Notes under the pieces: generated by a model | Databases searched by the model: none | What the model was told of the DNA's origin: nothing | Seen by the model: the letters and a program-made list of their open reading frames with translations, nothing else | Translations under genes and position numbers: made by a program | Assembly: GCA_963703685.1 (NCBI GenBank) | Contig: CAVPFI010000007.1 | Location: forward strand, 3,662-67,661 | Length of the DNA stretch: 64,000 bases | Origin: an uncultured Acidobacteriaceae bacterium | GTDB taxonomy: Bacteria > Acidobacteriota > Terriglobia > Terriglobales > Acidobacteriaceae | Direction: 5' to 3' | In this document: one piece after another, positions 1 to 64,000 of the stretch | Layout: every line of letters starts with the position of its first letter | Position numbering within the stretch: position 1 is the first letter of the stretch

Positions 1-420
1 GTCTCCCCGATCACGGACACGAAATTTGCGTCCGCGACCCAGCGCGGCAGAATGTGCATGTGAATGTGTCCGGCGATGCCGGCGCCGGCGGCTTTGCCGA
101 TGTTCATGCCCGAGATTAATGCCGTCGGGGTGGTAGAGTTCGCGGAGGACGGATTCCATTCTTTGAGAAAGTGTCATCATTTCAGTGGCCGCTTCGGCGG
201 GGAGTTTCTGCAATTCGTCCAGATGGGCGTAGGGGACGATCATCACATGGCCGGGCGTGTAGGGATAAGCGTTCAGGATGACGTAGCAGTGCTGGCCGCG
301 AAGCACGATATAAGTCTTTGCGTCGTCTTTCTCTTTTGGCGCGTCGCAAAAGATGCAGCCTTCGGTTTTGTGTGTGCCGGAGACGTAGGCGTAGCGCCAC
401 GGCGTCCAGAGGTAATCCAT
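1..420 (-). CDS. HIT-family (histidine triad) nucleotide hydrolase/transferase, 3' end off window, apparent 1-nt frameshift
   Basis: Minus strand from ATG at 420 reads MDYLWTPWRYAYV..GCIFC..GHVMIVPYAHL..YHPDGINLG. At the CCC run 109-111 the sensible reading jumps one base to [36 protein letters not shown] (HxHxHxx triad). Absent from the ORF track because it runs off the edge. Confidence 0.6.
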   Translation of the reverse strand, partial: MDYLWTPWRYAYVSGTHKTEGCIFCDAPKEKDDAKTYIVLRGQHCYVILNAYPYTPGHVMIVPYAHLDELQKLPAEAATEMMTLSQRMESVLRELYHPDGINLGHEHRQSRRRRHRRTHSHAHSAALGRGRKFRVRDRGD

Positions 421-634
421 AGCAGGGGAGGGTAGCAGATGAACGCGAATCGAGAAAACTAGGGCGACACACACGCGAGATCCCTCGCCGCCGCTGTGAA
501 AACGCAGGGCTTCGGGATGACGCCTTCAAGGTCGGTGCGAATTTGCGCATGGCCTAATGGCCCGCATTTTCATCCCTTGCGGCACGCGTCAGGTCGCGCT
601 GAAACTTGGCTGTAACATTAGAACAGATTTGCGT

Positions 635-664
635 TTGACACTGTTCGCGGGCGATTGCTATAGT
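635..664 (+). promoter_or_regulatory. sigma70-like promoter upstream of rpsA
   Basis: TTGACA (635-640), 18-nt spacer, TATAGT (659-664), about 155 nt upstream of the rpsA start. Confidence 0.5.
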
Positions 665-818
665 CGAAGAGTTCCCATTGGACGCGGGTTCTCTGTTAAA
701 ACGTCCGACAGCTGGGATTGTCCAAGCTCACTCGCCAGGGTGAGCCCACCACAACCAAACGACTCATCCAGCAGTCCGCAGAGCAGGCCCCGCATCCGAT
801 TATCAGAGAGGCATAACC

Positions 819-2702
819 TTGTTCGACGAGACCACCGCCCACAACTCCGAATCCAATTCCTCTGTCGCAACCGAAGCCGAACCGACGACAGAACAGCAGC
901 ACCAGCCTGAACAAAATCAGGCTGCCGCCCCCACCGACGAATCCACCGAGACGCATACGGAGTCCGCCGCGGACGCCTCTTCAGATGTTACCTCGGACGT
1001 TACCTCAGACGACAAGGCGGCAGCTGGCGAGGACTTCGCCTCCGTCCTTGAGAATTTCACCACCGAAGCCGAAGAAGCGGTCAGTGAAGACCGGGTCATC
1101 AAAGGCACGGTGCTGAAGCTGACCGGGACGCACGTGGTGGTCGATGTCGGCGCCAAATCGGAAGGCATGTTGCCGCTGGCGGAAGTGCTCGATCACGAGG
1201 GCAAGCCGAAATTCAAGCCCGGCGACGAGATCGACGTAATGCGCGAGAAGGGCCCAGCCGAGGAGGGCTACATCAATCTCTCTCACCAAAAGGCGCAGCG
1301 CATCCATGCCTGGGAAGAGATCGAAAAGGCCTACAACGAAAAGAAGCCGATCAAGGCTGTGGTTGTTGACCGCATCAAGGGCGGGTTGACCGTCGACATT
1401 CTCGGGGCGCACGCGTTCCTGCCCGGCTCGCAGGTGGACCTGCGGCCGATCCGCAATCTGGATGGCATGAAGGGCCAGACGCTCGAAGTCGCCGTCATCA
1501 AACTGAACAAGAAGCGCGGCAACATCGTGGTTTCGCGCAAGGATTTGCTTGAAGGCGAGCAGAACGAAAAGCGCTCGAAGACGCTGGAGCATCTGGAAGA
1601 AGGATCGATACTTACCGGCGTAGTCAAGAATCTCACCGAGTACGGGGCATTCGTCGACTTGGGCGGGCTGGACGGTTTGCTGCACATCACCGACATGTCG
1701 TGGGGACGGTTGACTCATCCTAAAGATCTGGTCAACGTTGGCGACCAGATTCAGGTGAAGGTCCTGAAATACGACAAAGAAAAGCAGCGCGTTTCGCTGG
1801 GATTTAAGCAACTGACCCCGGATCCATGGCTGGACGCCGAGCACCGCTATCCCGAGGGCGCGCATGTCGGGGGTCGCGTGATAAGCGTTACCGACTATGG
1901 CGCGTTCGTGGAATTGGAGCAGGGCATTGAAGGACTGGTTCACGTCAGCGAAATGACGTGGTCAAAGCGCATGAAGCATCCGTCGAAGCTGGTCAACGTT
2001 GGCGACCATGTGGAATGCGTGGTTCTGAATGTGAATCCGACCGAACGGCGCATTTCCCTTGGAATGCGGCAACTGGCGGCCAATCCGTGGGATTCATTGC
2101 ACGAGAAGTTCCCGGTCGGCATGACAGTGGAAGGACGCGTGCGCAACCTGACCGACTTCGGCGCCTTCATTGAAATTGAGGACGGCATCGACGGGCTGGT
2201 ACATGTCAGCAACTTGAGTTGGACCAAGCGGGTGAAGCACCCTTCGGAAGTGTTGAAAAAAGGTGACCGCGTGAAGGCGGTTGTGCTGGCGATCGAACCC
2301 GACAAGCGGCGCTTGTCGCTAGGAGTCAAGCAGCTTCAACCGGATGTTTGGGAGTCCTTCTTTCAGGCGCATCACGTCGGCGATGTGGTTCACGGCAAAG
2401 TGCTGCGGGTAGCCGCATTCGGCGCATTCGTCGAAATCGCAGAGGGCGTGGAAGGCTTGTGCCACAAATCGGAGGCGGTCGACGAAAACGGCCAACCGCT
2501 CCACCTTGAGCCGGGATTCGAGCACGACTTCAAGATCATCAAGATGAATCCGGAAGAAAAGAAAGTCGGACTCAGCATCCGCGCTGTCGGTGAAGAAGCG
2601 TCACGCTCGGAAGTGGAAGCCTATAAGCAGCCCGTTTCCAGCACCAGTTCGACCATCGGCGAGTTGATTTCCTGGAAGCGCGCGAGCAACGAAAATAACT
2701 AA
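819..2702 (+). CDS. rpsA: 30S ribosomal protein S1
   Basis: 627-aa ORF with six tandem S1/OB repeats. Recurring motifs G.V..(L/I)..(Y/F)GAFV(D/E)(L/I)..G..GL(L/V)H(I/V)S. Low-complexity acidic N-terminal extension; TTG start in the track. Confidence 0.95.
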   Translation: MFDETTAHNSESNSSVATEAEPTTEQQHQPEQNQAAAPTDESTETHTESAADASSDVTSDVTSDDKAAAGEDFASVLENFTTEAEEAVSEDRVIKGTVLKLTGTHVVVDVGAKSEGMLPLAEVLDHEGKPKFKPGDEIDVMREKGPAEEGYINLSHQKAQRIHAWEEIEKAYNEKKPIKAVVVDRIKGGLTVDILGAHAFLPGSQVDLRPIRNLDGMKGQTLEVAVIKLNKKRGNIVVSRKDLLEGEQNEKRSKTLEHLEEGSILTGVVKNLTEYGAFVDLGGLDGLLHITDMSWGRLTHPKDLVNVGDQIQVKVLKYDKEKQRVSLGFKQLTPDPWLDAEHRYPEGAHVGGRVISVTDYGAFVELEQGIEGLVHVSEMTWSKRMKHPSKLVNVGDHVECVVLNVNPTERRISLGMRQLAANPWDSLHEKFPVGMTVEGRVRNLTDFGAFIEIEDGIDGLVHVSNLSWTKRVKHPSEVLKKGDRVKAVVLAIEPDKRRLSLGVKQLQPDVWESFFQAHHVGDVVHGKVLRVAAFGAFVEIAEGVEGLCHKSEAVDENGQPLHLEPGFEHDFKIIKMNPEEKKVGLSIRAVGEEASRSEVEAYKQPVSSTSSTIGELISWKRASNENN

Positions 2703-2708
2703 CCCGCA

Positions 2709-2772
2709 TTGTTATCTTGAGCGAAGTAGCAGCTTCGCGAACGCGAAGCTGCTACGCAGTCGAAGGATCCCT
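2709..2772. repeat. Family-B palindromic repeat (TGTTATCTTGAGCG / 14-bp perfect hairpin / GCAGTCGAAGGATCCCT) just after the rpsA stop; possible terminator
   Basis: Stem GTAGCAGCTTCGCG (2726-2739), loop AA, stem CGCGAAGCTGCTAC (2742-2755). Arms match copies at 4899, 19409, 21041, 35212 and 58656. Confidence 0.75.
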
Positions 2773-2836
2773 ACTCTACGTCATACTCGGTCGCCTGAAG
2801 GAATTTCCATCCATTCTACAACGCAAGGCGTCCCTC

Positions 2837-2866
2837 TTGGTCTCTTCCATCGTCCTGTTCTAGAAT
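2837..2866 (+). promoter_or_regulatory. possible promoter for lpdA
   Basis: TTGGTC (2837-2842), 18-nt spacer, TAGAAT (2861-2866). Weak -35 element. Confidence 0.3.
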
Positions 2867-2895
2867 CATTCGTTTGCCTTTCATCATCTCTTCTA

Positions 2896-4326
2896 TTGAG
2901 GATTACTCCATTGCCCGAAACTTTATACGACGTAGCCATCATCGGCAGCGGACCCGCGGGATACACAGCCGCGATTCGCGCCGGCCAATATGGCCTGAAG
3001 ACAGCCCTCATCGAGAAAGATGGATTCCTGGGCGGCACCTGCCTGCATGTCGGCTGCATCCCAACTAAGGCACTGCTGTTTAACGCGGAACTTTGGGATC
3101 ACCTGAAAGAGGCCAAGGAATTCGGAATCGAGGGCGTAGATTCGCGCAAACTCAACTGGGCCGCGATTCAGGAGCGCAAAGGAAAAATCGTTGCGAAGCA
3201 CACTAAGGGCCTCGAATTCCTGATGAAGAAGAATAAAGTGCAGACGGTGAAGGGCTACGGCAAACTCACGGGCCCGGCGCAGAATGGCGTGCATTCGATC
3301 GAAGTCACGAACGAAGGCAAGGCAACTCAGCTCAAAGCGAAAAATGTGATTCTCGCGACCGGGTCCGAAGCCCGCATGCTGCCTGGCCTTGAAGCCAGCG
3401 ATCGCATTCTTACTAACATTGAAATTCTCAGTCTGAAAGAGCTACCGAAGTCAATTGTGATTGTCGGCGCAGGAGCCGTGGGCGTAGAGTTCGCGTCCAT
3501 CTATCGCTCGTTCGATTGCGAAGTGACGATCATCGAAATGTTGCCGCGGCTCGTGCCGGTGGAAGACGAAGAAGTGTCGAAGGAGCTTGCCCGCGTCTTC
3601 CACAAGCGCGGCATTAACTTTCACACCGGCGCGAAGGTCGATAAGGTTGAGAAAACCAAAACTGGTATCACAGTGACGATCACGGCGGAAGGCAAACAGC
3701 AGAAGATCGAAGCGGAGAAAATTTTGATTGCAGTCGGCCGCAAGCCGCGCACACAGAACATCGGGCTGGAGCGTACGAAGATTAAGCCTGACCGCGAATT
3801 CATCAAAACCGATTCCTGGATGCAGACCGCCGAACCGGGAGTCTACGCCGTGGGCGACATCGTGCTGGGCACGCCGCAATTGGCCCACGTTGGAGCCATG
3901 GAAGCACTGGTGGCCGTCGCAAAAATCGCCGGCAAGCCGGGCAAGCCGATCAATCCTGAACACATTCCCGGCGCAACCTATTGCCATCCCGAAATCGGCA
4001 GTGTCGGTCTTACCGAAACCAGGGCTCGGGAAGCTGGATACAACGTGAAGATTGGCAAGTTCCCCTTTACGGCGAATTCGCGCGCTTCGATCGTCGGCCA
4101 GCACGAAGGTTTCATCAAAATCGTTTCTGACGCCGACTACGGCGAAATTCTCGGCGTGCACATCATCGGTCCGCAAGCGACAGAACTAATCGCCGAAGCC
4201 GTGGCCGCCATGGAACTCGAAGCCACGGTCGAAGATTTGATGTGGACCATCCATGCGCATCCAACCCTGGCCGAGGCCATGCTGGATGCGTCGAACAGCG
4301 TATATGGAATTGCGATTAATGCCTAA
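2896..4326 (+). CDS. lpdA: dihydrolipoyl dehydrogenase (E3)
   Basis: YDVAIIGSGPAGY FAD-binding fold and redox-active disulfide motif GGTCLHVGCIPTKALL, with a C-terminal dimerisation region HAHPTLAE. The true start may be the TTG at 2911, preceded by GAGGA. Confidence 0.93.
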   Translation: MRITPLPETLYDVAIIGSGPAGYTAAIRAGQYGLKTALIEKDGFLGGTCLHVGCIPTKALLFNAELWDHLKEAKEFGIEGVDSRKLNWAAIQERKGKIVAKHTKGLEFLMKKNKVQTVKGYGKLTGPAQNGVHSIEVTNEGKATQLKAKNVILATGSEARMLPGLEASDRILTNIEILSLKELPKSIVIVGAGAVGVEFASIYRSFDCEVTIIEMLPRLVPVEDEEVSKELARVFHKRGINFHTGAKVDKVEKTKTGITVTITAEGKQQKIEAEKILIAVGRKPRTQNIGLERTKIKPDREFIKTDSWMQTAEPGVYAVGDIVLGTPQLAHVGAMEALVAVAKIAGKPGKPINPEHIPGATYCHPEIGSVGLTETRAREAGYNVKIGKFPFTANSRASIVGQHEGFIKIVSDADYGEILGVHIIGPQATELIAEAVAAMELEATVEDLMWTIHAHPTLAEAMLDASNSVYGIAINA

Positions 4327-4334
4327 CTCACCAA

Positions 4335-4415
4335 AACCTCACCACGAGAGTCACAGAGGCATGAGAAAGACCAACAAAGAGGTCTCTCTGTGACTCTGTG
4401 TCTCTGTGGTGAAAA
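4335..4415. repeat. Family-C repeat pair (CACCACGAGAGTCACAGAGG ... TCTGTGACTCTGTGTCTCTGTGGTGAA) forming a long hairpin after lpdA
   Basis: Inverted copies of the CCTCTGTG(N)CCTCTGTGGT motif, which recurs at 11708, 20095, 23666 and 35411. Confidence 0.7.
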
Positions 4416-4460
4416 GGTTTTGATCCGTGTTAATCCGCGCGAATCCGTGGCAACAAGAAT

Positions 4461-5327
4461 TTGATCTCTATCGTCCAACTCGGCACCGTCGACTACGCCA
4501 GAGGCCTCCGCCTGCAGCAGAACCTAGTCGCGCTTCGCAAAGAAGAAAAGATCGGCGATGTCCTGCTCCTGCTCGAACACTCCCCCGTCATCACTCTGGG
4601 TCGTAATGCAAAAGCAGTGAATGTAATCGCGACCCCGGAAATCCTTGCCCGGCGTGGTGTTGAGCTCTTCGAATGTGACCGCGGCGGCGACGTAACCTTC
4701 CACGGCCCCGGCCAGATCGTCGGCTATCCCATCTTCGACCTGCGCGGATTCGCCGACCCCGACGGCAAACGCAAGACCTTAGGCGTCGTGGAATTCGTTC
4801 GCCGCCTGGAAGAAATCCTGATCCGCACCTGCGCCGACTTCGCAATCGATGCGAAGCGGGTTCCGGGTCTAACCGGCGTTTGGACGAATCCCAATTCCTT
4901 GTCATCCCGAGCGGAAGAGAACGATTCGCAGAATCGTTCTCTGCAGTCGAGGGACCTCGGGTTTCCGGCCCGTACCACGAACGCCGCGGAAGCCAAGATT
5001 GCCGCCATCGGCATCCACATCTCCCGCTTCGTCACCTCCCACGGCTTCGCTCTCAACGTAAATACGGATCTTAACTTTTTCGACCTGATCGTTCCCTGCG
5101 GCATTACCGCAAAGCCCGTCACGTCCATGCAGCAGGAACTCGGCAGAGAACTCGACCTAAACGCAGTTGCCGAATCCATCTCCCGCAACTTCGGCACAGT
5201 ATTTTCGAGCCAAATGCTTTGGGTCGATACTCTCGACGCGCTGCTCGGCCGTACAGTCGGCGTCCCGATGAAGCTGCCTAGCGAGCTCCGGCAGATTTCC
5301 AACGAAGATGATCTAAATTGGGCCTGA
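4461..5327 (+). CDS. lipB: lipoyl(octanoyl) transferase, carrying an in-frame repeat insertion
   Basis: HSPVITLGRNA, RGGDVTFHGPGQIVGYPI, KIAAIGIHISRFVTSHGFALNV and IVPCGI motifs. The segment NSLSSRAEENDSQNRSLQSRDLG between GVWTNPN and KIAAIG is encoded by a Family-B repeat. Confidence 0.9.
   Translation: MISIVQLGTVDYARGLRLQQNLVALRKEEKIGDVLLLLEHSPVITLGRNAKAVNVIATPEILARRGVELFECDRGGDVTFHGPGQIVGYPIFDLRGFADPDGKRKTLGVVEFVRRLEEILIRTCADFAIDAKRVPGLTGVWTNPNSLSSRAEENDSQNRSLQSRDLGFPARTTNAAEAKIAAIGIHISRFVTSHGFALNVNTDLNFFDLIVPCGITAKPVTSMQQELGRELDLNAVAESISRNFGTVFSSQMLWVDTLDALLGRTVGVPMKLPSELRQISNEDDLNWA
4899..4957. repeat. Family-B palindromic repeat inserted in frame inside lipB
   Basis: TTGTCATCCCGAGCG, then a 12-bp perfect hairpin AGAGAACGATTC gca GAATCGTTCTCT, then GCAGTCGAGGGACCT. 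Confidence 0.8.
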
Positions 5328-5431
5328 GCGGCGTCACCAGCAGTGGGACTTGACGGCGTTCCTTAGGACGAAACAAACTAACACGTGTGTTTCGCGGTAG
5401 CCCGTGTTTCGGATCCACCCGAATCAACATC

Positions 5432-5782
5432 ATGAAGCTAAACGGATGGAAAAGAATAGGGATCATCGCTTCTGCCGTCTGGATCCTCGGAGTGGGGATA
5501 TACACCTACGATTCAGAAGCTGAAAGGGCCTCACGGGCCATAGCTGCCGAACACGTCGCATGCGACAGCCACCTTCCTGAGTGGAGAAACGACGAGAAGG
5601 CTTACGAGGCCGCATTTCGTGCATGCGACAAACATGCTGAGGATTCTCTCTCATTGGCGATTAGCAATGCTCGATTCAGCGCTGCATTGTTTGCGTTTGT
5701 CCCCGTCCCTTTGGGCTGGGGCGTTACCTACCTAATCTTCTTTCTCGTGCGCTGGGTCAAGCGTGGATTTGTGACGCCCTAG
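5432..5782 (+). CDS. hypothetical small membrane protein (two predicted TM segments)
   Basis: MKLNGWKRIGIIASAVWILGVGIY... and a C-terminal hydrophobic stretch FAFVPVPLGWGVTYLIFFLV. Looks lower in GC than its neighbours by eye. No family recognised. Confidence 0.5.
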   Translation: MKLNGWKRIGIIASAVWILGVGIYTYDSEAERASRAIAAEHVACDSHLPEWRNDEKAYEAAFRACDKHAEDSLSLAISNARFSAALFAFVPVPLGWGVTYLIFFLVRWVKRGFVTP

Positions 5783-5838
5783 CCCTTCCTACCTCGCTCG
5801 CGATACCATCACTACATCGCGCCTGCCGCGCCGCAACC

Positions 5839-7182
5839 ATGCCCAACAAGAAAACGAAGTCCAAAACAAGCTCCAACGGCAACCGTCCGCGCAACGGGAC
5901 GTCCCGGTCAAAATCTCCACTTCTCGCAAAGAACGCGAGAAATGGGGCACCCGCGTCTGTTTCTGATGTCCGCACCTACACCATCCCCGATCTCCGCCTC
6001 GAGCAGCCCAACCTCTCCGTCCGCCAAACAATAGAAAAAGACAAAGACGGCGCCGAGCACGTCCGCTACGAAGTCACCGGCAATCTCGACGCGCCAGTCC
6101 CACCGATTCGCGACTCCAAATATCTGAGCAAAGAGCAGGCCATCGAGATCTACCGCTACATGCTGCTCAACCGCAAGATGGAAGTCGCGCTCGAAAATCT
6201 CTACAAGCAGGGCAAAGTCGTCGGCGGAGTTTATTTCGGACTCGGCCAGGAAGCCTGCTCCTGCGCCTCCGCTTACGCGCTCGATAAAGACGACTGGTTT
6301 GCGCCCATGATCCGCAATCAGGGATCGCTGCTGGTCCGCGGCTTCCGCGCCTCGGACACCATGATGCAGTACATGGCCAAGGCCGATTCGCCCACACGCG
6401 GCCGCGACGGCACCTCGCACTTCGGCGACATCGAAAAGCGCAATATGGTCTCGCCCATTTCGATGCTTGGCGATCTCATCCCTGTGCTCTCGGGGGTAGC
6501 TCTCGGCGCGCGTCTCCAGGGACGCAACGTCGCCGTCATGACCTACATCGGCGACGGAGGCCAATCCACCGGCGTCACCTACGAAGGCATCAACTTCGCT
6601 GCCGTGCAGAATCTCGGCCTCGTGCTCTTCGTCGAATCGAATCTCTGGGCTTACTCCACGCCGTCAGAACTGCAGTACCGCTGCAAAGACCTGGCCGAGC
6701 GCGCCATCGGATACGGCATCCCCGGCGTGATCGTCGACGGCACCGATGCCTGCCAGGTCTACGACGCCGCCCGCGCCGCCGTCGAACGCGCCCACCGCGG
6801 CGAAGGTCCCACACTCATCGAAGCAAAAATGATGCGCATGAAAGGCCATGCCATCCACGACGCCGCGGCGTACGTTCCCAAGCCGATGTTCGAATTCTGG
6901 AAGAAGCGCGACCCTATCGCGCGCTTTGAGAATTATCTGGTAAAAGAAAAGAAGTGGCTCACAGCGAAAGAGAATGCGGAATTAATTTCAGAAGTCGAGC
7001 GGGTGATCGAAGCTGAGCGCGAGATCGCGGTGAACTCGCCGATGCCGACGCCGGAATCCGCTGAGGGCGGGGTGTTCTGCGAAGACGGCTGCCATGAGAT
7101 TAAACCGAAGTATGGGATGCCGAAAGTGAAGAAGGGAACGGCTGGGTACAAAGAGACCGAAGCGGCGGTGCATCTGAGATAA
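5839..7182 (+). CDS. 2-oxoacid dehydrogenase E1 component, alpha subunit (TPP-dependent)
   Basis: 447-aa ORF with the TPP-binding region YIGDGGQSTGVTYEGINFAAV...ESN. The N-terminal extension contains the repeat-encoded peptide SKSPLLAKNARNGAP. Substrate (pyruvate, branched-chain or acetoin) is not resolvable by eye. Confidence 0.9.
   Translation: MPNKKTKSKTSSNGNRPRNGTSRSKSPLLAKNARNGAPASVSDVRTYTIPDLRLEQPNLSVRQTIEKDKDGAEHVRYEVTGNLDAPVPPIRDSKYLSKEQAIEIYRYMLLNRKMEVALENLYKQGKVVGGVYFGLGQEACSCASAYALDKDDWFAPMIRNQGSLLVRGFRASDTMMQYMAKADSPTRGRDGTSHFGDIEKRNMVSPISMLGDLIPVLSGVALGARLQGRNVAVMTYIGDGGQSTGVTYEGINFAAVQNLGLVLFVESNLWAYSTPSELQYRCKDLAERAIGYGIPGVIVDGTDACQVYDAARAAVERAHRGEGPTLIEAKMMRMKGHAIHDAAAYVPKPMFEFWKKRDPIARFENYLVKEKKWLTAKENAELISEVERVIEAEREIAVNSPMPTPESAEGGVFCEDGCHEIKPKYGMPKVKKGTAGYKETEAAVHLR
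5907..5952. repeat. Family-A repeat (reverse orientation) inside the E1-alpha N-terminal extension
   Basis: GTCAAAATCTCCACTTCTCGCAAAGAACGCGAGAAATGGGGCACCC is the reverse complement of the GGGTGCCCCA..TCGCG..GCGA..GGGGATTTTGAC type. Confidence 0.7.
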
Positions 7183-7195
7183 AATGAAGGTTTAG

Positions 7196-7567
7196 GTGAA
7201 TGTTCATGGCTTCCGGCGCTCAAGCTGCAAACGAGACTTATCGAATGATCCGGCAGCGATTTTGGATAAAGACATCGTGGTCGCTACCTACCATGGCTAT
7301 GTCCGAGATGTGTCCGCATGTGCTCGGGCAAAGAACGGTCGTCTTCAATCGTTGATGCATCAATTCGCGGGAGGCGCAGCAACGGTTGAACCCGACGGCT
7401 CTCCAGCCAACTGGCGCTGCGTTATCGTCGAAGAGTTGTTTAATGTTTCGATCAAAAAGTCCGCAGGGCAGTGGCACACAGCCCGAACTACGAGGCCGCA
7501 AACTTGCGTCAATCCCATCGAACATCTGGTAGAGTGTGTGGATGTTGCGTCCTTGGCCTCGACATAG
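7196..7567 (+). CDS. hypothetical protein in the insertion between E1 alpha and E1 beta
   Basis: 123-aa ORF with a GTG start. No motif recognised. The local composition looks different from the flanking operon. Confidence 0.3.
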   Translation: MNVHGFRRSSCKRDLSNDPAAILDKDIVVATYHGYVRDVSACARAKNGRLQSLMHQFAGGAATVEPDGSPANWRCVIVEELFNVSIKKSAGQWHTARTTRPQTCVNPIEHLVECVDVASLAST

Positions 7568-7595
7568 CCGGACTCGGTAGGACGAGGTGTCGTCG

Positions 7596-8153
7596 ATGGA
7601 AGTGGAAGTGATTCAAGCACAAGATTTCTTGGATGCCGGATCGAGTCCGTAAATCACGAACTCGACGGTGAAGTCTACGTGACCATGTTCTCCGGGCGTA
7701 CGCAAGGTTGCAGGCCGATCGATATGCAGCTTGGCTCCAACCGATCGCGAAGAGTTACTTGATCAAATCGAAGCTACATGGACCTCGGAGAAGTCCGTAC
7801 GAGATTGGCGCGAGCCGACGATTCCCCTGGCAGACGTTAAGAAAGAGCTTGGGCTCAAGTTCAGTTCGAATCTGCCCTACACGATTGAGTACGCATCCTC
7901 TCGCTGCGAGAACTACGATCTTTAGATCGCCAAATTCAACAAGGATCAGGCAATGATAGATTCCCGTGGTTGACGAATGAGATTGTCGAGATCCGTGATA
8001 TTTAATATGGCCGTTGACATCGGGTTCCTCCGCTGGCTACGTGAAGAAATTCAGGAGCGAGAGCCGGCGTACTCGAAGGCGAGTTGCATCGTCTATGCAT
8101 GGGTTTTATCAGATGCACGCCGAGGAGTGCAAGAATCATCGACTTGTAAATAA
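7596..8153 (+). pseudogene. decayed Phd/YefM-like antitoxin plus RelE/ParE-like toxin remnant (multiple frameshifts)
   Basis: Fragments in three frames. MEVEVIQAQDFLDAGSSP*, ESVNHELDGEVYVTMFSGRTQGCRPIDMQ and LAPTDREELLDQIEATW..IPLADVKKELGL are antitoxin-like. YTIEYASS, SLRELRSLDRQIQQ and IQEREPAYSKASCIVYA are RelE/ParE-like. Confidence 0.45.
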
Positions 8154-8256
8154 ACGAGCGTAATCAGCGATAACACCCTCCTCGTCACGACGTTAGCAGG
8201 ACTGCAAAAGCTTTGAAATTAGATTCCCGCTAATGTGGCAGTGAATCGCAGCTCCT

Positions 8257-9228
8257 ATGCAACTCACCTACCTCGAAGCCATCCGCCAGGGAATCTGGGA
8301 AGAAATGGACCGCGACTCCTCCGTCTTCTGCCTCGGCGAAGACATTGGCATCTACGGCGGCGCCTTCAAAGTCACCGATGGTTTCATCGACCGCTTCGGT
8401 GCCGAGCGCGTCATCGACACGCCCATCGCCGAGTCCGCCATCGTGGGTGCGGCGTTCGGAGCCTCGCTCACCGGCATGCGCCCCGTCGCCGAGTTCCAAT
8501 TCATGGACTTCATCGGCTGCGCTTTCAACCAGATCAGCAACATGGTCGCAAAGACGCATTACCTCTGGGGCGCGCCCGCTCCGCTCGTCCTCCGCGGACC
8601 CAGCGGCGGATACGTTCACGGCGGCCCGTTCCACTCGCAGAATCCCGAGATGTGGTTCGTCCACAATCCCGGCCTCAAAGTCATCTGCCCAGCCACGCCC
8701 TACGACGCCAAAGGCCTGATCAAAGCCGCCATTCGCGACAACAATCCCTGCATTTTTTTCGAGCACAAATATCTCTACCGCCGAATCAAAGGCGAAGTTC
8801 CCGCGGAAGATTACGTCGTCCCCATCGGCAAAGCGAACATCGCCCGTGAAGGCCGCGACCTCAGCATCATTACCTACGCTGCGATGGTCCACACCGCATT
8901 GGAAGCAGCCGAGGTTCTAAGTAAAGACGGAATTGATCTCGAAATTCTCGACCTGCGCACCGTCTCCCCCCTCGACCGCGAGGCCATCGCGCAGACCGTG
9001 AAGAAGACCAACAAGGTCATCATCCTGCACGAGCACTCCCGCACCGGAGGCCTCGCCGGCGAAATCGCCGCTATCATTAATGAAGAGGCGTTCGACGATC
9101 TCGACGGTCCCATCGTCCGCATCGCCGGCTTGGATTCCGCAATCCCCTTTTCTCCGCCACAAGAAGAGCACTATCTGCCAAAAGTAGACGATGTAGTCCG
9201 CGAAGCACGCAACCTCAAATCGTATTAA
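8257..9228 (+). CDS. 2-oxoacid dehydrogenase E1 component, beta subunit
   Basis: 323-aa ORF. MQLTYLEAIRQGIWEEMDRD..VFCLGEDIG.YGGAFKVT.GF...FG..RVIDTPIAE is typical of the transketolase-like beta subunit. Confidence 0.93.
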   Translation: MQLTYLEAIRQGIWEEMDRDSSVFCLGEDIGIYGGAFKVTDGFIDRFGAERVIDTPIAESAIVGAAFGASLTGMRPVAEFQFMDFIGCAFNQISNMVAKTHYLWGAPAPLVLRGPSGGYVHGGPFHSQNPEMWFVHNPGLKVICPATPYDAKGLIKAAIRDNNPCIFFEHKYLYRRIKGEVPAEDYVVPIGKANIAREGRDLSIITYAAMVHTALEAAEVLSKDGIDLEILDLRTVSPLDREAIAQTVKKTNKVIILHEHSRTGGLAGEIAAIINEEAFDDLDGPIVRIAGLDSAIPFSPPQEEHYLPKVDDVVREARNLKSY

Positions 9229-9287
9229 ATATGCGAGACAAGCGGAACGTGGGGGAAAGGAGGCCATGTGGGAACGGGCGCCTTCGT

Positions 9288-9348
9288 GAGCCTGCCCTGA
9301 GCGAAGCCGAAGGATTCAGCCGAGCGCAGCGAGGCTGCTCTGTCGGCC
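9288..9348. repeat. GAGCCTGCCCTGAGCGAAGCCGAAGGA-type repeat
   Basis: Shares the AGCCTGCCCTGAGCGAAGTCGAAGG core with copies at 20175, 20591, 21983 and 40199. Confidence 0.65.
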
Positions 9349-9401
9349 ACAACTAGCGTCCCACCCCGCCCATCTGCCACAATAGCCCCTCCGGAGGACT
9401 C

Positions 9402-9962
9402 ATGGGAAAATTCGCACTTGGTGTAGTCGTCACGCTCCTGGTATTCATCCTCGGTGGCCTCGGCTTCGCCATGCTCGGATTCTTCCCTACGGCTGCCAAC
9501 GTCGCGCCTCCGCGTCTGGAGCGCCGCCTGGCGATGGGAGCTGTCGACGCCTCCATGGAGCGCCACGCCCCGCGCGTCAACAACCCGCTCACGCCCACCG
9601 ATCCCAATCTTGAAGACGGCATGAAGCTCTATACCATGAACTGCGCTCTCTGCCACGGAGGCCTCGACCGCAAGCCTTCGCCGCTGGCCCATTCTTTTTA
9701 TCCGCAGCCGCCGAATCTCATCTCCGACCCGCCCGACGATCCCGAGTGGCACCTCTTCTACACCATCCGCACCGGCGTGCGTTACACCGGCATGCCCGCC
9801 TGGGATAAAGTCCTCAGCGAACAAGATATGTGGAAGATCACCATGCTGCTCTCTCACCTCGACAAACTTCCGCCCGCCGTGCAGGAATACTGGAAGACCA
9901 ACTTCAATGTCGAACCCGGTGTCGAGAAAAAAGAAGAAATGAAAGATCGCGATCACCACTAG
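9402..9962 (+). CDS. membrane-anchored mono-haem c-type cytochrome
   Basis: N-terminal TM helix FALGVVVTLLVFILGGLGFAMLGFF and a single CxxCH site (CALCHG). Sits between E1 beta and E2. Confidence 0.8.
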   Translation: MGKFALGVVVTLLVFILGGLGFAMLGFFPTAANVAPPRLERRLAMGAVDASMERHAPRVNNPLTPTDPNLEDGMKLYTMNCALCHGGLDRKPSPLAHSFYPQPPNLISDPPDDPEWHLFYTIRTGVRYTGMPAWDKVLSEQDMWKITMLLSHLDKLPPAVQEYWKTNFNVEPGVEKKEEMKDRDHH

Positions 9963-10033
9963 AGTCTCCGGAGCAAATGGGAAGGGTACGACTTCAGTGG
10001 TTGCGGAAAGAGTCCGCCTCTGTGTTCGTTTTG

Positions 10034-10190
10034 AAAGGGCGCGGCTGTAGCAGCGCCGTGAGGCGTGGAAATTGAATGACGGCTTTAGCCGCTGAGGCTG
10101 TATCAACCTCGCGAAATAGTTCTTCCGCAGCCTCTTCAGTCGTGCGTAACCATCACTCAGTTTTTGGCTTTAGTCGCTGGGGAAGCTCAA
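10034..10190. repeat. Family-D repeat cluster (GGGCGCGGCTGTAGC..GCGCC ... ATGACGGCTTTAGCCGCTGAGG)
   Basis: Near-identical core at 28163-28226. Related copies at 15065-15150, 16935-17060 and 41790-41860. Confidence 0.7.
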
Positions 10191-10317
10191 GGTCGATGAT
10201 CGTCAGGCTTGGGTAATCGGCCGGCCTACGTCGTACGCATCAACTCAGCCAAACGCTATAATATTTGTTTGCGTCCAGCCCTCTATTTTCGACTCTGGGC
10301 CTACGTGGAAGGAAAGT

Positions 10318-11694
10318 ATGCCAACTGACATCATCATGCCCCAGATGGGCGAATCCATCGTCGAGGGCACTATTACCAAGTGGCTGAAGAAGCCAGGGGA
10401 CAAAGTCCAGCGCGACGAGCCCCTTTTCGAGATCTCCACCGACAAGGTGGACGCCGAGATTCCCGCGCCCGCCTCCGGCGTCTTGCAGGAAATTAAAGTT
10501 ACCGAAGGTACAACCGTGGGCGTCAACACGATCGTCGGAACCATCGCCGTGGACGGCGAATCCGCTGCCCCTCCCGCGAAGGCCTCCTCTGCGAAGCCGT
10601 CCGACGCCAAGCTTGAAGAAAAAAAGCCTGAAGAGAAAAAGCCCGAGGTAAAAAAGGCGGAAGAGAAAAAATCCGCTCCATCCCCGGCGCCGCCAGCCAC
10701 ATCTGCGTCCGCTCCTCACAAAGACGAAGAGGAAGAAGAAGCCCGCTCTTCGCCGCTCGTCCGCAAAATCGCGCGCGAACATGGAGTAAGTCTGTCCCAA
10801 ATTTCCGGCACCGGCCTCGGCCGCCGCATCACCAAACAAGACATCATGCAGTTCATCGAAAGCCAGGCATCGCAACCCGCCCCAGTGGGGACGGACGCAT
10901 TCGTCCATCCCAGCGAGCGAAGCGAGGCGCCAACAACTCCCGCAGCAGCAGCGCCCGCCGCGCCACGCCCATCCGCTCCCGCGCCTTACCCCGGCGATCT
11001 CGTCCCCATGACGAACATGCGCAAACTGATCGCCAAGCACATGATCGAGTCCCGCCGCACCAGCGCTCACGTGCACTGCATGTATGAAGTGGACTTCACC
11101 CGCATCGTCAATCTGCGTAACAAGCACAAAGCGGGATTCGAGCAGCGCCACGGCGCGCGCCTCACCTTCATGCCCTTCTTCGTGCGCGCCGCCGTCATCG
11201 CCCTTCAGCAGTGGCCCATCATCAACGCTTCCATCGAAGGCGAAAATATTCGCTATCATCGCCAGATCAACATGGGCATCGCGGTCGCTCTCGACTGGGG
11301 CCTGATCGTTCCCGTCCTGAAGAATGCCGGAGACCTGAACTTCCTCGGCCTGCAGCGCGGCATCTCCGATCTCGGCGAGCGCGCCCGCACCAAAAAGCTC
11401 AAGCCCGAGGACGTCGAAGGTTCCACCTTCACCATCACCAACCCCGGTCAGTTCGGCGCCGTGTTTGGCCTTCCCATCATCAACCAGCCGAACTCCGCAA
11501 TCATGGGCGTCGGCGGAATCACCAAGCAGCCCATGGTGATCACCGACAAGGATGGAAACGATTCCATCGCCATTCGTTCCGTCGTCCACCTGACTCTTGG
11601 CTACGATCACCGCCTCATTGACGGCGCCGTCGCCGATCAGTTCATGGCACAGGTAAAGAAGAATCTCGATACCTGGAGCGAAGAAATCGGATAA
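10318..11694 (+). CDS. dihydrolipoamide acyltransferase (E2)
   Basis: Lipoyl domain (EISTDKVDAEIPAP), a KKPEEKK-rich linker, an E3-binding domain (SPLVRKIAREHGVSL..ISGTG..GRITKQDI) and a catalytic domain ending LTLGYDHRLIDGA. Confidence 0.93.
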   Translation: MPTDIIMPQMGESIVEGTITKWLKKPGDKVQRDEPLFEISTDKVDAEIPAPASGVLQEIKVTEGTTVGVNTIVGTIAVDGESAAPPAKASSAKPSDAKLEEKKPEEKKPEVKKAEEKKSAPSPAPPATSASAPHKDEEEEEARSSPLVRKIAREHGVSLSQISGTGLGRRITKQDIMQFIESQASQPAPVGTDAFVHPSERSEAPTTPAAAAPAAPRPSAPAPYPGDLVPMTNMRKLIAKHMIESRRTSAHVHCMYEVDFTRIVNLRNKHKAGFEQRHGARLTFMPFFVRAAVIALQQWPIINASIEGENIRYHRQINMGIAVALDWGLIVPVLKNAGDLNFLGLQRGISDLGERARTKKLKPEDVEGSTFTITNPGQFGAVFGLPIINQPNSAIMGVGGITKQPMVITDKDGNDSIAIRSVVHLTLGYDHRLIDGAVADQFMAQVKKNLDTWSEEIG

Positions 11695-11707
11695 AGAATT
11701 TGTAGTT

Positions 11708-11735
11708 ACCTCTGTGCCCTCTGTGGTAAATAGCT
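11708..11735. repeat. Family-C repeat (ACCTCTGTGCCCTCTGTGGTAAATAGC) after E2
   Basis: Same motif as at 20095, 23666 and 35411. Confidence 0.65.
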
Positions 11736-11771
11736 TTTTCGCTGGCCAATTCGGAGGATGTGGGCTTTAGC

Positions 11772-12062
11772 TCAAGGCTGAGGAGTGACACCCATTGTCT
11801 GAGAATTTCCGCTCGCCCAGGCAGAAGCGTTCAAGCACTCGACGGTTCCGTCAATAATTTTAGAAATTCCGTCCCTGAATTTTCCGGGATCGACAATCTC
11901 CCGCGCCGCGACCGCGTCGACAGTAGCCAGCGCACTCTCCAGAAACGACATCGCGGCATCCTTCTTCTCGTTTCCCGACTTGCACCCGAAAAGCCCTTCA
12001 ATTCCATTCACCAACGCAGGGATAAACGCGATCCCTCTCAAAAGCTGACTTAGAAAATTCAT
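11772..12062 (-). CDS. small phage-associated protein, possibly holin-like
   Basis: MNFLSQLLRGIAFIPALVNGIEGLF hydrophobic N-terminus followed by a soluble tail. GGAGGAGGA RBS before the ATG at 12062. Last gene of the cluster. Function is a guess. Confidence 0.4.
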   Translation of the reverse strand: MNFLSQLLRGIAFIPALVNGIEGLFGCKSGNEKKDAAMSFLESALATVDAVAAREIVDPGKFRDGISKIIDGTVECLNASAWASGNSQTMGVTPQP

Positions 12063-12214
12063 AGTGTCCTCCTCCAATGGATGTGAAACGCAATGCTCCG
12101 CTTTTCCGTTCAATCAGAACGGAAAACGTTGTAACAAATTTGTATCGGTTTCCAGCGTGGGGTGCCACTCAACGCTTTCGCTCTGACTCAACCCCGATTC
12201 GCTCTTTCCGCATA

Positions 12215-12682
12215 CTATTTTGGCTGCGGAACTTTCCGGATCGCATTCTCTTGCGCCACGATCAACACTTTGATCTCGGCCAGTTCATCTCGCAGTCCTC
12301 TCAGTTCCACTTCAGTACGTATGCGAGCTTCGGTATTGGTTGTCCCAATCTGCTCCAGAGTAACCACCCTCGCCTTGGTCGTCTCGATTTCACTTTCTTG
12401 TCTCGCGGTATTACGCGCATCTTGAATCACATAGCCGGCAACGGAAAGCGCAACCGCTCCCAAAGCGATCAGGGTTCGACTGTCGAATTTCACCAATCGC
12501 TTCTCCTGAACCGTATCCAGCCTGCTGCTCCGGGATTCCTCCAAAGACTCCGCCAGATTCTGCATCTCTTCCAACTTGCCAAGCACTTCCAGCTGGAAGT
12601 CCTTGGCGGTATAGGGCACCACCGGTACCGCTTTGTCCGTGCCCGCGCGCCGCGGCCTGCTTCCCACAAAATCTTCGCTCAT
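12215..12682 (-). CDS. coiled-coil protein with one central TM segment (phage cluster)
   Basis: 155-aa ORF with TM segment LIALGAVALSVAGYVI flanked by heptad-like charged regions. ATGA overlap with the upstream ORF at 12679-12682. Confidence 0.55.
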   Translation of the reverse strand: MSEDFVGSRPRRAGTDKAVPVVPYTAKDFQLEVLGKLEEMQNLAESLEESRSSRLDTVQEKRLVKFDSRTLIALGAVALSVAGYVIQDARNTARQESEIETTKARVVTLEQIGTTNTEARIRTEVELRGLRDELAEIKVLIVAQENAIRKVPQPK

Positions 12683-15022
12683 AACGGATAGTCCACATGC
12701 AGCGCCGCTGCGTAGCGTGAATACCGTGGCGGCGTTGAACTGTCATACAGCCGCAAGAAATAATTCTGCGTGCGCGCGAACCGCGCTAAGCTGAACGTCT
12801 GCGTGTTAAAACGGCCCAGCAGGTTTCTGTCGTTCGCTACTCCCCAACCAAAATCCCTGGCCCTGACTTCGATTCCGAATCCGCTGCCGGGCGCGATTCC
12901 CGCATCCACCTGCACGGTCGTCGAAGTCACCTGCGTAATCTGAGCGTCCGTCAAGTTCGCCAAATAGTATGTTCCCTACCTGTGATGTCGAAAGCCGGAC
13001 CGGCAGAGCCTGCAACGGCACCGTCGTCGCACTCGACGCATCCTGCAGCGCCAATGGCGCCGCCAGATCATTGGCAAACTCAATCATATACATCCCGCGA
13101 TCGTCAGCGAGATCGACAACATCAATGCCGACACTACGCACAATCGCGGTAAAAACCGCACTTCGCGAAGCTACGTTCACAGTCAGCGCATCTCCGGGGA
13201 AGATGTCGGCCGCTCCGCTCGGCAGGAAATCACTCCAAATCTCATATGTGCCCATCCATGCCAACCCGCCCGCGTCATCCAGAATGGCCAGCGCCGCGTT
13301 TTCACAATCTGCCTGTGTTCGAGTGTCGGGATTCTTCATCGTCCGCACTATCCCTCGCACTCCGTTGTCCGCGCCATCCTGCAGAGCCGCGACGCTCGCG
13401 CTGTTCACGACTTCCGCCACCGCACGCCCAGTCCCGCGATAACTGGCAACGATGAGCGTATTCAATGCCGGCACATACTGCGGATAAAAATCCAGCGACG
13501 TAGAACTCGCGATCGAGCATTCTCCACCGTCCGAAAGAGGCGCGACCAGTTCCGTCACGTAACTCGCACCCGGCAGGGCCGTCCGCACTTCGGCAAGAGA
13601 AATATGAGTTACATAGCTGTACGCGATGCTGCATTGCATGCTGGTCGCGTTCACCAAAACGTATTCACAGAACCCCGGTGCATTTTCGATTAGGTCATCG
13701 AACAACACGGTCGCGGGTGCGACCATGGTTGCCGGATTCGCGGAATCGATGTCCTGCACCTCCAGCACAAACCTCACATCCGCCGCAACTGCTGCCCCTC
13801 CCACGCCGCTGCCCGCGGGATGCAGCGACGAGTGATAAGTCCCGCTTCCGCGATACACCTCCGCGCAGTAAAGATAAGTCGTCAAAACGTACAAGTGTCC
13901 GGCCGTAGTCGTAATTACGGGCCCAGTCGCAGTTCCATTGATAAGCGCCTGAATCGTAGACGCTGCACCGGAGGGTGCGATCTGAAACCCCGCCAGACAT
14001 CCCGCCGCAGAAATCGCTCCTGCATACAATCCGCCCAGCACTCCGGTCGATGGTCCCGTGAAACTCACGTTCCCATGCTGCAACTGCACAGCCCCGCCGA
14101 GTTCAACCTTCTCGATGAACTGAACCGTTGTTTGCCCATCGAGTCCCGTGCCCCCATTCACTTGCAACGTTTGTGCAAGCACCGAAACTGCGGATGCCGG
14201 ATCGCTCACCACCCACGTGGCCGGATCGAGCGTCGGCCCCAGGTACTGCTCATCAATCAAAGCAGGCTTGGTCTGCGGAAACGGTTTTTGCGATAAGTAA
14301 AACCGCAAACTGAGCCCATCTCCCACAAAATAGTCCCGGACGTAAGCTTGAGGCTCCTCGAGTCCGATGACCGTTATGTCATTCACCAGCAGCTTCGGAC
14401 AAGCCAGCTTCAGATTCGTCGGAGAAAAATTCGCATCGCTCTCGTTCAAGGCATAGCTCGCCGCTCCTATCGGCGCCAACAAGAGCGCCCCATTCATCGC
14501 CCGGTAGCTCGCCCTCGCAGCCAGCGCGATCTCCGCCGCATGATAAGAAAACTTCTTCTGCGGATTGACTTGATATGCCGCCAGAGTATCCACGTCCTGC
14601 ACCGCGCTGGTGTCGAACCATCCCGGCAGTAAATCCTGCGCCAGTTGCCGCAGCGCCGCTCCCGCAGTCCGCTCCACAAAAGGAGCTCGATTCGGCAGCG
14701 CCTTCTGATCCAGCAACAACTCATCGCTCTCCGCGGCCAGTTCGTACCTATATACCGCCCCTTGCTCGCCCCACCCCAAATATTCGAACTCGGGTGATTG
14801 AATCAAGTATCCCGTGAAGACAAAGCTGCCGCTCGTCTTAGCCAGAATCACTCGCGCCCCCGCCACCGGAACTGCGAATCCGGGTGCGCTACCCGTCAGG
14901 CTGCATCGAAAACGGGTGGGCTGGTTCATTTTTCTCTCAACCCGCGGCGCAACCGCCCCATCCAGCGCGCCCGTATAGTCCACCGCTCCCAGTCCCTGCA
15001 GATTGTCGATCGTAAGTTTCAT
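12679..15022 (-). CDS. large distal tail / host-specificity-like structural protein, split by an apparent frameshift near 12960-12975
   Basis: The likely real start is MKLTIDNLQGLG at 15022; the upstream part of the track ORF is repeat-derived. The 811-aa frame degenerates after ..STSQVGNI. The 94-aa frame continues plausibly (YLANLTDAQITQVTSTTVQVDAG..FGIEVRARDFGWG..). Confidence 0.6.
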
Positions 15023-15176
15023 AGATGTTTCCGAAAATGACGTGAATGTGTTTCCCGACACATCTCTAAAATGTCTTGGGAAGGGCGCGGGCTTCAGCCC
15101 TGCCATCAGATCGCGAATGATTCGGGCTTTAACCCTGAGCGCCCTGTGGTTGAAATCTAACTTCCGAAGGGAACAT

Positions 15177-16271
15177 TCAATACGCCGCCGCCATCCCCGC
15201 TGGAAAATAGCTTCGAAAGCAAAGCACGCTCTGCCCGTCATTCGTATCGACGTAAGGTAACGCCAGGAAAGAACCCCGCAGCGAGATCGCCGACAACGAC
15301 GGCTCGATCGCGCTAAATTCCTCGCGCATAAACTTCCCCCCTGAATTCGTCAGTCCTTTTTGTGCGCCGCCGCTACCTTTCGAAGTTCCCTGGACTATCC
15401 CCGTCCCAGCGCCGGAACTCCAATTGACTCCGCTCGATCCCGTCCCCGGATTCGGACTCAGCCGCGGATAATAAAAACAAACTCTCCCGCCCGACTCTGC
15501 CTCCGCCACAAACAGCGCTGACCATTCTTGAAAGAACGATCCGCCCTCTCGATCGACAAACGCCACGATCACTTGTGCCGATGCCCCCGCCGCGGGCACT
15601 CCTCCCAAAAGCGGCTGCGCCAGCACCACTGACGTAGCCGTGACTTCCGCTACTCGCCCAACATTGAACGTAACTCGCCGCACATAATTCGGATCTTGTC
15701 GCACCGCCGCCGCGCTGCTCACGTACGCTGCCGCTATTCCCGATCCCACGTACCCGGTCTGTTGCTGGTAATCGAGATCCACTGCAATCAACTCTCCCAC
15801 GCTAAACGCGCTGGCCACACCCGCGCCAAAAACTAATTGACTCGCAGTCGATCCCGGAAGCACCGCCACTCCCGCCGCTGGTGTTCCCCCTGAAGGCGCT
15901 GGCGAAGTCGTTCCTGACGCCGGGGCCAGCACGTTCATGTGCTCCGACCCACCAGCGAGTGCCATCTGCAGCTTGCCCCACTCTCGAAAATTAAATTCAA
16001 CTCGCGCTTCTTGCGGCCCGCGAACCTGAACAGCCGGCAGCATCCGCGCTCCAGATCGCACAATGTCTGTCGTCGTGTCATAGGACCGTGTGAAATTCTC
16101 GATCCATCCCAAATCCAGCCACGGTGCCGGCGGCAAGCCCAGCGGAAACACTCCGCTCAGGCCAGGATCGAAAATCGTCGGCGTTTCCGTTGTCCGGTTC
16201 ACCGGCGCAAAGTATGCCCGCATCTGCCGTGTCACTGGAACCATTGCCGCGCGTAAGGGAGAAGTGCTCAT
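15177..16271 (-). CDS. phage structural protein, tail-tube-like by position
   Basis: 364-aa ORF. ATGA overlap with the upstream gene at 16268-16271. Role is assigned by synteny only. Confidence 0.5.
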   Translation of the reverse strand: MSTSPLRAAMVPVTRQMRAYFAPVNRTTETPTIFDPGLSGVFPLGLPPAPWLDLGWIENFTRSYDTTTDIVRSGARMLPAVQVRGPQEARVEFNFREWGKLQMALAGGSEHMNVLAPASGTTSPAPSGGTPAAGVAVLPGSTASQLVFGAGVASAFSVGELIAVDLDYQQQTGYVGSGIAAAYVSSAAAVRQDPNYVRRVTFNVGRVAEVTATSVVLAQPLLGGVPAAGASAQVIVAFVDREGGSFFQEWSALFVAEAESGGRVCFYYPRLSPNPGTGSSGVNWSSGAGTGIVQGTSKGSGGAQKGLTNSGGKFMREEFSAIEPSLSAISLRGSFLALPYVDTNDGQSVLCFRSYFPAGMAAAY

Positions 16272-16837
16272 GCCAAAATCACCTCAGAAAAGAAATAAAG
16301 CGTCAGCCTCGCTTTACGCTCGACCCGCGCATCCTGAAGACTTTCAGCCGCATCGGTCACTCCGCTCCTGATGCGCTCCGGAAACGACACCTGTCCCCAA
16401 AACAATCCCCCGCCTTTGCCTTCTGTAAACGACGGTTGCCCCCAAAAGACGCTCGTGCCTAAATCTGCACTCGGTGCTTGCGTGTAATCTCGCTTCTCGG
16501 TATTCGGCGGCTGGCAAATACTAAGCAGCTCATCATCCAACTGGGCAAGCAACCTTCCTCGGTCCACCATGCTCTGAACCGAACCCAGGGTGTAGTAGGA
16601 AACAACCACGTTCAGGCTCATCACCGGCCCGTTGCCCGCGTGTCCTTCCACCACATCCGCTGCTCCCCATTCGATGTAAAACGTATTTGGCTGCGGTTCC
16701 GCCGAAGATGGTGGAAGATTCTCCACCACAACTATCGCCGGAACCGTCGCCCCATTCAGAGTCACCGTCCGCGCCGGATTCAGTGCGGCCAGCCGCTGCT
16801 GCAGCGCAAGAAAAAAACTGTCCTTCGCAAATTGCAT
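16268..16837 (-). CDS. phage neck / tail-completion-like protein
   Basis: 189-aa ORF, translationally coupled to the tube-like gene. No motif recognised. Confidence 0.5.
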   Translation of the reverse strand: MQFAKDSFFLALQQRLAALNPARTVTLNGATVPAIVVVENLPPSSAEPQPNTFYIEWGAADVVEGHAGNGPVMSLNVVVSYYTLGSVQSMVDRGRLLAQLDDELLSICQPPNTEKRDYTQAPSADLGTSVFWGQPSFTEGKGGGLFWGQVSFPERIRSGVTDAAESLQDARVERKARLTLYFFSEVILA

Positions 16838-16849
16838 ATAACCAGCTTT

Positions 16850-17075
16850 CAGTTGTCAGCCATCAGCCTTCAGCTCGACCAAGTCGAATGTTGACTATCA
16901 CGCCCCGCTACAGACTTCTAGCCCACGGCATCACGAAAAAGTAACGCCGTGAGAAATTCCAGCCGCGAAGCGGCGATAGATTACAGCCCACGGCGCAAGC
17001 CGTGGGTGGAGGCAAAGAAGTAACACCACAAGCCCCGGAGGGGCGCAAGAAACAACCTCAGACGCTAACTGACCA
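16850..17075. repeat. cluster of short palindromic host-type repeats inside the phage operon
   Basis: CAGCTTTCAGTTGTCAGCCATCAGCCTTCAGC, hairpin CCCACGGCGCAAGCCGTGGG and AAGCCCCGGAGGGGCGCAAG motifs. Confidence 0.6.
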
Positions 17076-17096
17076 ACTAATAACGACGCCACCCCC

Positions 17097-17504
17097 TCAC
17101 TCCACCGCCGTCACAACATAAAAATAAGCGGTCCCCGCAAAATTCTCCGGCACCACCTTCTCGATGTGAAACAAATCGCCGGTATAACTGAGTCCAAGCG
17201 CTGCATTGAACAAGTCTTCCGCCGTGCCCATGCCCAACCCAGGCAATTGATCCGCGATCGCCGACGCGGGCAGCGTGAACTCGATCCGCCGCCGGGGCCC
17301 AGTATTCCCCGTCTCTAACGCTCGACTCACGACCGGCGAGATCAAAACTTCCTGCACTCCCGGATCCACCAATCCCAATTGCCCCGCCGCGTCGCTCGCT
17401 GTCGCGCCTCCGGGCAATAACAGACTCACCGTATCTCCTCCCAACGCCCTCAACAACGCATCCGCCGCTCGCACCAGCGCCGACCCGCAAATTCCCCCGC
17501 CCAT
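17097..17504 (-). CDS. phage structural protein (head-tail joining region)
   Basis: The start MGGGICGS at 17504 is preceded by AAGGGGGAAATT. The longer track ORF begins inside a Family-F repeat. Confidence 0.5.
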   Translation of the reverse strand: MGGGICGSALVRAADALLRALGGDTVSLLLPGGATASDAAGQLGLVDPGVQEVLISPVVSRALETGNTGPRRRIEFTLPASAIADQLPGLGMGTAEDLFNAALGLSYTGDLFHIEKVVPENFAGTAYFYVVTAVE

Positions 17505-17564
17505 AATTTCCCCCTTGTGTGGCGCGGGCACTCCTGCCCGCGAGAACCAATCACGACCTCTTTG

Positions 17565-18191
17565 CTAGGAACCCTTCCGCGACACGTACGGCTCCAATAA
17601 ACTGCGGACCGTGTCATCCAGCAGCGTGTCGCCAAAATAGTCCAGCCTCATCCGGTCTAACTTCCCCGACTTCACGTTCAGCCCCGGAGTCACCTGCGCA
17701 TTCTTCACCACCTGCGCGCACGCCACCTTCACACCCGCAGGAATCGTTGCCAGCCCCGCGTTGTAGACCACGTCCACTTCATTGAAGAACAACCCCATCG
17801 CGTTCACCGGAAACGTCAACTCTCCGCTGGCCGCCCAAATATCAATCGTCGTCGGATCAATCGTGGTCCACGATCCCGGCAATGCAAACACCAGCGCAAA
17901 CTCCAAACTCATTTCCGGATACGGCCATTCCCCACGCCGTGGAATTCCGTACCGCCCCTGTAGTGTCACAATCGGCGTCGTAGCCGGCGCCACCGCCACC
18001 AGAGGCAAATAGCTGACCCGCACCGTATTCAACTCTGGCGGCATCTTCAACCGCTCTTCGTACTGATTCACTCCCAGCGTGGCCCGCCGGCAGTGTGCGT
18101 CAATAATCGCTGACGCCGCCGTCACCCACGATGGGTCCGTCGCCGCATCCAGCCCGTAAGTCAAATATTCCGTCGTATCCAGATAGTTCAT
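17565..18191 (-). CDS. phage head-completion / connector-like protein
   Basis: 208-aa ORF immediately downstream of the capsid gene. Assigned by synteny only. Confidence 0.5.
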   Translation of the reverse strand: MNYLDTTEYLTYGLDAATDPSWVTAASAIIDAHCRRATLGVNQYEERLKMPPELNTVRVSYLPLVAVAPATTPIVTLQGRYGIPRRGEWPYPEMSLEFALVFALPGSWTTIDPTTIDIWAASGELTFPVNAMGLFFNEVDVVYNAGLATIPAGVKVACAQVVKNAQVTPGLNVKSGKLDRMRLDYFGDTLLDDTVRSLLEPYVSRKGS

Positions 18192-18216
18192 AAGAGTTCT
18201 CGGTTCTCAATCGAAT

Positions 18217-18270
18217 GGTTGCCCCACCCTTGTCGCGCTTTTGCGACAGGATGGGGATTTTGACTTTCCT
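18217..18270. repeat. Family-A repeat (GGTTGCCCCACCCTTGTCGCGCTTTTGCGACAGGATGGGGATTTTGAC)
   Basis: Internal hairpin TTGTCGCG/CGCGACAA-like. Copies at 20141, 22611, 27166, 35716, 40751 and 40922. Confidence 0.75.
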
Positions 18271-18347
18271 CCCTCACCCTGCCGCGCTCGCGCATCGCAT
18301 AGTGGCGGTTTTTGCTGGCAACCGGCCACTGACAACTGGCAACTGCC

Positions 18348-19319
18348 TTACCTCTGCACCTTCACTTCGTAATGCGCAAAGTTCGCCCCCTTCACCACCG
18401 GAGCCCCAAACTTCACCACCACTTGTTGTTGTGTCAACGCGCTGGGCAGTCCGAGCTTGAACACTCGCGGATTCGGATCGGTCAGCCAGTGATACTCGAT
18501 CAGATCCTCGGTGACGATGTACGCCGGCAGCACCGCGGTTCCCGACCCAGGCGTCCCCGTATAGCCCACCGCCCACTCCGGAATCAGCGGCAGATCTCCC
18601 GCCTGCGTGCTCAACGCCTTCACCTTGAAACCCGCGGTGATTTCCACGGTATTCAACACCACGTTGAACTCCGTCTTCATCTCCCGGTCGATCAAGTCCA
18701 ACAGCACGGGATTGGCATAAATCGCCGTCGGCCGCACCTGGTACGAAGAATTCGACACCATTGATGCGATCGTGCTCTTCAGCCCATCCACAATGCTTGC
18801 TGTCGTCGCAATCGTGGTCGTGTTCCCGCCCGCCTCAATCTGCCCGATCACTCCGAAATACTGCGTCGTGGTCGGGGCGCTCAACGAGGTGTCCGTACCA
18901 TTCCACAGCGCCACATCGTGAGTGCGCATCAGTCCATCCACCGCATCCGCCAGGTCTTTCGCCTGCAAATACGCGAACTGGCTCTGCTGCGCCGTCACCT
19001 CCAGATCGAACAGGTTGTAGTTGATTTGCGACACCAGCGCCTTCAGCGGCACTGCCAGCTCAATCCGTGTTGGCGATTGCAATGTTGGAGCGATGTTGCG
19101 CGGATCCATGAAACCCTGCGCCGCAGTCGGAGACGCAATTGCCGTCTCCTCAAAAAACCGTGACGGATGCCCGGTCGCCGGCACCTGCTTGATCCGTTGT
19201 CCAAACGCTCCCCGCCGCCTCACGATGTCGAAAATCTCGGTTTGATACCGGTCAACTTCAATCGCGCCCGGCCCCAGAAAATCCGCCGCCGCCATCAAAT
19301 CCACAAATCGTCCTGCCAT
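18348..19319 (-). CDS. major capsid protein (HK97-fold type inferred)
   Basis: 323 aa from MAGRFVDLM (ATG at 19319, GGAGGAG RBS). Follows the scaffold gene. Size and composition are typical of major capsid proteins. Confidence 0.7.
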   Translation of the reverse strand: MAGRFVDLMAAADFLGPGAIEVDRYQTEIFDIVRRRGAFGQRIKQVPATGHPSRFFEETAIASPTAAQGFMDPRNIAPTLQSPTRIELAVPLKALVSQINYNLFDLEVTAQQSQFAYLQAKDLADAVDGLMRTHDVALWNGTDTSLSAPTTTQYFGVIGQIEAGGNTTTIATTASIVDGLKSTIASMVSNSSYQVRPTAIYANPVLLDLIDREMKTEFNVVLNTVEITAGFKVKALSTQAGDLPLIPEWAVGYTGTPGSGTAVLPAYIVTEDLIEYHWLTDPNPRVFKLGLPSALTQQQVVVKFGAPVVKGANFAHYEVKVQR

Positions 19320-19408
19320 GTTTTCTCCTCCATTAGTTTTTGTGCTCGAAATCAAAATCTGCTGTCAAAACTTTCTGTAATCCCAAACTGTCGTTGTCCA
19401 AAACGGGC

Positions 19409-19470
19409 TGTCATCCTGAGCGTAGGAGTTGCTTCACAAAGTGAAGCAACGCCGCAGTCGAAGGATCCCT
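19409..19470. repeat. Family-B palindromic repeat
   Basis: TGTCATCCTGAGCG, hairpin GTTGCTTCAC aaa GTGAAGCAAC, then GCAGTCGAAGGATCCCT. Confidence 0.8.
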
Positions 19471-19621
19471 TTCTGTGTTATGCAACGGCGGCCTCAAAAG
19501 AAATTCTCAAGAACGCCTTCGAATGTCCGCATAGGCTCTCCCTTTGCGCGCAAAACAAAAGGCACGACGAAAGTCGTGCCCTTGTTAAGAGCCAAAAGTA
19601 AAAGCCAGAAGCTAAAAGCCC

Positions 19622-20065
19622 CTACTCGATCATCCCCGCCCGCGCCAACTCCGCCTTCACCGCAATCCGCTGCTCCACACTCAAACTCTGCAACGTCTTA
19701 TCCAACACTCCCTTTTCAATTTTCTCGCTGCCAGTGTCCGTCCCACTCTTCGCCAGAATCGCCGAGACCATGGGCGGAAGCGTCTTCCGCACCATTCGCG
19801 CCGCCTGCGCTTTCAGATCGGTATTGGATTTCTCCAACTCGGAAACCCGTTCCTGCAATTGTCGCGCCGCCTCGACGTTCGACAATTCACGGTTCGCCGG
19901 TTCATACGATGCGTGCTCATCGACCGCCGCAACAATCCGGTCCACCTTCGCATTCAACGCATCCTGCTGCGAATCCAACCGCCCCAACACGCGATCCAAC
20001 GATTCAGCCGCACTCGCCAGCCGTTCCGCTGTCGCCATCAACTGCTGCACTATTTCATCACTCAT
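19622..20065 (-). CDS. head scaffolding-like coiled-coil protein
   Basis: 147 aa, strongly alpha-helical and charged (..LDSQQDALNAKVDRIVAAVDE..VSELEKSNTDLKAQAARM..). Located directly upstream of the capsid gene. Confidence 0.55.
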   Translation of the reverse strand: MSDEIVQQLMATAERLASAAESLDRVLGRLDSQQDALNAKVDRIVAAVDEHASYEPANRELSNVEAARQLQERVSELEKSNTDLKAQAARMVRKTLPPMVSAILAKSGTDTGSEKIEKGVLDKTLQSLSVEQRIAVKAELARAGMIE

Positions 20066-20094
20066 ACGCTTCCTTCCTCCTCTAACTCGTCGAA

Positions 20095-20220
20095 ACCTCT
20101 GTGAGCCCCTGTGCCCTCTGTGGTTAAAATGTTTCCATCTGGGTGCCCCACCCTTGTCGCGCTTTTTGCGACAGAGCCTGCCCTAAGCGAAGTCGAAGGG
20201 GTGGGGATTTTGATCCCCCG
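20095..20220. repeat. composite of a Family-C repeat and a Family-A repeat with an embedded AGCCTGCCCTAAGCGAAGTCGAAGG core
   Basis: CCTCTGTGAGCCCCTGTGCCCTCTGTGGTTAAA, then GGGTGCCCCACCCTTGTCGCGCTTTTTGCGACAG..GGGGTGGGGATTTTGATCCCC. Confidence 0.75.
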
Positions 20221-20232
20221 ACGCCCCGCGCC

Positions 20233-21021
20233 CTAGCCGCTCAACTCAATCCAAGTGTCCTGATACGCCGCCTTGTCCTTCCGCAAAATAGCCGCGCCCG
20301 TAAAAGTCACCTTCATCAATGTCCACACTTTCATTCGCGAATCCGCCACCACCACATCCGTGACTTCGAACGACATTCCCAACTCCCCCGCAGCGAGCGT
20401 ATTTGCACTGGCTCGCAAGGCAAGGGATGCAGGGGTTTCACTCGTACGTCCTCGCATAGTCATCGCCAAATTACGAATGCATTGCACCGCGGACGAAAGC
20501 GAAACTGTCAACCGAATTCCTCCGCGCTCGGTCGCCGCGTGCATCGCCAATCTTCCGCGTGTCCCATCCTTGCGCGCATTTTGCGCAAGAACCTGCCCTG
20601 AGCCCAGCCCGGCCGCATGGCCAGGCCGGATCGAGAGCGTGGGGACCTTGACTTCTTTTCTTTCACTCCGCCGACCCGACTTCTCAATCTCCCCCACGAT
20701 GTCAGGAAAATCCTTCGCGTACAGATATCCGCTAACCTCCAGATTGCGCCCGACCACATCCGCGCTCGTGATCACCCCAATCTTGCGCCGCACATCGTGC
20801 CGGTCAAACGTTGGAGCATAATCCACCGCCATCCCCAGCAACGAAGCCAACGCCGCCTCTGCAGCCCCTTTCGTCAGCACTACCCGTCGTCCGTTCGACC
20901 CCGAAGGCGCCCTCTGCGAGGGCGCATCCACCACCGTCAACACGCCCCGAAACGCCGCCCGGTTCGGATGCCCCTCCACTTCCGGCATCGCCACCGCCAT
21001 ACTCTCCAATGCAATCGTCAT
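20233..21021 (-). CDS. prohead protease/scaffold-like protein (by position), carrying an in-frame repeat insertion
   Basis: 262-aa ORF between portal and scaffold. The central stretch ..PGHAAGLGSGQVLAQNARKDGTRG.. is encoded by the repeat at 20559-20655. Protease catalytic residues could not be verified by eye. Confidence 0.5.
   Translation of the reverse strand: MTIALESMAVAMPEVEGHPNRAAFRGVLTVVDAPSQRAPSGSNGRRVVLTKGAAEAALASLLGMAVDYAPTFDRHDVRRKIGVITSADVVGRNLEVSGYLYAKDFPDIVGEIEKSGRRSERKEVKVPTLSIRPGHAAGLGSGQVLAQNARKDGTRGRLAMHAATERGGIRLTVSLSSAVQCIRNLAMTMRGRTSETPASLALRASANTLAAGELGMSFEVTDVVVADSRMKVWTLMKVTFTGAAILRKDKAAYQDTWIELSG
20559..20655. repeat. composite Family-A repeat inside the protease-like gene
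   Basis: GTGTCCCATCCTTGCGCGCATTTTGCGCAAGAACCTGCCCTGAGCC..hairpin GGCCGCATGGCC..GCGTGGGGACCTTGAC has the same architecture as 20141-20220. Confidence 0.7.
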
Positions 21022-21040
21022 GCAATCCTCATTTCTGTCC

Positions 21041-21143
21041 TGTCATCCTGAGCGAAGCAGACGAGCCGAGAAGGCTCGCCTGCGCAGTCGAAGGATCCCT
21101 ATACCCTTTCATCACACGAAGCCGGGTGGGATTTTGACTTCCC
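21041..21143. repeat. Family-B repeat followed by a Family-A 3' arm
   Basis: TGTCATCCTGAGCGAAGCAGACGAGCC gaga AGGCTCGCCTGCGCAGTCGAAGGATCCCT ... GGGTGGGATTTTGACTTCCC. Confidence 0.75.
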
Positions 21144-21161
21144 TAACTCCCCGCGACGAAC

Positions 21162-22499
21162 TCACGGCGTCCCCAACTCCGGCAACCCCCGCATCCGCCT
21201 CACCTCATTCACCGTCAGCACTCCGTTCTGCAACAGAATCTGCTGGATCTGCACCTCCTCCAGCGGATCCGTCGTATCCACATCCGCAAACACAAACTCC
21301 AGATCGTTCCATCCCAACTTCTTTGCGATCGCATCTCGCGTCAGCGACTCCGCCAGCAATCGCGCCGTCGGCACGATCGCCTGCCGAAACGCCAGGTCAT
21401 TCAATTCCTCCGCGGTGGAGCGATTCACGTCCCGCTCCACCCCGAGATAAAACGGAGGAAGGTCGAAAGCATCGGCGACAACTCGCAGCAGAAATTCCTG
21501 CCACTGCAGTCGTAAGTCTGCATCGGTGCCTCCACCGAACCTCAGTACCTCCGGTTTGCTTTCGGCCGATAGGATGGGCACCTTTCCCGTGCCCTCAATC
21601 TCGTCCTGCCACCACCGGATCAGTCGCTCGTGATGCTCCGGCGTCAAATCCTGCAACCACAGTGCATACTGCACGACGGTATTCGACGCCAGCCGCGAGG
21701 CGTACCGGTGCGCTCCCATAAAAGAATTGATCGTCTCGAACGCCACTTCCAGCCGCCCCAACCCAAACGGCGTATGGGTTCGCGGATTTAGCCGGATGTA
21801 AATCAACTCATCGTCATCCAGCTTGATCTGCGAATTCGCCCCCGATTGATCGTTCACCTGCATGTACCGTTGCGACTGCGGCGACCCATCCCACTCCAGG
21901 TTCATCCGAATCGACGCTCCATCCACCGGCCACAACACCAGCGGCAAGGTTTGTGTGGGGATAGCCGCTGGGGGCCCCATAGCTTGCCCTGAGCTTGTCG
22001 AAGGGTCTCGCCGCTTTTGCGAGACATGGGACTCTTCTCCCGACCGAGGCAAATCAGTTCGATCCCACTCCGGCCGGAGCTGCACTTCAATCGCACCAAA
22101 TCCGCCGACAATAATGTCTTCCAGCACCTGCTCCGCCAACGACCGGAACGAATCATCCGGATTCGGCGCATGAAAGTTATCCGTCAGCAGCCGCACCCGC
22201 TGCGCCCCAGCCGATATCGCCTCCAGCGCATACCCCTGCCGCGGCTGAATCCTCCACCGCATCCCCGCGATGCGATCCTTAATGCAGTTGATCGCCCGTC
22301 GTGCGATCGGTGTCTCCGAAAACCGCCGCAAGTTGTACGGAGTCGGTTTGGGCATCGCATCCGTCAGCGGCCCGTAAGAATTAAAGATCGAAGGCAGCGC
22401 CGAAGTCCGCCGCCTCTTCTCGATTTGCACTGAGGAGCTCCCCGAAGACACTCCCGCCACCCGGCGCCAGGCGCCGCGTACCGCCTCTGTAATTTTCAT
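21162..22499 (-). CDS. phage portal protein, carrying an in-frame repeat insertion
   Basis: 445-aa ORF. Size and position (after the terminase region, before protease/scaffold/capsid) fit a portal. The segment SHVSQKRRDPSTSSGQAMGPP is encoded by the repeat at 21971-22037. Confidence 0.7.
   Translation of the reverse strand: MKITEAVRGAWRRVAGVSSGSSSVQIEKRRRTSALPSIFNSYGPLTDAMPKPTPYNLRRFSETPIARRAINCIKDRIAGMRWRIQPRQGYALEAISAGAQRVRLLTDNFHAPNPDDSFRSLAEQVLEDIIVGGFGAIEVQLRPEWDRTDLPRSGEESHVSQKRRDPSTSSGQAMGPPAAIPTQTLPLVLWPVDGASIRMNLEWDGSPQSQRYMQVNDQSGANSQIKLDDDELIYIRLNPRTHTPFGLGRLEVAFETINSFMGAHRYASRLASNTVVQYALWLQDLTPEHHERLIRWWQDEIEGTGKVPILSAESKPEVLRFGGGTDADLRLQWQEFLLRVVADAFDLPPFYLGVERDVNRSTAEELNDLAFRQAIVPTARLLAESLTRDAIAKKLGWNDLEFVFADVDTTDPLEEVQIQQILLQNGVLTVNEVRRMRGLPELGTP
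21971..22037. repeat. Family-A/CCTGCCCTGAGC composite repeat inside the portal gene
   Basis: GGGGCCCCATAGCTTGCCCTGAGCTTGTCGAAGGGTCTCGCCGCTTTTGCGAGACATGGGACTCTTC. Confidence 0.7.
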
Positions 22500-22523
22500 G
22501 ATTATTTTTTCCTACCCCAACTC

Positions 22524-22665
22524 ACGTAGCGACAGCCGCCTCGGCTGTCCAAAAAGATTGTGTGGCGCGGGCACTCCTGCCCGCGAACTCTATGCATCGA
22601 TAAGTAATGCGGGTGCCCCATCCCTTGTCGCGTCGTTTGCGACAGGGTGGGGATTTTGACTCTCC
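22524..22665. repeat. three adjacent repeats: Family E (GACAGCCGCCTCGGCTGTCC), Family F (TGTGGCGCGGGCACTCCTGCCCGCGA) and Family A
   Basis: Family E copies also at 24521, 35828 and 63407. Family F copy at 17516. Family A as listed above. Confidence 0.75.
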
Positions 22666-22840
22666 CAAACTTCCTCGAAACTCTGCGCTCAGCTTTGCGC
22701 TCGTTCCACGCCAACGAGAAAGGATGCGATCCCCACTCAAAAACACTCCGCAGCATGTGAGCCTTCAGTCAACTCACTCTGTCTTATCTAAGTCACGTCA
22801 TCCTAAGGTAAACGAGGATCTCTGCGCTCGGGCAGCACAG

Positions 22841-23650
22841 TCACGCCCTCAACTCCGTCCGCGCTACCTCCGCAATCCCACTAATCTCCCCCACCCCCAC
22901 AATCCGAATCTTCTCCTCCTCCATCGCGCTCAACGCAAACTGCATAACCTCCTGCGTCCGATCCAACCCGTCATCGACCACCGCCGTCAATCGCGGAGTG
23001 GCCGCAGTCATCAGTTCCATTGCGGAAGCGATCTTCGGATATCGTGCCGCCAGCAGCACCGCAGCATCAACATTCGCCTTCAACGAAACCGCATGAAACA
23101 ACTTAATCTCGTTCCCCACTCGATACCCAAAATCAAACTTGAACGGATCCCCTGGCTTCGTGTAGGGAGCCACCGGCACCGAACTCAGAAACTTCGCCAC
23201 CCCCGCCTGCTCAAATGCATCCCGCATCGCTTCCAAAATACGCCCTCGACCGGTCGGCGCCCTGGCCGGCGAGACTTTGGCCTCATCCACGAAAATCGAG
23301 GCCAGTGTTTCGATCTCTGCAGCCGGCGTCGCCGTCACCACCTGCATCGGTGCGGAAAGCTGAATCACATTCGAAAACGAGTCCTCCATCCTTCTTAAGA
23401 GCATCGCGCGATCCTTGATTTCTCCAACCTCTGCTCGAATCTCACGCAGCAACGCCTCGATCACTTCCACGTCCGCCTGCGGATCCAGACGTTGCACCCG
23501 CTGCCAATCCTTGGCGAAACGAACATCCGCAAGCACCGATCCGTTTGCACCTGCTTCCACCATCAAAACCCCAATATTTACAAACTCCTGCCTGATCGCG
23601 TGAGGCACGTACCGCAGTAGAAAGAACTCGAGTTGCAATTGCTCACCCAT
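22841..23650 (-). CDS. DUF3037-like protein
   Basis: 269 aa. The N-terminus LEFFLLRYVPHAIRQEFVNIGVLMVE matches my recollection of the DUF3037 signature (..RF.P....EF.N.GV..). Same strand as the HipA-like kinase and 61 nt downstream of it. Confidence 0.6.
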   Translation of the reverse strand: MGEQLQLEFFLLRYVPHAIRQEFVNIGVLMVEAGANGSVLADVRFAKDWQRVQRLDPQADVEVIEALLREIRAEVGEIKDRAMLLRRMEDSFSNVIQLSAPMQVVTATPAAEIETLASIFVDEAKVSPARAPTGRGRILEAMRDAFEQAGVAKFLSSVPVAPYTKPGDPFKFDFGYRVGNEIKLFHAVSLKANVDAAVLLAARYPKIASAMELMTAATPRLTAVVDDGLDRTQEVMQFALSAMEEEKIRIVGVGEISGIAEVARTELRA

Positions 23651-23665
23651 TAAGAATTGCTTTTC

Positions 23666-23698
23666 CCCTGTGCGCCTCTGTGTCCTCTGTGATTAAAG
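23666..23698. repeat. Family-C repeat between the kinase and DUF3037 genes
   Basis: CCTGTGCGCCTCTGTGTCCTCTGTGATTAAAGT. Confidence 0.65.
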
Positions 23699-23711
23699 TC
23701 TTTGCTCTTCG

Positions 23712-24515
23712 TCAAGCCTGCTCCGCCCACCCCGGAAACGGCCTCCTCGGCGAAATCCGAAACGCCTCAATCAATTCCCGCACCGTTCCCCTTCGTTCAA
23801 TCAAAGTCCGTGCCAGTTGCTCCAACGCTTCCCACTCCCCTCCGTACCATTCCGGAGGAATCTCTCCCGCCAGCTTCCACACCAACTCCTGTTCCATATT
23901 CTCAACCCGCGACAACCAGGGCTCAAACGATCCCCACCCGCGCACGCCCTCATACACTTCATTCCGCGCATAAACTCCGCGCAGCGGATAATCCGGAAAT
24001 GTCCACTCTCCCGCGTTGAAACAATATCCCTGGTCGATAAATGACGCCGTATACTTCCTTTCCCGAAGCCGCTTCCAAAACGCCGCTTGCCGTCCATTCG
24101 CGTTCCCAGTCCATTTATCCAGCACGAGCATCCCAGAAAACGTCTCCAGATTTCTCACCATCCCCAGCATCTCCACCGGAAGATAATCCAACACCTGCCC
24201 CTCCAGCGGACTCACCACATACCGCGATCCAAATTGTAGTCCCGCCTGGCACCGAATCGTATTGTGCGCTAGTTGAATACTCAGCTCCGGCGTGTGCTCC
24301 ACCAGCCACTCGTCCACCTCCACAACTTCCGTCACCGGAACGGGAAGCCCCGCTCGCTCTGCTAACCGCGTAGCCAGCATCTCATTCGCCAGCACCCGCA
24401 AATGCTGCGGATTATTCCGAAACTTCACCACATAAAAGTTTCCATCCGAGCAGCGCATCAAATGCCCCTGCGCCCCGCCCCGCATCCGCCGCACGTGTTG
24501 TACCGCCTCTACCAA
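23712..24515 (-). CDS. HipA-like Ser/Thr kinase family protein
   Basis: 267 aa. VRRMRGGAQGHLMRCSDGNFYVVKF (Gly-rich loop plus VxK), LVLDKWTGNANGRQ (catalytic-loop-like D...N) and SFIDQGYCF (DxG). TTG start in the track. Confidence 0.6.
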   Translation of the reverse strand: MVEAVQHVRRMRGGAQGHLMRCSDGNFYVVKFRNNPQHLRVLANEMLATRLAERAGLPVPVTEVVEVDEWLVEHTPELSIQLAHNTIRCQAGLQFGSRYVVSPLEGQVLDYLPVEMLGMVRNLETFSGMLVLDKWTGNANGRQAAFWKRLRERKYTASFIDQGYCFNAGEWTFPDYPLRGVYARNEVYEGVRGWGSFEPWLSRVENMEQELVWKLAGEIPPEWYGGEWEALEQLARTLIERRGTVRELIEAFRISPRRPFPGWAEQA

Positions 24516-24863
24516 ATCATCCTACGTAGGGACAGCCGTCTCGGCTGTCCGTCAAGTGCAGCTCGACACTCTCTCCGTTCACAAAGCCCGCCATCTTACC
24601 CCAACCTCGCTGTTTTTCGCTGTGACGTATGAACATCCAATAGTGATATTTCAAGGCTGGTTGGAAATGCGCCGTCAATCCCGCCTATCATGTCGCCTGG
24701 CAATGCTTTTTGGTAAGAAGTCAGAGAACCGCGATCACGCAGTTGCGCGGTTGTTATTACACTATAATTTTTCGGGATTCACAGATCGTTGCGCGTGAAA
24801 CCAGCGCTGGACATTCCGCGCTCGGCTTTCGGAATCATTAAATCCGGGCCTCGAAGAACTTAC

Positions 24864-25079
24864 TTATGCGCTACGGCGCTCCGCATGAATAGTGTCGCGG
24901 TCTCGATTTAGGGCTTTGCTCCGAGTACGGTGGAACTCGGCAAACGACATCTTCGCCGCCGTTTCCTTAACGCCGCCCTTCGGCGGAGGCTCAGGCGAAA
25001 AGCCCTTCAGACCGAACCCCAACGCTCCAACCAATCCAAAAAATATAGCCAATATCCCCAGTACACTCGAATATTCCAT
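24864..25079 (-). CDS. small single-pass membrane protein with a basic tail
   Basis: 71 aa. MEYSSVLGILAIFFGLVGALGFGL TM segment followed by a Lys/Arg-rich C-terminus. Starts 1 nt after the stop of the upstream ORF. Confidence 0.5.
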   Translation of the reverse strand: MEYSSVLGILAIFFGLVGALGFGLKGFSPEPPPKGGVKETAAKMSFAEFHRTRSKALNRDRDTIHAERRSA

Positions 25080-25080
25080 T

Positions 25081-25425
25081 TCATCTCCTACGCTCTAGCC
25101 ATGCGCCCACGAAGAATGCACCAATACTAAGAAGCAGTGTAAGAGCCAGCCCTTTCGACTTGATCCCCTTCGGTATCAGAAAATCCAAAGGTACAAAAAT
25201 CAGGACCAACACTGCTGCTTCTCGGAGATACTCTCCCAACATCTCCCAAATCTGCTTAGGTTTGGGAGCGAACTTTTCTAACGCCGCCGTGATGTCGACT
25301 ACTGCTGGCCGAACTATTTGTTCATCAAGGTACCGGGCGAAACTGTCCAGCACCTCAACAGCTTCATCTTCGGTCATTACAGGCGCTGCCTCTAGCGAAT
25401 CCAACGTGCCCAAAGTACCTTGCAC
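25081..25425 (-). CDS. small membrane protein (soluble N-terminus plus two TM segments)
   Basis: 114 aa. C-terminal AAVLVLIFVPLDFLI and LALTLLLSIGAFFVGAWL. Lies in a segment that looks lower in GC by eye. Confidence 0.5.
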   Translation of the reverse strand: MQGTLGTLDSLEAAPVMTEDEAVEVLDSFARYLDEQIVRPAVVDITAALEKFAPKPKQIWEMLGEYLREAAVLVLIFVPLDFLIPKGIKSKGLALTLLLSIGAFFVGAWLERRR

Positions 25426-25615
25426 TTCTACACCAACGTAATTCAGACCGCTATAGGAATCTCGTGCCTGTTCGGATTCCCGTACAGGCTAACACGCATT
25501 TCAGATGCCATTTGGCCATTTTCGGATGTTTTCCTTTGTGATCGAGCGCTCCGCCGCAAATGCCTTTCTCAAAAGCCGATAATGGAACACCCAGAACTGA
25601 CACCGGAAACCCAAC

Positions 25616-27158
25616 CTACCCCACCACCAAACTCCCCACCTCCACCGTCCTCTTCCGCCCCACCCGCCCCGCATCCTCTCGCCGCACCGCCAGCGCAATC
25701 GCCATCGCCATCACGCAATCGTCATGCGCTCCCTCGGCGGCCGCTCCATGTCCATCGGCATGCCGCACAAATGTCCTAAGCTCTCCTAACAATCGCGGAC
25801 TATGAAACAACTCCGGTTTCTCGATCAGCACTGCCGCCAGGTTCTCGATCATCGCCGGCCGCGTCACCACCGACGTCAGCCATCCCTCCTGCCCGCCCTG
25901 ATGAAAAATGTTCTCGTAATGCAAATCCTTCAAATGCGCCAGCACGCCGTATCCATGATTATTCCGTTCCACCGCCACCAGCGCATTTCCATACTCGTGA
26001 CCGAGCGCCACCACTCGCCGCGCCAGTTCAAACGGAGGAAAATGCCCACGCAACTCCGCACATTGCAGCCCGATCATTCGGTCAATCACCTGCACGCACC
26101 CGTAGTCCCCCTCCGACCCGCCGCCCGACGTGTCCACTCCAATGATGTACTGTCGCTGCCCCCCCAGACTCGGCGGAAGCCACACCAACATCCTTCCATT
26201 ATCCTTGGACTCGAACGGTGGCGACGCTCGCCCCGCGGCCGCGTCAACTGCCTCCATATCAAACACGCATTCTCCCGATGCCAAAAAACAAGACACTGCG
26301 TCTTCCGCATACTCCTGGCCCGCCAGTCCCCGCAGAACCTGCCACCGCGCCCGCCGCCACGCGATCTGTTCATTACTCAGCCCATGCCGCTTCATCAATT
26401 CTTTTTCTTCATCGGTAAACGGAAGCCCGACTTTTTTTCGGAAAATCCTCTTTATAAGACGGCTCATACCACCAGGGAAAAAAGTGTTGCGTGTATCCCG
26501 TCTCCGCCGCCTTTTGCCATTCCTCGTAAAACAATCCCGCCGCCCCATTCGCCGTCGACTCCAGCACAATCTCTCCGTCTGGCACCACCGCCGCCCGCAA
26601 CGACGCCAGCGTTTCCCCGCCGCCACGCGGCCAGCGGGAGACCTCCGAGCAATGTAAATTGTGGATGGTCATCCCGCGGCCCGCATTGTCATCCGCCGTT
26701 TCCACCCGGTACTCGCTGTCGAGTTTTGGAAACACAATCTGGCGGACGTTTGAGCGCGACTTCACCAGCGCTCCTCGATGCACCCGATTGTTGGGCAGTT
26801 TTTCCCAAAATCGATGCACGATGTTAAAAATCGCCTGTGCCGATTCCTCACTGTGCGCCACCTGCACGGTCAACGTCCCCGGCCGCGTAATCGTCTGCAT
26901 GAAATACCGCGCCGCAATATAAGTCGTGATCCCCACTTGCCGTGCCTTCAACACAATGTTCCGCTTGCTGCATCGTCGCGAATACTCCTGCTGCGCCCGG
27001 TTCAACTTCAGATATCTCAATCCGCCCTTCTTGATGCGAATCTTCAGCATCTTCCGGATCAGCAGATCCCGTATCGTCTGCTCCTTCGACCAATGATCCA
27101 GAAACGGCCCGAATTGTTCCACCAACTGAAGATCAGTCCACACAATGCCATCCCTCAA
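25616..27158 (-). CDS. terL: terminase large subunit, interrupted by a frameshift in an A7 run
   Basis: The 249-aa ORF holds the ATPase half (NIVLKARQVGITTY Walker A, ESTANGAAGLFYEEW, HFFPWWYEPSY). The 336-aa ORF holds the nuclease half (IIGVDTSGGGSEGDYG.., HDDCVMAMAIAL). The frames meet at T7/A7 26432-26438; removing one A gives ..KEDFPKKVGLPFTDEEK.. Confidence 0.8.
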
Positions 27159-27165
27159 TTAATCC

Positions 27166-27275
27166 GGGTGCCTCACCCTTGTCGCGTCATTTGCGACAGG
27201 GGTGGGGTTTTGACTTTCCCCGCACCGCCTCGGGTACCCCAGGTCTCGCCGATTTTGCGAGACCTGGGAATCTCG
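27166..27275. repeat. two tandem Family-A repeats upstream of the terminase
   Basis: GGGTGCCTCACCCTTGTCGCGTCATTTGCGACAGGGGTGGGGTTTTGAC and GGGTACCCCAGGTCTCGCCGATTTTGCGAGACCTGGGAATCTCG. Confidence 0.75.
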
Positions 27276-27330
27276 TATATCCGACTCCGCCACTCTTGCC
27301 AGAAAACTTGGCACAGGACGTGAAGTATTC

Positions 27331-28005
27331 CTACTTCAACAATCCCGCCGTAGCCCACCGCGCAATCTTCCCGTGCATATGAATCTGAAGTCCCCCCGTC
27401 GCCCGGTCCAGTCCCGCATTCCCCGTCTTCGCAGTTAACGTCGCATTAAACGAAGAGACAAATTCCCTCGCCGTCAACGGCATTTGAGGCTGCCCCATCC
27501 TGGCCGCGTTCTTTGCGGCTACGGTGGGAGTCTCAGCCTTCCCACTCACCAGCGGCACGATCGCCGCCAGCGATTGCACCTCCGACAGCACGATCCCCAC
27601 CACGGCCGTCACCTTAGCCTGCGTCGCCGCATCCTGAATGTGCAGCGCCGGCAACAATCCTTGCAGACTAGCCTGCACCGCTCCTATCGCCGCCTGAATC
27701 TGATTGAGAATTCCCGGCTGCGCCGTCGCATCCGCTTTCTGATACGCCGCAATCAGCGACTGCACCAGCTGCAGATCCGCTCCCGCCTGCGTCCCCGCTT
27801 TCTGAATCGTTTCTAAATCTGCCGCTGAAACACTCTTCCCTTGCAGCGCCGCCACCAGCGTAATAATATTTGCCGCTGCCGGAATCAGCGCCGCCACAAT
27901 CTGCTCTGCCTCTCCAATCCACGCCGTCGAACATCCGCCCAGGGTAATCGTCAGGCACAACACCAGCGCCAAAGCCACTTTCACCAAAGTAAAGTTATTC
28001 TTCAT
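27331..28005 (-). CDS. lipoprotein, alpha-helical and Ala/Gln-rich, containing an in-frame Family-A repeat
   Basis: MKNNFTLVKVALALVLCLTITLGGC has a lipobox (ATG at 28005, GGAGG RBS). The peptide VAAKNAARMGQP is encoded by the repeat at 27488-27538. Confidence 0.65.
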   Translation of the reverse strand: MKNNFTLVKVALALVLCLTITLGGCSTAWIGEAEQIVAALIPAAANIITLVAALQGKSVSAADLETIQKAGTQAGADLQLVQSLIAAYQKADATAQPGILNQIQAAIGAVQASLQGLLPALHIQDAATQAKVTAVVGIVLSEVQSLAAIVPLVSGKAETPTVAAKNAARMGQPQMPLTAREFVSSFNATLTAKTGNAGLDRATGGLQIHMHGKIARWATAGLLK

Positions 28006-28162
28006 ATCGATTCCTCCATGTAATTTTTCGATCGTTCTCTTAACTCGCAAATACACTCCAGCGCCGTGACCGAAATTCAGTCACCGCCGGGACAAGCCTG
28101 AATTATTTTGGGATCGCCCTGCCGCTAAGAACTGCTAACTCTAGAGTCGTTTGTCTTGATAG

Positions 28163-28226
28163 GGCGCGGCTTGTAGCCGCGCCGTAAATCAAGAAAATGA
28201 ATGACGGCTTTAGCCGCTGAGGGAGC
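28163..28226. repeat. Family-D repeat
   Basis: GGGCGCGGCTTGTAGCCGCGCCGTAAATCAAGAAAATGAATGACGGCTTTAGCCGCTGAGGGAG, near-identical to 10037-10100. Confidence 0.75.
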
Positions 28227-31200
28227 CTAAGGCGCCAACCTCACGATGAACACATCTCCCCGCCCGTTGCCCGAACCTTGGCACGTATAAACCACGCCAT
28301 TGGAATCCGTAACCGCGTTTCCTGCGCTTCCGGAGTTGCATACAAACCAGGTTGGCGGTGTCGCCGAGCTCGTCCCCCCAACCGTGATTTTGTATACCCC
28401 ATAATTAGTTCCACCGCCGCCCGGCGCGCTGAACGGATTCACGTACTGCCCCGTGCTGTAGACCGCGCCTCCAACCCACGGGGCCCCGCACAGAGAGGAA
28501 CTTCCGCCCGCAATACTGCCCAGCGTGCAATTCCAATCCGACGAGAAAGCCAAAAACTTCCCATCCGTCGATTCCTGGCTGATGGCAAACTGCACATCCA
28601 AGAAAGCGTTGCTTCCTGTATTGAATTCGTGCGTGAAACGCCAGGGCGCGTTTTGTCCCACCGGACTGGCGCCGCTGGCCCATCTCGGAGACGTGGGCAC
28701 GCAGATCACTTCTCCTTGAAAAGGAGCGTAGGGAACCGGAGACAACGTTTCATAGTTGAAAATACTTCCGCAAACCGGAGAAGCGTCGGCGCCTCCCGGA
28801 TTGTATGCAGCACTAAGATGCGAATCATAGGCATTCGCAAATTCACACGGAGGATTCGTATAAGTGATCCCCACCGCATACGCTCTACTATCACATGGTG
28901 TTGGCTGCCAACTGATCAGCGTATCCCCCAACGTATACGGATTCGCCGACTGGTAGACATCGAGATAAGCTCCGGTGGCATATCCAAATGTGCCAACCGG
29001 ACAAGCCGATCCTCCAATGCTGTTGTCCAGGCAGCCTTGGCCATTGTCAAACAGACGACCATTGCCCATGGCGTAATGGTTGAGTCCCGCGCGGTACATG
29101 TTGATCCCGGACGACCCGGACGAGAGCAGATTGACGGCAAATACATCTCCACGGCAGTTGCCGCTGGAGCCAGTTGTGCAGGTAGCCGAACCAGTCGTTG
29201 ATCCTAGAGTGGATTGCCAGTCGGAAGTAAACAAAAACCACCGCCCGGTCTGCGACATGGCACCGATCGCCTCATCGGTGGTGAAGTCCGGATTCGCCGC
29301 GGTATTTTCGGTCGAAGCAAATCTCCATGGATTCCAAGCTCCATAGGTCGGGGTAAAGCAAAGAATCTCATTGGACCACGCCTTCGTGGTCCCCCCCGCA
29401 ACAAAGGTAGAACCGCAAAATGGCCATGAATCGTTGAGCTCATTCCAGCCGAAGTGCATGTCTAGGCCAGACTGAATCCCGCCACTTGGCAGAGCATAGG
29501 TGAGACCGGTTGGAGTCGGACACGTCCCAATCGTGCAGATGTTAATAAATTTTGGGATACCGTTCCCTGGATTGTTAACCCACTGAAGCAGTCCCTGTGT
29601 GTCGTGCCCTCCGCATTCCGCTGGCGAGATTTCACACAGAGAGAACAGGCTTCCGGTCAAAAAGGAGGCGGCGTAGTTCCACTCGAAATACGAACTGCCG
29701 GAGCAATTCGACGCCGAGGTCCAATCCAACCACCCCTGCGACCCTCCAACCTTGCCGAGTTTGGCGTTGTGAAGATAAGCAGAGCACGGCGTTCCAGAAA
29801 TCGCTCCCGTGGGTCCCCAATCTCCCGCCACTGCGTCAGTGACAGTGTTGAGCACGCGCACGCCAGAACCGACTCGATACACCGCAACATATTGCGCTCC
29901 TTGATCGCCCTGGGTTCCCGTGCCGATGTTCGTCCACGTACATGTTCCATCCGAGGTAGTCCCCGCCACCGTTTGATTCCACGGATTCGGCTCGGTTGAT
30001 CCGCTCGTGCAGTTCGAGGAAATCTGGTAGAGATAAGAACCGGAGTTATGTAAGCTGGGAAAAATGATCGAGGCGGAGATAACTCCGGTCACATAGCCGC
30101 TCGCGCTATAAGCGTTGCTGGCGGTCCAATCCGGGCCGCCGCCGAAACCAACCGCGAAGTCAGAATCGCCCTGCGTAAGACTTCCAGTCGTGGAATAGCT
30201 CACGCGAAATCCCGATCCCAAACCATTCGCGGAACTGGTGAAGTTGTAAACGGTCGTCGGGCTAGGCGGCGTACAGGTCGCGCAATTGCCGGCGAAGTTG
30301 TAGGACTCGATGGTGGACCCGCTCAAAACGTAGAGCAGATTATTCCTCGCTGGACAAACTCGGCTCCAGCCGATCACTGCTGCCCCGGTCACGAAACCAT
30401 TCGTTGAGCTCAAGGTCGTGCTATACATCCGCGGGTTCGAGGAGAAATTAAAATTCAGTGGATAGGACCAGCCTCCCGTGTTCGAGACCACGATCATCGA
30501 ATCGTCGCAACTGAAGAGATTCTCTTCGCCTGAGCCCGAGGCCGTGGTGTTGATAGTGTAGTACTGATTTGTCGGCTGGTTCGTGCTGGAATCCGTAATC
30601 CGATAAATGGTGGTACCAAAATTCGGGTCGGTAAAACTGGTTCCGGCACCCGTTAAATTCCCGCAGGCATTCAGCGATCCTGTGCAGGGGTTGGGGCCAA
30701 CCTGCGGGGGAACCGATGGCAACGTAACAGCATTCAGATCCGTACGCGCGCAGTAATTGGGCGGCCCGCAAGAAGCGAAGCTGGCAAACGGATTCCAGAC
30801 GTAGTTGTTGCCGGTGTCGCATCCATTCGATCCAATAAGGTTCGCCTGCACCCCGATCGAGACGTAGGTCATCGCGTAGCTGCCGCGGTTGTCCCGGGTA
30901 AAGAAGCCGCACCCTCCGCTGGTCAGCGCCGGATAAGAGCCCGCCGGATTCATGGCAAACGTTCCGCCCGAGCAGTTGTAGCCCGTCCCTCCACTACAGG
31001 TGGTTACCGACTGCCATCCAGTCGTGGTGTTTAAGGTCACATACTCATTCAGGGCGGAGCTGTAACAGATCTCCCAGTTCCCCGAGCCCTGCGTGCCATT
31101 GATATTGGAGTAGCTCGCGTTGTAACCGTACACATTGGTTGAGGTCGTTTGACAGAACCGTGTCCCGTCATAAGACACGCCAGCGAAGCTTTCGTAAGCC

Positions 31201-33839
31201 GGACCAATCGCGACTCCGGTATTAGTCCAGGTCAATGACCCATCCGCAACGGTAGTCATTAAATCAGGATGGCCGGTGGCCGCCGGAATGAAAGCCGGCA
31301 CAGAAGACCCCGAGGTACCGCTGGCGCTCGTCAGTTGATAGGTGAAAACCGGAGGCCCTCCCAGACTTTCCCACGCCGCCGTGCCATCAGAATAGGCACC
31401 CCACGAAGTTGTATGGCACGGGCTACCCGCCGTGCTCCAGATCGGCTCCGAAGAGCTCGTCGTTCCCGCAGTCACCAACTTAAACGAGCAGCCCACGGGA
31501 TTGTTCAGCACTGGAAGAATAATGTCGCCCGCCGCATAAAACGCGTAACTTGCCTGCCAGTCCGGAGCCTGCGACTGAATAAAATTCACATCGTCCAGAT
31601 ACTCCGTCGCCGTCCCACCGCTCCCGTTAAGGTCGATCTGAAATTGAATCCCGGAAGTCTCCGCCCACCCGCTCGGCAAAGGTCCCGCCGGTTCCGTGAG
31701 ATTAATTTGGTGCACCGTTCCGTCGATCGTCAGACTGTCGTAATGCATGCACGGCCAACCGGCTGTGCAGGACACGTCTCCAGCCACGCGATGCACGTTC
31801 CAAGTGAGGTGATGCCAGGTCCCCGTCGACAGACTACAGGCCAGCGATGTTGGCACCCAAGTCCCCAGATACTGATTAAAAATATCCCACACCCCGCCAA
31901 TCACGCATTGCGTGCCGAACATGAACTCCGTACCTGTCCCCCCGATATAAATAAACTGGAACATATCGTACTCGAGTTCCCCCACATTGCTTTCCGAAGG
32001 AACATAGACTTCGTAGTCTCCGGTAAATTGCGTGGCCTTGTCATCCGCTCCAGGCTTGTTGATGAAAAGCGCATTGGAATTGGCCGTGCCCGTGATGCTG
32101 ATTTGCATCGCCTCCCCATCCAACGAAGGCGTCGAATTGTTGACAGTCTGCGTTCCGGCAGGCGTTCCCGACCCTCCCGGATTACACGACGGCAACACGC
32201 AAATCGACCAGTTAGTAAGACTGTCATCCAGACTGCTGGTCGTATTTACTTCGCTATAAGTAACATACTGCCCGCTGGTATAACTATGGCTCGGCTGCCA
32301 TGCCGCCACCAACGACCCCATCGGAAGTCCGTATTGAAAATCAACCTCCGGGGCGCCGGTAATTCCCACGCCCCCACCTACACCGACCGTGAATGTCCCT
32401 GTAGACGAGTTGATCGTGTAGGGCGTGACTTGCGTGCTATTAGTGGCTCCATGATAGATAGCAGTGTTCGTCCAGTCGAAGTATCCGGAGCCGAAATTAA
32501 AGCTGGAACTGCTCGATCCAGGATTTGATTGATTCAAATTCGCAGCGATCGCCGGGCTGCAGACCAGCGTCGTAGGATTGAAGGGAACAATCCAGTTGTC
32601 TCCTTGATTGTCGTTCACGTGCAGCAGCGTGTCATTCGCATTAAACAGCGGTGCGGCATCGCCAGAACCTTGGAGCCCCGCTGATTTGCTTGCATTCGGC
32701 GAGGTTCCAGAGGCCGCCGTCGCCCCGTCCGTGCACCGCACTACGGGGCTCGGAGTTCCGCTCGGAAAAGACGTGTCATAAAAAACCGACCCGTTCTTCG
32801 TCAGTCCTCCCATATTCGGGACCGCAGGCCAATCTACAATGCCCGTACCGGTATATGCACAGTAGTTAGGAGGCTCGCACGGACTCGACACTTCACCTAT
32901 CGTGAAGTGCGAACTTGTCGGCGGAGTCGCTCCATAGATCGAGTACCCCGCAAACACATGCGCTCCAATCTCCCACCCACTCCCGTAGCTGTTCTGATTC
33001 ATCCCATTAATGTCGATCTGATATGCCGTCCCCAGATTTTCTCCCGCATCCACCACCGGAGACTTCGCCGTCGGTCGAAAGTCAACCACCATGCTCGAAG
33101 CCGGCGACTTGTAATAGAAACTCCCGTCCGTTCCAGCCTCAAGCGTTCCGCTCGTCAGCCAGTTCACCAGTCCCGTGTTCGTCTTGATCGTCGCCCCGCT
33201 GTTCTGCAGATCCTGCATCAGATTCGTGATCTCACTCCCACCCACCGGATCGTTATTCACCAGTTCATTCAAATGCCAGAAAATGCCCCACGGTACGCCC
33301 CACAGCATCTGTTTCCACACCAGCGCCTGCACCTTCTGATTCAACGCCGCCGGCGCGATCCCCATCCATGTCGGATTCACTCCAAAGCTGGTCACATTCT
33401 GTACATCGAACCCGCTTGCATACGTGTCCTTCACACCCAGATCTTCCTTGAGCGCCCCACGCGCGCCGCCATAAGGCACGCCCGCCGTAATCCCCTGCAT
33501 CGTCGGCGTCTCATATCCGCCGGGATAAACATACACCGGAGTCACCGGCAGTCCCGTCAGGTTTGTCGTCATCCACTGCCGCGACAACGTGATTTCATCC
33601 GACGTGAGTCGCGTCGCATCCAACTGCATGTGATACACCGCGCTCTTCACGTCCTGCGGACTCACATCCGCCAAATCCTGCGCCAATAGCGCCGACTCCG
33701 TGTTATACGAACATCCAGTCCCATATGGCCCCTGGCACACAGTAATCTCCGTAGCCGTGAACTTTCCGGTTGCCAGCAGCGCTAGCCGTAACGCCTTGAT
33801 TGTTCCCTGCGCCTGACCTTGCGCCAGGTTATAACTCAC
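28227..33839 (-). CDS. giant Cys/Trp/Gly/Thr-rich secreted carbohydrate-active-like protein; probably the C-terminal 1,870 aa of a larger protein
   Basis: The N-terminus carries the distal NodB-deacetylase-like motifs (VYVYPGGYETP; VPWGIFWHLNEL). A lectin/jelly-roll-like segment (..EYDMFQFIYIGGTGTEFMFG..TWHHLTWNVH..) follows. The module starts CEPPNYCAYTG and CGPPNYCARTD precede ..FTDPNFGTTIYRITD propeller-like regions. Confidence 0.75.
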   Translation of the reverse strand: MSYNLAQGQAQGTIKALRLALLATGKFTATEITVCQGPYGTGCSYNTESALLAQDLADVSPQDVKSAVYHMQLDATRLTSDEITLSRQWMTTNLTGLPVTPVYVYPGGYETPTMQGITAGVPYGGARGALKEDLGVKDTYASGFDVQNVTSFGVNPTWMGIAPAALNQKVQALVWKQMLWGVPWGIFWHLNELVNNDPVGGSEITNLMQDLQNSGATIKTNTGLVNWLTSGTLEAGTDGSFYYKSPASSMVVDFRPTAKSPVVDAGENLGTAYQIDINGMNQNSYGSGWEIGAHVFAGYSIYGATPPTSSHFTIGEVSSPCEPPNYCAYTGTGIVDWPAVPNMGGLTKNGSVFYDTSFPSGTPSPVVRCTDGATAASGTSPNASKSAGLQGSGDAAPLFNANDTLLHVNDNQGDNWIVPFNPTTLVCSPAIAANLNQSNPGSSSSSFNFGSGYFDWTNTAIYHGATNSTQVTPYTINSSTGTFTVGVGGGVGITGAPEVDFQYGLPMGSLVAAWQPSHSYTSGQYVTYSEVNTTSSLDDSLTNWSICVLPSCNPGGSGTPAGTQTVNNSTPSLDGEAMQISITGTANSNALFINKPGADDKATQFTGDYEVYVPSESNVGELEYDMFQFIYIGGTGTEFMFGTQCVIGGVWDIFNQYLGTWVPTSLACSLSTGTWHHLTWNVHRVAGDVSCTAGWPCMHYDSLTIDGTVHQINLTEPAGPLPSGWAETSGIQFQIDLNGSGGTATEYLDDVNFIQSQAPDWQASYAFYAAGDIILPVLNNPVGCSFKLVTAGTTSSSEPIWSTAGSPCHTTSWGAYSDGTAAWESLGGPPVFTYQLTSASGTSGSSVPAFIPAATGHPDLMTTVADGSLTWTNTGVAIGPAYESFAGVSYDGTRFCQTTSTNVYGYNASYSNINGTQGSGNWEICYSSALNEYVTLNTTTGWQSVTTCSGGTGYNCSGGTFAMNPAGSYPALTSGGCGFFTRDNRGSYAMTYVSIGVQANLIGSNGCDTGNNYVWNPFASFASCGPPNYCARTDLNAVTLPSVPPQVGPNPCTGSLNACGNLTGAGTSFTDPNFGTTIYRITDSSTNQPTNQYYTINTTASGSGEENLFSCDDSMIVVSNTGGWSYPLNFNFSSNPRMYSTTLSSTNGFVTGAAVIGWSRVCPARNNLLYVLSGSTIESYNFAGNCATCTPPSPTTVYNFTSSANGLGSGFRVSYSTTGSLTQGDSDFAVGFGGGPDWTASNAYSASGYVTGVISASIIFPSLHNSGSYLYQISSNCTSGSTEPNPWNQTVAGTTSDGTCTWTNIGTGTQGDQGAQYVAVYRVGSGVRVLNTVTDAVAGDWGPTGAISGTPCSAYLHNAKLGKVGGSQGWLDWTSASNCSGSSYFEWNYAASFLTGSLFSLCEISPAECGGHDTQGLLQWVNNPGNGIPKFINICTIGTCPTPTGLTYALPSGGIQSGLDMHFGWNELNDSWPFCGSTFVAGGTTKAWSNEILCFTPTYGAWNPWRFASTENTAANPDFTTDEAIGAMSQTGRWFLFTSDWQSTLGSTTGSATCTTGSSGNCRGDVFAVNLLSSGSSGINMYRAGLNHYAMGNGRLFDNGQGCLDNSIGGSACPVGTFGYATGAYLDVYQSANPYTLGDTLISWQPTPCDSRAYAVGITYTNPPCEFANAYDSHLSAAYNPGGADASPVCGSIFNYETLSPVPYAPFQGEVICVPTSPRWASGASPVGQNAPWRFTHEFNTGSNAFLDVQFAISQESTDGKFLAFSSDWNCTLGSIAGGSSSLCGAPWVGGAVYSTGQYVNPFSAPGGGGTNYGVYKITVGGTSSATPPTWFVCNSGSAGNAVTDSNGVVYTCQGSGNGRGDVFIVRLAP

Positions 33840-35193
33840 GCTGTCTACCGCTCCTGTTACGCGTAATGGTCAGCGTCTTCCCACTAATGCTCATCGACGC
33901 TGCCGTTCCCGTTCCGGTGTACTGAATTTCCAGCGCATCGGTATTTGTATAATACGTATGCGACATCGAATGCGACGTCACATCCCGCCCCGCATTCACC
34001 CATCCCTGAAATTCCGACACCAGCGTCTGCGCCAGCGGATACCCCACCGTAATCGCCGCTCCCACCGGTACTCCCAACCCATCCGCAATCGGCAGCACCG
34101 TATTCGCGTAATACGTATCCGCTCCGGCCGTCATTCCCGCATCGTCCACCGTCAACGTCACCTGCGCCGGATACCTCTGCCACGCCTGCACCGCCGGCGC
34201 GGTGTCCTGAGCAACATTACCCGCTCCCGCCACCGGACCCGTCCCGCTCGTCCACTCCACATCCGTCGATCCCGCCACCGCCAAACTTGACGCATAAAAA
34301 TGACAGTATGAATAAGTTACAGCTGCGGTATTGTCGACCAGCGCCCCGTCGCGATTCCCATATGCCTTGTCATTCACCATCGTGATCGCGGTCGCCGCTC
34401 CATCAAAGCGGAATCCGTCGTAATTCATATGCGCTTCCGAGTTGTAGATCTTGATATCCCCCGGCCCCGGCGCGCTCTCGTTCACATAAAATCCCAGCGG
34501 TTGCGTCCCTTGCGGGATCATGGAGTCGACTTCCATATTCGCGAAGACCAGATGATCGCTCGCCCCCTGCACATACACGCCATATTGATCGAACCAGTCC
34601 ACCAGCAAATGCTGAAATGTAAGCCATGACTTTCCATTGACGTTGATCACCGGCGTATTACTCAACGCCATCGGCACAATCGGCCCGCTATAGTAGTTAG
34701 CTGGAGTGCCCACTGAGAAAACATAAATAAATCCGTTCGCCAGATAAAAATCCCACTGCGCCGTAAGATTCGACGTCGATGCAGCCACCTTCTGTCCCCA
34801 CACCGATCCGAACAAACAAAAATTAACCGTAGAAAAAGTCGCAGGCACCGCCGCCTTCCACGCATTCCCTGTCACCAGCACCCACGGCGACGAAGGCACC
34901 GCGTAGTATCCGGTCAAATTCGGTGGCGCCCCCATCCCATAGGCGTCAAACGTAATCGGATTTCCTGCAGCCCCCGAAGAACCCGGCGTCAAACTCTCAT
35001 TCCAAACATCTCCCCGACGAAACAAAATCGAATCTCCCGGCAAGAAGGCCTGCGCATTCACCTTAGCCACCGTTTGCCAGGCCGCACCCGACGAAGTCCC
35101 CGCATTCGAATCGCTCCCCGCGCTCGAACTCACGTAGTAAGTAGTCGCCGACGCCGAACTCAACAAACACGCGAAGACGCCACACATCAACAT
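33829..35193 (-). CDS. secreted right-handed beta-helix protein with the proximal half of a NodB polysaccharide-deacetylase domain
   Basis: Signal peptide MLMCGVFACLLSSASA (an alternative start at 35217 lies in a repeat). TTYYVSSSAGSDSNAGTS..AWQTVAKVN..PGDSILFRRGDVW is typical of pectate-lyase-fold N-termini. C-terminus has TLTVDDAG and SHSMSH (NodB motifs 1-2). Overlaps the next ORF by 11 nt. Confidence 0.7.
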   Translation of the reverse strand: MLMCGVFACLLSSASATTYYVSSSAGSDSNAGTSSGAAWQTVAKVNAQAFLPGDSILFRRGDVWNESLTPGSSGAAGNPITFDAYGMGAPPNLTGYYAVPSSPWVLVTGNAWKAAVPATFSTVNFCLFGSVWGQKVAASTSNLTAQWDFYLANGFIYVFSVGTPANYYSGPIVPMALSNTPVINVNGKSWLTFQHLLVDWFDQYGVYVQGASDHLVFANMEVDSMIPQGTQPLGFYVNESAPGPGDIKIYNSEAHMNYDGFRFDGAATAITMVNDKAYGNRDGALVDNTAAVTYSYCHFYASSLAVAGSTDVEWTSGTGPVAGAGNVAQDTAPAVQAWQRYPAQVTLTVDDAGMTAGADTYYANTVLPIADGLGVPVGAAITVGYPLAQTLVSEFQGWVNAGRDVTSHSMSHTYYTNTDALEIQYTGTGTAASMSISGKTLTITRNRSGRQREL

Positions 35194-35211
35194 TGTGTTC
35201 CTGACTAGCCT

Positions 35212-35310
35212 TGTCATCCTGAACAGCCCTGTCATTCTGAGCGGACCTGTCATCCTGAGCGGAGCGGGACGATTCGCAAAGCGAATCGCCCCGCGCCGTC
35301 GAAGGATTCC
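35212..35310. repeat. Family-B repeat with a triplicated 5' arm
   Basis: TGTCATCCTGAAC..TGTCATTCTGAGCGG..TGTCATCCTGAGCGG, then hairpin GCGGGACGATTCGC aaa GCGAATCGCCCCGC, then GTCGAAGGATTCC. Confidence 0.8.
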
Positions 35311-35448
35311 TTCCCTGTCTGACCGACCAACGCCTCTGATAGGAATTTCCACCACGCCATCTCCTGACTCATCCAGCCCGCCAACAAAAAAGCCACCAGC
35401 ATCGCCGATGGCCTCTGTAAACCTCTGTGTCCTCTGTGGTTAAAGCTC

Positions 35449-35676
35449 TTAAAACTCGCCCGCCTGCACCAAAATCCGCTCACACCCCTTCCGATACTTC
35501 ACTCGCGCACTCGCGCACTTCGGCGGATCGATCCGCTCATCACAATGCAACAACGTAATCTCCGAAGCGCAATCGAGGGGGATCGCAAGATTCGGCAGCG
35601 ACGACCGCACCGCCCGCCGCCCGCATCCCAACCCACAAAACAAAACCGCCAGAAACAAAATCAATTTATGCCCCAT
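35449..35676 (-). CDS. small Cys-rich lipoprotein
   Basis: MGHKLILFLAVLFCGLGC has a lipobox. 75 aa with six further Cys residues. GAGGAAGTT lies before the ATG at 35676. Confidence 0.55.
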   Translation of the reverse strand: MGHKLILFLAVLFCGLGCGRRAVRSSLPNLAIPLDCASEITLLHCDERIDPPKCASARVKYRKGCERILVQAGEF

Positions 35677-35893
35677 AACTTCCTCGCCAAAATAAACTCC
35701 AAGAAAAGTCCACAAGGGTGCCCCATTTCTCGCAGCCTCTGCGAGAAGTGGGAGTCTCCACTCTAGTGCCAATAAAAAAGCCACCAGCTCTAGCCAGTGG
35801 CCACGAATCCACCCACATCTCTTTATATGGGGACAGCCGCCCCCGGCTGTCCTTCGAGCGCAGCTCGATCTTCAGCCCGCAAGCTAAGCTCCC

Positions 35894-38800
35894 TCACTGC
35901 AACTGTCTCACCGCAATCCGCACCGCATAAGTCCCGGTCCCCGTCGTGCAACCCGTATACGAAGTCGAATAAGTAATGTTGGCGCTCCCTGCGGACCACA
36001 GCGTCAAAGTTCCACTCCCGAAATTCGTAGCGTTCCCCAACGGCAACGAATTCCCTCCCGAAACCCCCGCTCCACTCAACGGTACTTGCAAAGTCTTCGC
36101 GCCCACCTCATCCGTCCAGCCGATCGTCACCGCCGTGGCCGCGCTCCCCGCCGTAGTGCAAGCCAATGTCGAGTCGAGATAGTAATTCACCACATACTGC
36201 CCCGCCCCACACGTCGCGCTCGCGCACAATGCCGTAGACGCAACCGCCGCCGTCAACCCAGTCGACGATGCCGTCCCATACACCGGCGCCAGCCCCGTGC
36301 CCGCCGTAGTCTTCCCGTTGTAAGTCGTCGCCGTACCGCTCATCACCAAATTTCGCCCCAGGTAAAAGTCTCTTACCCGCAGCGACGACGTTCCAATATC
36401 CCGCGTATTGTCGTTGAACGGTTTGAACGCCGTATTTGTATCCACTGCCCACTTGCACGAATTATTTACTCCGAAGCAAAGCCCGCGCTGCGATCCCCCT
36501 CCAGATCCCTGCTGGGTCTGCAATTCGTAATACGTGTCCCCCGGAACATACGCCAGCGACGCCCGCTCGTAACTCGTCGCACTCGTATAAGTCCCATACA
36601 CGTTGAAGGTCTGCACGTTTGGCCCGTTGTACTGCTCCACCGTATTCGCGTTCGTCACGTAAACCGGCGCTGCTCCCAGCCCATTCGTATTCGTCCAGTA
36701 TGCGAATTGCGAAACCGCCCCGCTCCCCCCAATCGTCCCGGTCCCCGGTGGGCACCCCACCGTCGTAATCGTCAGATTCCCCGTACCATCCGTGCACAGC
36801 GGCTGTCCCGTCCCAGTCACCGTCCCCGCCGTCATTAAGTTCGCCGACGGCGTCCCAATCGCACTCGTAAGCGCCGTCCCGTTCAAAGTCAGACTCGGCG
36901 TAACCACTCCCGTGCCAAAATATCCATTCCGCACTCGAAACGCCGTCGCTCCCAAGTCGTACGAGTTGTCGACGAACGGTTTCAAGAAGTCATTCTGATC
37001 AATCCCCCACCGCGCTGCACCATTCACCCAAAAAGCCAATCCGCGTTTCGTCCCCGTCCCCAACCCCTGCGCATCGATCTTGAAATAATTCGTATTCACC
37101 GTGTCGTAGCCTAGGAACATCCTCTCGTAGTCGCTCGCATCGCTCCGCGTCCCGTAAACGTTCAGTCCCTGCGGAGTCGTCCCGTTGTACTCTCCTAGAT
37201 CATTGGCATCTTCCTGCCACAAATTCGAAAAGTAAGAACTCGTCGCGGTCGTCGCCACTTTTACCGGCGTCCCACCATTCGCCGAGATATAGAAATTCCC
37301 ATCATTGGAGATCCCTAAAGCCGAAGTCCCCGCCCCCGCCGCCGCCATCGCCGTTCCCGGAACCGGCGAACTCACCATCCACGGCCCCGCAACTTGCAGT
37401 TGTCCATTCACTGTCAGGTTTCCGTTCACCACTGCCGAACTCCCGCTTCCAGGATTCACAGTGACATTCGTCGCGGCTGAGATGTCCGTCGTCCCTCCGT
37501 GCGCCGTGGCAAACGGAATAATTCCACCGGCCGTCTCATCCCGAATCCACAGCGATTGATCGCCGCCTGATCCCACGGCATAGATTTGCCAACGATTAGT
37601 ACTGCCGTAATCAAGAATCGCAAGTCCGCAATCCTGATAGGCCGTCGCTCCGCACTGGAGCTGAAAGAATCCACCGCTATTCACCGGGTCATTCAGCGAG
37701 AACGACTGCGAGATGAGCTGGTCATTGATCGTCCACCATCGCGGCACGCCCCAGCTGTAGTCGAAACTCATGTCGCCGCCCGTAACGAAGTTCGCCGAAG
37801 TCATCTTCGACGGCGGCTGATCGGCTTCCCAGTAAGGTGTGATCCATGTATTCGCAACCGCGGTCGTACTGCTAAAGAAAGGTCCGTGCGAAATTCCGCC
37901 GCCATAGCTGGTCAGCGCATTCGTCACCGCCGTAATGCAGTTCGCGGCCAGCTGCACCGTGTATTCGTTAAGCACCGAGGAGATCGTCGTAGTCAGCAGC
38001 CCACCGGAACTCCCAGCTCCCGCAACGTTGATCGCAGCTCCGGCCTGCGTATCCTTGCCGAACTGCGCGGACTGTGACGTAACTATAGCCTGTCCCGCCG
38101 GGCACGAAGCATCTCCCACTGTGCGAGTGGCATTGGCAAACATGTGCGTGGAACTATCCACACTGATCGTGCCCGAACTTTCACCGGCCACACTTGCGGC
38201 TACCCGAGAAAACGAAAAGTTGGTTGTACTGGTAAACCCAGTAACGTAATAGACGCCGTTGTAGTTGACCGTTCCCGCGATAACGATCCAGATGCCCTTC
38301 TGAATTCCCGGAACCGCACTCGCCGTCACAACGCTGCACGTAAACGAGGAAGCCGAGCAACTGATGCTCGATAGGTTGGAACTCGCTCCTGCCGCAATGC
38401 CCGCGTCGCGCCCGTTCGCCGTCGTGAAGGAACTGATGTGCGTATTCCCCAGGTTGGCATCATCCTCAATTCCCCAACCGCCCGCGTTGTAAGCCATGAA
38501 TCGAGTTTCCACGCCCGCGCTCGAATCGCCGCCGTGAATATAAAGGTTGTCATGCCAGTTGCCGTCGCCTTGCCCGCCCTTTACTTCCCATGAATCCGGC
38601 TGGCCGGTAAATCCGTTGATGACAACATTCGTCCCGTCAATATGAATCCCGTCGCGCGGATTGCAGTTCGCCTCCACCCGCTCAATCGTCGGCTCCCCGC
38701 CATAAACTAGAACCCCATCCGCAGCGCCCGTGAACGGATAAACCAGCGCATTGCCCGAACTGTAGCAAGCCGCCCCGCCGTTCGGCCAAGGCTTCCCTCC

Positions 38801-40130
38801 GCCAATTTCTTCAATGTCCCGTAGCGCGCACCCCATACACGACGGGTCGATCTGGAACCCCGTCACTCCGGCGGCAAATAGGAATACTGGAGCTCCCTGC
38901 CACATTTCATTCGCATTGCCTTCAATGACTGTTCCGTTGTATTTCAAGTGAAAAGTGCAACTCGAATAATAGTCGACGGTTGAATACGAGTCCCCGCCCT
39001 GCGTAGACGCGGCAACTTTCCTGACCAGCAACCGCTTCCCCGGATTCGCGTCAATGAACGCTTGAAAACTCGCGCAGTTGTCCGTCGTTCCATCCGCAAC
39101 CACCGCTGGATAGTCCGCCACGTCTGCAATAGCTTTCGTCTGATAAATGCCCGGTTGTCCGACTCCGTTCGAAACCAGTGCCGAGCCGTCCGCCACGCCC
39201 GTCGCGCCGATGCAAGCACCCCAAGTCCCATTCCCCAGCAAACAACTTCCCGCGGTTGCGCTGCCCGTTCCCAATTCGCTCGCCGGTACCAGTCCGGAAA
39301 TCAAATCCGCCTTCACCGACACTCCCTGATCCACATATTGCTTGGTCGCGGCCTGCAGCGCCGACGAAGGATTCGCCGGGAGATTTATTGGCCCCGTCAT
39401 CGTGCCGCCTGCGGTCGGTAAGAAAATTCCCCCTCCCAGGTTCGATACCGACTGATCCACATAGCGCCTTATTCGCAACCTGCCCCGTGCTCGTCGGAGC
39501 CGGAACGTTCGGCGCCGCCGAGAATGTCTTGGCCCCACTGATCGTTTCCGTTCCACTCAGATGCACCACGGCACTGTCATTCGCCTTCGTCGCCAGCTCC
39601 GAATTCACGTACTGCATCGACACTGGTTGACCCGCCACGCCCGACCCGGGTGTCGTCCGCACCGTCGCCAGGTTCGCCGGAGAAGTTGTTGGCACCATCC
39701 AGTACTCCGTCCTCACTTCGCCCGGCCCCAGCTGATAGACCACCGTGTAATACACCTCAGCCGGACTCGCTCCCACATTCGGCACCAGCGCTACGCTCAG
39801 CGTCCCATTCGCACCCAGCGTCGTAGTCGTCGTGCCCCCAGCCACCGCCGCTCCGCTTGCGGTCAGAAACGCCGGCCACGTAATGATCAGGCTTCCCTGC
39901 GCAGTGCTCCCGTCCGCCAGATAAACTGTATCCGCGATCGTGGTCGTCGCCGGTCCACTCTGCGGGGCAGGCGCCGCTCCCGAAGCCGTCAGCCCAAACC
40001 CGGCAACCATCGCCACGGCCATCCACCAATAAAAAAGCCGCCCACTAGGGCGGCGACCCGCGTCAAACATCGTCTCCTCCATCCACCTAGCCTCGGACGC
40101 ATTCGCCCGGGCCCTCTTCTTCGAACTCAA
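35894..40130 (-). CDS. tail-fibre-like / pectate-lyase-fold secreted protein of about 1,400 aa, split by an apparent 1-nt frameshift near 39467
   Basis: The 359-aa ORF is sensible up to ..APTSTGQVANK. The 1,220-aa ORF is sensible from RYVDQSVSNLGGGIFLPTAGGTMTGPINL..AATKQYVDQGV (phage-fibre-collar-like repeats). ADVADYPAVVADGTTDNCASFQAFIDA marks a beta-helix start. N-terminal signal/TM segment LFYWWMAVAMVAGFGLTASGA. Confidence 0.7.
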
Positions 40131-40277
40131 TTAGAACTTCTCAACTTCTAACTCAATTAGACTTCTCAACCCCTTGTCATCCCCACCGAAGCAGTGGAGA
40201 GCCTGCCCTGAGCGAAGTCGAAGGGGATCTGCTGTTCTCGGTAGCCAAGCAGTCCCTATCTAATCTGCCCAACGTCC

Positions 40278-40712
40278 TTACTGCCCCAGAAATTCCTCGA
40301 CGCTCCGCACATACACATCGGCAAAATCCGCTACCGGACGCTCTCTTTCAATCAGTTCCATCGCATTATGCAGGCTCCATCCCATCGAGCCCAAAAGAGC
40401 CAGCGCCATCATCGGCGCCCGGTGTACTCCAGCCGCACAATGGATCAACACCTTCGCATTCGATCCGGCCAGCGCCGCCTGCGCAAAATTCACGCCCCGC
40501 TCAAACAGGGCCGCCGGCTTCTCCTCGAAATCGTCGTCCGTCGGATTCCACAGCACCTCGATGCCGTGCATCGCGGCCAGCGGCGTGTCATCAAACTCGA
40601 TCTGCATGTCGATGATGTGCGTGATTCCCGCCTCCGCCACCTTCGCCATGTTATCCGCCGTCCAAATCCCGCCTCCGACCGCGATCCGATCGGTCAACCA
40701 TGTAATATCCAT
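40278..40712 (-). CDS. dual-specificity protein phosphatase (Cys-based)
   Basis: The HCxxGxxR P-loop IHCAAGVHRAP is present. The start MDITWLTDRIAVGG at 40712 is preferred, because the upstream part of the track ORF is repeat-derived. Confidence 0.75.
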   Translation of the reverse strand: MDITWLTDRIAVGGGIWTADNMAKVAEAGITHIIDMQIEFDDTPLAAMHGIEVLWNPTDDDFEEKPAALFERGVNFAQAALAGSNAKVLIHCAAGVHRAPMMALALLGSMGWSLHNAMELIERERPVADFADVYVRSVEEFLGQ

Positions 40713-40988
40713 CCCCGTCCTGTATCGCCTCTCGCGGGTGCCGCCCGTCTGGGTGCCCCATTTCTCGCGTCCTTTGCGAGAAGTGGGGACTTTCGTCCGC
40801 GGCCCCACCCAAACCGCCACCGCCGATTCTCGTCGCACCGTTCCGCCCTCATTCTACGGTATCGTTCACACTCATCAGAGAAACGTCAGTACTCGCGCCG
40901 CTCTTCCCCCAGCCTGTGGCCGGGTACCCCATCCTAGCCGCGTCCTTGGCGGCTAGGGTGCCGACTTTCATCGGTCCATTCCAAACGC

Positions 40989-41489
40989 TTACCGCGCTTC
41001 CTCGCCGCCATCGGCCAGCCCACTCAGAGAAGCATCCTGACTCTTTTCCTCGTCCGTCGCGTCCTCTGAACTCTTCTGCTCTATGCTTTGCTTGTTCGAT
41101 TCCTTCTCGCCCGCGTCTTTCCCCGAGGCCGGGGTCGGTTTCGCCGGTCTCACCGGTTCATCCTCTTCATCGCGCCCCACCGGTTCCGTCGGAAGGTCCA
41201 ATCGATTCAGCAAAGTCCTCGCCAGGCAATCTTCGTCCTCAGTGGCATGGCTTCCATCCGTCGACGCCGGATAAATTGCCGCCATCTCGAACAGATACTT
41301 CACCGTGGCCAGTTGTCCCTTCTCTCCCTCATCAATGACTGCCTTCGTCATCTTGTTGGCATGCGATTCCACCATTCGAGAGATGCCCTTTCGCACCTCC
41401 GCCGGATTCAACTCTTTCTTGCGCTTTGTCCCATTGCTCTTCTTCGCTTTCGTGTTCGCCGTCTTACTCTTCGCCTTTTTCTTGGTCAT
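40989..41489 (-). CDS. hypothetical protein with a Lys-rich N-terminus and an acidic C-terminus
   Basis: 166 aa. MTKKKAKSKTANTKAKKSNGTKRKK.. then ..GQLATVKYLFEMAAIYP.. then a D/E-rich tail. GGAGA RBS. No family recognised. Confidence 0.55.
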   Translation of the reverse strand: MTKKKAKSKTANTKAKKSNGTKRKKELNPAEVRKGISRMVESHANKMTKAVIDEGEKGQLATVKYLFEMAAIYPASTDGSHATEDEDCLARTLLNRLDLPTEPVGRDEEDEPVRPAKPTPASGKDAGEKESNKQSIEQKSSEDATDEEKSQDASLSGLADGGEEAR

Positions 41490-41526
41490 TGCCCCATACC
41501 CAAATCTCCTTGAACCACATCCTCGC

Positions 41527-41715
41527 CAAAAGCAAAGGGCGCGCTCTCAAAGCGCGCCCTTCACAGAGAGTTTATTTTTCCAACTCTCTATTTCCAGAAT
41601 ATCAAATTGCTAAGGGGTAACCGGCAAAATTTTAAACTTTATATTTCCCATCGTCGCAATCACTTGCGTCGATTCGATCCCTTTTACCCCCTTGACAACA
41701 TTTTTTCCGAATCGA
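41527..41715. repeat. copy A of a direct repeat unit of about 190 bp (terminator hairpin plus conserved ~70-nt core plus TTGACAA box)
   Basis: The core AACTCTCTATTTCCAGAATATCAAATTGCTAAGGGGTAACCGGCAAAATTTTAAACTTTATATTT is nearly identical to 41925-41990. The hairpin AGGGCGCGC tctcaaa GCGCGCCCT (41536-41560) is followed on the minus strand by a T-run. Confidence 0.8.
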
Positions 41716-41867
41716 CTTCTCTTGTCATTCCGACCCCCGAGCGAACGCGAGGGGCGGAGGAATCTGCTTTTCCTCGCCGCCTAATCAACGGTTTCAGGAA
41801 CGGCATGGCTTCAGCTGCGCCGCTCAAAGCCGCAAGTGATGCGGCCTTTGGCGCCTGAGCCTCTCTC

Positions 41868-42060
41868 CCAAAAAAGAAAGGCGCGCCCTGAACGACGCGC
41901 CTTCCACCATAAATTTCTTTTTTCTAACTCTCTATTTCCAGAATATCAAATCGCCAAGGGGTAACCGGCAAAATTTTAAACTTTATATTTGCCCTCCTCA
42001 CAATCACTTGAAGGGATTTGATCGTTTTTCCCCTCTTGACAAGAATTTTGTCGCGTCGAG
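41868..42060. repeat. copy B of the ~190-bp direct repeat unit; overlaps the 3' end of the 223-aa gene
   Basis: Hairpin AGGCGCG ccctgaacga CGCGCCT (41879-41902) with a minus-strand T-run, then the conserved core. The stop codon of the 223-aa ORF (41976-41978) lies inside the core. Confidence 0.8.
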
Positions 42061-42647
42061 ACCATCCGCTTCATCAATCCCACATCGATCAGAATCTCCG
42101 TCAACACATCCAACACCACCGGCATATAGTTCCGCACCGTCCTCTCCGTGCAGTGCAGCAGTTTGCCGGTTGCGACCTGGTCGTGCTCCTGCAGGATGTG
42201 CCGCGCGATCAATTGCCGCGAAAATTCATCCAGCCGGTCCAGGCATTTTTCCATGTCATGCACGAAGATGACGCGATCCTCGAACGTGACCACCGTGTAC
42301 GAAGTCACCTTCGCCCGAAAAAACTCCCGCCCCAGCAGCGAAGGCAGTCGTCCCGTTTCAATCGAGTAACGCATGTAGCGCCGCAACATCGCGACCGTCC
42401 TTCCCCGGTAGGTTCGCCGTTCCCGTTCGCGATCTTCCTCCGCCCGCAACCGCTGCTGGAACGAATCCAGTTCTACGATTTCCTCGGGCCGCCGCCGCCG
42501 GAATCTGCGCGCTCGAATCTGGTGCGCGGGTAAGTGTTGCGCCGCTGGTTGCTCCTCCGAGCGTCGCGTCCGCCGCGGAAATCCGGGGCTCGCCCCAATC
42601 TCCGGACGTTCCGCCTCGGCTGCCATCCATGCAATCAGTGTGCTCAT
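41976..42647 (-). CDS. putative HTH / sigma-70 region-4-like regulator
   Basis: 223 aa. An Arg-rich N-terminal half, then LDEFSRQLIARHILQEHDQVATGKLLHCTERTVRNYMPVVLDVL (HTH-like). Its start overlaps the stop of the upstream zinc-ribbon gene (ATGA at 42644-42647). Confidence 0.5.
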   Translation of the reverse strand: MSTLIAWMAAEAERPEIGASPGFPRRTRRSEEQPAAQHLPAHQIRARRFRRRRPEEIVELDSFQQRLRAEEDRERERRTYRGRTVAMLRRYMRYSIETGRLPSLLGREFFRAKVTSYTVVTFEDRVIFVHDMEKCLDRLDEFSRQLIARHILQEHDQVATGKLLHCTERTVRNYMPVVLDVLTEILIDVGLMKRMVSTRQNSCQEGKNDQIPSSDCEEGKYKV

Positions 42648-42916
42648 GCCGCACCTCCCGCCGCTTCGAAGTCGTTGAAGTCGTCAGTTTCGACTTCGAA
42701 CTCATAGTCCTCGACTACCGTGGGCGGCCTTACTGGCAGGACGATCCGGCTCGGTTTCTGCTTCCCAGCGGGCAAGTCCGCCACCTTGAGCTGACAGCTG
42801 TTGCAGTAAACTCCTGCTCCGCGCTCCCGCACCCATAAACTTCCGCAGTGCTCGCAGTACTTCAATTCCACTCCGACTTCCTTCTTCACTTCGCCCTTCT
42901 CTTCGCTTTTCATCAC
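42644..42916 (-). CDS. small zinc-ribbon protein
   Basis: 90 aa with CEHC..(15)..CNSC and an acidic C-terminus. Translationally coupled to the HTH-like gene. Confidence 0.55.
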   Translation of the reverse strand: MMKSEEKGEVKKEVGVELKYCEHCGSLWVRERGAGVYCNSCQLKVADLPAGKQKPSRIVLPVRPPTVVEDYEFEVETDDFNDFEAAGGAA

Positions 42917-43011
42917 CCCTCCAGATTTTGTTGCTTTGGAATTTCTACCTGCTTCGCGCCTTGTGCCGTCCTCTGGCGGGCCCGCCAGCTCTCTGCCTCA
43001 AGCTCATGTCC

Positions 43012-43061
43012 AAAAAAAGCCCTGCGCCGATTCCGCGGCTTGCGGAACCGAACGCAGGGCT
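43012..43061 (-). terminator. rho-independent terminator after the DUF2292-like gene
   Basis: Minus strand: AGCCCTGCG..loop..CGCAGGGCT followed by TTTTTTT (A-run 43012-43018 on the plus strand). Confidence 0.6.
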
Positions 43062-43174
43062 CGTTTCTCTTACGATGACCTGCTTGAGCTATTTAGTTTG
43101 ATTACGTTCTACAACAACCGCTCGGCATCGGTACGTCATAACTGACTTGTATCGGGGCAGTTTCTAACCACGCT

Positions 43175-43414
43175 CTACAGTTTGTGCGTACTCTCGTCAT
43201 CTGCACTTCCTTTCTGCCGCTGATGGAAATAATTTTCCTCGTAGCCGGACTTGAGTACGCGCCCGTTTTGCATCATCACGGTCACTTTTCCCGAGAAGTG
43301 GAGCGACATCAGCAGGTGCTCCATGGACGCAGACAATACTTCGGCCGACTTCACCTTGCGCCGAAATTCGCCGAAATCCCTTTCTTCGTTTGGATTTCCT
43401 AGATGACTCGTCAT
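43175..43414 (-). CDS. small DUF2292-like (YezD-like) protein
   Basis: 79 aa. GKVTVMMQNGRVLKSGYEE resembles the G.V.(I/V).VQ.G..V..E motif of DUF2292. Confidence 0.45.
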   Translation of the reverse strand: MTSHLGNPNEERDFGEFRRKVKSAEVLSASMEHLLMSLHFSGKVTVMMQNGRVLKSGYEENYFHQRQKGSADDESTHKL

Positions 43415-43558
43415 GGCTTTCCACCGCGGAGCATAGTGGCCTCTAAGATTTTGCGATCCTATAGCTGTGAATTTTCTCAGTCAAGGTTGGATAGACCAAC
43501 GCGACCTGTGGAAATCTTTCCGACGACGCGCCCTGCTAAAAGCCGCTGCTAGCTTCGC

Positions 43559-43588
43559 GCTTCTCCAATCGATGCTTCTCCAATCGAT
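43559..43588. repeat. perfect tandem duplication of a 15-mer (GCTTCTCCAATCGAT x2)
   Basis: Each unit contains the palindrome ATCGAT. Lies about 145-175 nt upstream of the ATG at 43414 (minus-strand sense). Confidence 0.7.
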
Positions 43589-43793
43589 GGCAGGAAGCCA
43601 CAACTACGTATCCACGGCTGATACCCGGGATAGCCTTGCTGATCGACCGTCATTACAACTCACTTAAGCTATATCGCAAAGATGCGCTCAATATGTACGC
43701 TGTTCTGAAAACGATACTTGCGTGGTGCGATACGCCGAAGTCGCCGGAAATCCAGCAATGGCAACGCAAACGGTTCCGAATCGCACTCGGCCG

Positions 43794-43902
43794 TAGAGAC
43801 GTTGCTTGCCACGTCTCTGCCGCCATCATTTGGAATTTTCGCAGCGGTAATGTTCGCAGGTGGAATGGTCGCAGGCAGAGACGTAGCGAGCTACGTCTCT
43901 AC
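43794..43902. repeat. two Family-G hairpins with an identical stem (AGAGACGT ... ACGTCTCT)
   Basis: 43794-43819 is TAGAGACGTtgcttgccACGTCTCTG. 43875-43902 is GCAGAGACGTagcgagctACGTCTCTAC. Confidence 0.7.
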
Positions 43903-43918
43903 ACACATTCGCGGAGCT

Positions 43919-44764
43919 TCACTTCAAATCCGCCAAATCCGCCTGTAACTGCTGCATGCTGAAGCCTTGCGGAGCCTGTTCTTTTCCATTCAGATAGTCC
44001 GTGCTGAGGATGGCATAGGCTTCGTCGCAATAGGCTTCCCAGAACGACCAGGTCATAACCTGCAACGCCCCCCAGGTCACCACCGTGACGCCGCGGACAT
44101 CGTAAGCCACTACAGGAATGGCATGTCCGCCCCAGGACCCGGGCTTTCCATCCCCCGTCGGGCCGCCAGGAGGAACCGACCAGGGCTGATGATTCTGCAC
44201 CTGGCCTTGCGCGCTGATGGGCAGCTGCACTCCGATATAGCAGCCTTCGAAGATATATACCGAATCCATGATGTGGTTGTGGTTGGCGGGTTCGAGCGCC
44301 ATATACGCGCCAATCTTGTGACCGGCGATTCCGGTTTGCCGCCAGTAATTCAGAACGTCAATCTCCTGGGCGCCATTGTCATTGGCTCCGGTCACGGGAT
44401 TGTAGCCAGTGATGGCCGAATACGCGGCCACGATCTGCTGATCGGTGGGCGTCGCCATTTTCTTCCCGGCATTTGCCGTCCATTCCATGATCAGGTGGCC
44501 CGCGGCCGCGCAGGTGCAATCGCCAATCTGATCGTTGTCCATCATGCCCCACGAGGCGCCGACCTTCGGCGAAAGATCAAAACTCGCCGGCGGCACTGGC
44601 AGGCTCGGCGTAATATAAGAGGCCAGCAACAGCGTGCGCGGATCGTGCCGCGCCACTCCCTTGCCCAGTTTGAGTTTACGGGGATCTATCCGCGTAGGAT
44701 CCTGCCGCATGGTGACGCCAGTTCGAGAGTCGGGTACTGAACGGTCCAGCTTTCTCACAGCCAT
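43919..44764 (-). CDS. papain-like (C1-like) cysteine peptidase family protein
   Basis: 281 aa. NDQIGDCTCAAAGH (Gln/Cys nucleophile context) and GGHAIPVVAYD (catalytic His context), followed by W-rich VTWGALQVMTWSFW. GAAGGAGA RBS. Confidence 0.55.
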   Translation of the reverse strand: MAVRKLDRSVPDSRTGVTMRQDPTRIDPRKLKLGKGVARHDPRTLLLASYITPSLPVPPASFDLSPKVGASWGMMDNDQIGDCTCAAAGHLIMEWTANAGKKMATPTDQQIVAAYSAITGYNPVTGANDNGAQEIDVLNYWRQTGIAGHKIGAYMALEPANHNHIMDSVYIFEGCYIGVQLPISAQGQVQNHQPWSVPPGGPTGDGKPGSWGGHAIPVVAYDVRGVTVVTWGALQVMTWSFWEAYCDEAYAILSTDYLNGKEQAPQGFSMQQLQADLADLK

Positions 44765-45180
44765 GGGAGTCTCCTTCGGAGAGAATCGAAATTGCTGAGA
44801 ATTTGCGCAACTCGAAAAAGGGTTCGGGCCGCTCGCAGCAATGCCGGTCGCGAACGGGAGTTACCGGGGGAGGACGTTGGGCGAATCCTAGATCCCGAAC
44901 GGAGGCGAGATCGGGCGAGGCGATAAAATTGTTACGAAAAACGAACAAGAGGAGGCCGTTCAGATGGGAACCCGTCGATCTTCTGTTTAATGAAACGGAT
45001 TCCACGGTCAGGTCCCGCTTCGACCTTCCTTGAGCTGCAACCGCACTTCCCTACGCAGCCGTGCTGCAAGCGCGATTCGTCAGGGATGCCTTCAACACTG
45101 AAAAGGTCCCGACCCGTCCTACACGTTGAACGTGCAGGCAAAGTCAGGACCCGTATCGGCACTGAGTCTTCGCGTCCGTT

Positions 45181-45666
45181 CTAATCGCCCTCCTCGGAGA
45201 ACAACTTGTTTCCCTCAACGGTTATGACAACCGGAATGGGAGTACCGTCGGGTAGCGTCAGCGACTCTTGGACCATGAGAGCTTTCCTCGAGTTGTCGAC
45301 AAAAACGACGGCCAGGACGGATGTGCGCACCAAAACTCCGGACTCGAAGATGTTCACAGTCAGGGTGGCCGTGCAGTCAGAATTCACACTCCACGATCCT
45401 GTGATGGTCTCGTTGGCGAAGCCGCCGCCCACATTTCTGGCCTCCGTGCCAGAGACGTTCCCGGCCGCGTCTATTCTGGCTCTAGCTACCGCCGCACCCG
45501 GAACGGGGCCGGTTGGAGGAAGAAGGGTTCCCGTGAGGATGAGTCCCCAATTTCCCGCTGCTTTGGCGTTTGAACATGTTTCAGCCGCGTGCAGTACCGG
45601 TGCCATACCCAGGCAGAGGGCCGCGACTGATGTCACAAGCGTTGTCCGTGCAAACTTGCGTTTCAT
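45181..45666 (-). CDS. secreted hypothetical protein
   Basis: MKRKFARTTLVTSVAALCLGMAPVLHA signal peptide. AGGAGG RBS before the ATG at 45666. Confidence 0.6.
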   Translation of the reverse strand: MKRKFARTTLVTSVAALCLGMAPVLHAAETCSNAKAAGNWGLILTGTLLPPTGPVPGAAVARARIDAAGNVSGTEARNVGGGFANETITGSWSVNSDCTATLTVNIFESGVLVRTSVLAVVFVDNSRKALMVQESLTLPDGTPIPVVITVEGNKLFSEEGD

Positions 45667-45852
45667 GAGAAACCTCCTGATGGATCGCATTCGACCGCTT
45701 CCCGGCCATGGTTTTACGCGGCCATCCAGCAGAAAGTCCCGAGGGAAAGACGAAATTCGGGAGAGGTTCTCCCGAGGCCGTGCTTCCCGAATCTTTCAAC
45801 CGGCCTGCACGAGCGGTATATAATCCAGCCACTTTGTTCGCCGGGGCAGGTC

Positions 45853-47643
45853 GTGGACCTAGACTTCCGACTCGGAACCTGGCTGGTACAGCCCAGCCTT
45901 GACGCCATCACACGCGACGGCGCGACAATTCACCTCGAGCCGAAAGTGATGGAGGTGTTGGTCTGCCTGGCTCAGCATCCGGGCGAGCCTCTCACTAAAG
46001 AAAAACTGCTCCAGACCGTTTGGGCGGACACGTTCGTTACCGACGACGTACTGACGCGGTCGATTTCGGAATTGCGGCGCGCGTTCGAAGATGACGCGCG
46101 GGAATCCACCGTCATTCAAACCATCCCCAAGCGGGGCTACCGGTTGCTGGCGCCGGTTACATTTGTGAATGGAACCATTGCTACTCCGGGCGGCCAGGAG
46201 GCGGTCCGGCCTGCAGATCGAAGCCGGAGAGATGCCAAGACCATAAATTCCTTGGTGGTTCTGCCGTTCACTAATGCCAGCGGTGATCCTGATGCGGAAT
46301 ACTTGAGCGAAGGGATTACGGAAGCGATCATCAACCATCTTTCACAGCTGTCGAAGCTGCGCGTCGTACCCCGGAACACCGCGTTCCGTTACAAGACGCG
46401 GGAGGCCGACGCCGCAAGGCTGATGCGTGAGCTCGGCGTCGACGCCGTAGTTACGGGAAGGGTAGTGCAGCGAGGCGAACGTCTCATCGTTTGCTCAGAG
46501 CTCGTGGATCTGGCCAGTGAGGCACAGCTTTGGGGCGAACGTTACAATCGTCATCTCTCTGAAATATTCTCGGTCCAGGAAGAAATTGCCGCGCAGGTGT
46601 CCGAGGCGCTCAGACTGCAGTTGACAGGCGAGGAGAAGCAGCGTCTCTCCAGACAACACACTCAGAGCCGTGAGGCGTATCTGCTTTATCTCAAGGGCCG
46701 CTACCACTGCGCCAGGCGCACGGCGGAGGATGTCAAGCACGCTCTCCCTTACTTCCAGCGGGCGATTCAGGAAGACCCCGGCTATGCCCTGGCCTATGCC
46801 GGGCTAGCCGAGGGCTCAATCTTATTGACATGGACCGACGTCTGCTCGCCAAGCGAGGGGATCGAACAGGCCAAGAGAGCGGCTCGTAAGGCTGTAGAGA
46901 TCGATCCATGGCTCGCCGATGGATATACGGCACTCGGTTTCGTGAGTGCATGTGACCGAGACTGGGCGACCGTTGAACCCGCTTTCCGGCAGGCCATACG
47001 ACTCAATCCTGGTAGCTCCTTGGCCCACAGTTGGTATGCAGTATCCCTAGCTGCAATGGGGCGCTTCGATGAGGCGATTGCTTCAATTCGCGAAGCTCAA
47101 CAGATCGAACCGCTATCTCTCGTGCTTCTCCACCATGCGGCGTGGGTTCACTTGCTTGCGCGCCGTTACGATGAGGCCATCACTTACTGCCGTGAAGCGT
47201 TGGAGATGGAACCCAACTTTCCTTTGTGCGCCTTCTGGCTTGGAATTGCCTGTACAGAAAAAGGGATGCACGAGGAAGCGCTGACCTTTTTGCAGAGGGC
47301 CCGGGGGGATGGTCGCGGCGGTATACACTTTTTGATCGCGGCCCACGGCCACGCGTTGGCTCGTGCAGGGCGCAGGGCGGAGGCAGAAGACGTCCTCGGC
47401 CAATTAGTGAAGCCGGGCCAGTCGCTCTGTCGCGATTCATATGGGGAGTCGCTCATCCAAGTCGGCCTCGGAGAATTCGAGCAGGCCCTCGATTCCTTAG
47501 AAAAGGCGTACCGGGAAAGGTCCCTATCGCTAGCCTGCTGGGCTAAGTGCGACCCGAGGCTCGATCCACTTCGGGACTACCCGCGGTTTGATGATCTGCT
47601 TCGCCTGATCGGCGTGGGGACCGAGCGACCCAATTCGACGTAA
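45853..47643 (+). CDS. CadC/OmpR-type winged-helix transcriptional regulator with a C-terminal TPR domain
   Basis: N-terminus LEPKVMEVLVCLAQHPGEPLTKEKLLQTVWADTFVTDDVLTRSISELRRAF (trans_reg_C), a TolB-N-like segment (VVLPFTNASGDPD.EYLSEGITE), then TPR repeats. Confidence 0.85.
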   Translation: MDLDFRLGTWLVQPSLDAITRDGATIHLEPKVMEVLVCLAQHPGEPLTKEKLLQTVWADTFVTDDVLTRSISELRRAFEDDARESTVIQTIPKRGYRLLAPVTFVNGTIATPGGQEAVRPADRSRRDAKTINSLVVLPFTNASGDPDAEYLSEGITEAIINHLSQLSKLRVVPRNTAFRYKTREADAARLMRELGVDAVVTGRVVQRGERLIVCSELVDLASEAQLWGERYNRHLSEIFSVQEEIAAQVSEALRLQLTGEEKQRLSRQHTQSREAYLLYLKGRYHCARRTAEDVKHALPYFQRAIQEDPGYALAYAGLAEGSILLTWTDVCSPSEGIEQAKRAARKAVEIDPWLADGYTALGFVSACDRDWATVEPAFRQAIRLNPGSSLAHSWYAVSLAAMGRFDEAIASIREAQQIEPLSLVLLHHAAWVHLLARRYDEAITYCREALEMEPNFPLCAFWLGIACTEKGMHEEALTFLQRARGDGRGGIHFLIAAHGHALARAGRRAEAEDVLGQLVKPGQSLCRDSYGESLIQVGLGEFEQALDSLEKAYRERSLSLACWAKCDPRLDPLRDYPRFDDLLRLIGVGTERPNST

Positions 47644-47754
47644 TTTGCGACCAGTAAGCGACACCTTTTCTTTCCCGATTCGAAACACCAATCCAAATTG
47701 ACGTTACCGGCGTAACTTTGGACGTTGTTACTTCTTCCCTATCATTGAACAGTT

Positions 47755-49200
47755 ATGAATTTAACGTCATTGTTAATCTGCTCGGACGACCGCGCCTTGC
47801 GCGTGCTGCGCAGCGTCCTGGGCGAATTAGAAATTGACGTGGAACATTGCGCGGACGATGTGAGCGCCGCCAAAGAGTTGGCTCAGCGCAGCTATGGAGC
47901 CGTCATTATCGACTGCAAAGACGAGCGCAGCTTCGGCCTGCTGAGCAGCCTGCGTGCCGGAAAACACAACAGCAAATCCATGGCGATTGCGATTATCGAA
48001 GCGCGAACAAATTTGCAGGCTGCATTCAAGCTGGGCGCGAACTTCGTTGTCTTTAAACCCATCTCGACCGAAAAAGCGAAGTCGAGTTTTCGCGCCGCCC
48101 GCGCCCTCATGAAGCGGGAGCGCCGCCGCTCGGTGCGGCTGCAAGTGAATATCGCCGCGTATTTCCGCTTCCAGAATGGAGAGGGCGAGCAGGTCTCCAT
48201 CTCCAGCTTGAGCGAGGGCGGCATGGCGGTCCGATTTTCCGGAGCGCCGGGCAAGAGAAGCGGTCCCATCGCATTCAGCTTTGCGCTGCCTGACACCACC
48301 ACCGTGATTGAAGCGACGGGAACGATTGCCTGGCAGGATTCGCGCCAACACGCCGGCATCCAGTTTGCTTCGCTTTCCGACGCCTCGCTGCAGAGTCTCA
48401 AAGAATGGTTGCAACTGCAGTCCGGAGAGAAGCACGATCCGCCCATCCGCTGCGCTCTCGTGGGGCTAAGTTCTGGCGGATGCTTCTTGCGTACCCAGTC
48501 GCCCTTTCCTCCCCAGACCCGGGTCGAGATGCTGCTCCGGGCCGCAGATTGTTCCGTCAAGACGCAGGGAAGAGTGCAGCTCATGGATCCCGAACTCGGC
48601 ATGGGAATCGAATTCCTGGCCCGGACCCCGGAGCACCAGCAGCGTTTGCAAGAGTTAATCCAGCAGATGACAGCCAGCCCCGACTGTGTCTCCGAGGTGC
48701 TGGTGGAGCCGGATGGAATCGATTGGGAGCGGGCCTCTGCGTCGTCGGCCGGAACGACTAGCCAGGAACTGAAGAATGAGCCCAATCAGGATCCTCTGCT
48801 GGAATTGTTCCGCACCGGGGCCTCGCTCACCAAAGGACAGTTCCTGGCCGAACTGGAAAAGCACAAGTTGGCAGCTTCCGCGGGGCTTCCCGACGAAGCG
48901 TTGGACCTGAATCTTTCCGACCCTTTCGCTTATCAACGCCGGGAACCACGCATCGCCGTATCCCTGCCGGTTCAAGTGCGGGCACAGGAAAATCAGGAAG
49001 CTTCCATCGAGACGACTCATTTCATCGATGTCAGTCATCGCGGCGCGCGGCTCGGCGGGATTTCATTCCAACTGAAGGCCGGCGAAGTCGTGAATCTGGT
49101 TTCAGACGGCTGCGACGCGCGATTTCTAGTCATCTGGGTGGGAGAGCCGGGTACGCCGCAAGAAGGCCAGATCGGCTTGCAGAGCCTAGCCACGGACTGA
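47755..49200 (+). CDS. receiver-domain protein with three PilZ-like domains (c-di-GMP effector candidate)
   Basis: REC-like N-terminus (LLICSDD..VIIDCKD..FVVFKPIS). PilZ motifs RRRSVRL..SSLSEGGMAV and RREPRIAV..IDVSHRGARL, with a degenerate middle copy (VGLSSGGCFLRT). Confidence 0.75.
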   Translation: MNLTSLLICSDDRALRVLRSVLGELEIDVEHCADDVSAAKELAQRSYGAVIIDCKDERSFGLLSSLRAGKHNSKSMAIAIIEARTNLQAAFKLGANFVVFKPISTEKAKSSFRAARALMKRERRRSVRLQVNIAAYFRFQNGEGEQVSISSLSEGGMAVRFSGAPGKRSGPIAFSFALPDTTTVIEATGTIAWQDSRQHAGIQFASLSDASLQSLKEWLQLQSGEKHDPPIRCALVGLSSGGCFLRTQSPFPPQTRVEMLLRAADCSVKTQGRVQLMDPELGMGIEFLARTPEHQQRLQELIQQMTASPDCVSEVLVEPDGIDWERASASSAGTTSQELKNEPNQDPLLELFRTGASLTKGQFLAELEKHKLAASAGLPDEALDLNLSDPFAYQRREPRIAVSLPVQVRAQENQEASIETTHFIDVSHRGARLGGISFQLKAGEVVNLVSDGCDARFLVIWVGEPGTPQEGQIGLQSLATD

Positions 49201-49375
49201 GCGCCGCCCCCTCCCAGATTTGCCTCTAAGTCTTCCTTCGCGCCCTCCGCGATTTCCTTTGCGCCCTCAGCGATCAAAAGCTTTTTATCGCAGAGTTCGC
49301 AAAGAACCCCGCCAGGAACGCAAAGAACAGCCAGACCGAACCGCCCACCAACGATGTTCTTTTTCTTTGCCAACT

Positions 49376-49858
49376 CTACTGCTGCGCGGTCACAGACTTT
49401 AAATAGGCAACCACCGCTTCTGCATCCCCGCGGTTCATGCGGAACTGTGGCATGGGAGGGCGAAGCCGATTCCCCGTGGTCCAGATCCCAGTCGTCAGTA
49501 GCTTGACCATGTCCGCGTCGCTGGCGGGCAAGGGAGTGCCACCGATTCGCGGCGCGTTGATCGGCCAATTCGGGTCGGGCGTCACCGGCGTCCAAGGCAC
49601 GGGTGCGCCTTGCAACCAATGGGCCCGGTCAGGACTTCCGCCAGGGTCGCGCGGGGTGTGGCACTGTCCGCACATGGCCACGCTCTCCACGACATATTTT
49701 CCGCGAGCGACTCCGCCACCGCCGGCTTTCCCCCCATGCTGAGGTTTCTGACTTTGCGCAATAGCCAAAGTACCCGAGAGCAGGACCCCAACGGCGCAAA
49801 TACAGATGAACGCAAAGTGCACCACCACACGTCGCGGGGAAATTAATTTCCGAAGCAT
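49376..49858 (-). CDS. c-type cytochrome (mono-haem)
   Basis: A signal/TM segment followed by the CGQCHTP haem-binding site. Confidence 0.8.
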   Translation of the reverse strand: MLRKLISPRRVVVHFAFICICAVGVLLSGTLAIAQSQKPQHGGKAGGGGVARGKYVVESVAMCGQCHTPRDPGGSPDRAHWLQGAPVPWTPVTPDPNWPINAPRIGGTPLPASDADMVKLLTTGIWTTGNRLRPPMPQFRMNRGDAEAVVAYLKSVTAQQ

Positions 49859-49910
49859 GGATTTGACCTCATGGCTAATCTACGCTACGCAGCGCGAGTA
49901 CGGTATTGGG

Positions 49911-50732
49911 TCAAGCCTTACTCTGGCAGAGCGTTACGGCGATTATCTGGCGGGAATCGAAGCTGGCTGGCCGGGGGCTCTGCTGCCGGACCACACGATC
50001 CTGAATGCGAAACACGAATGCCGGCATGTGGGAGGTCACTATTTGGCGGATGCCCGGCCCAAACTCGTGCAGCAGGTTCCTGCCCGCGTCGCCGCCAATC
50101 GTCGAACCGAAATCTGTGAGCGGCGCCGCACCGGACCGCGCTCGATAGCGACGGGAAGCACTATCGGCAGCGACCGAGGTCAACACCCGGAGGAAGTAGT
50201 TAGTGTTCAGCTTGCGGTTTCCCGACTCGTCGCGCGTGACAAAAATTCTCGAAGCCGCATCAGTCGCTCGATCCATCACCTTATCTCGGGATGAAGGTTG
50301 ATAACGGGGTGCCTGATTCAGCTTCGACGGATTCAGGTATTTGCTGAAGAAGGCGTCGCCCTTGTTTGGCGCTTCGTTTCGTACTTCGATGTTTTGAAGC
50401 GGGACAGGCTTGTAGAGCAAAATCGCGCTCGGCGCCTCGGGAAGAACAATTCCGGCATGAGCCTCGCGAACCACGGCTGCGTTTACTCCCGCAGGACCCG
50501 CCGCCGCAGGCAGATGGGGCAAAGCCGCTTCCTTGCTGACTGTCTGTAGTTCTTCCTGGCCTGGAATCGTCCGGTTAAGAACCTGTGCCGACGGAGCATC
50601 CGGCAAGGTTTTGAATGGCGTACGCTGCTGCTGCTTTGCACTTTTCAACCCAGCATGTCCGCTCTGACACAGACCGGCACAAGCCGCTACTAGGCAAAAA
50701 ACCACGACCCGGATTGGTGCAATTCGTTTCAT
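49911..50732 (-). CDS. secreted hypothetical protein
   Basis: MKRIAPIRVVVFCLVAACAGLCQS signal peptide. Directly upstream of the cytochrome c gene on the same strand. Confidence 0.6.
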   Translation of the reverse strand: MKRIAPIRVVVFCLVAACAGLCQSGHAGLKSAKQQQRTPFKTLPDAPSAQVLNRTIPGQEELQTVSKEAALPHLPAAAGPAGVNAAVVREAHAGIVLPEAPSAILLYKPVPLQNIEVRNEAPNKGDAFFSKYLNPSKLNQAPRYQPSSRDKVMDRATDAASRIFVTRDESGNRKLNTNYFLRVLTSVAADSASRRYRARSGAAPLTDFGSTIGGDAGRNLLHEFGPGIRQIVTSHMPAFVFRIQDRVVRQQSPRPASFDSRQIIAVTLCQSKA

Positions 50733-51114
50733 ACTAACTGCAATTTGCGAGGTGGCCCGCCGCTTCCCGGCTCCGGCTTCTGCACGATTCCGACCACCGC
50801 TACTCTCGAAACTAGCACTTTACGTGCCACTCTTCTGAGCTATGTAGCTCGCATCTGTCGCTTTAGAGTTGGTTGAGGAACAGGGAGGGTGGGTTGGCGT
50901 CTCAAGGTTTTCCGGGTCCGATCTAAGGTATAGCGGTTATGGCAGCGCCGCCGTCCCGGCGGTTGTCCGATGGGGCGTCCCCGCCCGCCGTGATGGGCGG
51001 CGCTACGGCCTGAGAAAGTTTTACCACCCGCTCGACAGTTTTCTTAGCGTTGTTGCCCGCTTGCCTGCGGCGGCACAAAAGCAGCGGGCAAAAGTGCCCG
51101 CTCCACACAAGCTG

Positions 51115-51588
51115 TTACCAGGCTTCGAGCAGCCTTTTGAGGATTTCCACAGCTTCGTCGAGCTTCGCCAGGTCAACCGGTGCGAGCGCATCCAGATGAG
51201 AGGCGAGGTAGGCGATGCGCAGGTGGCGTCCTTTCTGCAGCAGCCGGACGCCTTTGTTGGTGGGCCGAATCTGCATGCAGCGCCCGTCCCGCGGGTCGGC
51301 AATGATGTTCACCAAGCGGCTGCGCGCCAGCCCGGCCACAATCCGGCTCATGGTGGGCGGCTTCACCTGCTCGGCGGCGGCGAGTTCTCCCAGCGTCTTA
51401 GGGCCCCCGAAAACCAGCACTGACAGCGCCGAGAGGCGAGCCGGCCCCTGGCCGGTGGCGACATCCTGCTTGCGCACCCGGCGCAGCAGGTGGATGGCGG
51501 CAGAATGCAATCGGTCGGCAATCGCCAACACATCAGGATTTGCGGGGAAATCTGCGTGCACTCGGTCTCCGATTTTCATCATCATCAA
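51115..51588 (-). CDS. MarR-family transcriptional regulator
   Basis: ..ARLSALSVLVFGGPKTLGELAAAEQVKPPTMSRIVAGLARSRLVNIIADPRDGRCMQIRPTNKG.. is a winged-HTH typical of MarR. Confidence 0.85.
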   Translation of the reverse strand: MMMMKIGDRVHADFPANPDVLAIADRLHSAAIHLLRRVRKQDVATGQGPARLSALSVLVFGGPKTLGELAAAEQVKPPTMSRIVAGLARSRLVNIIADPRDGRCMQIRPTNKGVRLLQKGRHLRIAYLASHLDALAPVDLAKLDEAVEILKRLLEAW

Positions 51589-51638
51589 TCGAATTTTTCG
51601 AGCAATCGAATTTTGCGCTTGACGGGCCCGGCCAAATA

Positions 51639-51657
51639 TAGTTAGCTATGCTAACTA
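51639..51657. promoter_or_regulatory. perfect palindrome, candidate MarR operator in the divergent intergenic region
   Basis: TAGTTAGC tat GCTAACTA lies between the MarR gene (minus strand) and the VOC gene (plus strand). TTGACG is 13 nt upstream. Confidence 0.5.
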
Positions 51658-51679
51658 ATTACCCATTGGAGGTCAAGAC

Positions 51680-52072
51680 ATGGATACGGTTACGGCTGGA
51701 ATCGGAATCTCGCGCATCGGTCAAATCGCCATCAACGCCCATGACGTTGAGCGCGCCTGCGGGTTCTATCAGGATATGCTTGGCCTGAAGTTGCTATTCA
51801 AGGCTGGCCCGGGACTCGCGTTTTTCGATTGCGGCGGCGTGCGCCTGATGCTGACGCGTCCCGAGAAGCCGGAGTTTGATCATCCCGGCTCGGTCCTCTA
51901 CTTTGCCGTCCCCGACATTCAGGCCGCCCACGCGGCGATGAAAGATAAGGGCGTGCGCTTTGAGGACGAGCCGCACGTGATCGCCAGAATGCCTGACCAC
52001 GATTTATGGATGGTGTTCTTCCGCGACACCGAAGGGAATTTGATGGGACTGATGAGCGAGGTGAAGAACTAG
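51680..52072 (+). CDS. VOC-family (glyoxalase/bleomycin-resistance/dioxygenase) protein
   Basis: 130 aa. IGQIAINAHDVERACGFYQDMLGLKL...GNLMGLMSE is typical of the VOC fold. Confidence 0.8.
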   Translation: MDTVTAGIGISRIGQIAINAHDVERACGFYQDMLGLKLLFKAGPGLAFFDCGGVRLMLTRPEKPEFDHPGSVLYFAVPDIQAAHAAMKDKGVRFEDEPHVIARMPDHDLWMVFFRDTEGNLMGLMSEVKN

Positions 52073-52200
52073 GGGCTTTCGGCTTTCGGCTTTGGGTTCT
52101 CAACCTCAGTTCAAAGTTCAAGGGATTCGTGGCGGAAGCCGGAAGCCAAACCCGAAAGCCGGCTCTGCTATCATCGCTGGCGGAGCATTTCGCAACTACT

Positions 52201-52485
52201 ATGCAGGATTTCGAGGACGAGGACGACGAAGTACCGATTCGTACCGGAAGAGGAGAAGGATTCATGGACGAAGTTCCCGCCACAGGCTCGGGCCACGCAC
52301 GCCGCAACGAAGATATCGCCCTGGATTTGATGAAGTTTATCGCCATGACCACCGGCTACGGCCGAACTACGTCTTCCGGCGTGGGATTTCAAGGCACCGG
52401 CTCCGCCGCCAAACCAGAAGATTACGCCGCCCACCTGCTCGAGTTGTACGGAAAGTGCCTAGGCGCAGTGGCCGCGAAGAAGTAA
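52201..52485 (+). CDS. small hypothetical protein with an acidic N-terminus
   Basis: The start MQDFEDEDDEV at 52201 is preferred, because the upstream part of the track ORF covers a palindromic GCTTTCGGCTTTGGG/CCCGAAAGCC repeat. Confidence 0.4.
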   Translation: MQDFEDEDDEVPIRTGRGEGFMDEVPATGSGHARRNEDIALDLMKFIAMTTGYGRTTSSGVGFQGTGSAAKPEDYAAHLLELYGKCLGAVAAKK

Positions 52486-52521
52486 GGAGCAGATCCAGAT
52501 CGAGTTAACACGGGTGCGGCG

Positions 52522-53379
52522 ATGAGCAACTTGAACCGAGGCACGGCAGCGCGTTGGTTGAGTATGCTCCAGCTTGCAGCGACGCTCGCCGCAGTGACGA
52601 TTGCCGCAGCGATCACTGGCGGGATTACAGCAGACGCACAGTCAGCCTCGGTTGACTGGGATCGGTGGACGTCCTGCACCGCTACCGGGCTGATCGGAGA
52701 TCGTCACCACGAGGGCCCGGATTTCAACGTACGAGTTTCTTTTCGTGAGCAGCCGGTGTCTGGAGTGAAGGTTGTCCTGATAGACGAAACTGCTCAGCCG
52801 AGCTCTGGAGTGGTAGCTGCCGCAGACACTGATCGGGATGGTGCCGCTCACTTTTTCATGATCTTCCCAGGAATATATCAGGCTCACATCGATCAGGGAC
52901 TGCTGGCGCCGAGCCCGGAAATTGAAGTAGAGGCGAACAACGGCAGGGCGGAAGAAGTTCGGATTGAATGGCCGTGGTCGCCGGCCGTCACTCGCAGCTT
53001 GCGCGGCCAGATCACTTCCTGGCAAAAAGACAGCCCGCAGAATCGGAGCGAGCGACGGCCTTTTGCGCGCGCGCTGGTCCAATTGCTCGACTTGCGAAGC
53101 GGTAAACTGCTCGCGAGCACACCCACAAACACCGATGGCTATTACGAGTTTCCAGTTTCGAGAGACGGCCTTTACGTTGTAAGGGTAAGCGAAGCTCGAG
53201 ACCCGAGTGAAACCGCTTATGACAAAGCGGTTGAAGTTGCGTGGCAGGCAAGCAGGGATTTCATGCCGGGGCTGGAAGTCGTCCACACATGTGGCGGCGG
53301 GCTGGTCGAGTTGCCGGATACGATCGATTGGCAAGACGCAGCAGTTACGGTGGCAAGCGGGTCCATTTCGACAAAATAA
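52522..53379 (+). CDS. secreted protein with two carboxypeptidase-regulatory-like (Ig-like) domains
   Basis: Signal peptide, then SGVKVVLID..AADTDRDGAAHF and ARALVQLLD..TPTNTDGYYEF patterns. Confidence 0.6.
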   Translation: MSNLNRGTAARWLSMLQLAATLAAVTIAAAITGGITADAQSASVDWDRWTSCTATGLIGDRHHEGPDFNVRVSFREQPVSGVKVVLIDETAQPSSGVVAAADTDRDGAAHFFMIFPGIYQAHIDQGLLAPSPEIEVEANNGRAEEVRIEWPWSPAVTRSLRGQITSWQKDSPQNRSERRPFARALVQLLDLRSGKLLASTPTNTDGYYEFPVSRDGLYVVRVSEARDPSETAYDKAVEVAWQASRDFMPGLEVVHTCGGGLVELPDTIDWQDAAVTVASGSISTK

Positions 53380-53380
53380 A

Positions 53381-53406
53381 AAGCCGCGCACTGAAATGCG
53401 CGGCTT
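53381..53406. terminator. bidirectional hairpin terminator between convergent genes
   Basis: AAGCCGCGCA ctgaaa TGCGCGGCTT, flanked by an A-run upstream and TT downstream. Confidence 0.6.
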
Positions 53407-53441
53407 TAGACAACTGGAGGCGCTCGAGGCCAAGCTCCGAC

Positions 53442-53840
53442 TTAACGGCGTCTCTTGCCTTTCTTCCCCGCTTTTTTCGCAGCTTTCTTCGCGGGACGCT
53501 TCGCCGCTTTTTTCTTCGCGGTTTTCTTGGCAGCCTTCTTTTTCGCAGGCTTCTTCGCTGCTTTTTTCTTCGCAGGCTTTTTGGCCGCCTTCTTTTTCGC
53601 GCTGGGCTTGCTGCCGCCACCTCCGCCGCTTGGGGCGGACGGCGCGGGTTTGGGCTTGGGGGCAGGAGGCGGCGGAACGCTGATGGATGCCGGCGTGCTG
53701 CCTTCGGGAGCCGGTGTACCGGACTCTTCTTCCTCCTCCTCTTCTTCGAAATCTTCTTCCAGCGACTCGCTGTAAGCGCCGCTGTCGCCGAATTCCTCTT
53801 CTTCATCACGTGCGTACAGCGTGGGATCGTAGAACGTCAT
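53442..53840 (-). CDS. histone-H1-like / AKP-repeat lysine-rich protein with an acidic N-terminal half
   Basis: 132 aa. An EEEFGDSG..EEDFEEEEEEEE block, a Pro-rich linker, then seven or more KKAAKKPAKKKAA-type repeats. Confidence 0.7.
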   Translation of the reverse strand: MTFYDPTLYARDEEEEFGDSGAYSESLEEDFEEEEEEEESGTPAPEGSTPASISVPPPPAPKPKPAPSAPSGGGGGSKPSAKKKAAKKPAKKKAAKKPAKKKAAKKTAKKKAAKRPAKKAAKKAGKKGKRRR

Positions 53841-54122
53841 TGCTCCTCCTGATTTCAGTGGCGGCCGGGTGCGGATAGGGCTGCCCGGCTGCGGGCACGA
53901 AGAATTTAAAAGACCACCGGAAACTTCTGCTGGAACGGCGCGCGATTATAGCACGACATTCCGTGTAGCCTGCAAGGACAAGGACTGCCACGGACCGCTC
54001 GCTATCCTGTTATCACAGTGACGTGGGTTAAGGGAAGAAGAAAAGGAAGAAAACCGATCTCGGACCGAAAACTGAAAGAATCCTACGCCCATGGCCCCCG
54101 CGTTTCTTTTTGACCATGAGTC

Positions 54123-56150
54123 CTAGCGCGACGATTGCACGATCAGAATCATGCCGGGACGGATGACCGCGACATTGCGGTTGTCACGCTTGAGGGCGGC
54201 GACGGTGGTCCGGTAGGCATTGGCGATGGAGTAGAGAGTCTCGCCGTGCTTCACTTTGTGATGAACCACTGCGGCCTGCAGGTGTTCGATCTGCGCCGAC
54301 TTGGTGGCTGGAGGCTTGACCGTGGCGGTCTCCGTGGACTTCGATCCGGCAGCGGGGTGTTTCGACTTGGTTCGCGAAGACACTCGCGAGGACGCTACTT
54401 CGGCGTCATGCGCACCTGGAGAAATCGGCAGGTGCAGGGCCAGTACTCTGCGTCCGCGCAGACTGTCCCCGTGAATGCCGTTCCACCGGCGGAGCATCTG
54501 CGTGGAAATGCCAAAGTTGTCGGCCACGCTTTCGACCGTGTCTCCGGAACGTACGTGGTAGCGGGTGATGCGGCGGGCGTAAGTCGCAGTGTCGCTCAGC
54601 GGATGCTTGCCCGGCGCGACGGGGATCACCAGCTTGGCATCAGCTCCCAATTCCGTGTCTTCCAGGTGGTTGGCGGCCACAATGGACTTGGCCGTAGTGT
54701 GATAATTCCGGGCCAGGGAAGCGAGCGTGTCGCCGGGATGAACGGTGTGATATCGCCACCACAGCCGCATGTCAGGCGGAATCGAGGCGATCGCTGTTTC
54801 GTACTGATCTCTGGTCCCGGCCGGCAGGTGCAGCTCAAACTTGCCCGTGCGCGGCGTGGCCAGGCGCAACAAGCTGGGATTTAGATCCTGCAGCTCGTTG
54901 GACGTGGAACCCACGCACTCAGCCACCAGCCGCAGATCCACCGGATAATTGATGGTGACGGCGTCGTAATCCGCAGGATGGTCCATCGCAACACTATCCA
55001 ATCCATACTGCGACGGATTCTTGGTCATGATGGTCACGGCCAGAATGATAGGCACGTAGTTGCGCGTCTCTTTGGGAAGAACGTTGCGCCGGTAGAGTTC
55101 CCAGAAATCCGCGAAGCCAGTGCGCTTCACGGCAGCCTGCACCGTGCCGGGACCGGAGTTGTAAGCGGCCATGGCGAGATACCAGTCGCCAAACTGGTTA
55201 TAGAGATCTTTCAGATGGTGCGCCGCGGCGCGAGTGGATTTTTCGGGATCCTGGCGATCGTCAACCCACATGTTGTGCGAGAGACCGTATCCGCGGGCGC
55301 GGCTTCCCATGAACTGCCAGATGCCGCGGGCGCCCACGCGTGACACAGCCAGCGGATGGAATCCCGACTCGGCTTGGGCCAGATAGATCAGATCCTGGGG
55401 AACGCCTTCCTGCTTCAAGGTCGCCACGATCATGTCGTGGTAGCGTCCCGACCGGGCAAAAGCGCGCTCAAAGGTATCGCGCCCGCGGCCAGAGAAGTAA
55501 GTGATGTAGCCGGCGACCTGATCGGTCATCATCAGCGGAAGATCAGAACGGGTATTCTTGATTTCTGCCTGGGCTTTGGCTTTGATATTGGCGTCGGGCG
55601 CGGGAGTAAGACCGTTGGTCTCATCGATCGGCGCCGGTTCGGACTTCTGCTGCTGCGCCTCGGCGTCGGGCGCCGTGCCCCCCGGTTCGAGTTGGTTCAC
55701 GCCGGCGACGATCCGGTCGAATTCCTGTTGCAGCCGCTCGTCCGATCGAACGTCAAGATTGCTGCTGAGCAGGGCGTTCAGCGCGTTGTCGAAATTCTGC
55801 TTCGCCTCTTCCGTCTTGCCGGCCTGCTGATTCGCCATTCCTTGCCGGTATTCCTTTTCGGCCCGTGCAATCAAGTCGGCGACCGCATCCGATGCCGGGG
55901 TCGGCGTGGAGTCAGGCGAAGCGGCAGATTCTGTGAGACCAGCCTTTTGCGGCGGAGCATCCTCCGCCTGAGGCGAAGTGGTTGTCGAAGAAGTGCTGGG
56001 AGCTTGCGCAGGAGTCGTTTGCGACTGGAGTGCCGGAGCTTTCCCTGGCGGCAGAAGAGAGGCCGGTTTCTGCGCCGTCTGACAGGCGCAGGCAGCCAAG
56101 GCCAAAGAGGCCAGCACAGCGGTCCGGACATAGAGCTTTGCTAATCGCAT
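54123..56150 (-). CDS. mltD: membrane-bound lytic murein transglycosylase D-like protein with LysM domains
   Basis: Lipoprotein-like signal LALAACAC. SLT catalytic region AESGFHP..VSRVGARGIWQFM..AAYNSGPG. Three LysM-like repeats (YHTVHPGDTLASLARNY.., HVRSGDTVESVADNF.., HKVKHGETLYSIANAY..). Confidence 0.88.
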   Translation of the reverse strand: MRLAKLYVRTAVLASLALAACACQTAQKPASLLPPGKAPALQSQTTPAQAPSTSSTTTSPQAEDAPPQKAGLTESAASPDSTPTPASDAVADLIARAEKEYRQGMANQQAGKTEEAKQNFDNALNALLSSNLDVRSDERLQQEFDRIVAGVNQLEPGGTAPDAEAQQQKSEPAPIDETNGLTPAPDANIKAKAQAEIKNTRSDLPLMMTDQVAGYITYFSGRGRDTFERAFARSGRYHDMIVATLKQEGVPQDLIYLAQAESGFHPLAVSRVGARGIWQFMGSRARGYGLSHNMWVDDRQDPEKSTRAAAHHLKDLYNQFGDWYLAMAAYNSGPGTVQAAVKRTGFADFWELYRRNVLPKETRNYVPIILAVTIMTKNPSQYGLDSVAMDHPADYDAVTINYPVDLRLVAECVGSTSNELQDLNPSLLRLATPRTGKFELHLPAGTRDQYETAIASIPPDMRLWWRYHTVHPGDTLASLARNYHTTAKSIVAANHLEDTELGADAKLVIPVAPGKHPLSDTATYARRITRYHVRSGDTVESVADNFGISTQMLRRWNGIHGDSLRGRRVLALHLPISPGAHDAEVASSRVSSRTKSKHPAAGSKSTETATVKPPATKSAQIEHLQAAVVHHKVKHGETLYSIANAYRTTVAALKRDNRNVAVIRPGMILIVQSSR

Positions 56151-56434
56151 ATTTCTCTATGAGATACGTGCTTCTCCGTAGGATTAAGGGCCGGTGGCTT
56201 CTACCAAATCGTACTCGGTGCCTCCCTTGGGGTCAACGCGGAAAAGGCTTCCTAGCCGTTACTTTAGACATCGGTTCCAGCGGTTACTCCCCAAAGTCTG
56301 CGTCAGGACCCAGACCTAAGTTGGATGACTCGCCGTTTGCCGCGGTTGTTGCGCCTCCAGACTGATCGCAGCCCAAACCTATGGCTCGACGTGCCCCTTT
56401 CGAATCTGGGCCAAATTCTATCGCGGGTCAGGTC

Positions 56435-56926
56435 TCAGTTCTGCAGCGGCAACAGGTATGCCGGATTGCTCGCCAGAACGCCGCCGAAGAATTGGCGGTC
56501 TGCCTCGCGCATGTCCCACGCGATCACCGACTGCGGGGTAATCTGGATCGTGACATCATCCCATGCGGCGAATACCGGACCCACCCTCGCGTCCGCTAGA
56601 GCAGCTTCGCTGAGATACTTGCTATGAATCTCGGCATTCCGTTTTCGGGATAAGTCGCCGGTCAAGATCTGCGCGCTTCCGGCGATGGTGATTCCGCAGG
56701 ATGCCGCCGGATCGCGAGAGTCGATCATTAACGAAGCTTCGGGGTTTGATGTGAGGTTTCTGGCCTTGCGGCTGCGCGACGACGTCGCTACAAAAACGTG
56801 CCCACCGTCGAACCGGTACCACACAGCAACCATGTGAGTCGAGCCGTTAGGGTTCTGAGTCGCGAACGACGCGATGTATCGGCCGTCCAAAAACTGCCTG
56901 ACCAGAGCATCTGTAAGGGAAGCCAT
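56435..56926 (-). CDS. pyridoxamine 5'-phosphate oxidase-family (possibly F420-dependent) protein
   Basis: The start MASLTDALVRQFLDGRYIASFATQNPNGSTHMVAVWY has an AGGGGA RBS before the ATG at 56926. Typical PPOX split-barrel N-terminus. Confidence 0.65.
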   Translation of the reverse strand: MASLTDALVRQFLDGRYIASFATQNPNGSTHMVAVWYRFDGGHVFVATSSRSRKARNLTSNPEASLMIDSRDPAASCGITIAGSAQILTGDLSRKRNAEIHSKYLSEAALADARVGPVFAAWDDVTIQITPQSVIAWDMREADRQFFGGVLASNPAYLLPLQN

Positions 56927-57045
56927 CAGAAAATTTCCCCTTTCCTCGGTGCAATATTTTGGCCGACTATCTAGACGACTACGCGGCGCCTTCTTTCGGT
57001 GCATTCCTAGCAATCAGAGCCTAGGCCTCGGCTCTGAGGTCGGGT

Positions 57046-57504
57046 TCACACCCGCCAGTAATCGGGACGCCAGTTCTGGATTGCCTTCTTGATGTCGGCT
57101 CGCGACATTTTTTCGTTCAGGGCGCGCTCGGCCAGTTTCGGAAGCTCAGCGTCCGATGCGAAGCGCAGCGCGCACAGCTGGCCTTCGGTCAATTCGGGAA
57201 TGCGGGAACGCAAGGGCTCCGGCAGCAGCCGCATCAGTCGCAACTGCTCTTCCAGGCGAATGATGCGATCCTGCACCCTAATCGCGTAGAAGCGCGTTTT
57301 GGTCGCCCATATTAGTAAGGCTAGCGCCAGCAAGATCAGCAGGACGGCATGAATCTGATCGTGCATATCGCCGTGGGTGATATGGGCGAAAAAATGGATA
57401 AGCGTCAGGAGCAGCCCCAGCAGAAGAATCGGAAGCACGAAAAAGTGAAAAGGCGGGTCCCAGCGCGTGTGATTCGCGAAAGTCTGCGGTTTCTTTTCGG
57501 CCAT
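57046..57504 (-). CDS. membrane protein (two TM segments) with a C-terminal helical domain
   Basis: The start MAEKKPQTF has an AAGGAGA RBS before the ATG at 57504. TM segments FHFFVLPILLLGLLLTLIHFF and AVLLILLALALLIW. Confidence 0.55.
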   Translation of the reverse strand: MAEKKPQTFANHTRWDPPFHFFVLPILLLGLLLTLIHFFAHITHGDMHDQIHAVLLILLALALLIWATKTRFYAIRVQDRIIRLEEQLRLMRLLPEPLRSRIPELTEGQLCALRFASDAELPKLAERALNEKMSRADIKKAIQNWRPDYWRV

Positions 57505-57657
57505 GTGGATCTCCTTGCGGAAAAGACGTGCCAGTGTAGCAGAGTCGGCGGCGACGCAAAGCGACTTAATCCAGAGCAACGATCGTCCGAAGCGACGGTC
57601 GCATGTAAAATTACTTGTCGACGATCTTCGTGCGAGATTTGCGAATCCCAGAACTTT

Positions 57658-58628
57658 ATGAAAGCCATTCAAGTGAAACAACCTGGCGGGCCGGAGGCGA
57701 TGGAACTAGTCGACTTGCCGGTTCCGCAGCCGAAGGCAAATGAGGCGGTAGTGAAGCTGTCCGCTTCGGGCGTCAACTTTATCGATGTATACGTTCGGGA
57801 AGGGCGCTATAAAGCGCTCACGCCATTTGTGCTGGGGCAGGAGGGAGCGGGCGTCGTCAACGCCGTGGGCGCCGACGTCACGTCGGTTAAAAATGGCGAT
57901 CGCGTCGCCTGGGCCGGCGTCTTGGGATCGTACGCGGAATATGCGGCCGTGCCCGCGGACCGTCTGGTGCCCATTCCTGACGGCGTCACCGACCAGCAAG
58001 CGGCAGCGGCCATGTTGCAAGGCATGACCGCGCACTATCTCTCGCATGACACGTATCCCTTGAAGCGCGGCGAAACGGCGCTGGTGCACGCCGCCGCCGG
58101 CGGCGTAGGACTGCTGCTGGTGCAGATGGCGCACACAATATTGGCGCGCGCGTGATTGCCACGGTCTCGACCGACGAGAAAGCGAAGCTGGCGCGCGAGG
58201 CGGGGGCGGACGAAATCATTCTCTATACAAAAACGGACTTCGAAGCTGAGACAAAGAGGATTACCGGCGGCAAGGGCGTCGACGTCGTTTACGACTCGGT
58301 GGGCAAGACCACTTTCGAGAAGGGCCTCAACGTTCTGCGCCCGCGCGGCATGATGGCCTTGTTCGGCGGATCGAGCGGCGCGGTGCCTCCGTTTGATCCG
58401 ATGGTGCTGGCGCAAAAGGGATCGCTTTACGTGACGCGGCCCACGCTGGTGGCCTACATCGCAACGCGGGAGGAATTGGTCGCGCGATCCGGCGCAGTGT
58501 TCGCCATGATTGCGGCCGGCAAACTTAAGCTACGGATCGAACACATCTATCCGCTGGCCGAAGTGCAGCGGGCGCATCGCGATCTGGAAGGACGAAAGAC
58601 GACTGGGAAGTTGCTGCTGATTCCGTAG
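57658..58628 (+). CDS. qor: NADPH:quinone oxidoreductase (zeta-crystallin/MDR family), copy 1, with a 2-nt frameshift
   Basis: [21 protein letters not shown]...[16 protein letters not shown], then the frame breaks at AATATT (58137-58142) and resumes as [25 protein letters not shown]... Removing one AT restores alignment with copy 2. Confidence 0.75.
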
Positions 58629-58655
58629 GCGGAACGTCAGTCCCACACAAAGCTC

Positions 58656-58761
58656 TGTCATCCTGCGCGAAGCGAAGGACCTCTGTACTCTTTGGCGGTG
58701 TCGGCGCTGCTGAGAGTGCATAGATCCTTCGGCCCGCAAGAGCGCGGACCTCAGGATGACA
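58656..58761. repeat. Family-B-related element with terminal inverted repeats (TGTCATCCTG ... CAGGATGACA) between the two qor copies
   Basis: The 5' end TGTCATCCTGCGCGAAGCGAAGGACCTC and the 3' end GCGGACCTCAGGATGACA are inverted complements. Confidence 0.75.
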
Positions 58762-58786
58762 ATGCTGTGTTCGCAGAAGGAACACT

Positions 58787-59758
58787 ATGAAAGCCATTCG
58801 CGTGCAACACACCGGCGGCCCCGAGGTCATGGAACTCGTCGAGCTTCCCGACGCCGCAGCCGAAACCCACCGAGGCAGTGGTGAAAGTCTCCGTTGCCGG
58901 GGTGAACTCGATTGATGGCCACTTCCGCGATGGAAGCCTGCGGACGCCGCTGCCGTTTATTCCCGGCCAGGAAGGCGCGGGAGTGGTGACGGCAGTAGGC
59001 ACGCAAGGCGAAGGCGGTGAAAGTCGGCGACCGTGTGGCGTGGAGCGGGACGCTCGGATCCTACGCCGAATACGTGGCAGCGGCGGCAGACAGCTTGGTG
59101 CCGGTTCCGGACGAAGTGACCGACCAGCAAGCCGCCGCCGCAATGATGCACGGCCTGACCGCGCACTATCTGGTGAACGATGCGCACAAACTGAAAGCGG
59201 GCGAAACCGCTCTGGTGCACGCAGCTGCGGGCGGCGTTGGACTTCTGTTGGTGCAAATGGCGCGCATCATCGGAGCCCGCGTGATCGGCACGGCCTCCAG
59301 CGAAGAGAAAGCTGGACTGGCGCGGGAAGCAGGCGCGGACGAAGTCATCGTCTTCACCCAGCAGGATTTTGAACCCGAAGTAAAGCGCCTGACCGGCGGC
59401 GCGGGCGTCGACGTGGTGTACGACGGCGTGGGCAAAGCGACGTTCGAGAAAAATCTAAATGTCCTGCGCCCGCGCGGCATGCTCGTGCTCTATGGCATGT
59501 CGAGCGGTCCGGTGCCGCCGGTGGATCCCGCCAAGTTGTCGGAGAAAGGTTCGCTCTACATGGCGCGCACTACGCTGGCGCACTTCACCGCGACGCGCGA
59601 GGAACTGCTGGCGCGCACGAGCGCGCTGTTTGCCATGATCGCTGAAGGCAAGCTCAAGCTGCGGATCGCAAAAACTTATCCACTGGCCGAAGCGCCGCAG
59701 GCCCACCGCGACATGGAAGCGCGCAAGACTCGCTGGGAAACTGCTGCTGGTTCCGTGA
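58787..59758 (+). pseudogene. qor: NADPH:quinone oxidoreductase, copy 2, with three 1-nt frameshifts
   Basis: Alignment to copy 1 needs frame changes at CCC 58847-58849 (..VELP / TPQPKPTEAVVKV), at GG 59016-59017 (..GTQGEG / VKVGDRVAW) and near 59731-59734 (..EARKT. / GKLLLVP*). Confidence 0.7.
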
Positions 59759-59788
59759 GAAGGGTCGTCGACGCCATCGTGACTTTCT

Positions 59789-60202
59789 TCAAATCAGCCG
59801 TAGTTTCGGAAAGTCCACACCATAGCGGCCTGCGTCGCGTGTCATAAGCCTGTCCGCTTTCAGCAGCGCGTGCGACGCGATGATGAAGTCCACCAGAAGA
59901 CGCTTTGGCGAACCTCCGCCCGAACGGCGACGGCGAATGGCATAGGCCGCAAAGCTTTCTGCCGCTAGCAGCCAGACATCCTCTTCAAGGTCAAAATCAA
60001 TAGCGATGGCCATTTCCCCAAGCGCTTTCCGAACCAACTTCACATTCAGCCCAGGGACTGCTGATAACTCGACGAAGACCGGAGCGCTTATGACTAGCGC
60101 CCCCTGTGCGCGAACTCTTGACAACTCAGCAACAATCGTGACCGCTGCGGGCGTTCCCGACCAAACGGGCGATAGAATGTTGGTGTCCAGCGCTGTCCTC
60201 AT
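59789..60202 (-). CDS. vapC: PIN-domain toxin (VapC family)
   Basis: 137 aa. LDTNIL N-terminal acidic motif and a later ..DFIIASHAL..DRLMTRD. ATGA overlap with the upstream antitoxin gene. Confidence 0.8.
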   Translation of the reverse strand: MRTALDTNILSPVWSGTPAAVTIVAELSRVRAQGALVISAPVFVELSAVPGLNVKLVRKALGEMAIAIDFDLEEDVWLLAAESFAAYAIRRRRSGGGSPKRLLVDFIIASHALLKADRLMTRDAGRYGVDFPKLRLI

Positions 60203-60450
60203 TCGTAGTCTTTATCGCTTCGCATATCGTCGATCCAAGCCTTTATCCCCTCGTCCCCGCCGGGGAACGGACCTGCAATTCCGATAAACTTCTCGAAGGG
60301 GTTGATGTCCGAACGTAGCGGCCGGATCACGGTGCGATCTTCCTCCACTACAAATTCGACGCGGTCGCCGGTTTCCAACCCGAGGCGTTTTCGAATCTCC
60401 TGCGGGACGGTAATCTGGCCCTTGCTGCTGATTGTGCTGGAGTTCTTCAT
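60199..60450 (-). CDS. vapB: AbrB/MazE/SpoVT-type antitoxin (VapB)
   Basis: 83 aa. TISSKGQITVPQEIRKRLGLETGDRVEFVV is the swapped-hairpin SpoVT/AbrB motif. Confidence 0.8.
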   Translation of the reverse strand: MKNSSTISSKGQITVPQEIRKRLGLETGDRVEFVVEEDRTVIRPLRSDINPFEKFIGIAGPFPGGDEGIKAWIDDMRSDKDYE

Positions 60451-60524
60451 TCTTTACCACCAAGCTTTACAGTAAAGATATCAATCTTTACCGCCGAAGT
60501 CAATACCCAGTTTTCCCCTTTCCT

Positions 60525-61475
60525 TCACGGCCAGTCTGGGAACACTAGCGACATGGGACTCTCCCAGAAGCAACTGTAAAGAGCGGCGTCGAATTTCCTG
60601 ATGGGCGCTCCGTAGGTCTTCGCGAAGTGGCGTCCCCAATGCGGGCGGCTGCCGTCCGCATCGGTGAAGCCGTATTCTTCCGAGAGATCCCAGGAACTGA
60701 AAACTTGCCCGGACTTCTTCTTCAGGCTCGGGTCGGCCGCCAGGGTGGCAACGGCCCGTCCCACAAAGAGCGGCGTCTCCGAATGCAGGAAGTTGGGATC
60801 TTTCTTTGCGGCTTCTCGCCAGTTTTCTTCTTTCACGCCGAAGTTATCCAGCATGGCTTCGGAGCGCAGGAATCCGGGCGTAACCGCCAGAGCAGTGATA
60901 TCTGTCTTGCGCAGTTCGTAGGCCATGATCATAGCGAGCCGAATGACGGAAGTCTTCACCAGATCGTAGAACAGGTTTCCGCGGTAGCCGAAGAAGTTGC
61001 CGTCGGTAATTTCGACGATGAGTCCGTGCCCTTTCTCAACCATGAGCGGGGCCAAATGGCGGCTGGTGATGATGTGCGAATGCACCGCTTGATTTAGCAT
61101 GGCCAGGCCTTTGTCGAGCGAGACCTGCCAGAAAGTTTTTCCGAACTCGGTCAGCGAGTCGCCGCCCCAGACGTCGTTGACTAGGATATCGAGCTTGCCC
61201 TTCTGCTCCCGCAAGATGCGGGCGGCGAGTTTCTTGACGTCACCTTCCTTCGTATGATCGCAACGCACGGCGATGCCTTTGCCGCCATTGGCAGTGACCA
61301 TCTCCGCGGTCTCGTTGATGGTCTCGCGTCGGCCCTTGGTAGCGGGTTTGCCAGGCACGCTCCGTCCGGTGCAATAGACGGTGGCGCCGGCTTCGCCGAG
61401 AGCGCACGCGATGCCGCGTCCAGCGCCGCGAGTCGCGCCGGCAACGAGAGCGACACGGCCTTCGAGCGGTTTCAT
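60525..61475 (-). CDS. SDR-family oxidoreductase
   Basis: GRVALVAGATRGAGRGIA Rossmann motif. The later FFGYRGNLFYDLVK region plausibly holds the catalytic YxxxK. Confidence 0.8.
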   Translation of the reverse strand: MKPLEGRVALVAGATRGAGRGIACALGEAGATVYCTGRSVPGKPATKGRRETINETAEMVTANGGKGIAVRCDHTKEGDVKKLAARILREQKGKLDILVNDVWGGDSLTEFGKTFWQVSLDKGLAMLNQAVHSHIITSRHLAPLMVEKGHGLIVEITDGNFFGYRGNLFYDLVKTSVIRLAMIMAYELRKTDITALAVTPGFLRSEAMLDNFGVKEENWREAAKKDPNFLHSETPLFVGRAVATLAADPSLKKKSGQVFSSWDLSEEYGFTDADGSRPHWGRHFAKTYGAPIRKFDAALYSCFWESPMSLVFPDWP

Positions 61476-61525
61476 GCAGCAGATGTTATACGCAAGCGCG
61501 GGAATCGCTCAACCGGAAGCGCGAC

Positions 61526-62215
61526 CTATCGATTTCTCGTGTAGCGTTTTGCGTAGGCGGGGACTTCCTGCGCGGGATCGAGTCGCGGATCATTGTTTAG
61601 CAGATCAGTGTTTAGCAGATCAGTGATCGGCGCGCCTGCCGTCATTTCCAGCGGAACAACTCCCGCCCAAGTAGGGAACGAGTAATCCTCTTCGTCGTCG
61701 ATAGGCGCACCGGTGCGCACCTTGGCGGAAAATTCTTCGATAGGCAGTCTCAAAACCGAGGTTTGCTTGAGTTCGCGTTCGTTGGGCTGACGCGCGTCCT
61801 CCCAGCGGCCGGGCAGAATGTGTTCTGACAAAATTCGCAAAGCGGCCAGCTTCTCTTCCGGATCGTCCACCGGCGTGGCCTTGCCCAGAATCACCACCGA
61901 GCGGTAGTTCATCGAGTGATTGAAAACCGAGCGGGCGAGCACGAGTCCGTCCAGCAATGTGACGGTGATGCAGACGGGAATCCCATCTTTCAACTGGCGC
62001 AGCATGCGGCTCGCAGCCGAGCCGTGAATATAAAGGCTGGCGTCCTTGCGGCCATACGAAGTTGGAATCACGAAGGGCTGGCCGTTCATCACGAAGCCGG
62101 CGTGGCAGAGAAATCCTTCATCGAGGATGCGGTAGACGGTCTCGCGATCATAGACGCCACGGTGAGCTTCGCGAACCACGCGGGTGCGCGCGGTGGGCAT
62201 TTGCGTTTCAGACAT
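61526..62215 (-). CDS. pyridoxamine 5'-phosphate oxidase-family flavin-binding protein
   Basis: The start MSETQMPTARTRV is at 62215. ..GFLCHAGFVMNGQPFVIPTSYGRKDASLYIHGSAASRM.. is typical of the PNPOx-like split barrel. An in-frame 15-bp tandem duplication lies at 61595-61624. Confidence 0.7.
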   Translation of the reverse strand: MSETQMPTARTRVVREAHRGVYDRETVYRILDEGFLCHAGFVMNGQPFVIPTSYGRKDASLYIHGSAASRMLRQLKDGIPVCITVTLLDGLVLARSVFNHSMNYRSVVILGKATPVDDPEEKLAALRILSEHILPGRWEDARQPNERELKQTSVLRLPIEEFSAKVRTGAPIDDEEDYSFPTWAGVVPLEMTAGAPITDLLNTDLLNNDPRLDPAQEVPAYAKRYTRNR

Positions 62216-62412
62216 TGGGGAGTGAACTCCGGCAAGCGCCAAGGATGGGTGAACACAAAGTGTATCACCGAGCCGGACGCACACTTCAGACCTCGGACCT
62301 CGGTAGTGGGGCCATCTTGAAATTTATGAGCTGGCGGACGGCTGTGGAAGTCACGTTCGGAGTTTCGACAAGTTTGTGGGATTATTGGAGCAAAGGGGGA
62401 GGAGGCTGCGGC

Positions 62413-62697
62413 ATGAGTAAAGCGAAGAAATTCGCACTAATCGGCGCAGGTGTAGGATTTTGCCTGGCGCTCTTTATGTCCGAATTTGCCTATTATGCAA
62501 ATTCCCACCACCTCGCCTACGATCTCTCTCTTCTTTACCTTTGCTTGGCTCCGACCTCGATTCTGCTGATCGCGACGGAACGGGTAACGCCATCAGATGT
62601 GGCGACGATAGTTCTGATATTTGCGCTCTCGAATGGTCTTAGCTACGGGATTGTGTTTCTCGTAATTGGGAAGATTTGGGATGTGATTTCACGGTGA
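62413..62697 (+). CDS. small membrane protein (three hydrophobic segments)
   Basis: MSKAKKFALIGAGVGFCLALFMS.., preceded by GGGGGAGGAGG. Flanked by GACCTCGGAC-type repeats at 62286-62312 and 62718-62745. Confidence 0.45.
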   Translation: MSKAKKFALIGAGVGFCLALFMSEFAYYANSHHLAYDLSLLYLCLAPTSILLIATERVTPSDVATIVLIFALSNGLSYGIVFLVIGKIWDVISR

Positions 62698-62830
62698 GTT
62701 CTAATACAGTCCACTACCCGGACCTCGGACTTCAGACCACGGATCAATTAACTTCATCTCCTTTCCGCCGATCCTCTCTTGACGCCGGGCCTTGCCAGCC
62801 CCCAGAATGTAATTTCGTTCGAGGTGATTC

Positions 62831-63391
62831 ATGCTGGCCTACCTATTCGTACTACTAACTATCGCCGTCCGCTTTCTGCCGTTCGCCGGTCCTCTGAACG
62901 TTCTGCCGCACGCTTGGCACTTCACACCGCTAGCGGCGTCGTTGCTGTTTTTCGGAGCACGCGGGTCGCGCCGCCAAATGTGGGTTCCGCTAGTGCTGCT
63001 GGCAGCTACTGACGTGGTTCTAACCAAGTTCATCTACGTCTACCCGTTCTCCTGGGACCAACTGGTTATCTGGGCTTGGTATGCCGGAATTCTCTGGCTG
63101 GGCACAAATCTGCGCGAAAAAGCCGGCTTCTGGCGGGTCGTGGGCGCGGCTGTGACTAGTTCAGTCTCGTTCTTCCTGATCAGTAACTTTGCAGTATGGG
63201 CGGCCTCGCCGCAAATGTATCCCAGAACTTTCAGCGGCCTGATGATGTCCTACACCGCCGGGATTCCGTTCTTCCGCGGAACGGCCGAGAGCGACCTCTT
63301 TTTCTCCATTGCGATGTTCGGGACGCCGGTCCTGCTGCACACTCTTGCCGGATGGCTCGACAAATCCAGCGACCGCCCCGCAGCCGCGTAG
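62831..63391 (+). CDS. polytopic membrane protein (DUF6580-like, uncertain)
   Basis: 186 aa with five or six hydrophobic helices (MLAYLFVLLTIAVRFLPF.., VSFFLISNFAVW..). Confidence 0.55.
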   Translation: MLAYLFVLLTIAVRFLPFAGPLNVLPHAWHFTPLAASLLFFGARGSRRQMWVPLVLLAATDVVLTKFIYVYPFSWDQLVIWAWYAGILWLGTNLREKAGFWRVVGAAVTSSVSFFLISNFAVWAASPQMYPRTFSGLMMSYTAGIPFFRGTAESDLFFSIAMFGTPVLLHTLAGWLDKSSDRPAAA

Positions 63392-63468
63392 TAGAGATGC
63401 TCATGTGGGGACAGCCGCCCCCGGCTGTCCCAGCCGCGACGCCCTCTGTCCCGGCTGCAGTGCTTCAT

Positions 63469-64000
63469 CTAGTAAGGATAATCATCGTATCCCCACCACG
63501 GGCTATACCAGTACGGTGGCCAATACCAGAAAGGATCCCAACCGAGCCCCCACCCAAAACCAAAGCCAAACCCGCAACCCCAGCATCCCCAGCCAAAGCC
63601 GCGTCCACCGAACCCGCCTCGCCAGCCAATCCCACGCCCAAAGCCCTCGCCGCGGCCAAACCCACCGCGGTCCCCTCCGAACGAATGCCACCGCCCATCA
63701 GCAATCGCTGCCCGTTGGCCTCCAGCTATGCCCCCAGTGTTTCCGGATCTTCCAAATCCCGATCTCCCTAATGAAGATCTCCCCGACGAAGATCCCCCGA
63801 ACGAATGCCATCCTGGCGAAGTGGCACGACTACTTCGGCCCGCCGAGGACCAGCTTCTTCCTCCGCTGTAACTGCGCGCCGATGACGAACCTCCGTACCG
63901 GCCGCCGCCGTAACCATATCCGCCGCCGCGGTAACCGCCGTATCCGTATCCTCCTGCGTGATAGCCGCCGCCACGATAGCCACCACCAGAAAAACCGCCA
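63469..64000 (-). CDS. glycine/aromatic-rich protein, 5' end off window
   Basis: Minus-strand reading GGYRGGGYHAGGYGYGGYRGGGYGYGGG ... GFGWGCWGCGFGFGFGWGLGWDPFWYWPPYWYSPWWGYDDYPY* with the stop at 63471-63469. Absent from the ORF track because it is truncated. Confidence 0.55.
   Translation of the reverse strand, partial: GGFSGGGYRGGGYHAGGYGYGGYRGGGYGYGGGRYGGSSSARSYSGGRSWSSAGRSSRATSPGWHSFGGSSSGRSSLGRSGFGRSGNTGGIAGGQRAAIADGRWHSFGGDRGGFGRGEGFGRGIGWRGGFGGRGFGWGCWGCGFGFGFGWGLGWDPFWYWPPYWYSPWWGYDDYPY

What the first reader, a model, noticed from the sequence alone, without database searches (positions are those of the whole stretch)
4899..4957. Palindromic repeat element inserted in frame in lipB without breaking the ORF
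**Seen in sequence.** A Family-B element sits inside lipB between the conserved GVWTNPN and KIAAIGIH blocks. It consists of a TTGTCATCCCGAGCG arm, a perfect 12-bp hairpin and a GCAGTCGAGGGACCT arm. It adds roughly 20-30 residues (..SLSSRAEENDSQNRSLQSRDLG..) and the frame stays open.

**Established knowledge.** In-frame insertion of palindromic elements into housekeeping proteins is known for Rickettsia palindromic elements, but is rare elsewhere.

**Inference.** A similar tolerated insertion into a surface loop of an essential lipoylation enzyme. The same element family also sits at gene ends, where it may act as a terminator.
Basis: partly seen in the sequence, partly recalled or inferred. 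Interest (0 to 1): 0.65.

Follow-up and report, generated by a model that had tools for sequence, protein, structure and literature searches.

The report
Palindromic repeat translated inside LipB
A 59-base hairpin-forming repeat sits in frame inside the lipoylation enzyme gene lipB of a soil acidobacterium, is kept in dozens of related species, and evolves as a DNA/RNA hairpin rather than as protein, in a loop that different repeat families have colonised repeatedly.

Summary
Window 4899-4957 is a 59-nt nested hairpin with two conserved arms and a perfect 12-bp inner stem. It lies in frame in lipB (4461-5327), just before the catalytic-lysine strand.

A covariance model built only from non-lipB copies scores it 60.9 bits (E 4.5e-15). 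It therefore belongs to a REP-like repeat family that also has intergenic copies in the window.

The insert is absent from distant LipBs, where the loop is usually 3 residues. It is present in 52 of 80 related species genomes and in nearly all of the 120 closest database homologues. All 80 loci keep an intact ORF.

AlphaFold2 places the insert as a low-confidence loop on an otherwise intact LipB fold (TM 0.93 to 2QHS). A soil metatranscriptome contig carries it unspliced.

The nucleotides are conserved, not the peptide:
- Third codon positions are 0.90 identical inside the element and 0.58 elsewhere in lipB.
- 10 of 18 base pairs show compensatory changes.
- One species has a compensated frameshift inside the element.

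Intergenic copies are conserved in the same way.

The loop is an insertion hotspot. At least four repeat types, and both orientations of this family, occur there in different species. A second LipB loop is also hit.

This is a new member of the known class of in-frame palindromic repeats (RPEs, intragenic REPs). The function of the hairpin is unresolved.

The parts
4461..5327 (+). lipB (octanoyltransferase), 288 aa, intact ORF that carries the insert
   Evidence: ORF list. Pfam PF21948, 1.6e-42. PDB LipB 2QHT/1W66, E about 1e-39, aligned in two blocks that skip residues 147-176. AF2 model matches 2QHS with TM 0.93.
4899..4957 (+). 59-nt nested-hairpin repeat element (family B), in frame, codons 147-166 (LSSRAEENDSQNRSLQSRDL)
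   Evidence: 60.9 bits, E 4.5e-15 against a model of non-lipB copies; fold z -2.9.
4899..4913 (+). 5' arm TTGTCATCCCGAGCG. UCCC pairs with GGGA of the 3' arm. The unpaired GAGCG is nearly invariant.
4916..4942 (+). Inner hairpin: 12-bp perfect stem AGAGAACGATTC / GAATCGTTCTCT with loop GCA
   Evidence: I2. 8 of the 11 pairs in the main inner helix show changes on both sides across species.
4943..4957 (+). 3' arm GCAGTCGAGGGACCT
4887..4988 (+). Whole lineage-specific loop expansion (residues 143-176). The element is followed by a poorly conserved tail, GFPARTTNAA.
   Evidence: Absent from T. thermophilus and M. tuberculosis LipB and from most representative LipBs. pLDDT below 50 for residues 147-174. 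The tail is variable between species.
4995..4997 (+). Codon of Lys179, the lysine of the conserved K(I/L)AAIG motif. It is the catalytic Lys by homology.
   Evidence: Invariant in alignments and aligns to the RKVAAIG / DKLCAIG motifs of the PDB LipBs. Its catalytic role is from my own knowledge of the M. tuberculosis LipB Cys/Lys dyad.
5097..5099 (+). Codon of Cys213 (PCG motif), the catalytic Cys by homology
   Evidence: Invariant.
4749..4775 (+). Second permissive LipB loop (residues 97-105, FADPDGKRK). It is empty in this window but carries repeat insertions in relatives.
   Evidence: Family-B element in frame here in L082, L092, L114, L141. Type-2 element here in L051 and L073.
2711..2769 (+). 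Intergenic family copy, 9 nt after the rpsA stop and upstream of lpdA. Different inner stem: GTAGCAGCTTCGCG.
   Evidence: 74.4 bits. Conserved as an island in 29 species.
19410..19467 (+). Family copy with its own inner stem
21042..21097 (+). Family copy with its own inner stem
35249..35308 (+). Family copy with an inner stem related to the lipB type (ACGATTCGC..GCGAATCG). It is preceded by two extra tandem copies of the 5' arm at 35213-35248.

Best explanation
**What it is (shown).** A member of a REP/MITE-like family of 59-60-nt nested hairpins. These have conserved arms and a 12-13-bp inner stem whose sequence differs between subfamilies. One copy lies in frame in the short beta-hairpin loop that precedes the catalytic-lysine strand of LipB.

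**When it arrived (inferred).** It was inserted in an ancestor of the Candidatus Sulfotelmatobacter-like Terriglobia.

**Why it is tolerated (part shown, part inferred).** The element is stop-free in five of six frames, and this loop projects from the fold. The insertion is therefore transcribed and read through, and appears as a disordered surface excursion of about 20 residues. LipB remains a working enzyme of the lpdA-lipB-E1-E2 operon. Translation itself is inferred; there is no protein-level evidence.

**What is preserved.** The nucleic-acid hairpin is kept, not the peptide. Stems change by compensatory substitutions, unpaired arm nucleotides are almost invariant, and synonymous positions are frozen. 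Intergenic copies of the family behave the same way. The constraint is therefore a property of the repeat family, not of LipB.

**What the hairpin does (inferred, not shown).** Most likely it is a hairpin recognised as RNA or single-stranded DNA. Possibilities are an mRNA-stability or processing element, or a protein-binding site, as proposed for REPs.

**Hotspot (pattern shown, cause inferred).** Other repeat families, reverse copies of this family and arm duplications have accumulated or replaced one another in this loop in related species. Probable causes are that only this loop and one other survive selection, and that existing hairpins attract further insertions.
For: **Family membership.**
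- The model built from non-lipB copies scores the lipB copy 60.9 bits, E 4.5e-15.
- It finds 135 copies in 525 kb of relatives.
- All copies share the same length and fold.

**A true insertion.**
- PDB LipBs align in two blocks that skip residues 147-176.
- The modal loop is 3 residues in 1.8-billion-protein representatives.
- The nearest insert-free Terriglobales have GVWTNEAK or GVWTYALRNKPEAK.

**Ancient and retained.**
- It is present in nearly all of the 120 closest homologues (78-91% identity).
- It is present in 52 of 80 GTDB species loci, always four residues after GVWT in the simple cases.
- 80 of 80 loci have an intact ORF.

**A working gene.**
- Pairwise identity at codon positions 1 / 2 / 3 outside the element is 0.87 / 0.92 / 0.58.
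- The catalytic K and C are invariant.
- The gene lies in an operon with lpdA, E1 alpha, E1 beta and E2.

**A surface loop.**
- AF2 gives mean pLDDT 80.8, with residues 147-174 below 50, between strands 137-142 and 179-183.
- The model matches 2QHS with TM 0.93 and rmsd 1.8 A.

**Transcribed unspliced.** A 239-nt contig from a soil metatranscriptome is identical to window 4775-5013.

**Nucleotide-level constraint.**
- Inside the element, identity at positions 1 / 2 / 3 is 0.82 / 0.87 / 0.90, the best third-position window in the gene.
- 96.4% of cells are paired, 10 of 18 pairs have double changes, and 0 of 500 shuffles reach these values.
- Unpaired arm nucleotides are 0.98 identical, paired positions 0.88 and the apical loop 0.66.
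- L012 has a compensated frameshift.

**A family property.** The rpsA-lpdA intergenic copy is an island of 0.8-0.99 identity within unalignable flanks in 29 species.

**Hotspot.** Four insert types and a reverse copy occur in the loop. Supported sister species differ in loop content. A second loop is also used.
Against: - No protein-level evidence shows that the insert is translated.
- The RNA evidence is one assembled contig from a metatranscriptome, which could contain DNA.
- No function of the hairpin was demonstrated.
- Copies lack T tails and lie in either orientation relative to genes.
- G.U versus A.C mismatches show no strand asymmetry (17 vs 12), so an RNA-level role is not favoured over a DNA-level one.
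- Element divergence does not track gene divergence (Mantel r 0.03, p 0.39). The species tree is poorly resolved. A single ancient insertion is therefore inferred from the constant position and clade-congruent variants, not proven.
- The inner hairpin can be lost without loss of lipB (L037, L044).
- The exact lipB-type inner stem also occurs at about 14 intergenic sites and in the second LipB loop in metagenomes. Exchange between copies could therefore mimic constraint.
Confidence: 0.7

Rival explanations
1. The element is a neutral passenger. The hairpin and its sequence are kept by non-selective processes, not by function. Candidate processes are intrastrand template-switch correction of quasi-palindromes during replication, and gene conversion from other copies of the same subfamily.
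For: - The same inner stem exists at other loci and in a second LipB loop.
- L030, L034 and L076 carry in lipB the apical variant GATGAGC..GCGAATC, which is typical of the E1 alpha-E1 beta spacer copy 2 kb away.
- Element distance is uncorrelated with gene distance.
- There is no G.U / A.C strand asymmetry.
- The inner hairpin is dispensable in L037 and L044.
Against: - Template switching restores complementarity but does not explain why unpaired internal-loop nucleotides are the most conserved positions (0.98).
- It also does not explain why stem length and total length are constant across subfamilies.
- Copies at different loci of one genome keep different, locus-specific stems and arm subtypes across many species. 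One example is the TCCT..GAAGGATC arms upstream of lpdA versus the TCCC..GAGGGACC arms in lipB. This argues against pervasive homogenisation.
Confidence: 0.2
2. The lipB copies are not orthologous. The element family inserts site-specifically and repeatedly into this loop, so its low divergence reflects recent arrival in each lineage.
For: - The loop and a second loop have clearly been hit several times by several families, in both orientations.
- Well-supported sister species differ in loop content: L002/L040 at 100% and L037/L058 at 96% bootstrap.
- There is no distance correlation.
Against: - The junction is the same in nearly all carriers.
- Variants are shared within supported clades. The TTCC/GGAA arm pair is seen in L051/L073, L052/L071 and L008/L013. 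The CAGGAC/GTCCTG stem is seen in L017/L021/L031.
- Variation within the element is concentrated in the loop and in covarying pairs, not spread evenly as recency would predict.
- The flanking tail has diverged as neutral sequence would.
Confidence: 0.12
3. The inserted peptide has acquired a function in LipB, for example docking of acyl carrier protein or of lipoyl domains, and is conserved for that reason.
For: - The peptide LSSRAEENDSQNRSLESRDL is nearly constant in more than 100 homologues.
- It lies next to the catalytic-lysine strand.
Against: - Conservation is flat across codon positions and highest at third positions.
- Amino acids change in pairs dictated by base pairing (S/D to F/N, N..S to D..P).
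- L012 reads part of the element in another frame.
- Related species replace it with unrelated repeat-derived peptides or lose its middle.
- The region has pLDDT below 50.
Confidence: 0.05
4. The element is not translated. It is removed from the mRNA or bypassed by the ribosome, or this lipB is a pseudogene backed up by another lipoylation gene.
For: Hairpin-rich mobile inserts are bypassed in some systems (phage T4 gene 60, yeast mitochondrial byps; my own knowledge). A second lipB or lplA elsewhere in the genome could not be excluded from one window.
Against: - The frame and the absence of stops are preserved in 80 of 80 loci and in the 120 closest homologues, with indels in multiples of three.
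- The RNA contig retains the element.
- There is strong purifying selection on the rest of the gene.
Confidence: 0.03

Closest known systems
Rickettsia palindromic elements (RPEs) inserted in frame in housekeeping genes
   Same: Both are palindromic interspersed repeats found in intergenic DNA and in frame inside conserved enzymes. Both are compatible with fold and function. Some are retained genus-wide, such as the RPE-7-like insert in PheT of all Rickettsia (PMC1779305; PMC10969869).
   Different: RPEs are 100-150 bp, occur in obligate intracellular Alphaproteobacteria, and have unrelated sequences. This element is a 59-nt nested hairpin in free-living soil Acidobacteriota. Here the nucleotide-level covariation inside the ORF and the repeated use of one loop by several families were measured directly.
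Intragenic REPs (GTAG- and CGTC-tagged repetitive extragenic palindromes; Di Nocera et al. 2013, PMC3733652)
   Same: Both are short palindromic repeats. They lie mostly just downstream of genes, sometimes inside ORFs as singles, dimers or groups encoding 20-30 residues, and sometimes twice in one gene. A selective filter is thought to remove disruptive insertions.
   Different: The lipB copy has neither a terminal GTAG nor a CGTC tag. It is longer than the 20-40-bp range given for REPs. It has a two-tier structure, with conserved arms containing invariant unpaired bases around a variable inner stem of fixed length. No RAYT association was tested.
Bacterial MITEs (RUP, ERIC, Correia/NEMIS, Nezha)
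   Same: Both are small non-coding repeats that fold into stable hairpins, occur next to or within genes, and fall into subfamilies. The same subfamily is found at new sites in some genomes.
   Different: MITEs have 15-30-bp terminal inverted repeats, target-site duplications and a parent IS. Here the terminal complementarity is only 4-5 bp, and no duplication or parent element was identified.
Integron attC sites (architectural analogy only)
   Same: Both have conserved short sequences at the two ends, a variable central palindrome and conserved extrahelical bases. attC sites are recognised by shape rather than by sequence, and their sizes start around 57 nt.
   Different: There are no RYYYAAC / GTTRRRY core sites, no cassette arrays and no integrase in view. 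Copies are dispersed singly. This element is not a member of that class.

Membership tests
LipB octanoyltransferase | LplA/LipB catalytic domain | tested here: met
   Pfam PF21948, 146 bits (cut-off 27), residues 11-244. PDB LipBs 2QHT/1W66 at E about 1e-39.
LipB octanoyltransferase | Conserved Lys (K-I/L-A-A-I-G) and Cys (P-C-G) of the catalytic dyad | tested here: met
   K179 and C213 are invariant in alignments A2, A3 and A4. Their catalytic role is from established knowledge of M. tuberculosis LipB.
LipB octanoyltransferase | LipB fold | tested here: met
   The AF2 model (pLDDT 80.8) superposes on T. thermophilus LipB 2QHS with TM 0.93 and rmsd 1.8 A.
Family-B nested-hairpin repeat of this genome and its relatives | Match to a sequence-plus-structure model built from other copies | tested here: met
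   60.9 bits, E 4.5e-15, full model length. The lipB copy was not in the training set.
REP (repetitive extragenic palindrome, RAYT-type) | Short imperfect palindrome present in many dispersed copies | tested here: met
   5 full and about 6 partial copies in 64 kb, and 135 in 525 kb of relatives. At 59 nt, however, it exceeds the 20-40-bp range given for REPs in PMC3733652.
REP (repetitive extragenic palindrome, RAYT-type) | Conserved GTAG or CGTC tetranucleotide at one end | tested here: not met
   The arms begin (T)GTCATCC and end GGGACCT, with no terminal GTAG or CGTC. Only the inner stem of the rpsA-lpdA copy begins with GTAG.
REP (repetitive extragenic palindrome, RAYT-type) | Associated RAYT (Y1 transposase) gene flanked by the repeats | not tested
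   Only the operon around lipB was annotated. A whole-genome search was not possible.
Rickettsia palindromic elements | Membership of one of the RPE sequence families, 100-150 bp, in Rickettsiales | tested here: not met
   The length is 59 nt and the host is Acidobacteriota (record titles). No direct sequence comparison with RPE consensus sequences was run. The resemblance is in behaviour only.
MITE | Terminal inverted repeats of 15-30 bp and a target-site duplication | tested here: inconclusive
   Only 4-5 bp of terminal complementarity (UCCC/GGGA) are present. No flanking direct repeat is evident at lipB. No true empty site from a close relative was available to define a duplication.
Known structured RNA families (Rfam 15) | Covariance-model match | tested here: not met
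   No match at E up to 10 in 4800-5060. The only family reaching its gathering score in the window is Acido-Lenti-1, elsewhere.

The most novel reading that the evidence does not exclude
The 59-nt nested hairpin may be an undescribed functional nucleic-acid motif of Terriglobia, not merely selfish DNA. It has invariant unpaired arm bases, a covarying stem of fixed length and a free apical loop. It would be recognised by a conserved protein as RNA or as single-stranded DNA. Purifying selection would keep it at orthologous sites across dozens of species. The lipB copy would then be a dual-coding case, in which a structured element and an essential enzyme share the same bases. It might tune expression within the lpdA-lipB-E1-E2 operon. 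A corollary is that hairpins of resident repeats act as landing pads for further palindromic insertions. That would build protein loops from nested repeats.
Probability: 0.3. Interest if true: 0.7.

Novelty: new member of a known kind. Interest (0 to 1): 0.5.

Why it matters
This case shows that in-frame palindromic repeats in core enzymes occur outside Rickettsia and the few REP-rich proteobacteria. They are also found in abundant, uncultured soil Acidobacteriota.

The case is unusually well sampled: more than 50 species and several hundred metagenomic copies. In it, the overlap between a nucleic-acid hairpin and a reading frame can be measured. Protein loops turn out to be assembled, swapped and extended by several repeat families.

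If the hairpin is functional, it offers a tractable example of selection on structure inside a coding sequence. It would also be a candidate new regulatory or protein-binding motif.

In practice, such inserts inflate apparent protein diversity and break profile alignments into two blocks. Annotation pipelines for soil MAGs should take this into account.

Tried and rejected
- **Rfam.** Neither the gathering threshold on the whole window nor E up to 10 on 4800-5060 gave a match to the element.
- **Hammerhead-like reading.** I considered reading the arms (CUGA..GUC..GAA) as a hammerhead. I rejected it by inspection, because there is no stem I and no CUGANGA.
- **K-turn or tandem G.A reading.** This reading of the internal loop (UGA / CGA) is possible. 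The positions never vary, so it cannot be tested by covariation and is left as an idea.
- **attC.** The architecture is similar, but the core sites are absent.
- **First AlphaFold2 run.** With only close homologues the model was unusable (pLDDT 48). A second run with added insert-free Terriglobales LipBs worked.
- **Trees.** The lipB-only NJ tree and the lpdA+lipB tree leave deep nodes unresolved. Gains and losses could be counted only for a few supported sister pairs.
- **Mantel test.** Element distance against gene distance was uninformative or negative.
- **G.U versus A.C asymmetry.** This test, meant to pick the functional strand, was not significant.
- **Terminator scan.** No T-tailed hairpin was found at any family copy in 2500-5900.
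- **Literature search.** Full-text searches for the arm sequences found nothing.
- **Uniqueness of the inner stem.** The idea that the inner stem is unique to lipB was tested and rejected by the metagenome scan.
Full report
**1. What is at the coordinates**

Window 4899-4957 reads TTGTCATCCCGAGCG GA AGAGAACGATTC GCA GAATCGTTCTCT GCAGTCGAGGGACCT. The 12-bp inverted repeat is perfect. The 59-mer folds as a nested hairpin: an outer UCCC/GGGA helix, internal loops, then the inner stem. Its free energy is -24.6 kcal/mol and its z-score is -2.9.

The element starts on a codon boundary of ORF 4461..5327. This ORF is LipB: Pfam LplA-B_cat at 1.6e-42, and PDB LipBs 2QHT and 1W66 at E about 1e-39. The element encodes LSSRAEENDSQNRSLQSRDL.

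The gene lies in the order rpsA, [repeat], lpdA, [another repeat], lipB, small ORF, E1 alpha, E1 beta, E2. It is therefore the octanoyltransferase of a 2-oxoacid dehydrogenase operon.

**2. It belongs to a repeat family**

Four other full copies are in the window, at 2711, 19410, 21042 and 35249, all on the + strand. Several partial copies are also present. All share the arms GTCATCC(T/C)GAGCG and (C)GCAGTCGA(A/G)GGA(T/C)C and a total length of 59-60 nt. Their inner stems differ in sequence.

A covariance model built from 38 copies, none taken from lipB, scores the lipB copy 60.9 bits, E 4.5e-15. It finds 135 copies in 525 kb of related genomes. Rfam has no match, and full-text searches for the arm sequences found no paper.

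**3. It is an insertion, and an old one**

HMMER aligns solved LipBs in two blocks that skip residues 147-176. Thermus has GVWVGEDKLCAIG at this position. Among representatives of 1.8 billion proteins, the commonest spacing between GVW[VT] and the lysine is 3 residues. The nearest insert-free Terriglobales have GVWTNEAK or GVWTYALRNKPEAK.

In contrast, nearly all of the 120 closest database homologues carry the peptide. These are 78-91% identical, and some are named Candidatus Sulfotelmatobacter.

| Loop content in 80 species-representative genomes | Number |
|---|---|
| Long element | 52 |
| Short form without the inner hairpin | 3 |
| Other inserts only | 25 |

All 80 have an intact lipB ORF.

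**4. The enzyme is intact and the insert is a loop**

Outside the element, pairwise identity at codon positions 1, 2 and 3 is 0.87, 0.92 and 0.58. This is the signature of purifying selection on a protein. The motif lysine (K179) and the PCG cysteine (C213) are invariant.

The first AlphaFold2 run, with a shallow alignment, failed. After insert-free relatives were added, the model reached pLDDT 80.8. Residues 147-174 stayed below 50, between strands 137-142 and 179-183. The model superposes on T. thermophilus LipB with TM 0.93 and rmsd 1.8 A.

A 239-nt contig from a soil metatranscriptome is identical to window 4775-5013. It carries the element without any joint. This argues against splicing, although DNA carry-over cannot be excluded.

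**5. The hairpin is conserved, not the peptide**

- Inside the element, pairwise identity at codon positions 1, 2 and 3 is 0.82, 0.87 and 0.90. It is the most conserved third-position window of the whole gene.
- On the alignment of 51 copies, 96.4% of cells are paired and 10 of 18 pairs show changes on both sides. No shuffle out of 500 reaches either value, and slid registers fall to 19-53% paired.
- The changes alter amino acids in coordinated pairs: S..D to F..N through C-G to U-A, and N..S to D..P through A-U to G-C.
- L012 reads the first half of the element in another frame and returns to frame within it.
- Indels at the apical loop come in threes.
- Within the element, unpaired arm nucleotides are the most conserved (0.98). 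Paired positions follow (0.88), and the apical loop is least conserved (0.66).

**6. The constraint is a family property**

The copy 9 nt downstream of rpsA has its own inner stem. It is found at the same place in 29 species, as an island of 0.8-0.99 identity within flanks that do not align. The unrelated 'type 2' repeat that replaces or accompanies the element in other species is likewise a conserved island.

**7. The loop is a hotspot**

Between GVWT and EAK, related species carry one or more of the following:

- this element;
- its short form;
- a reverse-orientation copy (RSLDCESRSAFGSPLSARDDN);
- a second family (HVGTAASAVQRSEAS, DNA GGGACAGCCGCC-TCG-GCTGTCC..., also dispersed in the window);
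- a third family (GHDFSRAEKGLDKESASAAE);
- tandem duplications of the 5' arm.

Well-supported sister species differ in content: L002/L040 at 100%, L037/L058 at 96%, and L055 against L054/L046/L049 at 81%.

A scan of metagenomes for the exact inner stem gave 87 matches:

| Context | Matches |
|---|---|
| This LipB loop | 70 |
| In frame in a second LipB loop (DLRGF..KTLGVVEF) | 3 (L141 carries a decayed family-B copy in this loop that did not match the exact pattern) |
| Intergenic, including the E1 alpha-E1 beta spacer | about 14 |

The inner stem therefore marks a mobile subfamily, not a lipB-specific sequence.

**8. Mechanism**

Shown:
- a REP-like element is in frame in a permissive loop;
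- the gene remains under selection;
- the element is transcribed;
- the hairpin and specific unpaired bases are maintained.

Inferred:
- The insertion happened once, early in this clade. The junction is constant and variants are congruent with supported clades. However, deep nodes are unresolved, and element distance does not correlate with gene distance.
- The insertion survives because five of six frames are stop-free and the loop projects from the fold.
- The family is maintained because the hairpin is recognised as RNA or ssDNA.

Which molecule is recognised is open. G.U and A.C mismatches are balanced, orientation relative to genes is mixed, and there are no T tails.

The main rival is maintenance without function, through template-switch correction and conversion among copies. 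Shared subfamily stems and an apical variant in L030, L034 and L076 that matches the neighbouring spacer copy favour this rival. The invariant unpaired bases, the fixed stem length and the persistence of locus-specific stems argue against it.

**9. Comparison and verdict**

Behaviourally this is the phenomenon known from Rickettsia palindromic elements (PMC10969869; genus-wide PheT insert, PMC1779305) and from intragenic REPs in several phyla (PMC3733652). It is not a member of the RPE families. It lacks the GTAG or CGTC tag of the REP superfamilies and the long terminal repeats of MITEs.

I file it as a new member of a known kind. It is an undescribed acidobacterial repeat family showing the known in-frame behaviour. 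Its evolutionary signature is unusually clear, and the function of the hairpin remains an open question.

Noticed in passing
window 5905-5955 (E1 alpha, ORF 5839-7182, N-terminal extension): The first 60 or so residues of E1 alpha, ahead of the Pfam E1_dh domain, contain a third repeat family in frame (..SPLLAKNARNGAP..; DNA GCGAGAAATGGGGCACCC). It also occurs at 35716(-) and 40751(-). In the closest relative, L001, the same position holds the 'type 2' repeat instead (VRTAALGRSVERSST).
   Followed up: partly
window 4749-4775 (LipB residues 97-105); L082, L092, L114, L141, L051, L073: A second LipB loop (DLRGF..KTLGVVEF) is empty here. In some relatives it carries in-frame copies of the same family-B element, with the same inner stem. 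In others it carries the type-2 repeat.
   Followed up: partly
window 35213-35261: There are three tandem 18-bp copies of the 5' arm (..TGTCATCCTGAACAGCC / CTGTCATTCTGAGCGGAC / CTGTCATCCTGAGCGG..) in front of a full element. The same kind of arm duplication appears in frame in the LipB loop of L030, L034, L051, L073 and L076.
   Followed up: no
window 4347-4397 (lpdA-lipB spacer): Another palindromic repeat, AGAGTCACAGAG / CTCTGTGACTCT (12 bp perfect, 27 nt apart), is followed by CTCTGTGGTGAAAAGG. It probably belongs to a further repeat family.
   Followed up: no
window 16961-17006 (-): Rfam Acido-Lenti-1 RNA at 52.1 bits (gathering score 37). It is the only Rfam family that reaches its threshold in the window.
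   Followed up: no
window 63396-63430, 22531-22551, 35828-35868; L026, L038, L060 LipB loops: The 'type 2' repeat (GGGACAGCCGCC TCG GCTGTCC AGCGAAGCGAAGC) is dispersed in the window. In L026, L038 and L060 its apical loop holds a further 25-nt insert (..ALRQxQGRLSA..). This is nesting of one palindromic element inside another.
   Followed up: partly
L012 3442-3499: There is a compensated frameshift inside the lipB element. The peptide reads SLVIPSGADDSQRIVLPESRDL, while the DNA remains a recognisable hairpin copy (53.4 bits).
   Followed up: yes
L037, L044 (lipB); L017 5823-5848, L044 5806-5831 (E1 alpha-E1 beta spacer): These are short forms, with the arms joined by 2 nt. They sit at sites where other species have the full element, so the inner palindrome is precisely absent. 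This is read as deletion.
   Followed up: partly
window 5387-5782: A 131-aa ORF with no Pfam match lies between lipB and E1 alpha. In L001 the two genes are only about 120 nt apart, so this segment differs between close relatives.
   Followed up: no
window 8001-40000: GC skew is strongly negative (-0.16 to -0.24) across the block in which most long ORFs are on the minus strand. All five full-length family-B copies in the window are on the plus strand, whatever the gene orientation.
   Followed up: no

Follow-up and report, generated by a model that had tools for sequence, protein, structure and literature searches.

Short hairpin repeats of a Terriglobia lineage occur in the 64,000-nucleotide stretch of soil acidobacterial DNA analysed here (the window) not only between genes but also, in frame, within two genes of a phage-derived cluster, one encoding an HK97-type portal and the other its neighbour, hereafter the second gene (Table 1). 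In our view it is likely that REP-like selfish elements accumulate in two permissive sites, a loop of the portal and an inter-domain linker of the second protein, and are filtered there by selection for an open frame. An earlier note on this DNA had proposed that the elements transpose or recombine into coding DNA, and that the survivors either preserve the frame or have a frame-compatible length that is itself selected. Our comparisons support entry into coding DNA and frame-preserving survivors, but speak against an intrinsic length, a single reading frame and the harm to the virion that the note expected.

Repeat families and their abundance

The element H is a hairpin of 43-61 nt with the layout GGGTGCCCCA-stem-loop-stem-TGGGGATTTTGA, in which a module of the P/S type (CCTGAGC..TCGAAGG) may be nested; the module Q is, by inspection, a GTAG-tagged REP with a 9-bp stem. 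The consensus hairpin of H has 13 pairs, with 92% of cells paired and compensatory changes at 10 pairs, and double-change cells number 171 versus 47 in shuffles. A covariance model (R1), trained on eight H copies (intergenic ones and the E1-alpha copy), returned 109 matches at E < 1e-3 in 1.55 Mb of related loci, 88 of them outside recognised cluster genes. The 64-kb window holds 11 H copies, full-length and composite, and every spacer of its head module contains an element. In the window's clade, one copy of the 10-nt motif of the H 5' arm is met roughly every 4 kb; in sister clades the motif is about sevenfold rarer, in counts that allow one mismatch and hence include some chance matches. 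As a short stem-loop palindrome, high in copy number and mainly intergenic, H resembles REPs; it starts with GGGTGCCCCA, however, and lacks the GTAG/CGTC tag of the REP super-families. We explain H, P, S, Q and others as probable selfish hairpin elements, REP-like and present in many copies, that belong to this Terriglobia lineage.

Assignment of H to two related classes was rejected. MITEs span 70-300 bp, with terminal inverted repeats of 15-30 bp and a target-site duplication, whereas H is shorter, its outer arms pair over about 4-8 bp only and no duplication is visible at the junctions of P within H; nor could a target-site duplication, or an exact pair of empty and filled sites, be defined by aligning spacers between close genomes, the spacers having diverged or been rearranged too far. 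REPINs are inverted doublets, but all except two of the 109 H matches lie in one orientation and a single inverted pair turned up, in L080 (13614-13718). Rfam 15 gave no matching family for any of H, P and S, either at gathering or at E <= 1, the motif strings of the repeats matched only unrelated primers in the full-text literature, and a crude regex motif scan of 1.6 Mb of related loci returned no RAYT-like Y1 transposase.

Table 1. Genes, repeats and repeat modules in the window. Scores with R1 given for training copies hold by construction.
Feature	Position	Strand	Remarks
H copy in predicted N-terminal extension of E1-alpha ORF 5839-7182(+)	5905-5955	(-)	Antisense to gene; R1 63.6 bits (training copy)
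Intergenic H copy between 335-aa gene and adaptor gene	18214-18268	(+)	Sequence; 54 bits with R1 (training copy)
D7-type repeat before intergenic reference composite	20096-20128		
Intergenic composite used as reference (P nested in H)	20137-20220	(+)	Sequence comparison, model R1
Second gene of head module	20233-21021	(-)	262 aa; 'protease-like' from position only
Composite repeat in second-gene linker	20559-20655	(+)	Encodes ..KVPTLSIRPGHAAGLGSGQVLAQNARKDGTRG
Second-gene composite, H 5' arm	20559-20569	(+)	
Second-gene composite, hairpin	20570-20589	(+)	
Second-gene composite, P/S-like module with own hairpin	20590-20639	(+)	
Second-gene composite, H 3' arm	20640-20655	(+)	
Intergenic S element TGTCATCCTGAGCGAAG-hairpin-GCAGTCGAAGGATCCC and truncated H 3' arm	21040-21139	(+)	Between portal and second gene
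HK97-type portal gene	21162-22499	(-)	445 aa; PF04860 Phage_portal E 5e-47
Hypervariable portal loop, aa 141-185	21945-22079	(-)	Flanked by GAIEVQ and PLVLWPVDG; from alignments
Probable relic of GTAG-type REP in portal loop	21955-21969	(+)	GTGGGGATAGCCGCT; encodes ..AAIPTQ
Composite repeat in portal loop	21970-22034	(+)	Antisense to gene; encodes SHVSQKRRDPSTSSGQAMGPP
Portal composite, H 5' arm	21970-21982	(+)	GGGGGCCCCATAG
Portal composite, P module	21983-22004	(+)	CTTGCCCTGAGCTTGTCGAAGG
Portal composite, H hairpin	22005-22025	(+)	
Portal composite, H 3' arm	22026-22034	(+)	
Intergenic H copy directly upstream of portal	22608-22664	(+)	Sequence; 63 bits with R1 (training copy)
H copy in linker of lipoprotein ORF 27331-28056(-), in frame	27485-27539	(+)	R1 36 bits, E 5e-8 (outside training set)

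Repeats in frame in the portal and second genes

The portal scores 161 bits against PF04860 (cut-off 39.1) and 54.8 against TIGR01537, below the cut-off of 112; its PHROG portal match is divided in two by the insert. It has more than 5000 homologues, the best 120 of which share 78-100% identity with it. PDB sequence and profile searches gave weak portal matches only (6TBA, E 0.12-1.6; 9LBN, E 0.08), and an AlphaFold2 model from a 24-sequence alignment had a pLDDT of 34. The insert occupies a loop of 45 aa, versus 7 aa in most relatives, which is probably a turn between two beta strands; the conserved segments on either side of it are strand-like. Its composite repeat matches window positions 27242-27273 at 91%. 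The adjacent stretch that we read as a probable GTAG-type REP relic, from the loop series described below and from intergenic Q copies at 22524-22550 and 24524-24550, appears intact in relatives as GQPRAAVPTQ.

In the second gene, two conserved domains, N-terminal (aa 1-118) and C-terminal (aa 214-262), are joined by a linker of variable length, about 5-126 aa. As the earlier note had described, its composite has the architecture of the intergenic copy at 20137-20220: arm, hairpin, P/S module and arm follow in the same order, and the two are about 83% identical over a 46-nt alignment. In the portal copy, P lies on the opposite side of the hairpin. Between the two genes, where the window has an S element and a truncated H 3' arm, L001 and L002 have a full H.

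Both coding copies stand out from their surroundings. When whole genes were compared by blastn-short with 1.6 Mb of related loci in which portal and second-gene sequences had been masked, the portal gene matched solely at its nt 469-531 (window 21969-22031) and the second gene gave one match, at nt 419-449; model R1, built on intergenic H, found the portal hairpin at E 0.007. The best local alignments to 14 intergenic copies scored 49 for the portal, 50 for the second gene and 48 for the lipoprotein gene discussed below, more than 12 SD above shuffled controls (17-19 +/- 2.5, with 0/500 reaching the observed score), and control coding segments scored at chance level. These controls exclude chance similarity between coding and intergenic repeats, and the in-frame occurrence of the families in both ORFs is confirmed with the sequences and peptides originally quoted.

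The second protein had no match in Pfam, PHROGs, NCBIfam or PADLOC, or by tblastn in 50,697 phage genomes. Neither long nor short alleles matched a family profile of an HK97-type prohead protease (Peptidase S78/U35) in Pfam, PHROGs, NCBIfam or the phage genomes; the position of the gene and the motifs DRHD, GMSYE and TFTGAA, presumably S78-like, make it a putative protease at most. An AlphaFold2 model from 50 sequences had a pLDDT of 36.

A loop series across Terriglobia

Across 80 related Terriglobia genomes, portal identity is 65-95%. Comparison of homologous portals, which the earlier note had envisaged, shows that in 61/81 the insert is missing and its place is taken by a 7-aa loop, xTGDxxR. 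The other 20 have loops of 28-65 aa in which GTAG-REPs, H, P and further repeats are translated. All 81 genes retain one uninterrupted frame without a frameshift and every loop length is a multiple of three, in keeping with the earlier statement that the ORFs remain open; only stop-free states were seen. That the segment is shared by homologous portals of unrelated phages is rejected, given that it is missing from most orthologues.

Among 200 loops in all, 110 are expanded and 94 of these are distinct. The shortest, of 24-26 aa, correspond to a single GTAG-REP read in frame (..ELRSAGQPRAAVPTQ..); H is flanked by RSA(E) and (A)GQPRAAVPTQ; and P is found beside the H hairpin on one side in the window and L001, on the other in L003 and L008, and is missing in L002. 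In the second gene, the composite is missing in P0129 and the nested module alone in P0127, and other relatives carry a plain H read in other frames. Orthologues thus differ by the whole insert or by single modules, and the absence of either from close relatives points to separate gain or loss events. These alignments show that the ancestral portal loop is the short one and that its growth is nested. The expanded alleles share a modified start, LxPxW, with no TGD remnant recognised by eye in those inspected, yet in a rough NJ tree the 7-aa alleles L012, L015, L016 and L025 nest among them, so that allelic recombination or repeated events are needed.

The suggestion that the elements have an intrinsically frame-compatible length did not survive comparison with intergenic H units, which measure 43-81 nt and divide 38/26/26 by length modulo three. 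Neither is one reading frame preferred: coding copies occur in all three antisense frames, as NPH..MGHP in the portal and as KIPT..DGT and KSPLLAK..NGAP in the second gene. The 19 coding H matches are confined to these two genes (portal 17, second gene 2), with 0 in nine other conserved cluster genes.

Selection acts very differently on the loop and on its surroundings. The portal loop has a pN/pS of 0.62 versus 0.05 for the rest of the portal, and dN/dS is 0.05-0.3 for all cluster genes tested; the loop evolves almost neutrally, and purifying selection extends over the syntenic cluster as a whole. The expectation that insertions here would harm a functional virion is therefore not upheld: both insert sites are hypervariable and near-neutral, and it is the remainder of each gene on which strong purifying selection acts.

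Coding copies elsewhere in the window

Two further coding copies mentioned in the earlier note were recovered. The lipoprotein copy was detected by R1 independently of its training, and the H signature is missing at that linker in the close relative L002. H appears to replace, rather than add, sequence there, which favours gene conversion over simple insertion. The lipoprotein gene with this in-frame linker copy is a non-phage gene. The E1-alpha copy, in a predicted extension of the ORF, shows 93% complementarity to 40751-40793 along 43 nt and would contribute the peptide SKSPLLAKNARNGAP to the predicted translation.

Arrival and persistence of the repeats

We propose that transposition in trans or non-allelic gene conversion delivers the copies, and that they would land preferentially in or beside existing hairpin copies, giving rise to nested composites. 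In coding DNA, nearly all arrivals would be purged, and a copy could persist only where extra unstructured residues are tolerated and the net length keeps the frame open. Here, such places would be the one portal loop and the inter-domain linker of the second gene. A first REP in the portal loop could have become a landing pad, after which the loop would grow and turn over by addition of REP, then H, then P, together with deletions. The encoded peptide would be a near-neutral passenger, and the genes would remain functional.

The repeats are strongly oriented: 107/109 H matches, and all other families, lie antisense to cluster genes (for Q, 35 copies antisense and 1 sense), and the one H copy located among oppositely oriented genes is itself flipped. 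A more ambitious, and to our minds doubtful, joint claim would build on this pattern. H copies would be orientation-dependent insulators (antisense terminators), tolerated or favoured only in antisense, even in coding DNA; their repeated capture in the one portal loop would reflect hairpin-targeted insertion rather than mere survivorship; and the cluster, including TerL, the PDC-M66 pair and the portal, would be a GTA-like particle system of Terriglobia, hitherto undescribed and passed on vertically, whose long residence is recorded by host repeats.

A simpler functional reading, which we also judge unlikely, holds that the elements were recruited as terminators of antisense transcription, or as sites of mRNA processing or pausing by which cluster expression is tuned, with coding copies kept for their role in RNA or DNA. 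On the H strand, the hairpin is followed by ATTTTGAC(T)TT, resembling an intrinsic terminator, and the T-run is kept in 60/90 non-coding and 11/19 coding copies; that strand is the one whose folding benefits from U-G wobbles, 58 of them at two pairs; the copy at 27170-27208 ranks top among terminator-like sites in 19 kb; and the orientation bias, the flipped copy and the occupation of each head-module spacer in the window would all be expected. Selective loss of terminating copies that point in the sense direction accounts for the bias just as well, however, and in the second-gene composite it is the sense strand that folds better (-54.4 kcal/mol, z -4.4). The elements are also dispensable, because the 61 species without a portal insert have spacers largely without H.

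It is quite improbable that loop and linker are instead host-selected hypervariable regions, under diversifying selection for defence escape or particle properties, for instance, with the repeats as raw material supplied by recombination. The diversity of expanded loops would suit such a role, as would the mixing of 7-aa and expanded alleles in the tree, which suggests allele exchange, and the candidate defence pair PDC-M66 that adjoins the portal, between it and the terminase. But pN/pS in the loop stays below 1, the 7-aa loop is unchanged in most lineages, and the variation consists of recognisable selfish-repeat modules of the same kind as those between genes.

That the cluster is a decaying prophage, in which portal and second gene are pseudogenes, insertions are neutral and open frames coincidental, is hardly credible and already largely refuted: the near-neutral loop, frame changes of the second gene in a few MAGs and a terminase large subunit (TerL) split by a frameshift in the window might be so read, but that frameshift lies at an A7 run near 26426-26442 and TerL is one ORF in most loci, the portals are intact, all genes tested are constrained and the cluster adjoins a 2-oxoacid dehydrogenase E2 gene at the same chromosomal position in 59-74/80 species-level genomes. 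Many of the compared MAGs are labelled MFD; we take these to be long-read assemblies, in which homopolymer indel errors are presumably common.

Relation to known repeats and gene clusters

Rickettsia palindromic elements (RPEs), reportedly described by Ogata et al. in 2000, are said to be selfish and to lie in frame inside functional genes. The repeats of the Terriglobia cluster resemble them in being palindromes that occur in intergenic DNA and also, in frame, in functional ORFs, where they add a peptide while the ORF stays open, and here too the copies lie inside open, conserved ORFs. RPEs differ in sequence and phylum and are longer, at about 100-150 bp versus 43-61 nt for H, so that H does not belong to their sequence family; and several unrelated families are stacked in one hot spot here, unlike in RPEs. 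RPE sites are surface-exposed and permissive; the portal loop is a candidate for such a site, given its hypervariability between conserved strand-like segments, a weak alignment to the RcGTA portal and its relaxed pN/pS. With intragenic REPs and RPEs already documented (PMC3733652), we regard the in-frame hairpin repeats, by analogy, as a new example of a known phenomenon.

Clusters of REPs encode 20-82 aa inside ORFs, and REPs have G-T pairs in their stems and lie between co-directional ORFs (Di Nocera et al. 2013, PMC3733652). The Q module of the portal loop (GTAG-GGACAGCCG-nnn-CGGCTGTCC, antisense GQPRAAVPT) is a canonical GTAG REP; H, by comparison with GTAG/CGTC REPs, is tagless, almost never forms inverted pairs and is antisense to flanking genes. 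The host gene also differs, being a phage-derived portal here and a repair or replication gene there. MITEs of Coxiella burnetii, too, are said to lie inside ORFs. They are longer and have terminal inverted repeats, whereas the present repeats show no such ends or target duplications. The Coxiella elements are presented as novel MITEs, with implications for protein and small-RNA evolution (PMC5896051).

The cluster itself shares with the RcGTA head module (Bardy et al. 2020, PMC7296036) an HK97-type portal and the state of a chromosomally fixed, vertically inherited, phage-derived cluster, and the portal has weak sequence similarity to that of RcGTA (PDB 6TBA, E 0.12). It differs in being known from genes alone, rather than from particles or DNA transfer, in its mostly unrecognisable gene content and in the candidate defence pair between terminase and portal. 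The analysis has brought to light a conserved, phage-derived Terriglobia cluster that merits study in itself.

About 100 distinct alleles form a natural series for the stepwise colonisation of coding sequence, from REP to H to P, with growth restricted to permissive sites in otherwise strongly constrained proteins. Repeat-derived peptides flag insertion-tolerant sites in the portal and its neighbouring protein, and peptides such as NPHFSQ..MGHP, PSTSSGQA, GQPRAAVPTQ and TEDTE.HRG explain much length variation and odd 'hypothetical' segments in proteins of Acidobacteria.

Repeat copies in the portal gene and its neighbour

Two minus-strand genes occupy positions 20233-22499 (table): a portal of HK97 type, which PHROG portal profiles match in two stretches with a gap at about aa 150-188, and a second gene for which Pfam, PHROGs, NCBIfam and PADLOC returned zero matches. 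Short alleles of the second gene in relatives were likewise without match, and none of 50,697 phage records was hit by tblastn; because these family and phage-record searches were empty, the label 'protease-like' given to it in the earlier note reflects gene order alone. Its motifs DRHD, GMSYE and TFTGAA may resemble those of S78 proteases. PDB searches gave weak matches only, and a weak alignment to the RcGTA portal would place the variable portal loop where one strand-like segment turns into the next.

Five families emerged from repeat finding and motif scans of the window: H (GGGTGCCCCA, stem, GCG nnn TTTGCG loop, stem, TGGGGATTTTGA); P (GCCTGCCCTGAGCGAAGTCGAAGGGG); S (TGTCATCCTGAGCGAAGC, variable hairpin, GCAGTCGAAGGATCCC), which is P enclosing a hairpin; Q (GTAG-GGACAGCCG-nnn-CGGCTGTCC), a classical GTAG-tagged REP; and D7 (CCTCTGTG..CCTCTGTGTCCTCTGTGG). 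A covariance model of H was built from eight copies termed intergenic, one of them the E1-alpha copy, and these score 50-68 bits with their own model, as expected by construction; the copy in the lipoprotein gene scores 36 bits (E 5e-8). Applied to 1.55 Mb of sequence taken from 80 related genomes, the model found 109 H copies at E < 1e-3, with base pairing in 92% of pair cells and double (compensatory) changes in 171 cells against 47 ± 6 in shuffles. H is a selected hairpin whose stem sequences vary among subfamilies. Rfam 15 holds no family for these elements, and a full-text literature search with the repeat motifs returned nothing relevant.

Chance similarity does not account for the coding copies. 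In local alignments to 14 intergenic copies, the portal, second-gene and lipoprotein segments scored 49, 50 and 48, dinucleotide shuffles 17-19 ± 2.5 (0 of 500 attaining the observed score), and control coding segments at chance level. Searched against related loci with portal and second gene masked, the portal gene matched only at gene nt 469-531, and the second-gene copy, which is more diverged, had one external match. The latter aligns over 46 nt with the intergenic copy at 20137-20220, spanning the same H-hairpin/P junction, and both share the module order arm, hairpin, P/S, arm, bearing out the common architecture claimed previously; in the portal composite of nested modules, P lies on the opposite side of the hairpin compared with that copy.

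Coordinates of genes, repeat copies and other features in the window
Feature	Position	Strand	Remarks
'Phage cluster'	12806-39556	-	fixed chromosomal locus beside 2-oxoacid dehydrogenase E2 gene
Second gene	20233-21021	-	262 aa; no family match
Portal gene	21162-22499	-	445 aa; PF04860, 161 bits, E 5e-47
Portal segment matching related loci	21969-22031		gene nt 469-531
Composite hairpin core	20154-20174		H model, E 0.003
Composite hairpin core, portal	22005-22025		H model, E 0.007
E1-alpha H copy	5905-5955	-	in predicted N-terminal extension
H copy	27170-27208		best terminator-like site in 19 kb
84-aa ORF	22502-22756	-	just upstream of portal
H overlapping 84-aa ORF	22608-22664
Q overlapping 84-aa ORF	22524-22550
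HipA-like kinase and DUF3037 protein	22841-24515	-	PADLOC PDC-M66A/B, E 6e-7 and 8e-10
Terminase large subunit, whole region	25616-27158	-	split
Terminase ATPase ORF	26409-27158	-
Terminase nuclease ORF	25616-26626	-	overlaps ATPase ORF
Terminase frameshift	near 26426-26442		at A7 run
Acido-Lenti-1 RNA	16961-17006	-	RF01687, 48-52 bits; sense orientation
Low-complexity coding repeat	53473-53619		TTCTTCGC.., periodic run of ~150 nt
Low-complexity coding units in E2 linker	10609-10668		AAGCCTGAAGAGAAA
Paralogous segments	57651-58430; 58780-59559		~1.13 kb apart, 70-79% identical

A hypervariable site in the portal

Portal homologues number more than 5000; the best 120 (78-100% identical) range from 406 to 488 aa, with internal length variation at a single site between GAIEVQ and PLVLWPVDG. 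When each species was represented by a single genome, a scan found the portal in at least 582 relatives, from which 80 loci, all from Terriglobia MAGs, were retrieved. The comparison with insert-free portals proposed in the earlier note separates 61 of 81 portals with a 7-aa loop (xTGDxxR) from 20 with a loop of 28-65 aa, and a set of 200 loops, drawn from loci as well as proteins, splits into 90 short and 110 expanded ones, the latter comprising 94 distinct sequences.

At 24-26 aa, the shortest expanded loops have the sequence LxPxWxxAxELRSAGQPRAAVPTQxL, one GTAG-REP in antisense reading. Longer loops are built out between RSA(E) and (A)GQPRAAVPTQ by additional modules: H, which translates as NPH[VF]SQ..R.MGHP; H accompanied by P (PSTSSGQA), which may lie on either side of the H hairpin; a second H copy; and either D7 (TTEDTERHRGSQ) or a different hairpin (HPTKTALGGAP). 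L002, which is closely related to the window, carries H without P, and the window's own loop has lost part of the REP; there have therefore been several separate gains and losses at one portal site. Expanded alleles have the modified start LxPxW in common, and a rough NJ tree nests some 7-aa alleles among them. Part of this is probably due to allelic recombination or gene conversion. The portal alignment also varies in length at a second, N-terminal site (window aa ~18-27), which holds full H copies in two genomes (L021 10079-10132; L023 1712-1762; codons ~24-44).

Selection on the cluster and its inserts

Nearly all 80 genomes share the gene order of the cluster: hipA-like, DUF3037, portal, second gene, 147-aa coiled-coil protein, 335-aa protein, head-tail adaptor, and 157-, 189-, 364- and 811-aa proteins. 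Synteny extends on one side to the terminase and large upstream genes, and on the other to the convergent 2-oxoacid dehydrogenase E2 gene (59-74 of 80 loci). These data suggest that the cluster derives from a phage, is inherited vertically and is possibly GTA-like; our literature search found no paper on this Terriglobia cluster.

Every cluster gene tested has a pairwise dN/dS of 0.05-0.3, and between the window and L001 portal pN/pS is 0.62 in the loop and 0.05 in the remainder. The near-neutral loop within constrained genes runs against the harm that the inserts had been expected to cause. The 109 H matches include 17 in the portal (15 in the loop, two near the N-terminus) and two in the second gene, and none in the other nine conserved cluster genes. 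Two explanations had been offered for the open frames: (i) that the elements have an intrinsically frame-compatible length, for which the unbiased length modulo three of intergenic H units (38/26/26) gives no support; and (ii) that the survivors are those preserving the frame. The latter is supported: loop length is divisible by three in 81 of 81 portals, the portal frame is uninterrupted in all genomes compared, and coding units are enriched for multiples of three (12/5/2). We conclude that the inserts are probably near-neutral passengers in functional genes under a strong survivorship filter.

Copies in other coding sequence

The second gene conserves its N-terminal ~118 aa and C-terminal ~50 aa around a linker of ~5 to 126 aa. 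Among homologues 80% identical to it, P0129 has no composite, P0127 is without the nested S-like part only, and further homologues have plain H, read in two alternative frames (KIPTLSQKRDKDGAP; KSPLLAKSARNGAP). In several MAGs (L001, L003, L015, L026, L037, L063, L072) this gene changes frame from one tblastn segment to the next, which may reflect indels in the assembly or genuine disruption of the repeat-rich linker. The lipoprotein H copy also lies in a variable linker; its signature is absent at that site in L002. In the lipoprotein gene, H appears to replace sequence instead of merely adding to it. As for the E1-alpha copy, many N-terminal REPs are probably extragenic (Di Nocera et al., PMC3733652). 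The 84-aa ORF overlapping H and Q is conserved in almost no locus and is therefore probably translated repeats, not a gene.

Orientation and possible activity

All families lie nearly exclusively antisense to the co-directional cluster genes (H, 107 of 109), with antisense:sense motif counts in the window's clade of 131:3, 82:6, 79:1, 21:1 and 93:0. The few motif matches in sense orientation are due to chance, to a single inverted pair, or to the E1-alpha copy, which lies in a gene of reversed orientation. U-G wobbles, of which two pairs have 58, favour folding of the H strand. On this strand the hairpin runs into a T-run, ATTTTGAC(T)TT, in 60 non-coding copies of 90 and 11 coding copies of 19. 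One candidate explanation is that sense-oriented copies would stop transcription of the operon and hence be purged, which could produce the orientation bias without any function. The strand argument is not uniform, since the second-gene composite folds best on the sense strand (-54 kcal/mol, z -4.4).

Relation to known elements

Selfish palindromes lying in frame within genes are already known, both as Rickettsia RPEs and as intragenic GTAG/CGTC REPs; a survey of the latter describes REP clusters that encode as many as 82 aa (Di Nocera et al. 2013, PMC3733652). A report on Coxiella burnetii deals with novel MITEs and what they imply for protein evolution (PMC5896051). By its sequence Q qualifies as a GTAG REP, whereas H has no tag, is unpaired, and is shorter than a MITE. 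Searches of the related loci examined turned up neither a mobilising enzyme nor a target duplication or clean empty site, and no account of these Acidobacteria families or the portal hot spot came up in our literature search. The portal and second-gene inserts are an unusually well-replicated case of an already known phenomenon, in-frame selfish palindromes.

Other features of the window

The terminase large subunit is one ORF of ~500 aa in most related loci, and its frameshift in the window is due either to a sequencing error or to genuine inactivation. The HipA-like kinase and DUF3037 protein match a candidate defence pair, and this PDC-M66-like pair lies between terminase and portal in nearly all 80 genomes. 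The Acido-Lenti-1 RNA within the cluster recurs in the same spacer in L012 (15273-15318) and in the portal-second gene spacer in L080 (11356-11403), behaving like another dispersed small hairpin element. Both low-complexity coding repeats fall outside these families, and the adjacent paralogous segments suggest a tandem gene duplication.

Follow-up and report, generated by a model that had tools for sequence, protein, structure and literature searches.

Genes at the locus

The window (the whole 64,000-nt stretch of DNA analysed here) contains a prophage-like element whose genes run in the order phosphatase, baseplate-like and giant proteins, terL, a two-gene module, portal, protease, scaffold, capsid, adaptor and tail-proximal genes (Table 1). 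The module comprises a gene for a short kinase or kinase-like protein and, downstream on the same strand, a gene for a DUF3037 protein. The 267-aa and 269-aa ORFs lie 61 nt apart exactly as a preliminary description of this DNA had placed them, with every string quoted there. The kinase ORF starts with TTG and has an in-frame TAG two codons upstream; the partner ORF (22841..23650, minus strand) starts with ATG. Neither is a chance ORF, because the databases hold ~8000 homologues of the kinase and 1842 of the DUF3037 protein.

Table 1 Features of the module and its surroundings in the window.
Feature	Position	Strand	Basis or remark
Prophage-like element (approximate extent)	11750..43000	minus	
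Portal gene, HK97-type	21162..22499	minus	Pfam Phage_portal PF04860, 5.3e-47
Second copy of 27-nt hairpin	22524..22550	minus	Immediately upstream of portal start
Partner C-terminal alpha/beta domain, aa 134-269 and stop codon	22841..23251	minus	Restriction-endonuclease-like fold, without Pfam family
DUF3037 domain, aa 1-121 of partner	23288..23650	minus	Homologous to DS-6B N-domain
Spacer, 61 nt	23651..23711	minus	Kinase stop to DUF3037 start
HipA_2-type short kinase(-like) gene, 267 aa	23712..24515	minus	ORF list; homologue of DS-6A/HipA of HipAD
REP-like palindromic hairpin, 27 nt	24524..24550	minus	Immediately upstream of kinase start
Small ORF, 71 aa, one N-terminal TM segment	24864..25079	minus	Between terL and kinase
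Small ORF, 114 aa, two predicted TM segments	25081..25425	minus	Between terL and kinase
Large terminase gene (terL)	25616..27158	minus	PHROG terminase matches for both halves

HMM searches bear out the earlier assignment of the two proteins to the HipA-superfamily kinase fold and to DUF3037, as both Pfam families score over their cut-offs. The kinase matches HipA_2 (PF20613) with an E-value of 7.7e-12 and 45.4 bits (cut-off 27), the match being confined to residues 9-101, which correspond to positions 6-90 of the 240 in the profile and to the N-lobe. HipA_C (PF07804) reaches 20.9 bits, under its cut-off of 30.5, and relatives in a second sub-lineage have precomputed HipA_C matches. The kinase also matches the PHROG family phrog_3162. 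In the partner, the DUF3037-like string LEFFLLRYVPHAIRQEFVNIGVLM occupies residues 7-30 and DUF3037 (PF11236) is matched over residues 11-121 (E 3.9e-19, 69.5 bits, cut-off 22.6). The ORF list and Pfam place no HTH ORF next to the kinase, in agreement with the report of no HipB-like HTH.

The preliminary description had also set the pair between terL and portal. Both flanks are confirmed, but terL is frameshifted and two small membrane ORFs intervene as well. Compared with the intact 541-aa TerL of a related locus (L019), terL carries one extra nucleotide within an A7 run near 26431-26437, and is split into overlapping frames at 26409..27158 and 25616..26626. The portal gene carries an in-frame REP-like insertion near 21974-22035. 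The two membrane ORFs are unique to the window, with no tblastn match in 105 loci, and the 114-aa ORF has no match in Pfam, PHROG or PADLOC. We considered the small membrane ORFs, the phosphatase and the membrane proteins found as third genes as known defence components, and PADLOC returned no match for any of them.

A DSPc phosphatase gene (40278..40838) belongs to the element both here and in an IMG/VR relative. The minus-strand ORFs at 10240..11610, 9225..10106 and 8230..8892 do not belong to the element; they are shadows on the strand opposite the host E2, cytochrome c and E1-beta genes. The element adjoins the E2 gene, a single chromosomal site shared by the window and all five loci whose flank reaches the element end. 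It has been invaded by IS110 and IS630 elements and by REPs, which implies long residence. A tblastn search of 50,697 GenBank phage records with both proteins returned no match.

The two copies of the 27-nt hairpin lie exactly 2000 nt apart. They were rejected as an insertion scar: in L003, L035, L044 and L048 this palindrome is found at other, unrelated places between genes, host DNA included, and most relatives have no copy of it. A second GC hairpin, TTTCGCGGGCGAGGGCGCCCGCGCCACAC, stands ahead of the kinase and portal genes of many relatives and has no more specificity than the first. A scan for sigma-70 consensus sites found no promoter-like site on the minus strand between 21000 and 27500, and terminator-like sites are at chance level. 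The GC content of the cassette is 0.55-0.585 versus 0.58-0.60 in the neighbouring regions, so that there is no compositional anomaly.

Occurrence and conservation of the cassette

The kinase is carried by at least 568 species genomes. The pair occupies the same position between terL and portal in 93 of 99 related loci, and the DUF3037 gene lies directly downstream of the kinase gene in 99 of 101 informative loci, which confirms the earlier statement that DUF3037 tends to neighbour such kinases. Spacers between the two genes range from -6 to ~250 nt among relatives. terL adjoins portal, with the cassette absent, in 3 of 22 portal relatives, and the whole cassette has been cleanly lost in L086, L087 and L089. 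Comparison of L086 with L069 displays a clean presence or absence of 2.0 kb, with 81-82% DNA identity on both sides. In one further locus (L070) an intact kinase gene is followed directly by portal, without DUF3037.

The cassette is also retained in three copies of the element without head genes (L003, L018 and L049), and a few genomes have stand-alone pairs outside any phage, between mutS2 and dnaG-rpoD. The possibility that one of these, L083, is a very divergent phage was ruled out, its flanks being MutS2, DnaG and RpoD. Other occupants of the interval between terL and portal are IS110 and IS630 elements, a DUF7674 gene and small membrane genes. The kinase, with a median identity of 83%, is as well conserved as the capsid protein, while the DUF3037 protein is the most variable gene at 53%; in 61 of 76 loci the kinase is the best or second-best conserved gene of the element.

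The cassette is thus a discrete 2-kb passenger of a Terriglobia prophage-like element, almost fixed in a lineage of hundreds of species. The description of it as moron cargo fits the clean presence and absence (L086 against L069, 3 of 22 relatives empty) but not its near-fixation, its lack of deviant composition or the failure to find a promoter of its own.

Relation to known defence systems

A HipA-like kinase paired with a DUF3037 protein is a validated defence system of E. coli, DS-6/HipAD, composed of DS-6A (WP_000389051.1) and DS-6B (WP_000210934.1); a point mutation in the kinase abolishes defence, and AF3 modelling predicts that A and B form a complex and that DNA is bound (DeWeirdt et al., Science 2026, PMC13092281). 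According to a paper that cites the work, HipAD was first found in E. coli prophages (Brenes & Laub, Cell Host Microbe 2025). In Retron-Sda1, deletion of HipA abolishes defence, deletion of DUF3037 is toxic, and the RT and ncRNA are dispensable (PLoS Biol 2025, PMC12548924). These relatives lend support to the proposal of a kinase toxin and DUF3037 antitoxin acting against phage. The HipAD system itself is, however, already published, and the claim that the module was not yet described falls: the pair corresponds to PDC-M66, to DS-6/HipAD (PMC13092281) and to the Retron-Sda1 module (PMC12548924).

Profile comparison by hhalign, with DS-6A and DS-6B sequences from the DefensePredictor supplement, aligns the kinase with DS-6A at 97.1% probability (E 6.7e-11) over 199 columns across both lobes, and the partner with DS-6B at 97.4% probability (E 9.7e-12) over residues 5-156. 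As in DS-6/HipAD, a kinase of ~250-270 aa is followed by a DUF3037 protein of ~270 aa, with no HipB, in a prophage-borne arrangement. The window kinase and DS-6A have in common the DKWxxNA and [LI]ID (IDxx) motifs. They differ in that kinase identity is ~29%, the window protein has Asn at the D139 position, and its catalytic loop is 6-7 residues shorter. No alignment could be made between the C-terminal domain of the partner and DS-6B, for which DUF1829 is itself a weak assignment (HHpred 0.78). The genes are separated by the spacer here but overlap by 4 nt in DS-6, and the window module, unlike DS-6, resides in an acidobacterial host, fixed between terL and portal.

In PADLOC-DB v2.0.0, judged by E-value, both window proteins match PDC-M66 (PDC-M66A 6e-7, PDC-M66B 8e-10) and essentially no other model. 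The model lengths, 270 and 281, are those of the proteins, but the window proteins cover just the N-terminal third of each model, the match to PDC-M66B taking in residues 7-87 of the partner. DS-6B, by comparison, matches PDC-M66B over its full length, and L099 and L083 match PDC-M66A over nearly its full length.

The Retron-Sda1 pair is likewise a stand-alone two-gene defence module. At the N-terminus, VIAVHDVIKLGGSTKPILV...YVIKF, its kinase displays the strand, Gly-loop and VxKF pattern of the window kinase over the first ~40 residues, which are those compared. Unlike the window pair, the Retron-Sda1 pair forms part of a retron operon in which an HTH gene lies upstream, and the C-terminal end of its DUF3037 protein is similar to a retron type III DNA-binding protein. 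With HipBA and HipBST, the window kinase shares the protein-kinase-like fold of the HipA superfamily, and like HipT and HipG-J it does not have the ~100-aa N-subdomain of HipA. The window module differs from HipBA and HipBST in having neither a HipB HTH antitoxin nor HipS, and its candidate antitoxin is encoded downstream rather than upstream. The Gly-rich loop of the window kinase, RGGAQG, does not contain the conserved autophosphorylation Ser/Thr; Ser17 is present in some relatives only.

Structure and conservation of the two proteins

The AF2 model of the kinase (pLDDT 83.9, pTM 0.85) shows a two-lobe protein-kinase-like fold. Foldseek matches it in the PDB to Fam20C (1e-5), CtkA (1e-4), S. 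oneidensis HipA (6e-4) and HipT (8e-4), with TM-scores of ~0.5. Against the sequences of solved structures, the kinase profile has no significant match (best HipA match E 1.4), and nor does DS-6A itself. The landmark strings of the kinase are VRRMRGGAQGHLMRCSDGNFYVVKF (residues 8-32), LVLDKWTGNANGRQ (130-143) and FIDQGYCF (159-166). The Gly-rich loop consists of residues 12-17, and its GGAQ is invariant or nearly so across 343 relatives, as are G13, G14, Q16, K31, E45 and D161, the presumed equivalents of HipA residues.

D133-x4-N138 and D161 have kinase-like catalytic-loop spacing and, as the preliminary description led one to expect of its D/N/D residues, are invariant in all 343 relatives. 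The one residue of the family that has been tested experimentally, D139 of DS-6A, nevertheless aligns with Asn140 of the window kinase in the hhalign-based alignment. Position 140 is Asn in 323 relatives (94%) and Asp in 20, with the Asp variants spread over at least four separate sub-lineages. As D139 is essential in DS-6A, phosphotransfer activity of the window kinase therefore cannot be assumed. The Asn is nearly always followed by Gly, and Asn-Gly is the sequence most prone to spontaneous deamidation.

The AF2 model of the partner has two domains joined by a disordered linker (residues 122-132). Compared with solved structures, the DUF3037 profile gave nothing but chance HAMP matches, and Pfam has no match beyond DUF3037, including DUF1829 in the C-terminal domain, in 61 diverse members. 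Foldseek matches the C-terminal domain to EndoMS/NucS (8.5e-4), XisH, BstEII, the nuclease domain of Can2 and Mus81, all with low TM-scores of 0.27-0.37. Viral endonuclease-like proteins also match this fold, as does a viral protein annotated as DUF1828 (9e-4), and the C-terminal domains of the partner and DS-6B may share a fold class. The conserved positions across 143 diverse members are D168 (92%), D173 (99%), Y176 (94%) and 183, where the residue is basic. A canonical PD-(D/E)xK triad of D173, E181 and K183 holds for close relatives but was rejected for the family, in which E181 is not conserved.

Possible functions of the gene pair

Homology, architecture, synteny, conservation pattern and the presence or absence of the cassette are direct observations, and on balance we think that the gene pair is a divergent acidobacterial member of HipAD (DS-6/PDC-M66), toxin-antitoxin-like, with a kinase effector restrained by DUF3037. 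For the window module, toxicity, neutralisation, a defence phenotype and a target are inferred by homology with the tested relatives. The short HipA-type kinase without the HipA N-subdomain would be the growth-arresting effector, and the downstream two-domain DUF3037 protein would bind and restrain it, keeping it silent as long as DUF3037 is made. The interface of the two proteins is predicted at residues 165-181, a conserved loop of low model confidence. Once freed by a cue from the phage or by the absence of its partner, the kinase would phosphorylate an essential host target, and the infected cell would no longer support phage growth, by abortive infection or superinfection exclusion. The slow evolution of the kinase against the fast evolution of its partner suggests DUF3037 as the sensing component: the partner would likely be the sensor or DNA-binding part, and the kinase may be constrained by a conserved host target.

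The indel between L069 and L086 and the stand-alone copies between mutS2 and dnaG-rpoD speak for an autonomous cassette, which counts in favour of the HipAD reading. Against the HipAD reading, HipA_2 and PDC-M66A match the window kinase in its N-lobe only, and the C-terminal domain of the partner aligns with neither DS-6B nor PDC-M66B. Were the kinase a toxin, one would not expect an orphan copy without its neutraliser, such as that of L070. Defence systems tend to be distributed patchily, yet this cassette is near-fixed and conserved like the capsid protein, and a defence gene expressed in the lysogen would need its own promoter, of which the sigma-70 consensus scan found none.

An addiction or stabilisation module, in which the pair keeps itself and the prophage-like element in the chromosome because a longer-lived kinase would poison cells that lose it, would explain near-fixation over hundreds of species and is compatible with a defence role. 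We consider it possible but unlikely. The toxicity of the DUF3037 deletion in a relative (PMC12548924) accords with it, as does retention of the cassette where head genes are lost (L003, L018 and L049), where stand-alone pairs survive among housekeeping genes, and in the window itself despite the frameshifted terL and the REP insertion in portal. The single chromosomal site by the E2 gene (the window and 5/5 loci) and the long residence implied by IS110/IS630 and REP invasion point the same way; the clean loss of the whole cassette in L086, L087 and L089 and the orphan kinase of L070 do not. Chromosomal toxin-antitoxin modules are, moreover, generally poor stabilisers, which counts against this explanation. 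The L070 orphan would be tolerated if the kinase were no longer a toxin but a co-opted pseudokinase or regulator: a switch that binds ATP, or an enzyme of weak or atypical activity, that serves the element together with DUF3037. Such a protein might control the expression of late genes or act in packaging, in the release of particles or on the physiology of the host, and may work against the element's own dual-specificity phosphatase, the DSPc protein also encoded in the IMG/VR relative. Asn at the D139 position in 94% of 343 relatives, alongside invariant ATP-binding residues, is consistent with this idea, as are the catalytic-region half of the kinase that neither HipA_2 nor PDC-M66A matches, its first or second conservation rank in 61/76 loci, its fixed place in a structural operon, its unremarkable composition and the lack of a promoter-like site of its own in the scan. 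The toggling between Asn and Asp, however, shows that both states are acceptable rather than that activity has been lost, and with D133-x4-N138 and D161 invariant at normal catalytic-loop spacing the enzyme may be fully active. Related elements exist, and perhaps work, without the cassette, and the pair also occurs outside any phage context; we judge this role improbable.

Very improbable, in our view, is a swap of roles in which the DUF3037 protein is the effector through its restriction-endonuclease-like C-terminal domain, with the kinase-like protein sensing or regulating. The modelled fold of this domain resembles PD-(D/E)xK nucleases and its D168, D173, Y176 and basic residue 183 are conserved in the 143 diverse members, but the acidic residue of the canonical (D/E)xK (position 181) is not, and the Foldseek TM-scores are only 0.27-0.37. 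The tested relatives need the kinase, and deletion of their DUF3037 gene is toxic, not detoxifying (PMC12548924, PMC13092281).

Implications

The HipAD reading, which we prefer, means that the range of HipAD-type modules goes well past Enterobacteria and takes in a soil phylum of very high abundance, with one sub-family in at least 568 species genomes. Such a module can become a near-fixed, highly conserved passenger of one prophage-like lineage, an uncommon fate among defence genes and one relevant to the way in which toxin-antitoxin modules stabilise cryptic prophages. At the residue that is essential in DS-6A, natural variation between Asn and Asp provides a ready-made test of the role of that residue. 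More speculatively, and with a rather low probability in our estimation, an acidobacterial HipAD toxin may have turned into a non-toxic ATP-binding pseudokinase or a slow self-arming enzyme, with Asn at the catalytic-Asp position, and become, with its nuclease-fold DUF3037 partner, a core, vertically inherited part of a domesticated GTA-like or cryptic podovirus-like element. If so, the module would regulate or stabilise an element held at one chromosomal site across hundreds of Terriglobia species, rather than simply aborting infections.

The kinase and DUF3037 genes and their flanks

The two ORFs (see table) lie exactly as the preliminary description had placed them in coordinates, sizes and the 61-nt spacer between them, and all of its quoted peptide strings are found in the ORFs. 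Its family calls are also borne out: the kinase ORF matches Pfam HipA_2 above the cut-off (E 7.7e-12), with the match limited to aa 9-101, and the partner ORF matches Pfam DUF3037 (E 3.9e-19, aa 11-121). The genes flanking the pair are, as proposed, those of the large terminase (terL) and the portal protein. That description lacked two details. Two small membrane ORFs, found in the window alone among the loci compared, lie between terL and the kinase gene, and terL is present as two overlapping frames. Compared with the intact 541-aa TerL of L019, a relative at 87% DNA identity, an A7 run at about 26431-26437 (minus strand CCGAAAAAAAGTCGGG) carries a single additional base; a sequencing error in the homopolymer, a true inactivation or slippage could each explain the split. 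A sigma-70 consensus scan of the minus strand between 21000 and 27500 found no promoter for the module.

Features of the window bearing on the kinase-DUF3037 pair and its carrier element
Feature	Position	Strand	Detail
Host 2-oxoacid dehydrogenase operon	819-11694	plus	
Prophage-like element	~11750-43000	minus	
Portal gene	21162-22499		PF04860, 5e-47
REP-like unit in portal ORF	21974-22035		in frame, 32-nt unit
DUF3037 ORF	22841-23650	minus	269 aa
Kinase ORF	23712-24515	minus	267 aa; TTG start; in-frame TAG two codons upstream of start
Two small membrane ORFs	24864-25425	minus	
terL	25616-27158		PHROG terminase families
32-nt unit upstream of terL	27242-27273		intergenic
REP-like palindromes	20137-20220, 22608-22666, 27162-27220, 27484-27542; 22524-22550, 24524-24550		
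Giant ORF	28227-33839	minus	1870 aa
Giant ORF	35894-39556	minus	1220 aa
Dual-specificity protein phosphatase gene	40278-40838	minus	Pfam DSPc, 8.6e-15

A divergent branch of the HipAD family

DUF3037 proteins are "strongly associated" with HipA-like kinases, and the pair constitutes PDC-M66, a two-gene PADLOC candidate. In the Retron-Sda1 operon such a pair defends on its own: deletion of the kinase abolishes defence, and deletion of DUF3037 is toxic (PMC12548924). The same architecture has been validated as DS-6 and renamed HipAD, a system that came to light in E. coli prophages; a point mutant of the DS-6 kinase loses defence, and according to an AF3 prediction kinase and partner form a complex that binds DNA (PMC13092281).

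Both window proteins match the PDC-M66 models (A, 6e-7; B, 8e-10), and PDC-M66A is matched along almost its full length by two proteins related to the window kinase. For direct comparison, the sequences of the DS-6A kinase and the DS-6B DUF3037 protein were taken from the supplement of PMC13092281. In hhalign, the window kinase profile aligned with DS-6A over 199 columns spanning both lobes (97.1%, E 6.7e-11), and the DUF3037 profile aligned with DS-6B over the N-domain and linker only (97.4%, E 9.7e-12); DS-6 itself matches the PDC-M66 models only moderately (6e-15 and 3.8e-16). These comparisons therefore place the acidobacterial pair, DS-6 and PDC-M66 in one broad family, of which the window pair is a divergent branch. 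The preliminary reading of DUF3037 as a non-canonical partner was right; its view of the module as not yet described is refuted, and what the window adds is a new, divergent representative of a HipAD-type family already published.

Putative catalytic residues of the kinase

The confident AF2 model of the kinase (pLDDT 83.9, pTM 0.85) has a protein-kinase-like fold whose closest solved structures are Fam20C, CtkA, HipA, HipT and CotH (TM ~0.5); comparison with solved HipA at the sequence level gave no significant link. K31, D133, K134, W135, N138, R142, D161 and G163 are invariant in 343 relatives, and G13, G14, Q16, E45 and Q143 almost so. The putative catalytic D/N/D residues noted earlier are thus conserved, with the normal kinase spacing (D133-x4-N138 ... 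D161) also invariant. Residues 165-181, directly C-terminal to D161, are strongly conserved yet modelled with low confidence, which would fit an activation or interface loop.

The motif DKWxxNA[D/N] is common to the window kinase family and DS-6A. DS-6A D139, whose substitution by Ala kills defence (PMC13092281), aligns with Asn140 of the window kinase. Of the 343 relatives, 323 have Asn in this column and 20 have Asp, the latter spread over at least four separate sub-lineages; in 336 the next residue is Gly (kinase aa 140-141, window 24093-24098). No sequence is more liable to spontaneous deamidation to Asp than Asn-Gly, which raises the idea that the kinase might activate itself over time via deamidation of Asn140.

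The DUF3037 partner

The AF2 model of the partner shows two domains with a disordered linker between them. The C-domain, for which no Pfam family was found in any of 61 diverse members, resembles PD-(D/E)xK nucleases (EndoMS/NucS, XisH, BstEII and the Can2 nuclease domain) and many viral endonuclease-like proteins. Conservation in this domain covers D168, D173, Y176 and a basic residue at position 183, but does not extend to the canonical acidic residue of the (D/E)xK motif. The two domains are near-equally variable, with identities of 51% (N-domain) and 57% (C-domain).

Spread and synteny of the cassette

The kinase has ~8000 database homologues, the best 120 of which are 77-94% identical to it, and is present in at least 568 species-level genomes, nearly all Terriglobia MAGs. 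The synteny survey took in 80 loci anchored on the kinase and 22 viral contigs anchored on the portal gene; of the 99 loci that hold the kinase, 93 keep the order terL, kinase, DUF3037, portal, protease, scaffold, capsid. In the other six, one of which (L083) lies between mutS2 and dnaG-rpoD, the kinase lacks detectable element genes. Exceptions to the pairing are L070 (9995-11009), where an intact kinase gene is followed directly by portal with no DUF3037 gene, and L077 (9262-10816), another of those six, where the sole DUF3037 is a divergently oriented upstream ORF truncated to the N-domain.

The preliminary description took the pair for a phage moron. In support, the pair is cleanly absent from L086 relative to L069 (2.0 kb, with 81-82% DNA identity either side), and terL directly adjoins portal in three portal relatives; but the arrangement is no one-off, given the order kept in those 93 loci. 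The terL-portal interval is a general landing site, holding IS110 and IS630 transposases or a DUF7674 gene in some relatives. In ~28 relatives a gene for a multi-pass membrane protein of 120-165 aa begins at the DUF3037 stop codon; these genes belong to three unrelated families (L001:9683-10072, L009:11646-12071, L014:11672-12160). Neither they nor the window's two small membrane proteins matched Pfam or PADLOC.

Conservation within the pair is asymmetric. Across 76 loci, median identity to the window is 83% for the kinase and the capsid, 80% for the adaptor, 76% for portal, 72% for the N-terminal half of terL and 53% for DUF3037, and in 61 of the 76 no more than one element gene is better conserved than the kinase.

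The carrier element

No integrase or tRNA was seen in the element within view. Its end abuts the 3' end of the convergent E2 gene of the host operon, a junction shared by each of the five related loci with a flank long enough to reach that end (L003, L018, L049, L063 and L070). Element genes and flanking host genes are about equally divergent, and several copies show partial deletions or IS insertions. Two kinds of GC-rich REP-like palindromes pepper the intergenic gaps, and many relatives have related hairpins upstream of their kinase and portal start codons. The 32-nt unit found upstream of terL also occurs within the portal ORF, where it accounts for ~50 aa that the Pfam portal model lacks. 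Such host-type repeats within a phage operon suggest long chromosomal residence. The element looks like an old cryptic prophage, largely vertically kept or site-specific, and may be a podovirus-type element of Terriglobia that has been domesticated or is GTA-like.

The element also encodes a dual-specificity phosphatase, a homologue of which (70% identity) shares an IMG/VR contig with a related kinase and portal (L106/L085), so a kinase-fold protein and a phosphatase travel in one element. Upstream of terL are two giant ORFs with no Pfam family and a 508-aa beta-helix protein. Identity between relatives varies widely in all three (30-88%), and they presumably serve in host recognition or ejection.

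Proposed function

A HipAD-type module is the best-supported reading of the pair. What the comparisons establish is its homology and architecture, the pairing of the two genes, their behaviour as a cassette and the asymmetry in conservation. By analogy with its relatives, from which we infer toxicity, neutralisation and defence, the kinase would be a growth-arresting effector neutralised by DUF3037, which would probably also be the sensor or DNA-binding part, and the pair would act by aborting infection or excluding superinfection. It would probably also stabilise the element in an addiction-like manner, as a side effect or as the main benefit. The finding is of moderate interest, which lies partly in the near-fixation of the module in one prophage-like lineage and partly in the Asn/Asp polymorphism at the catalytic position tested in DS-6A.
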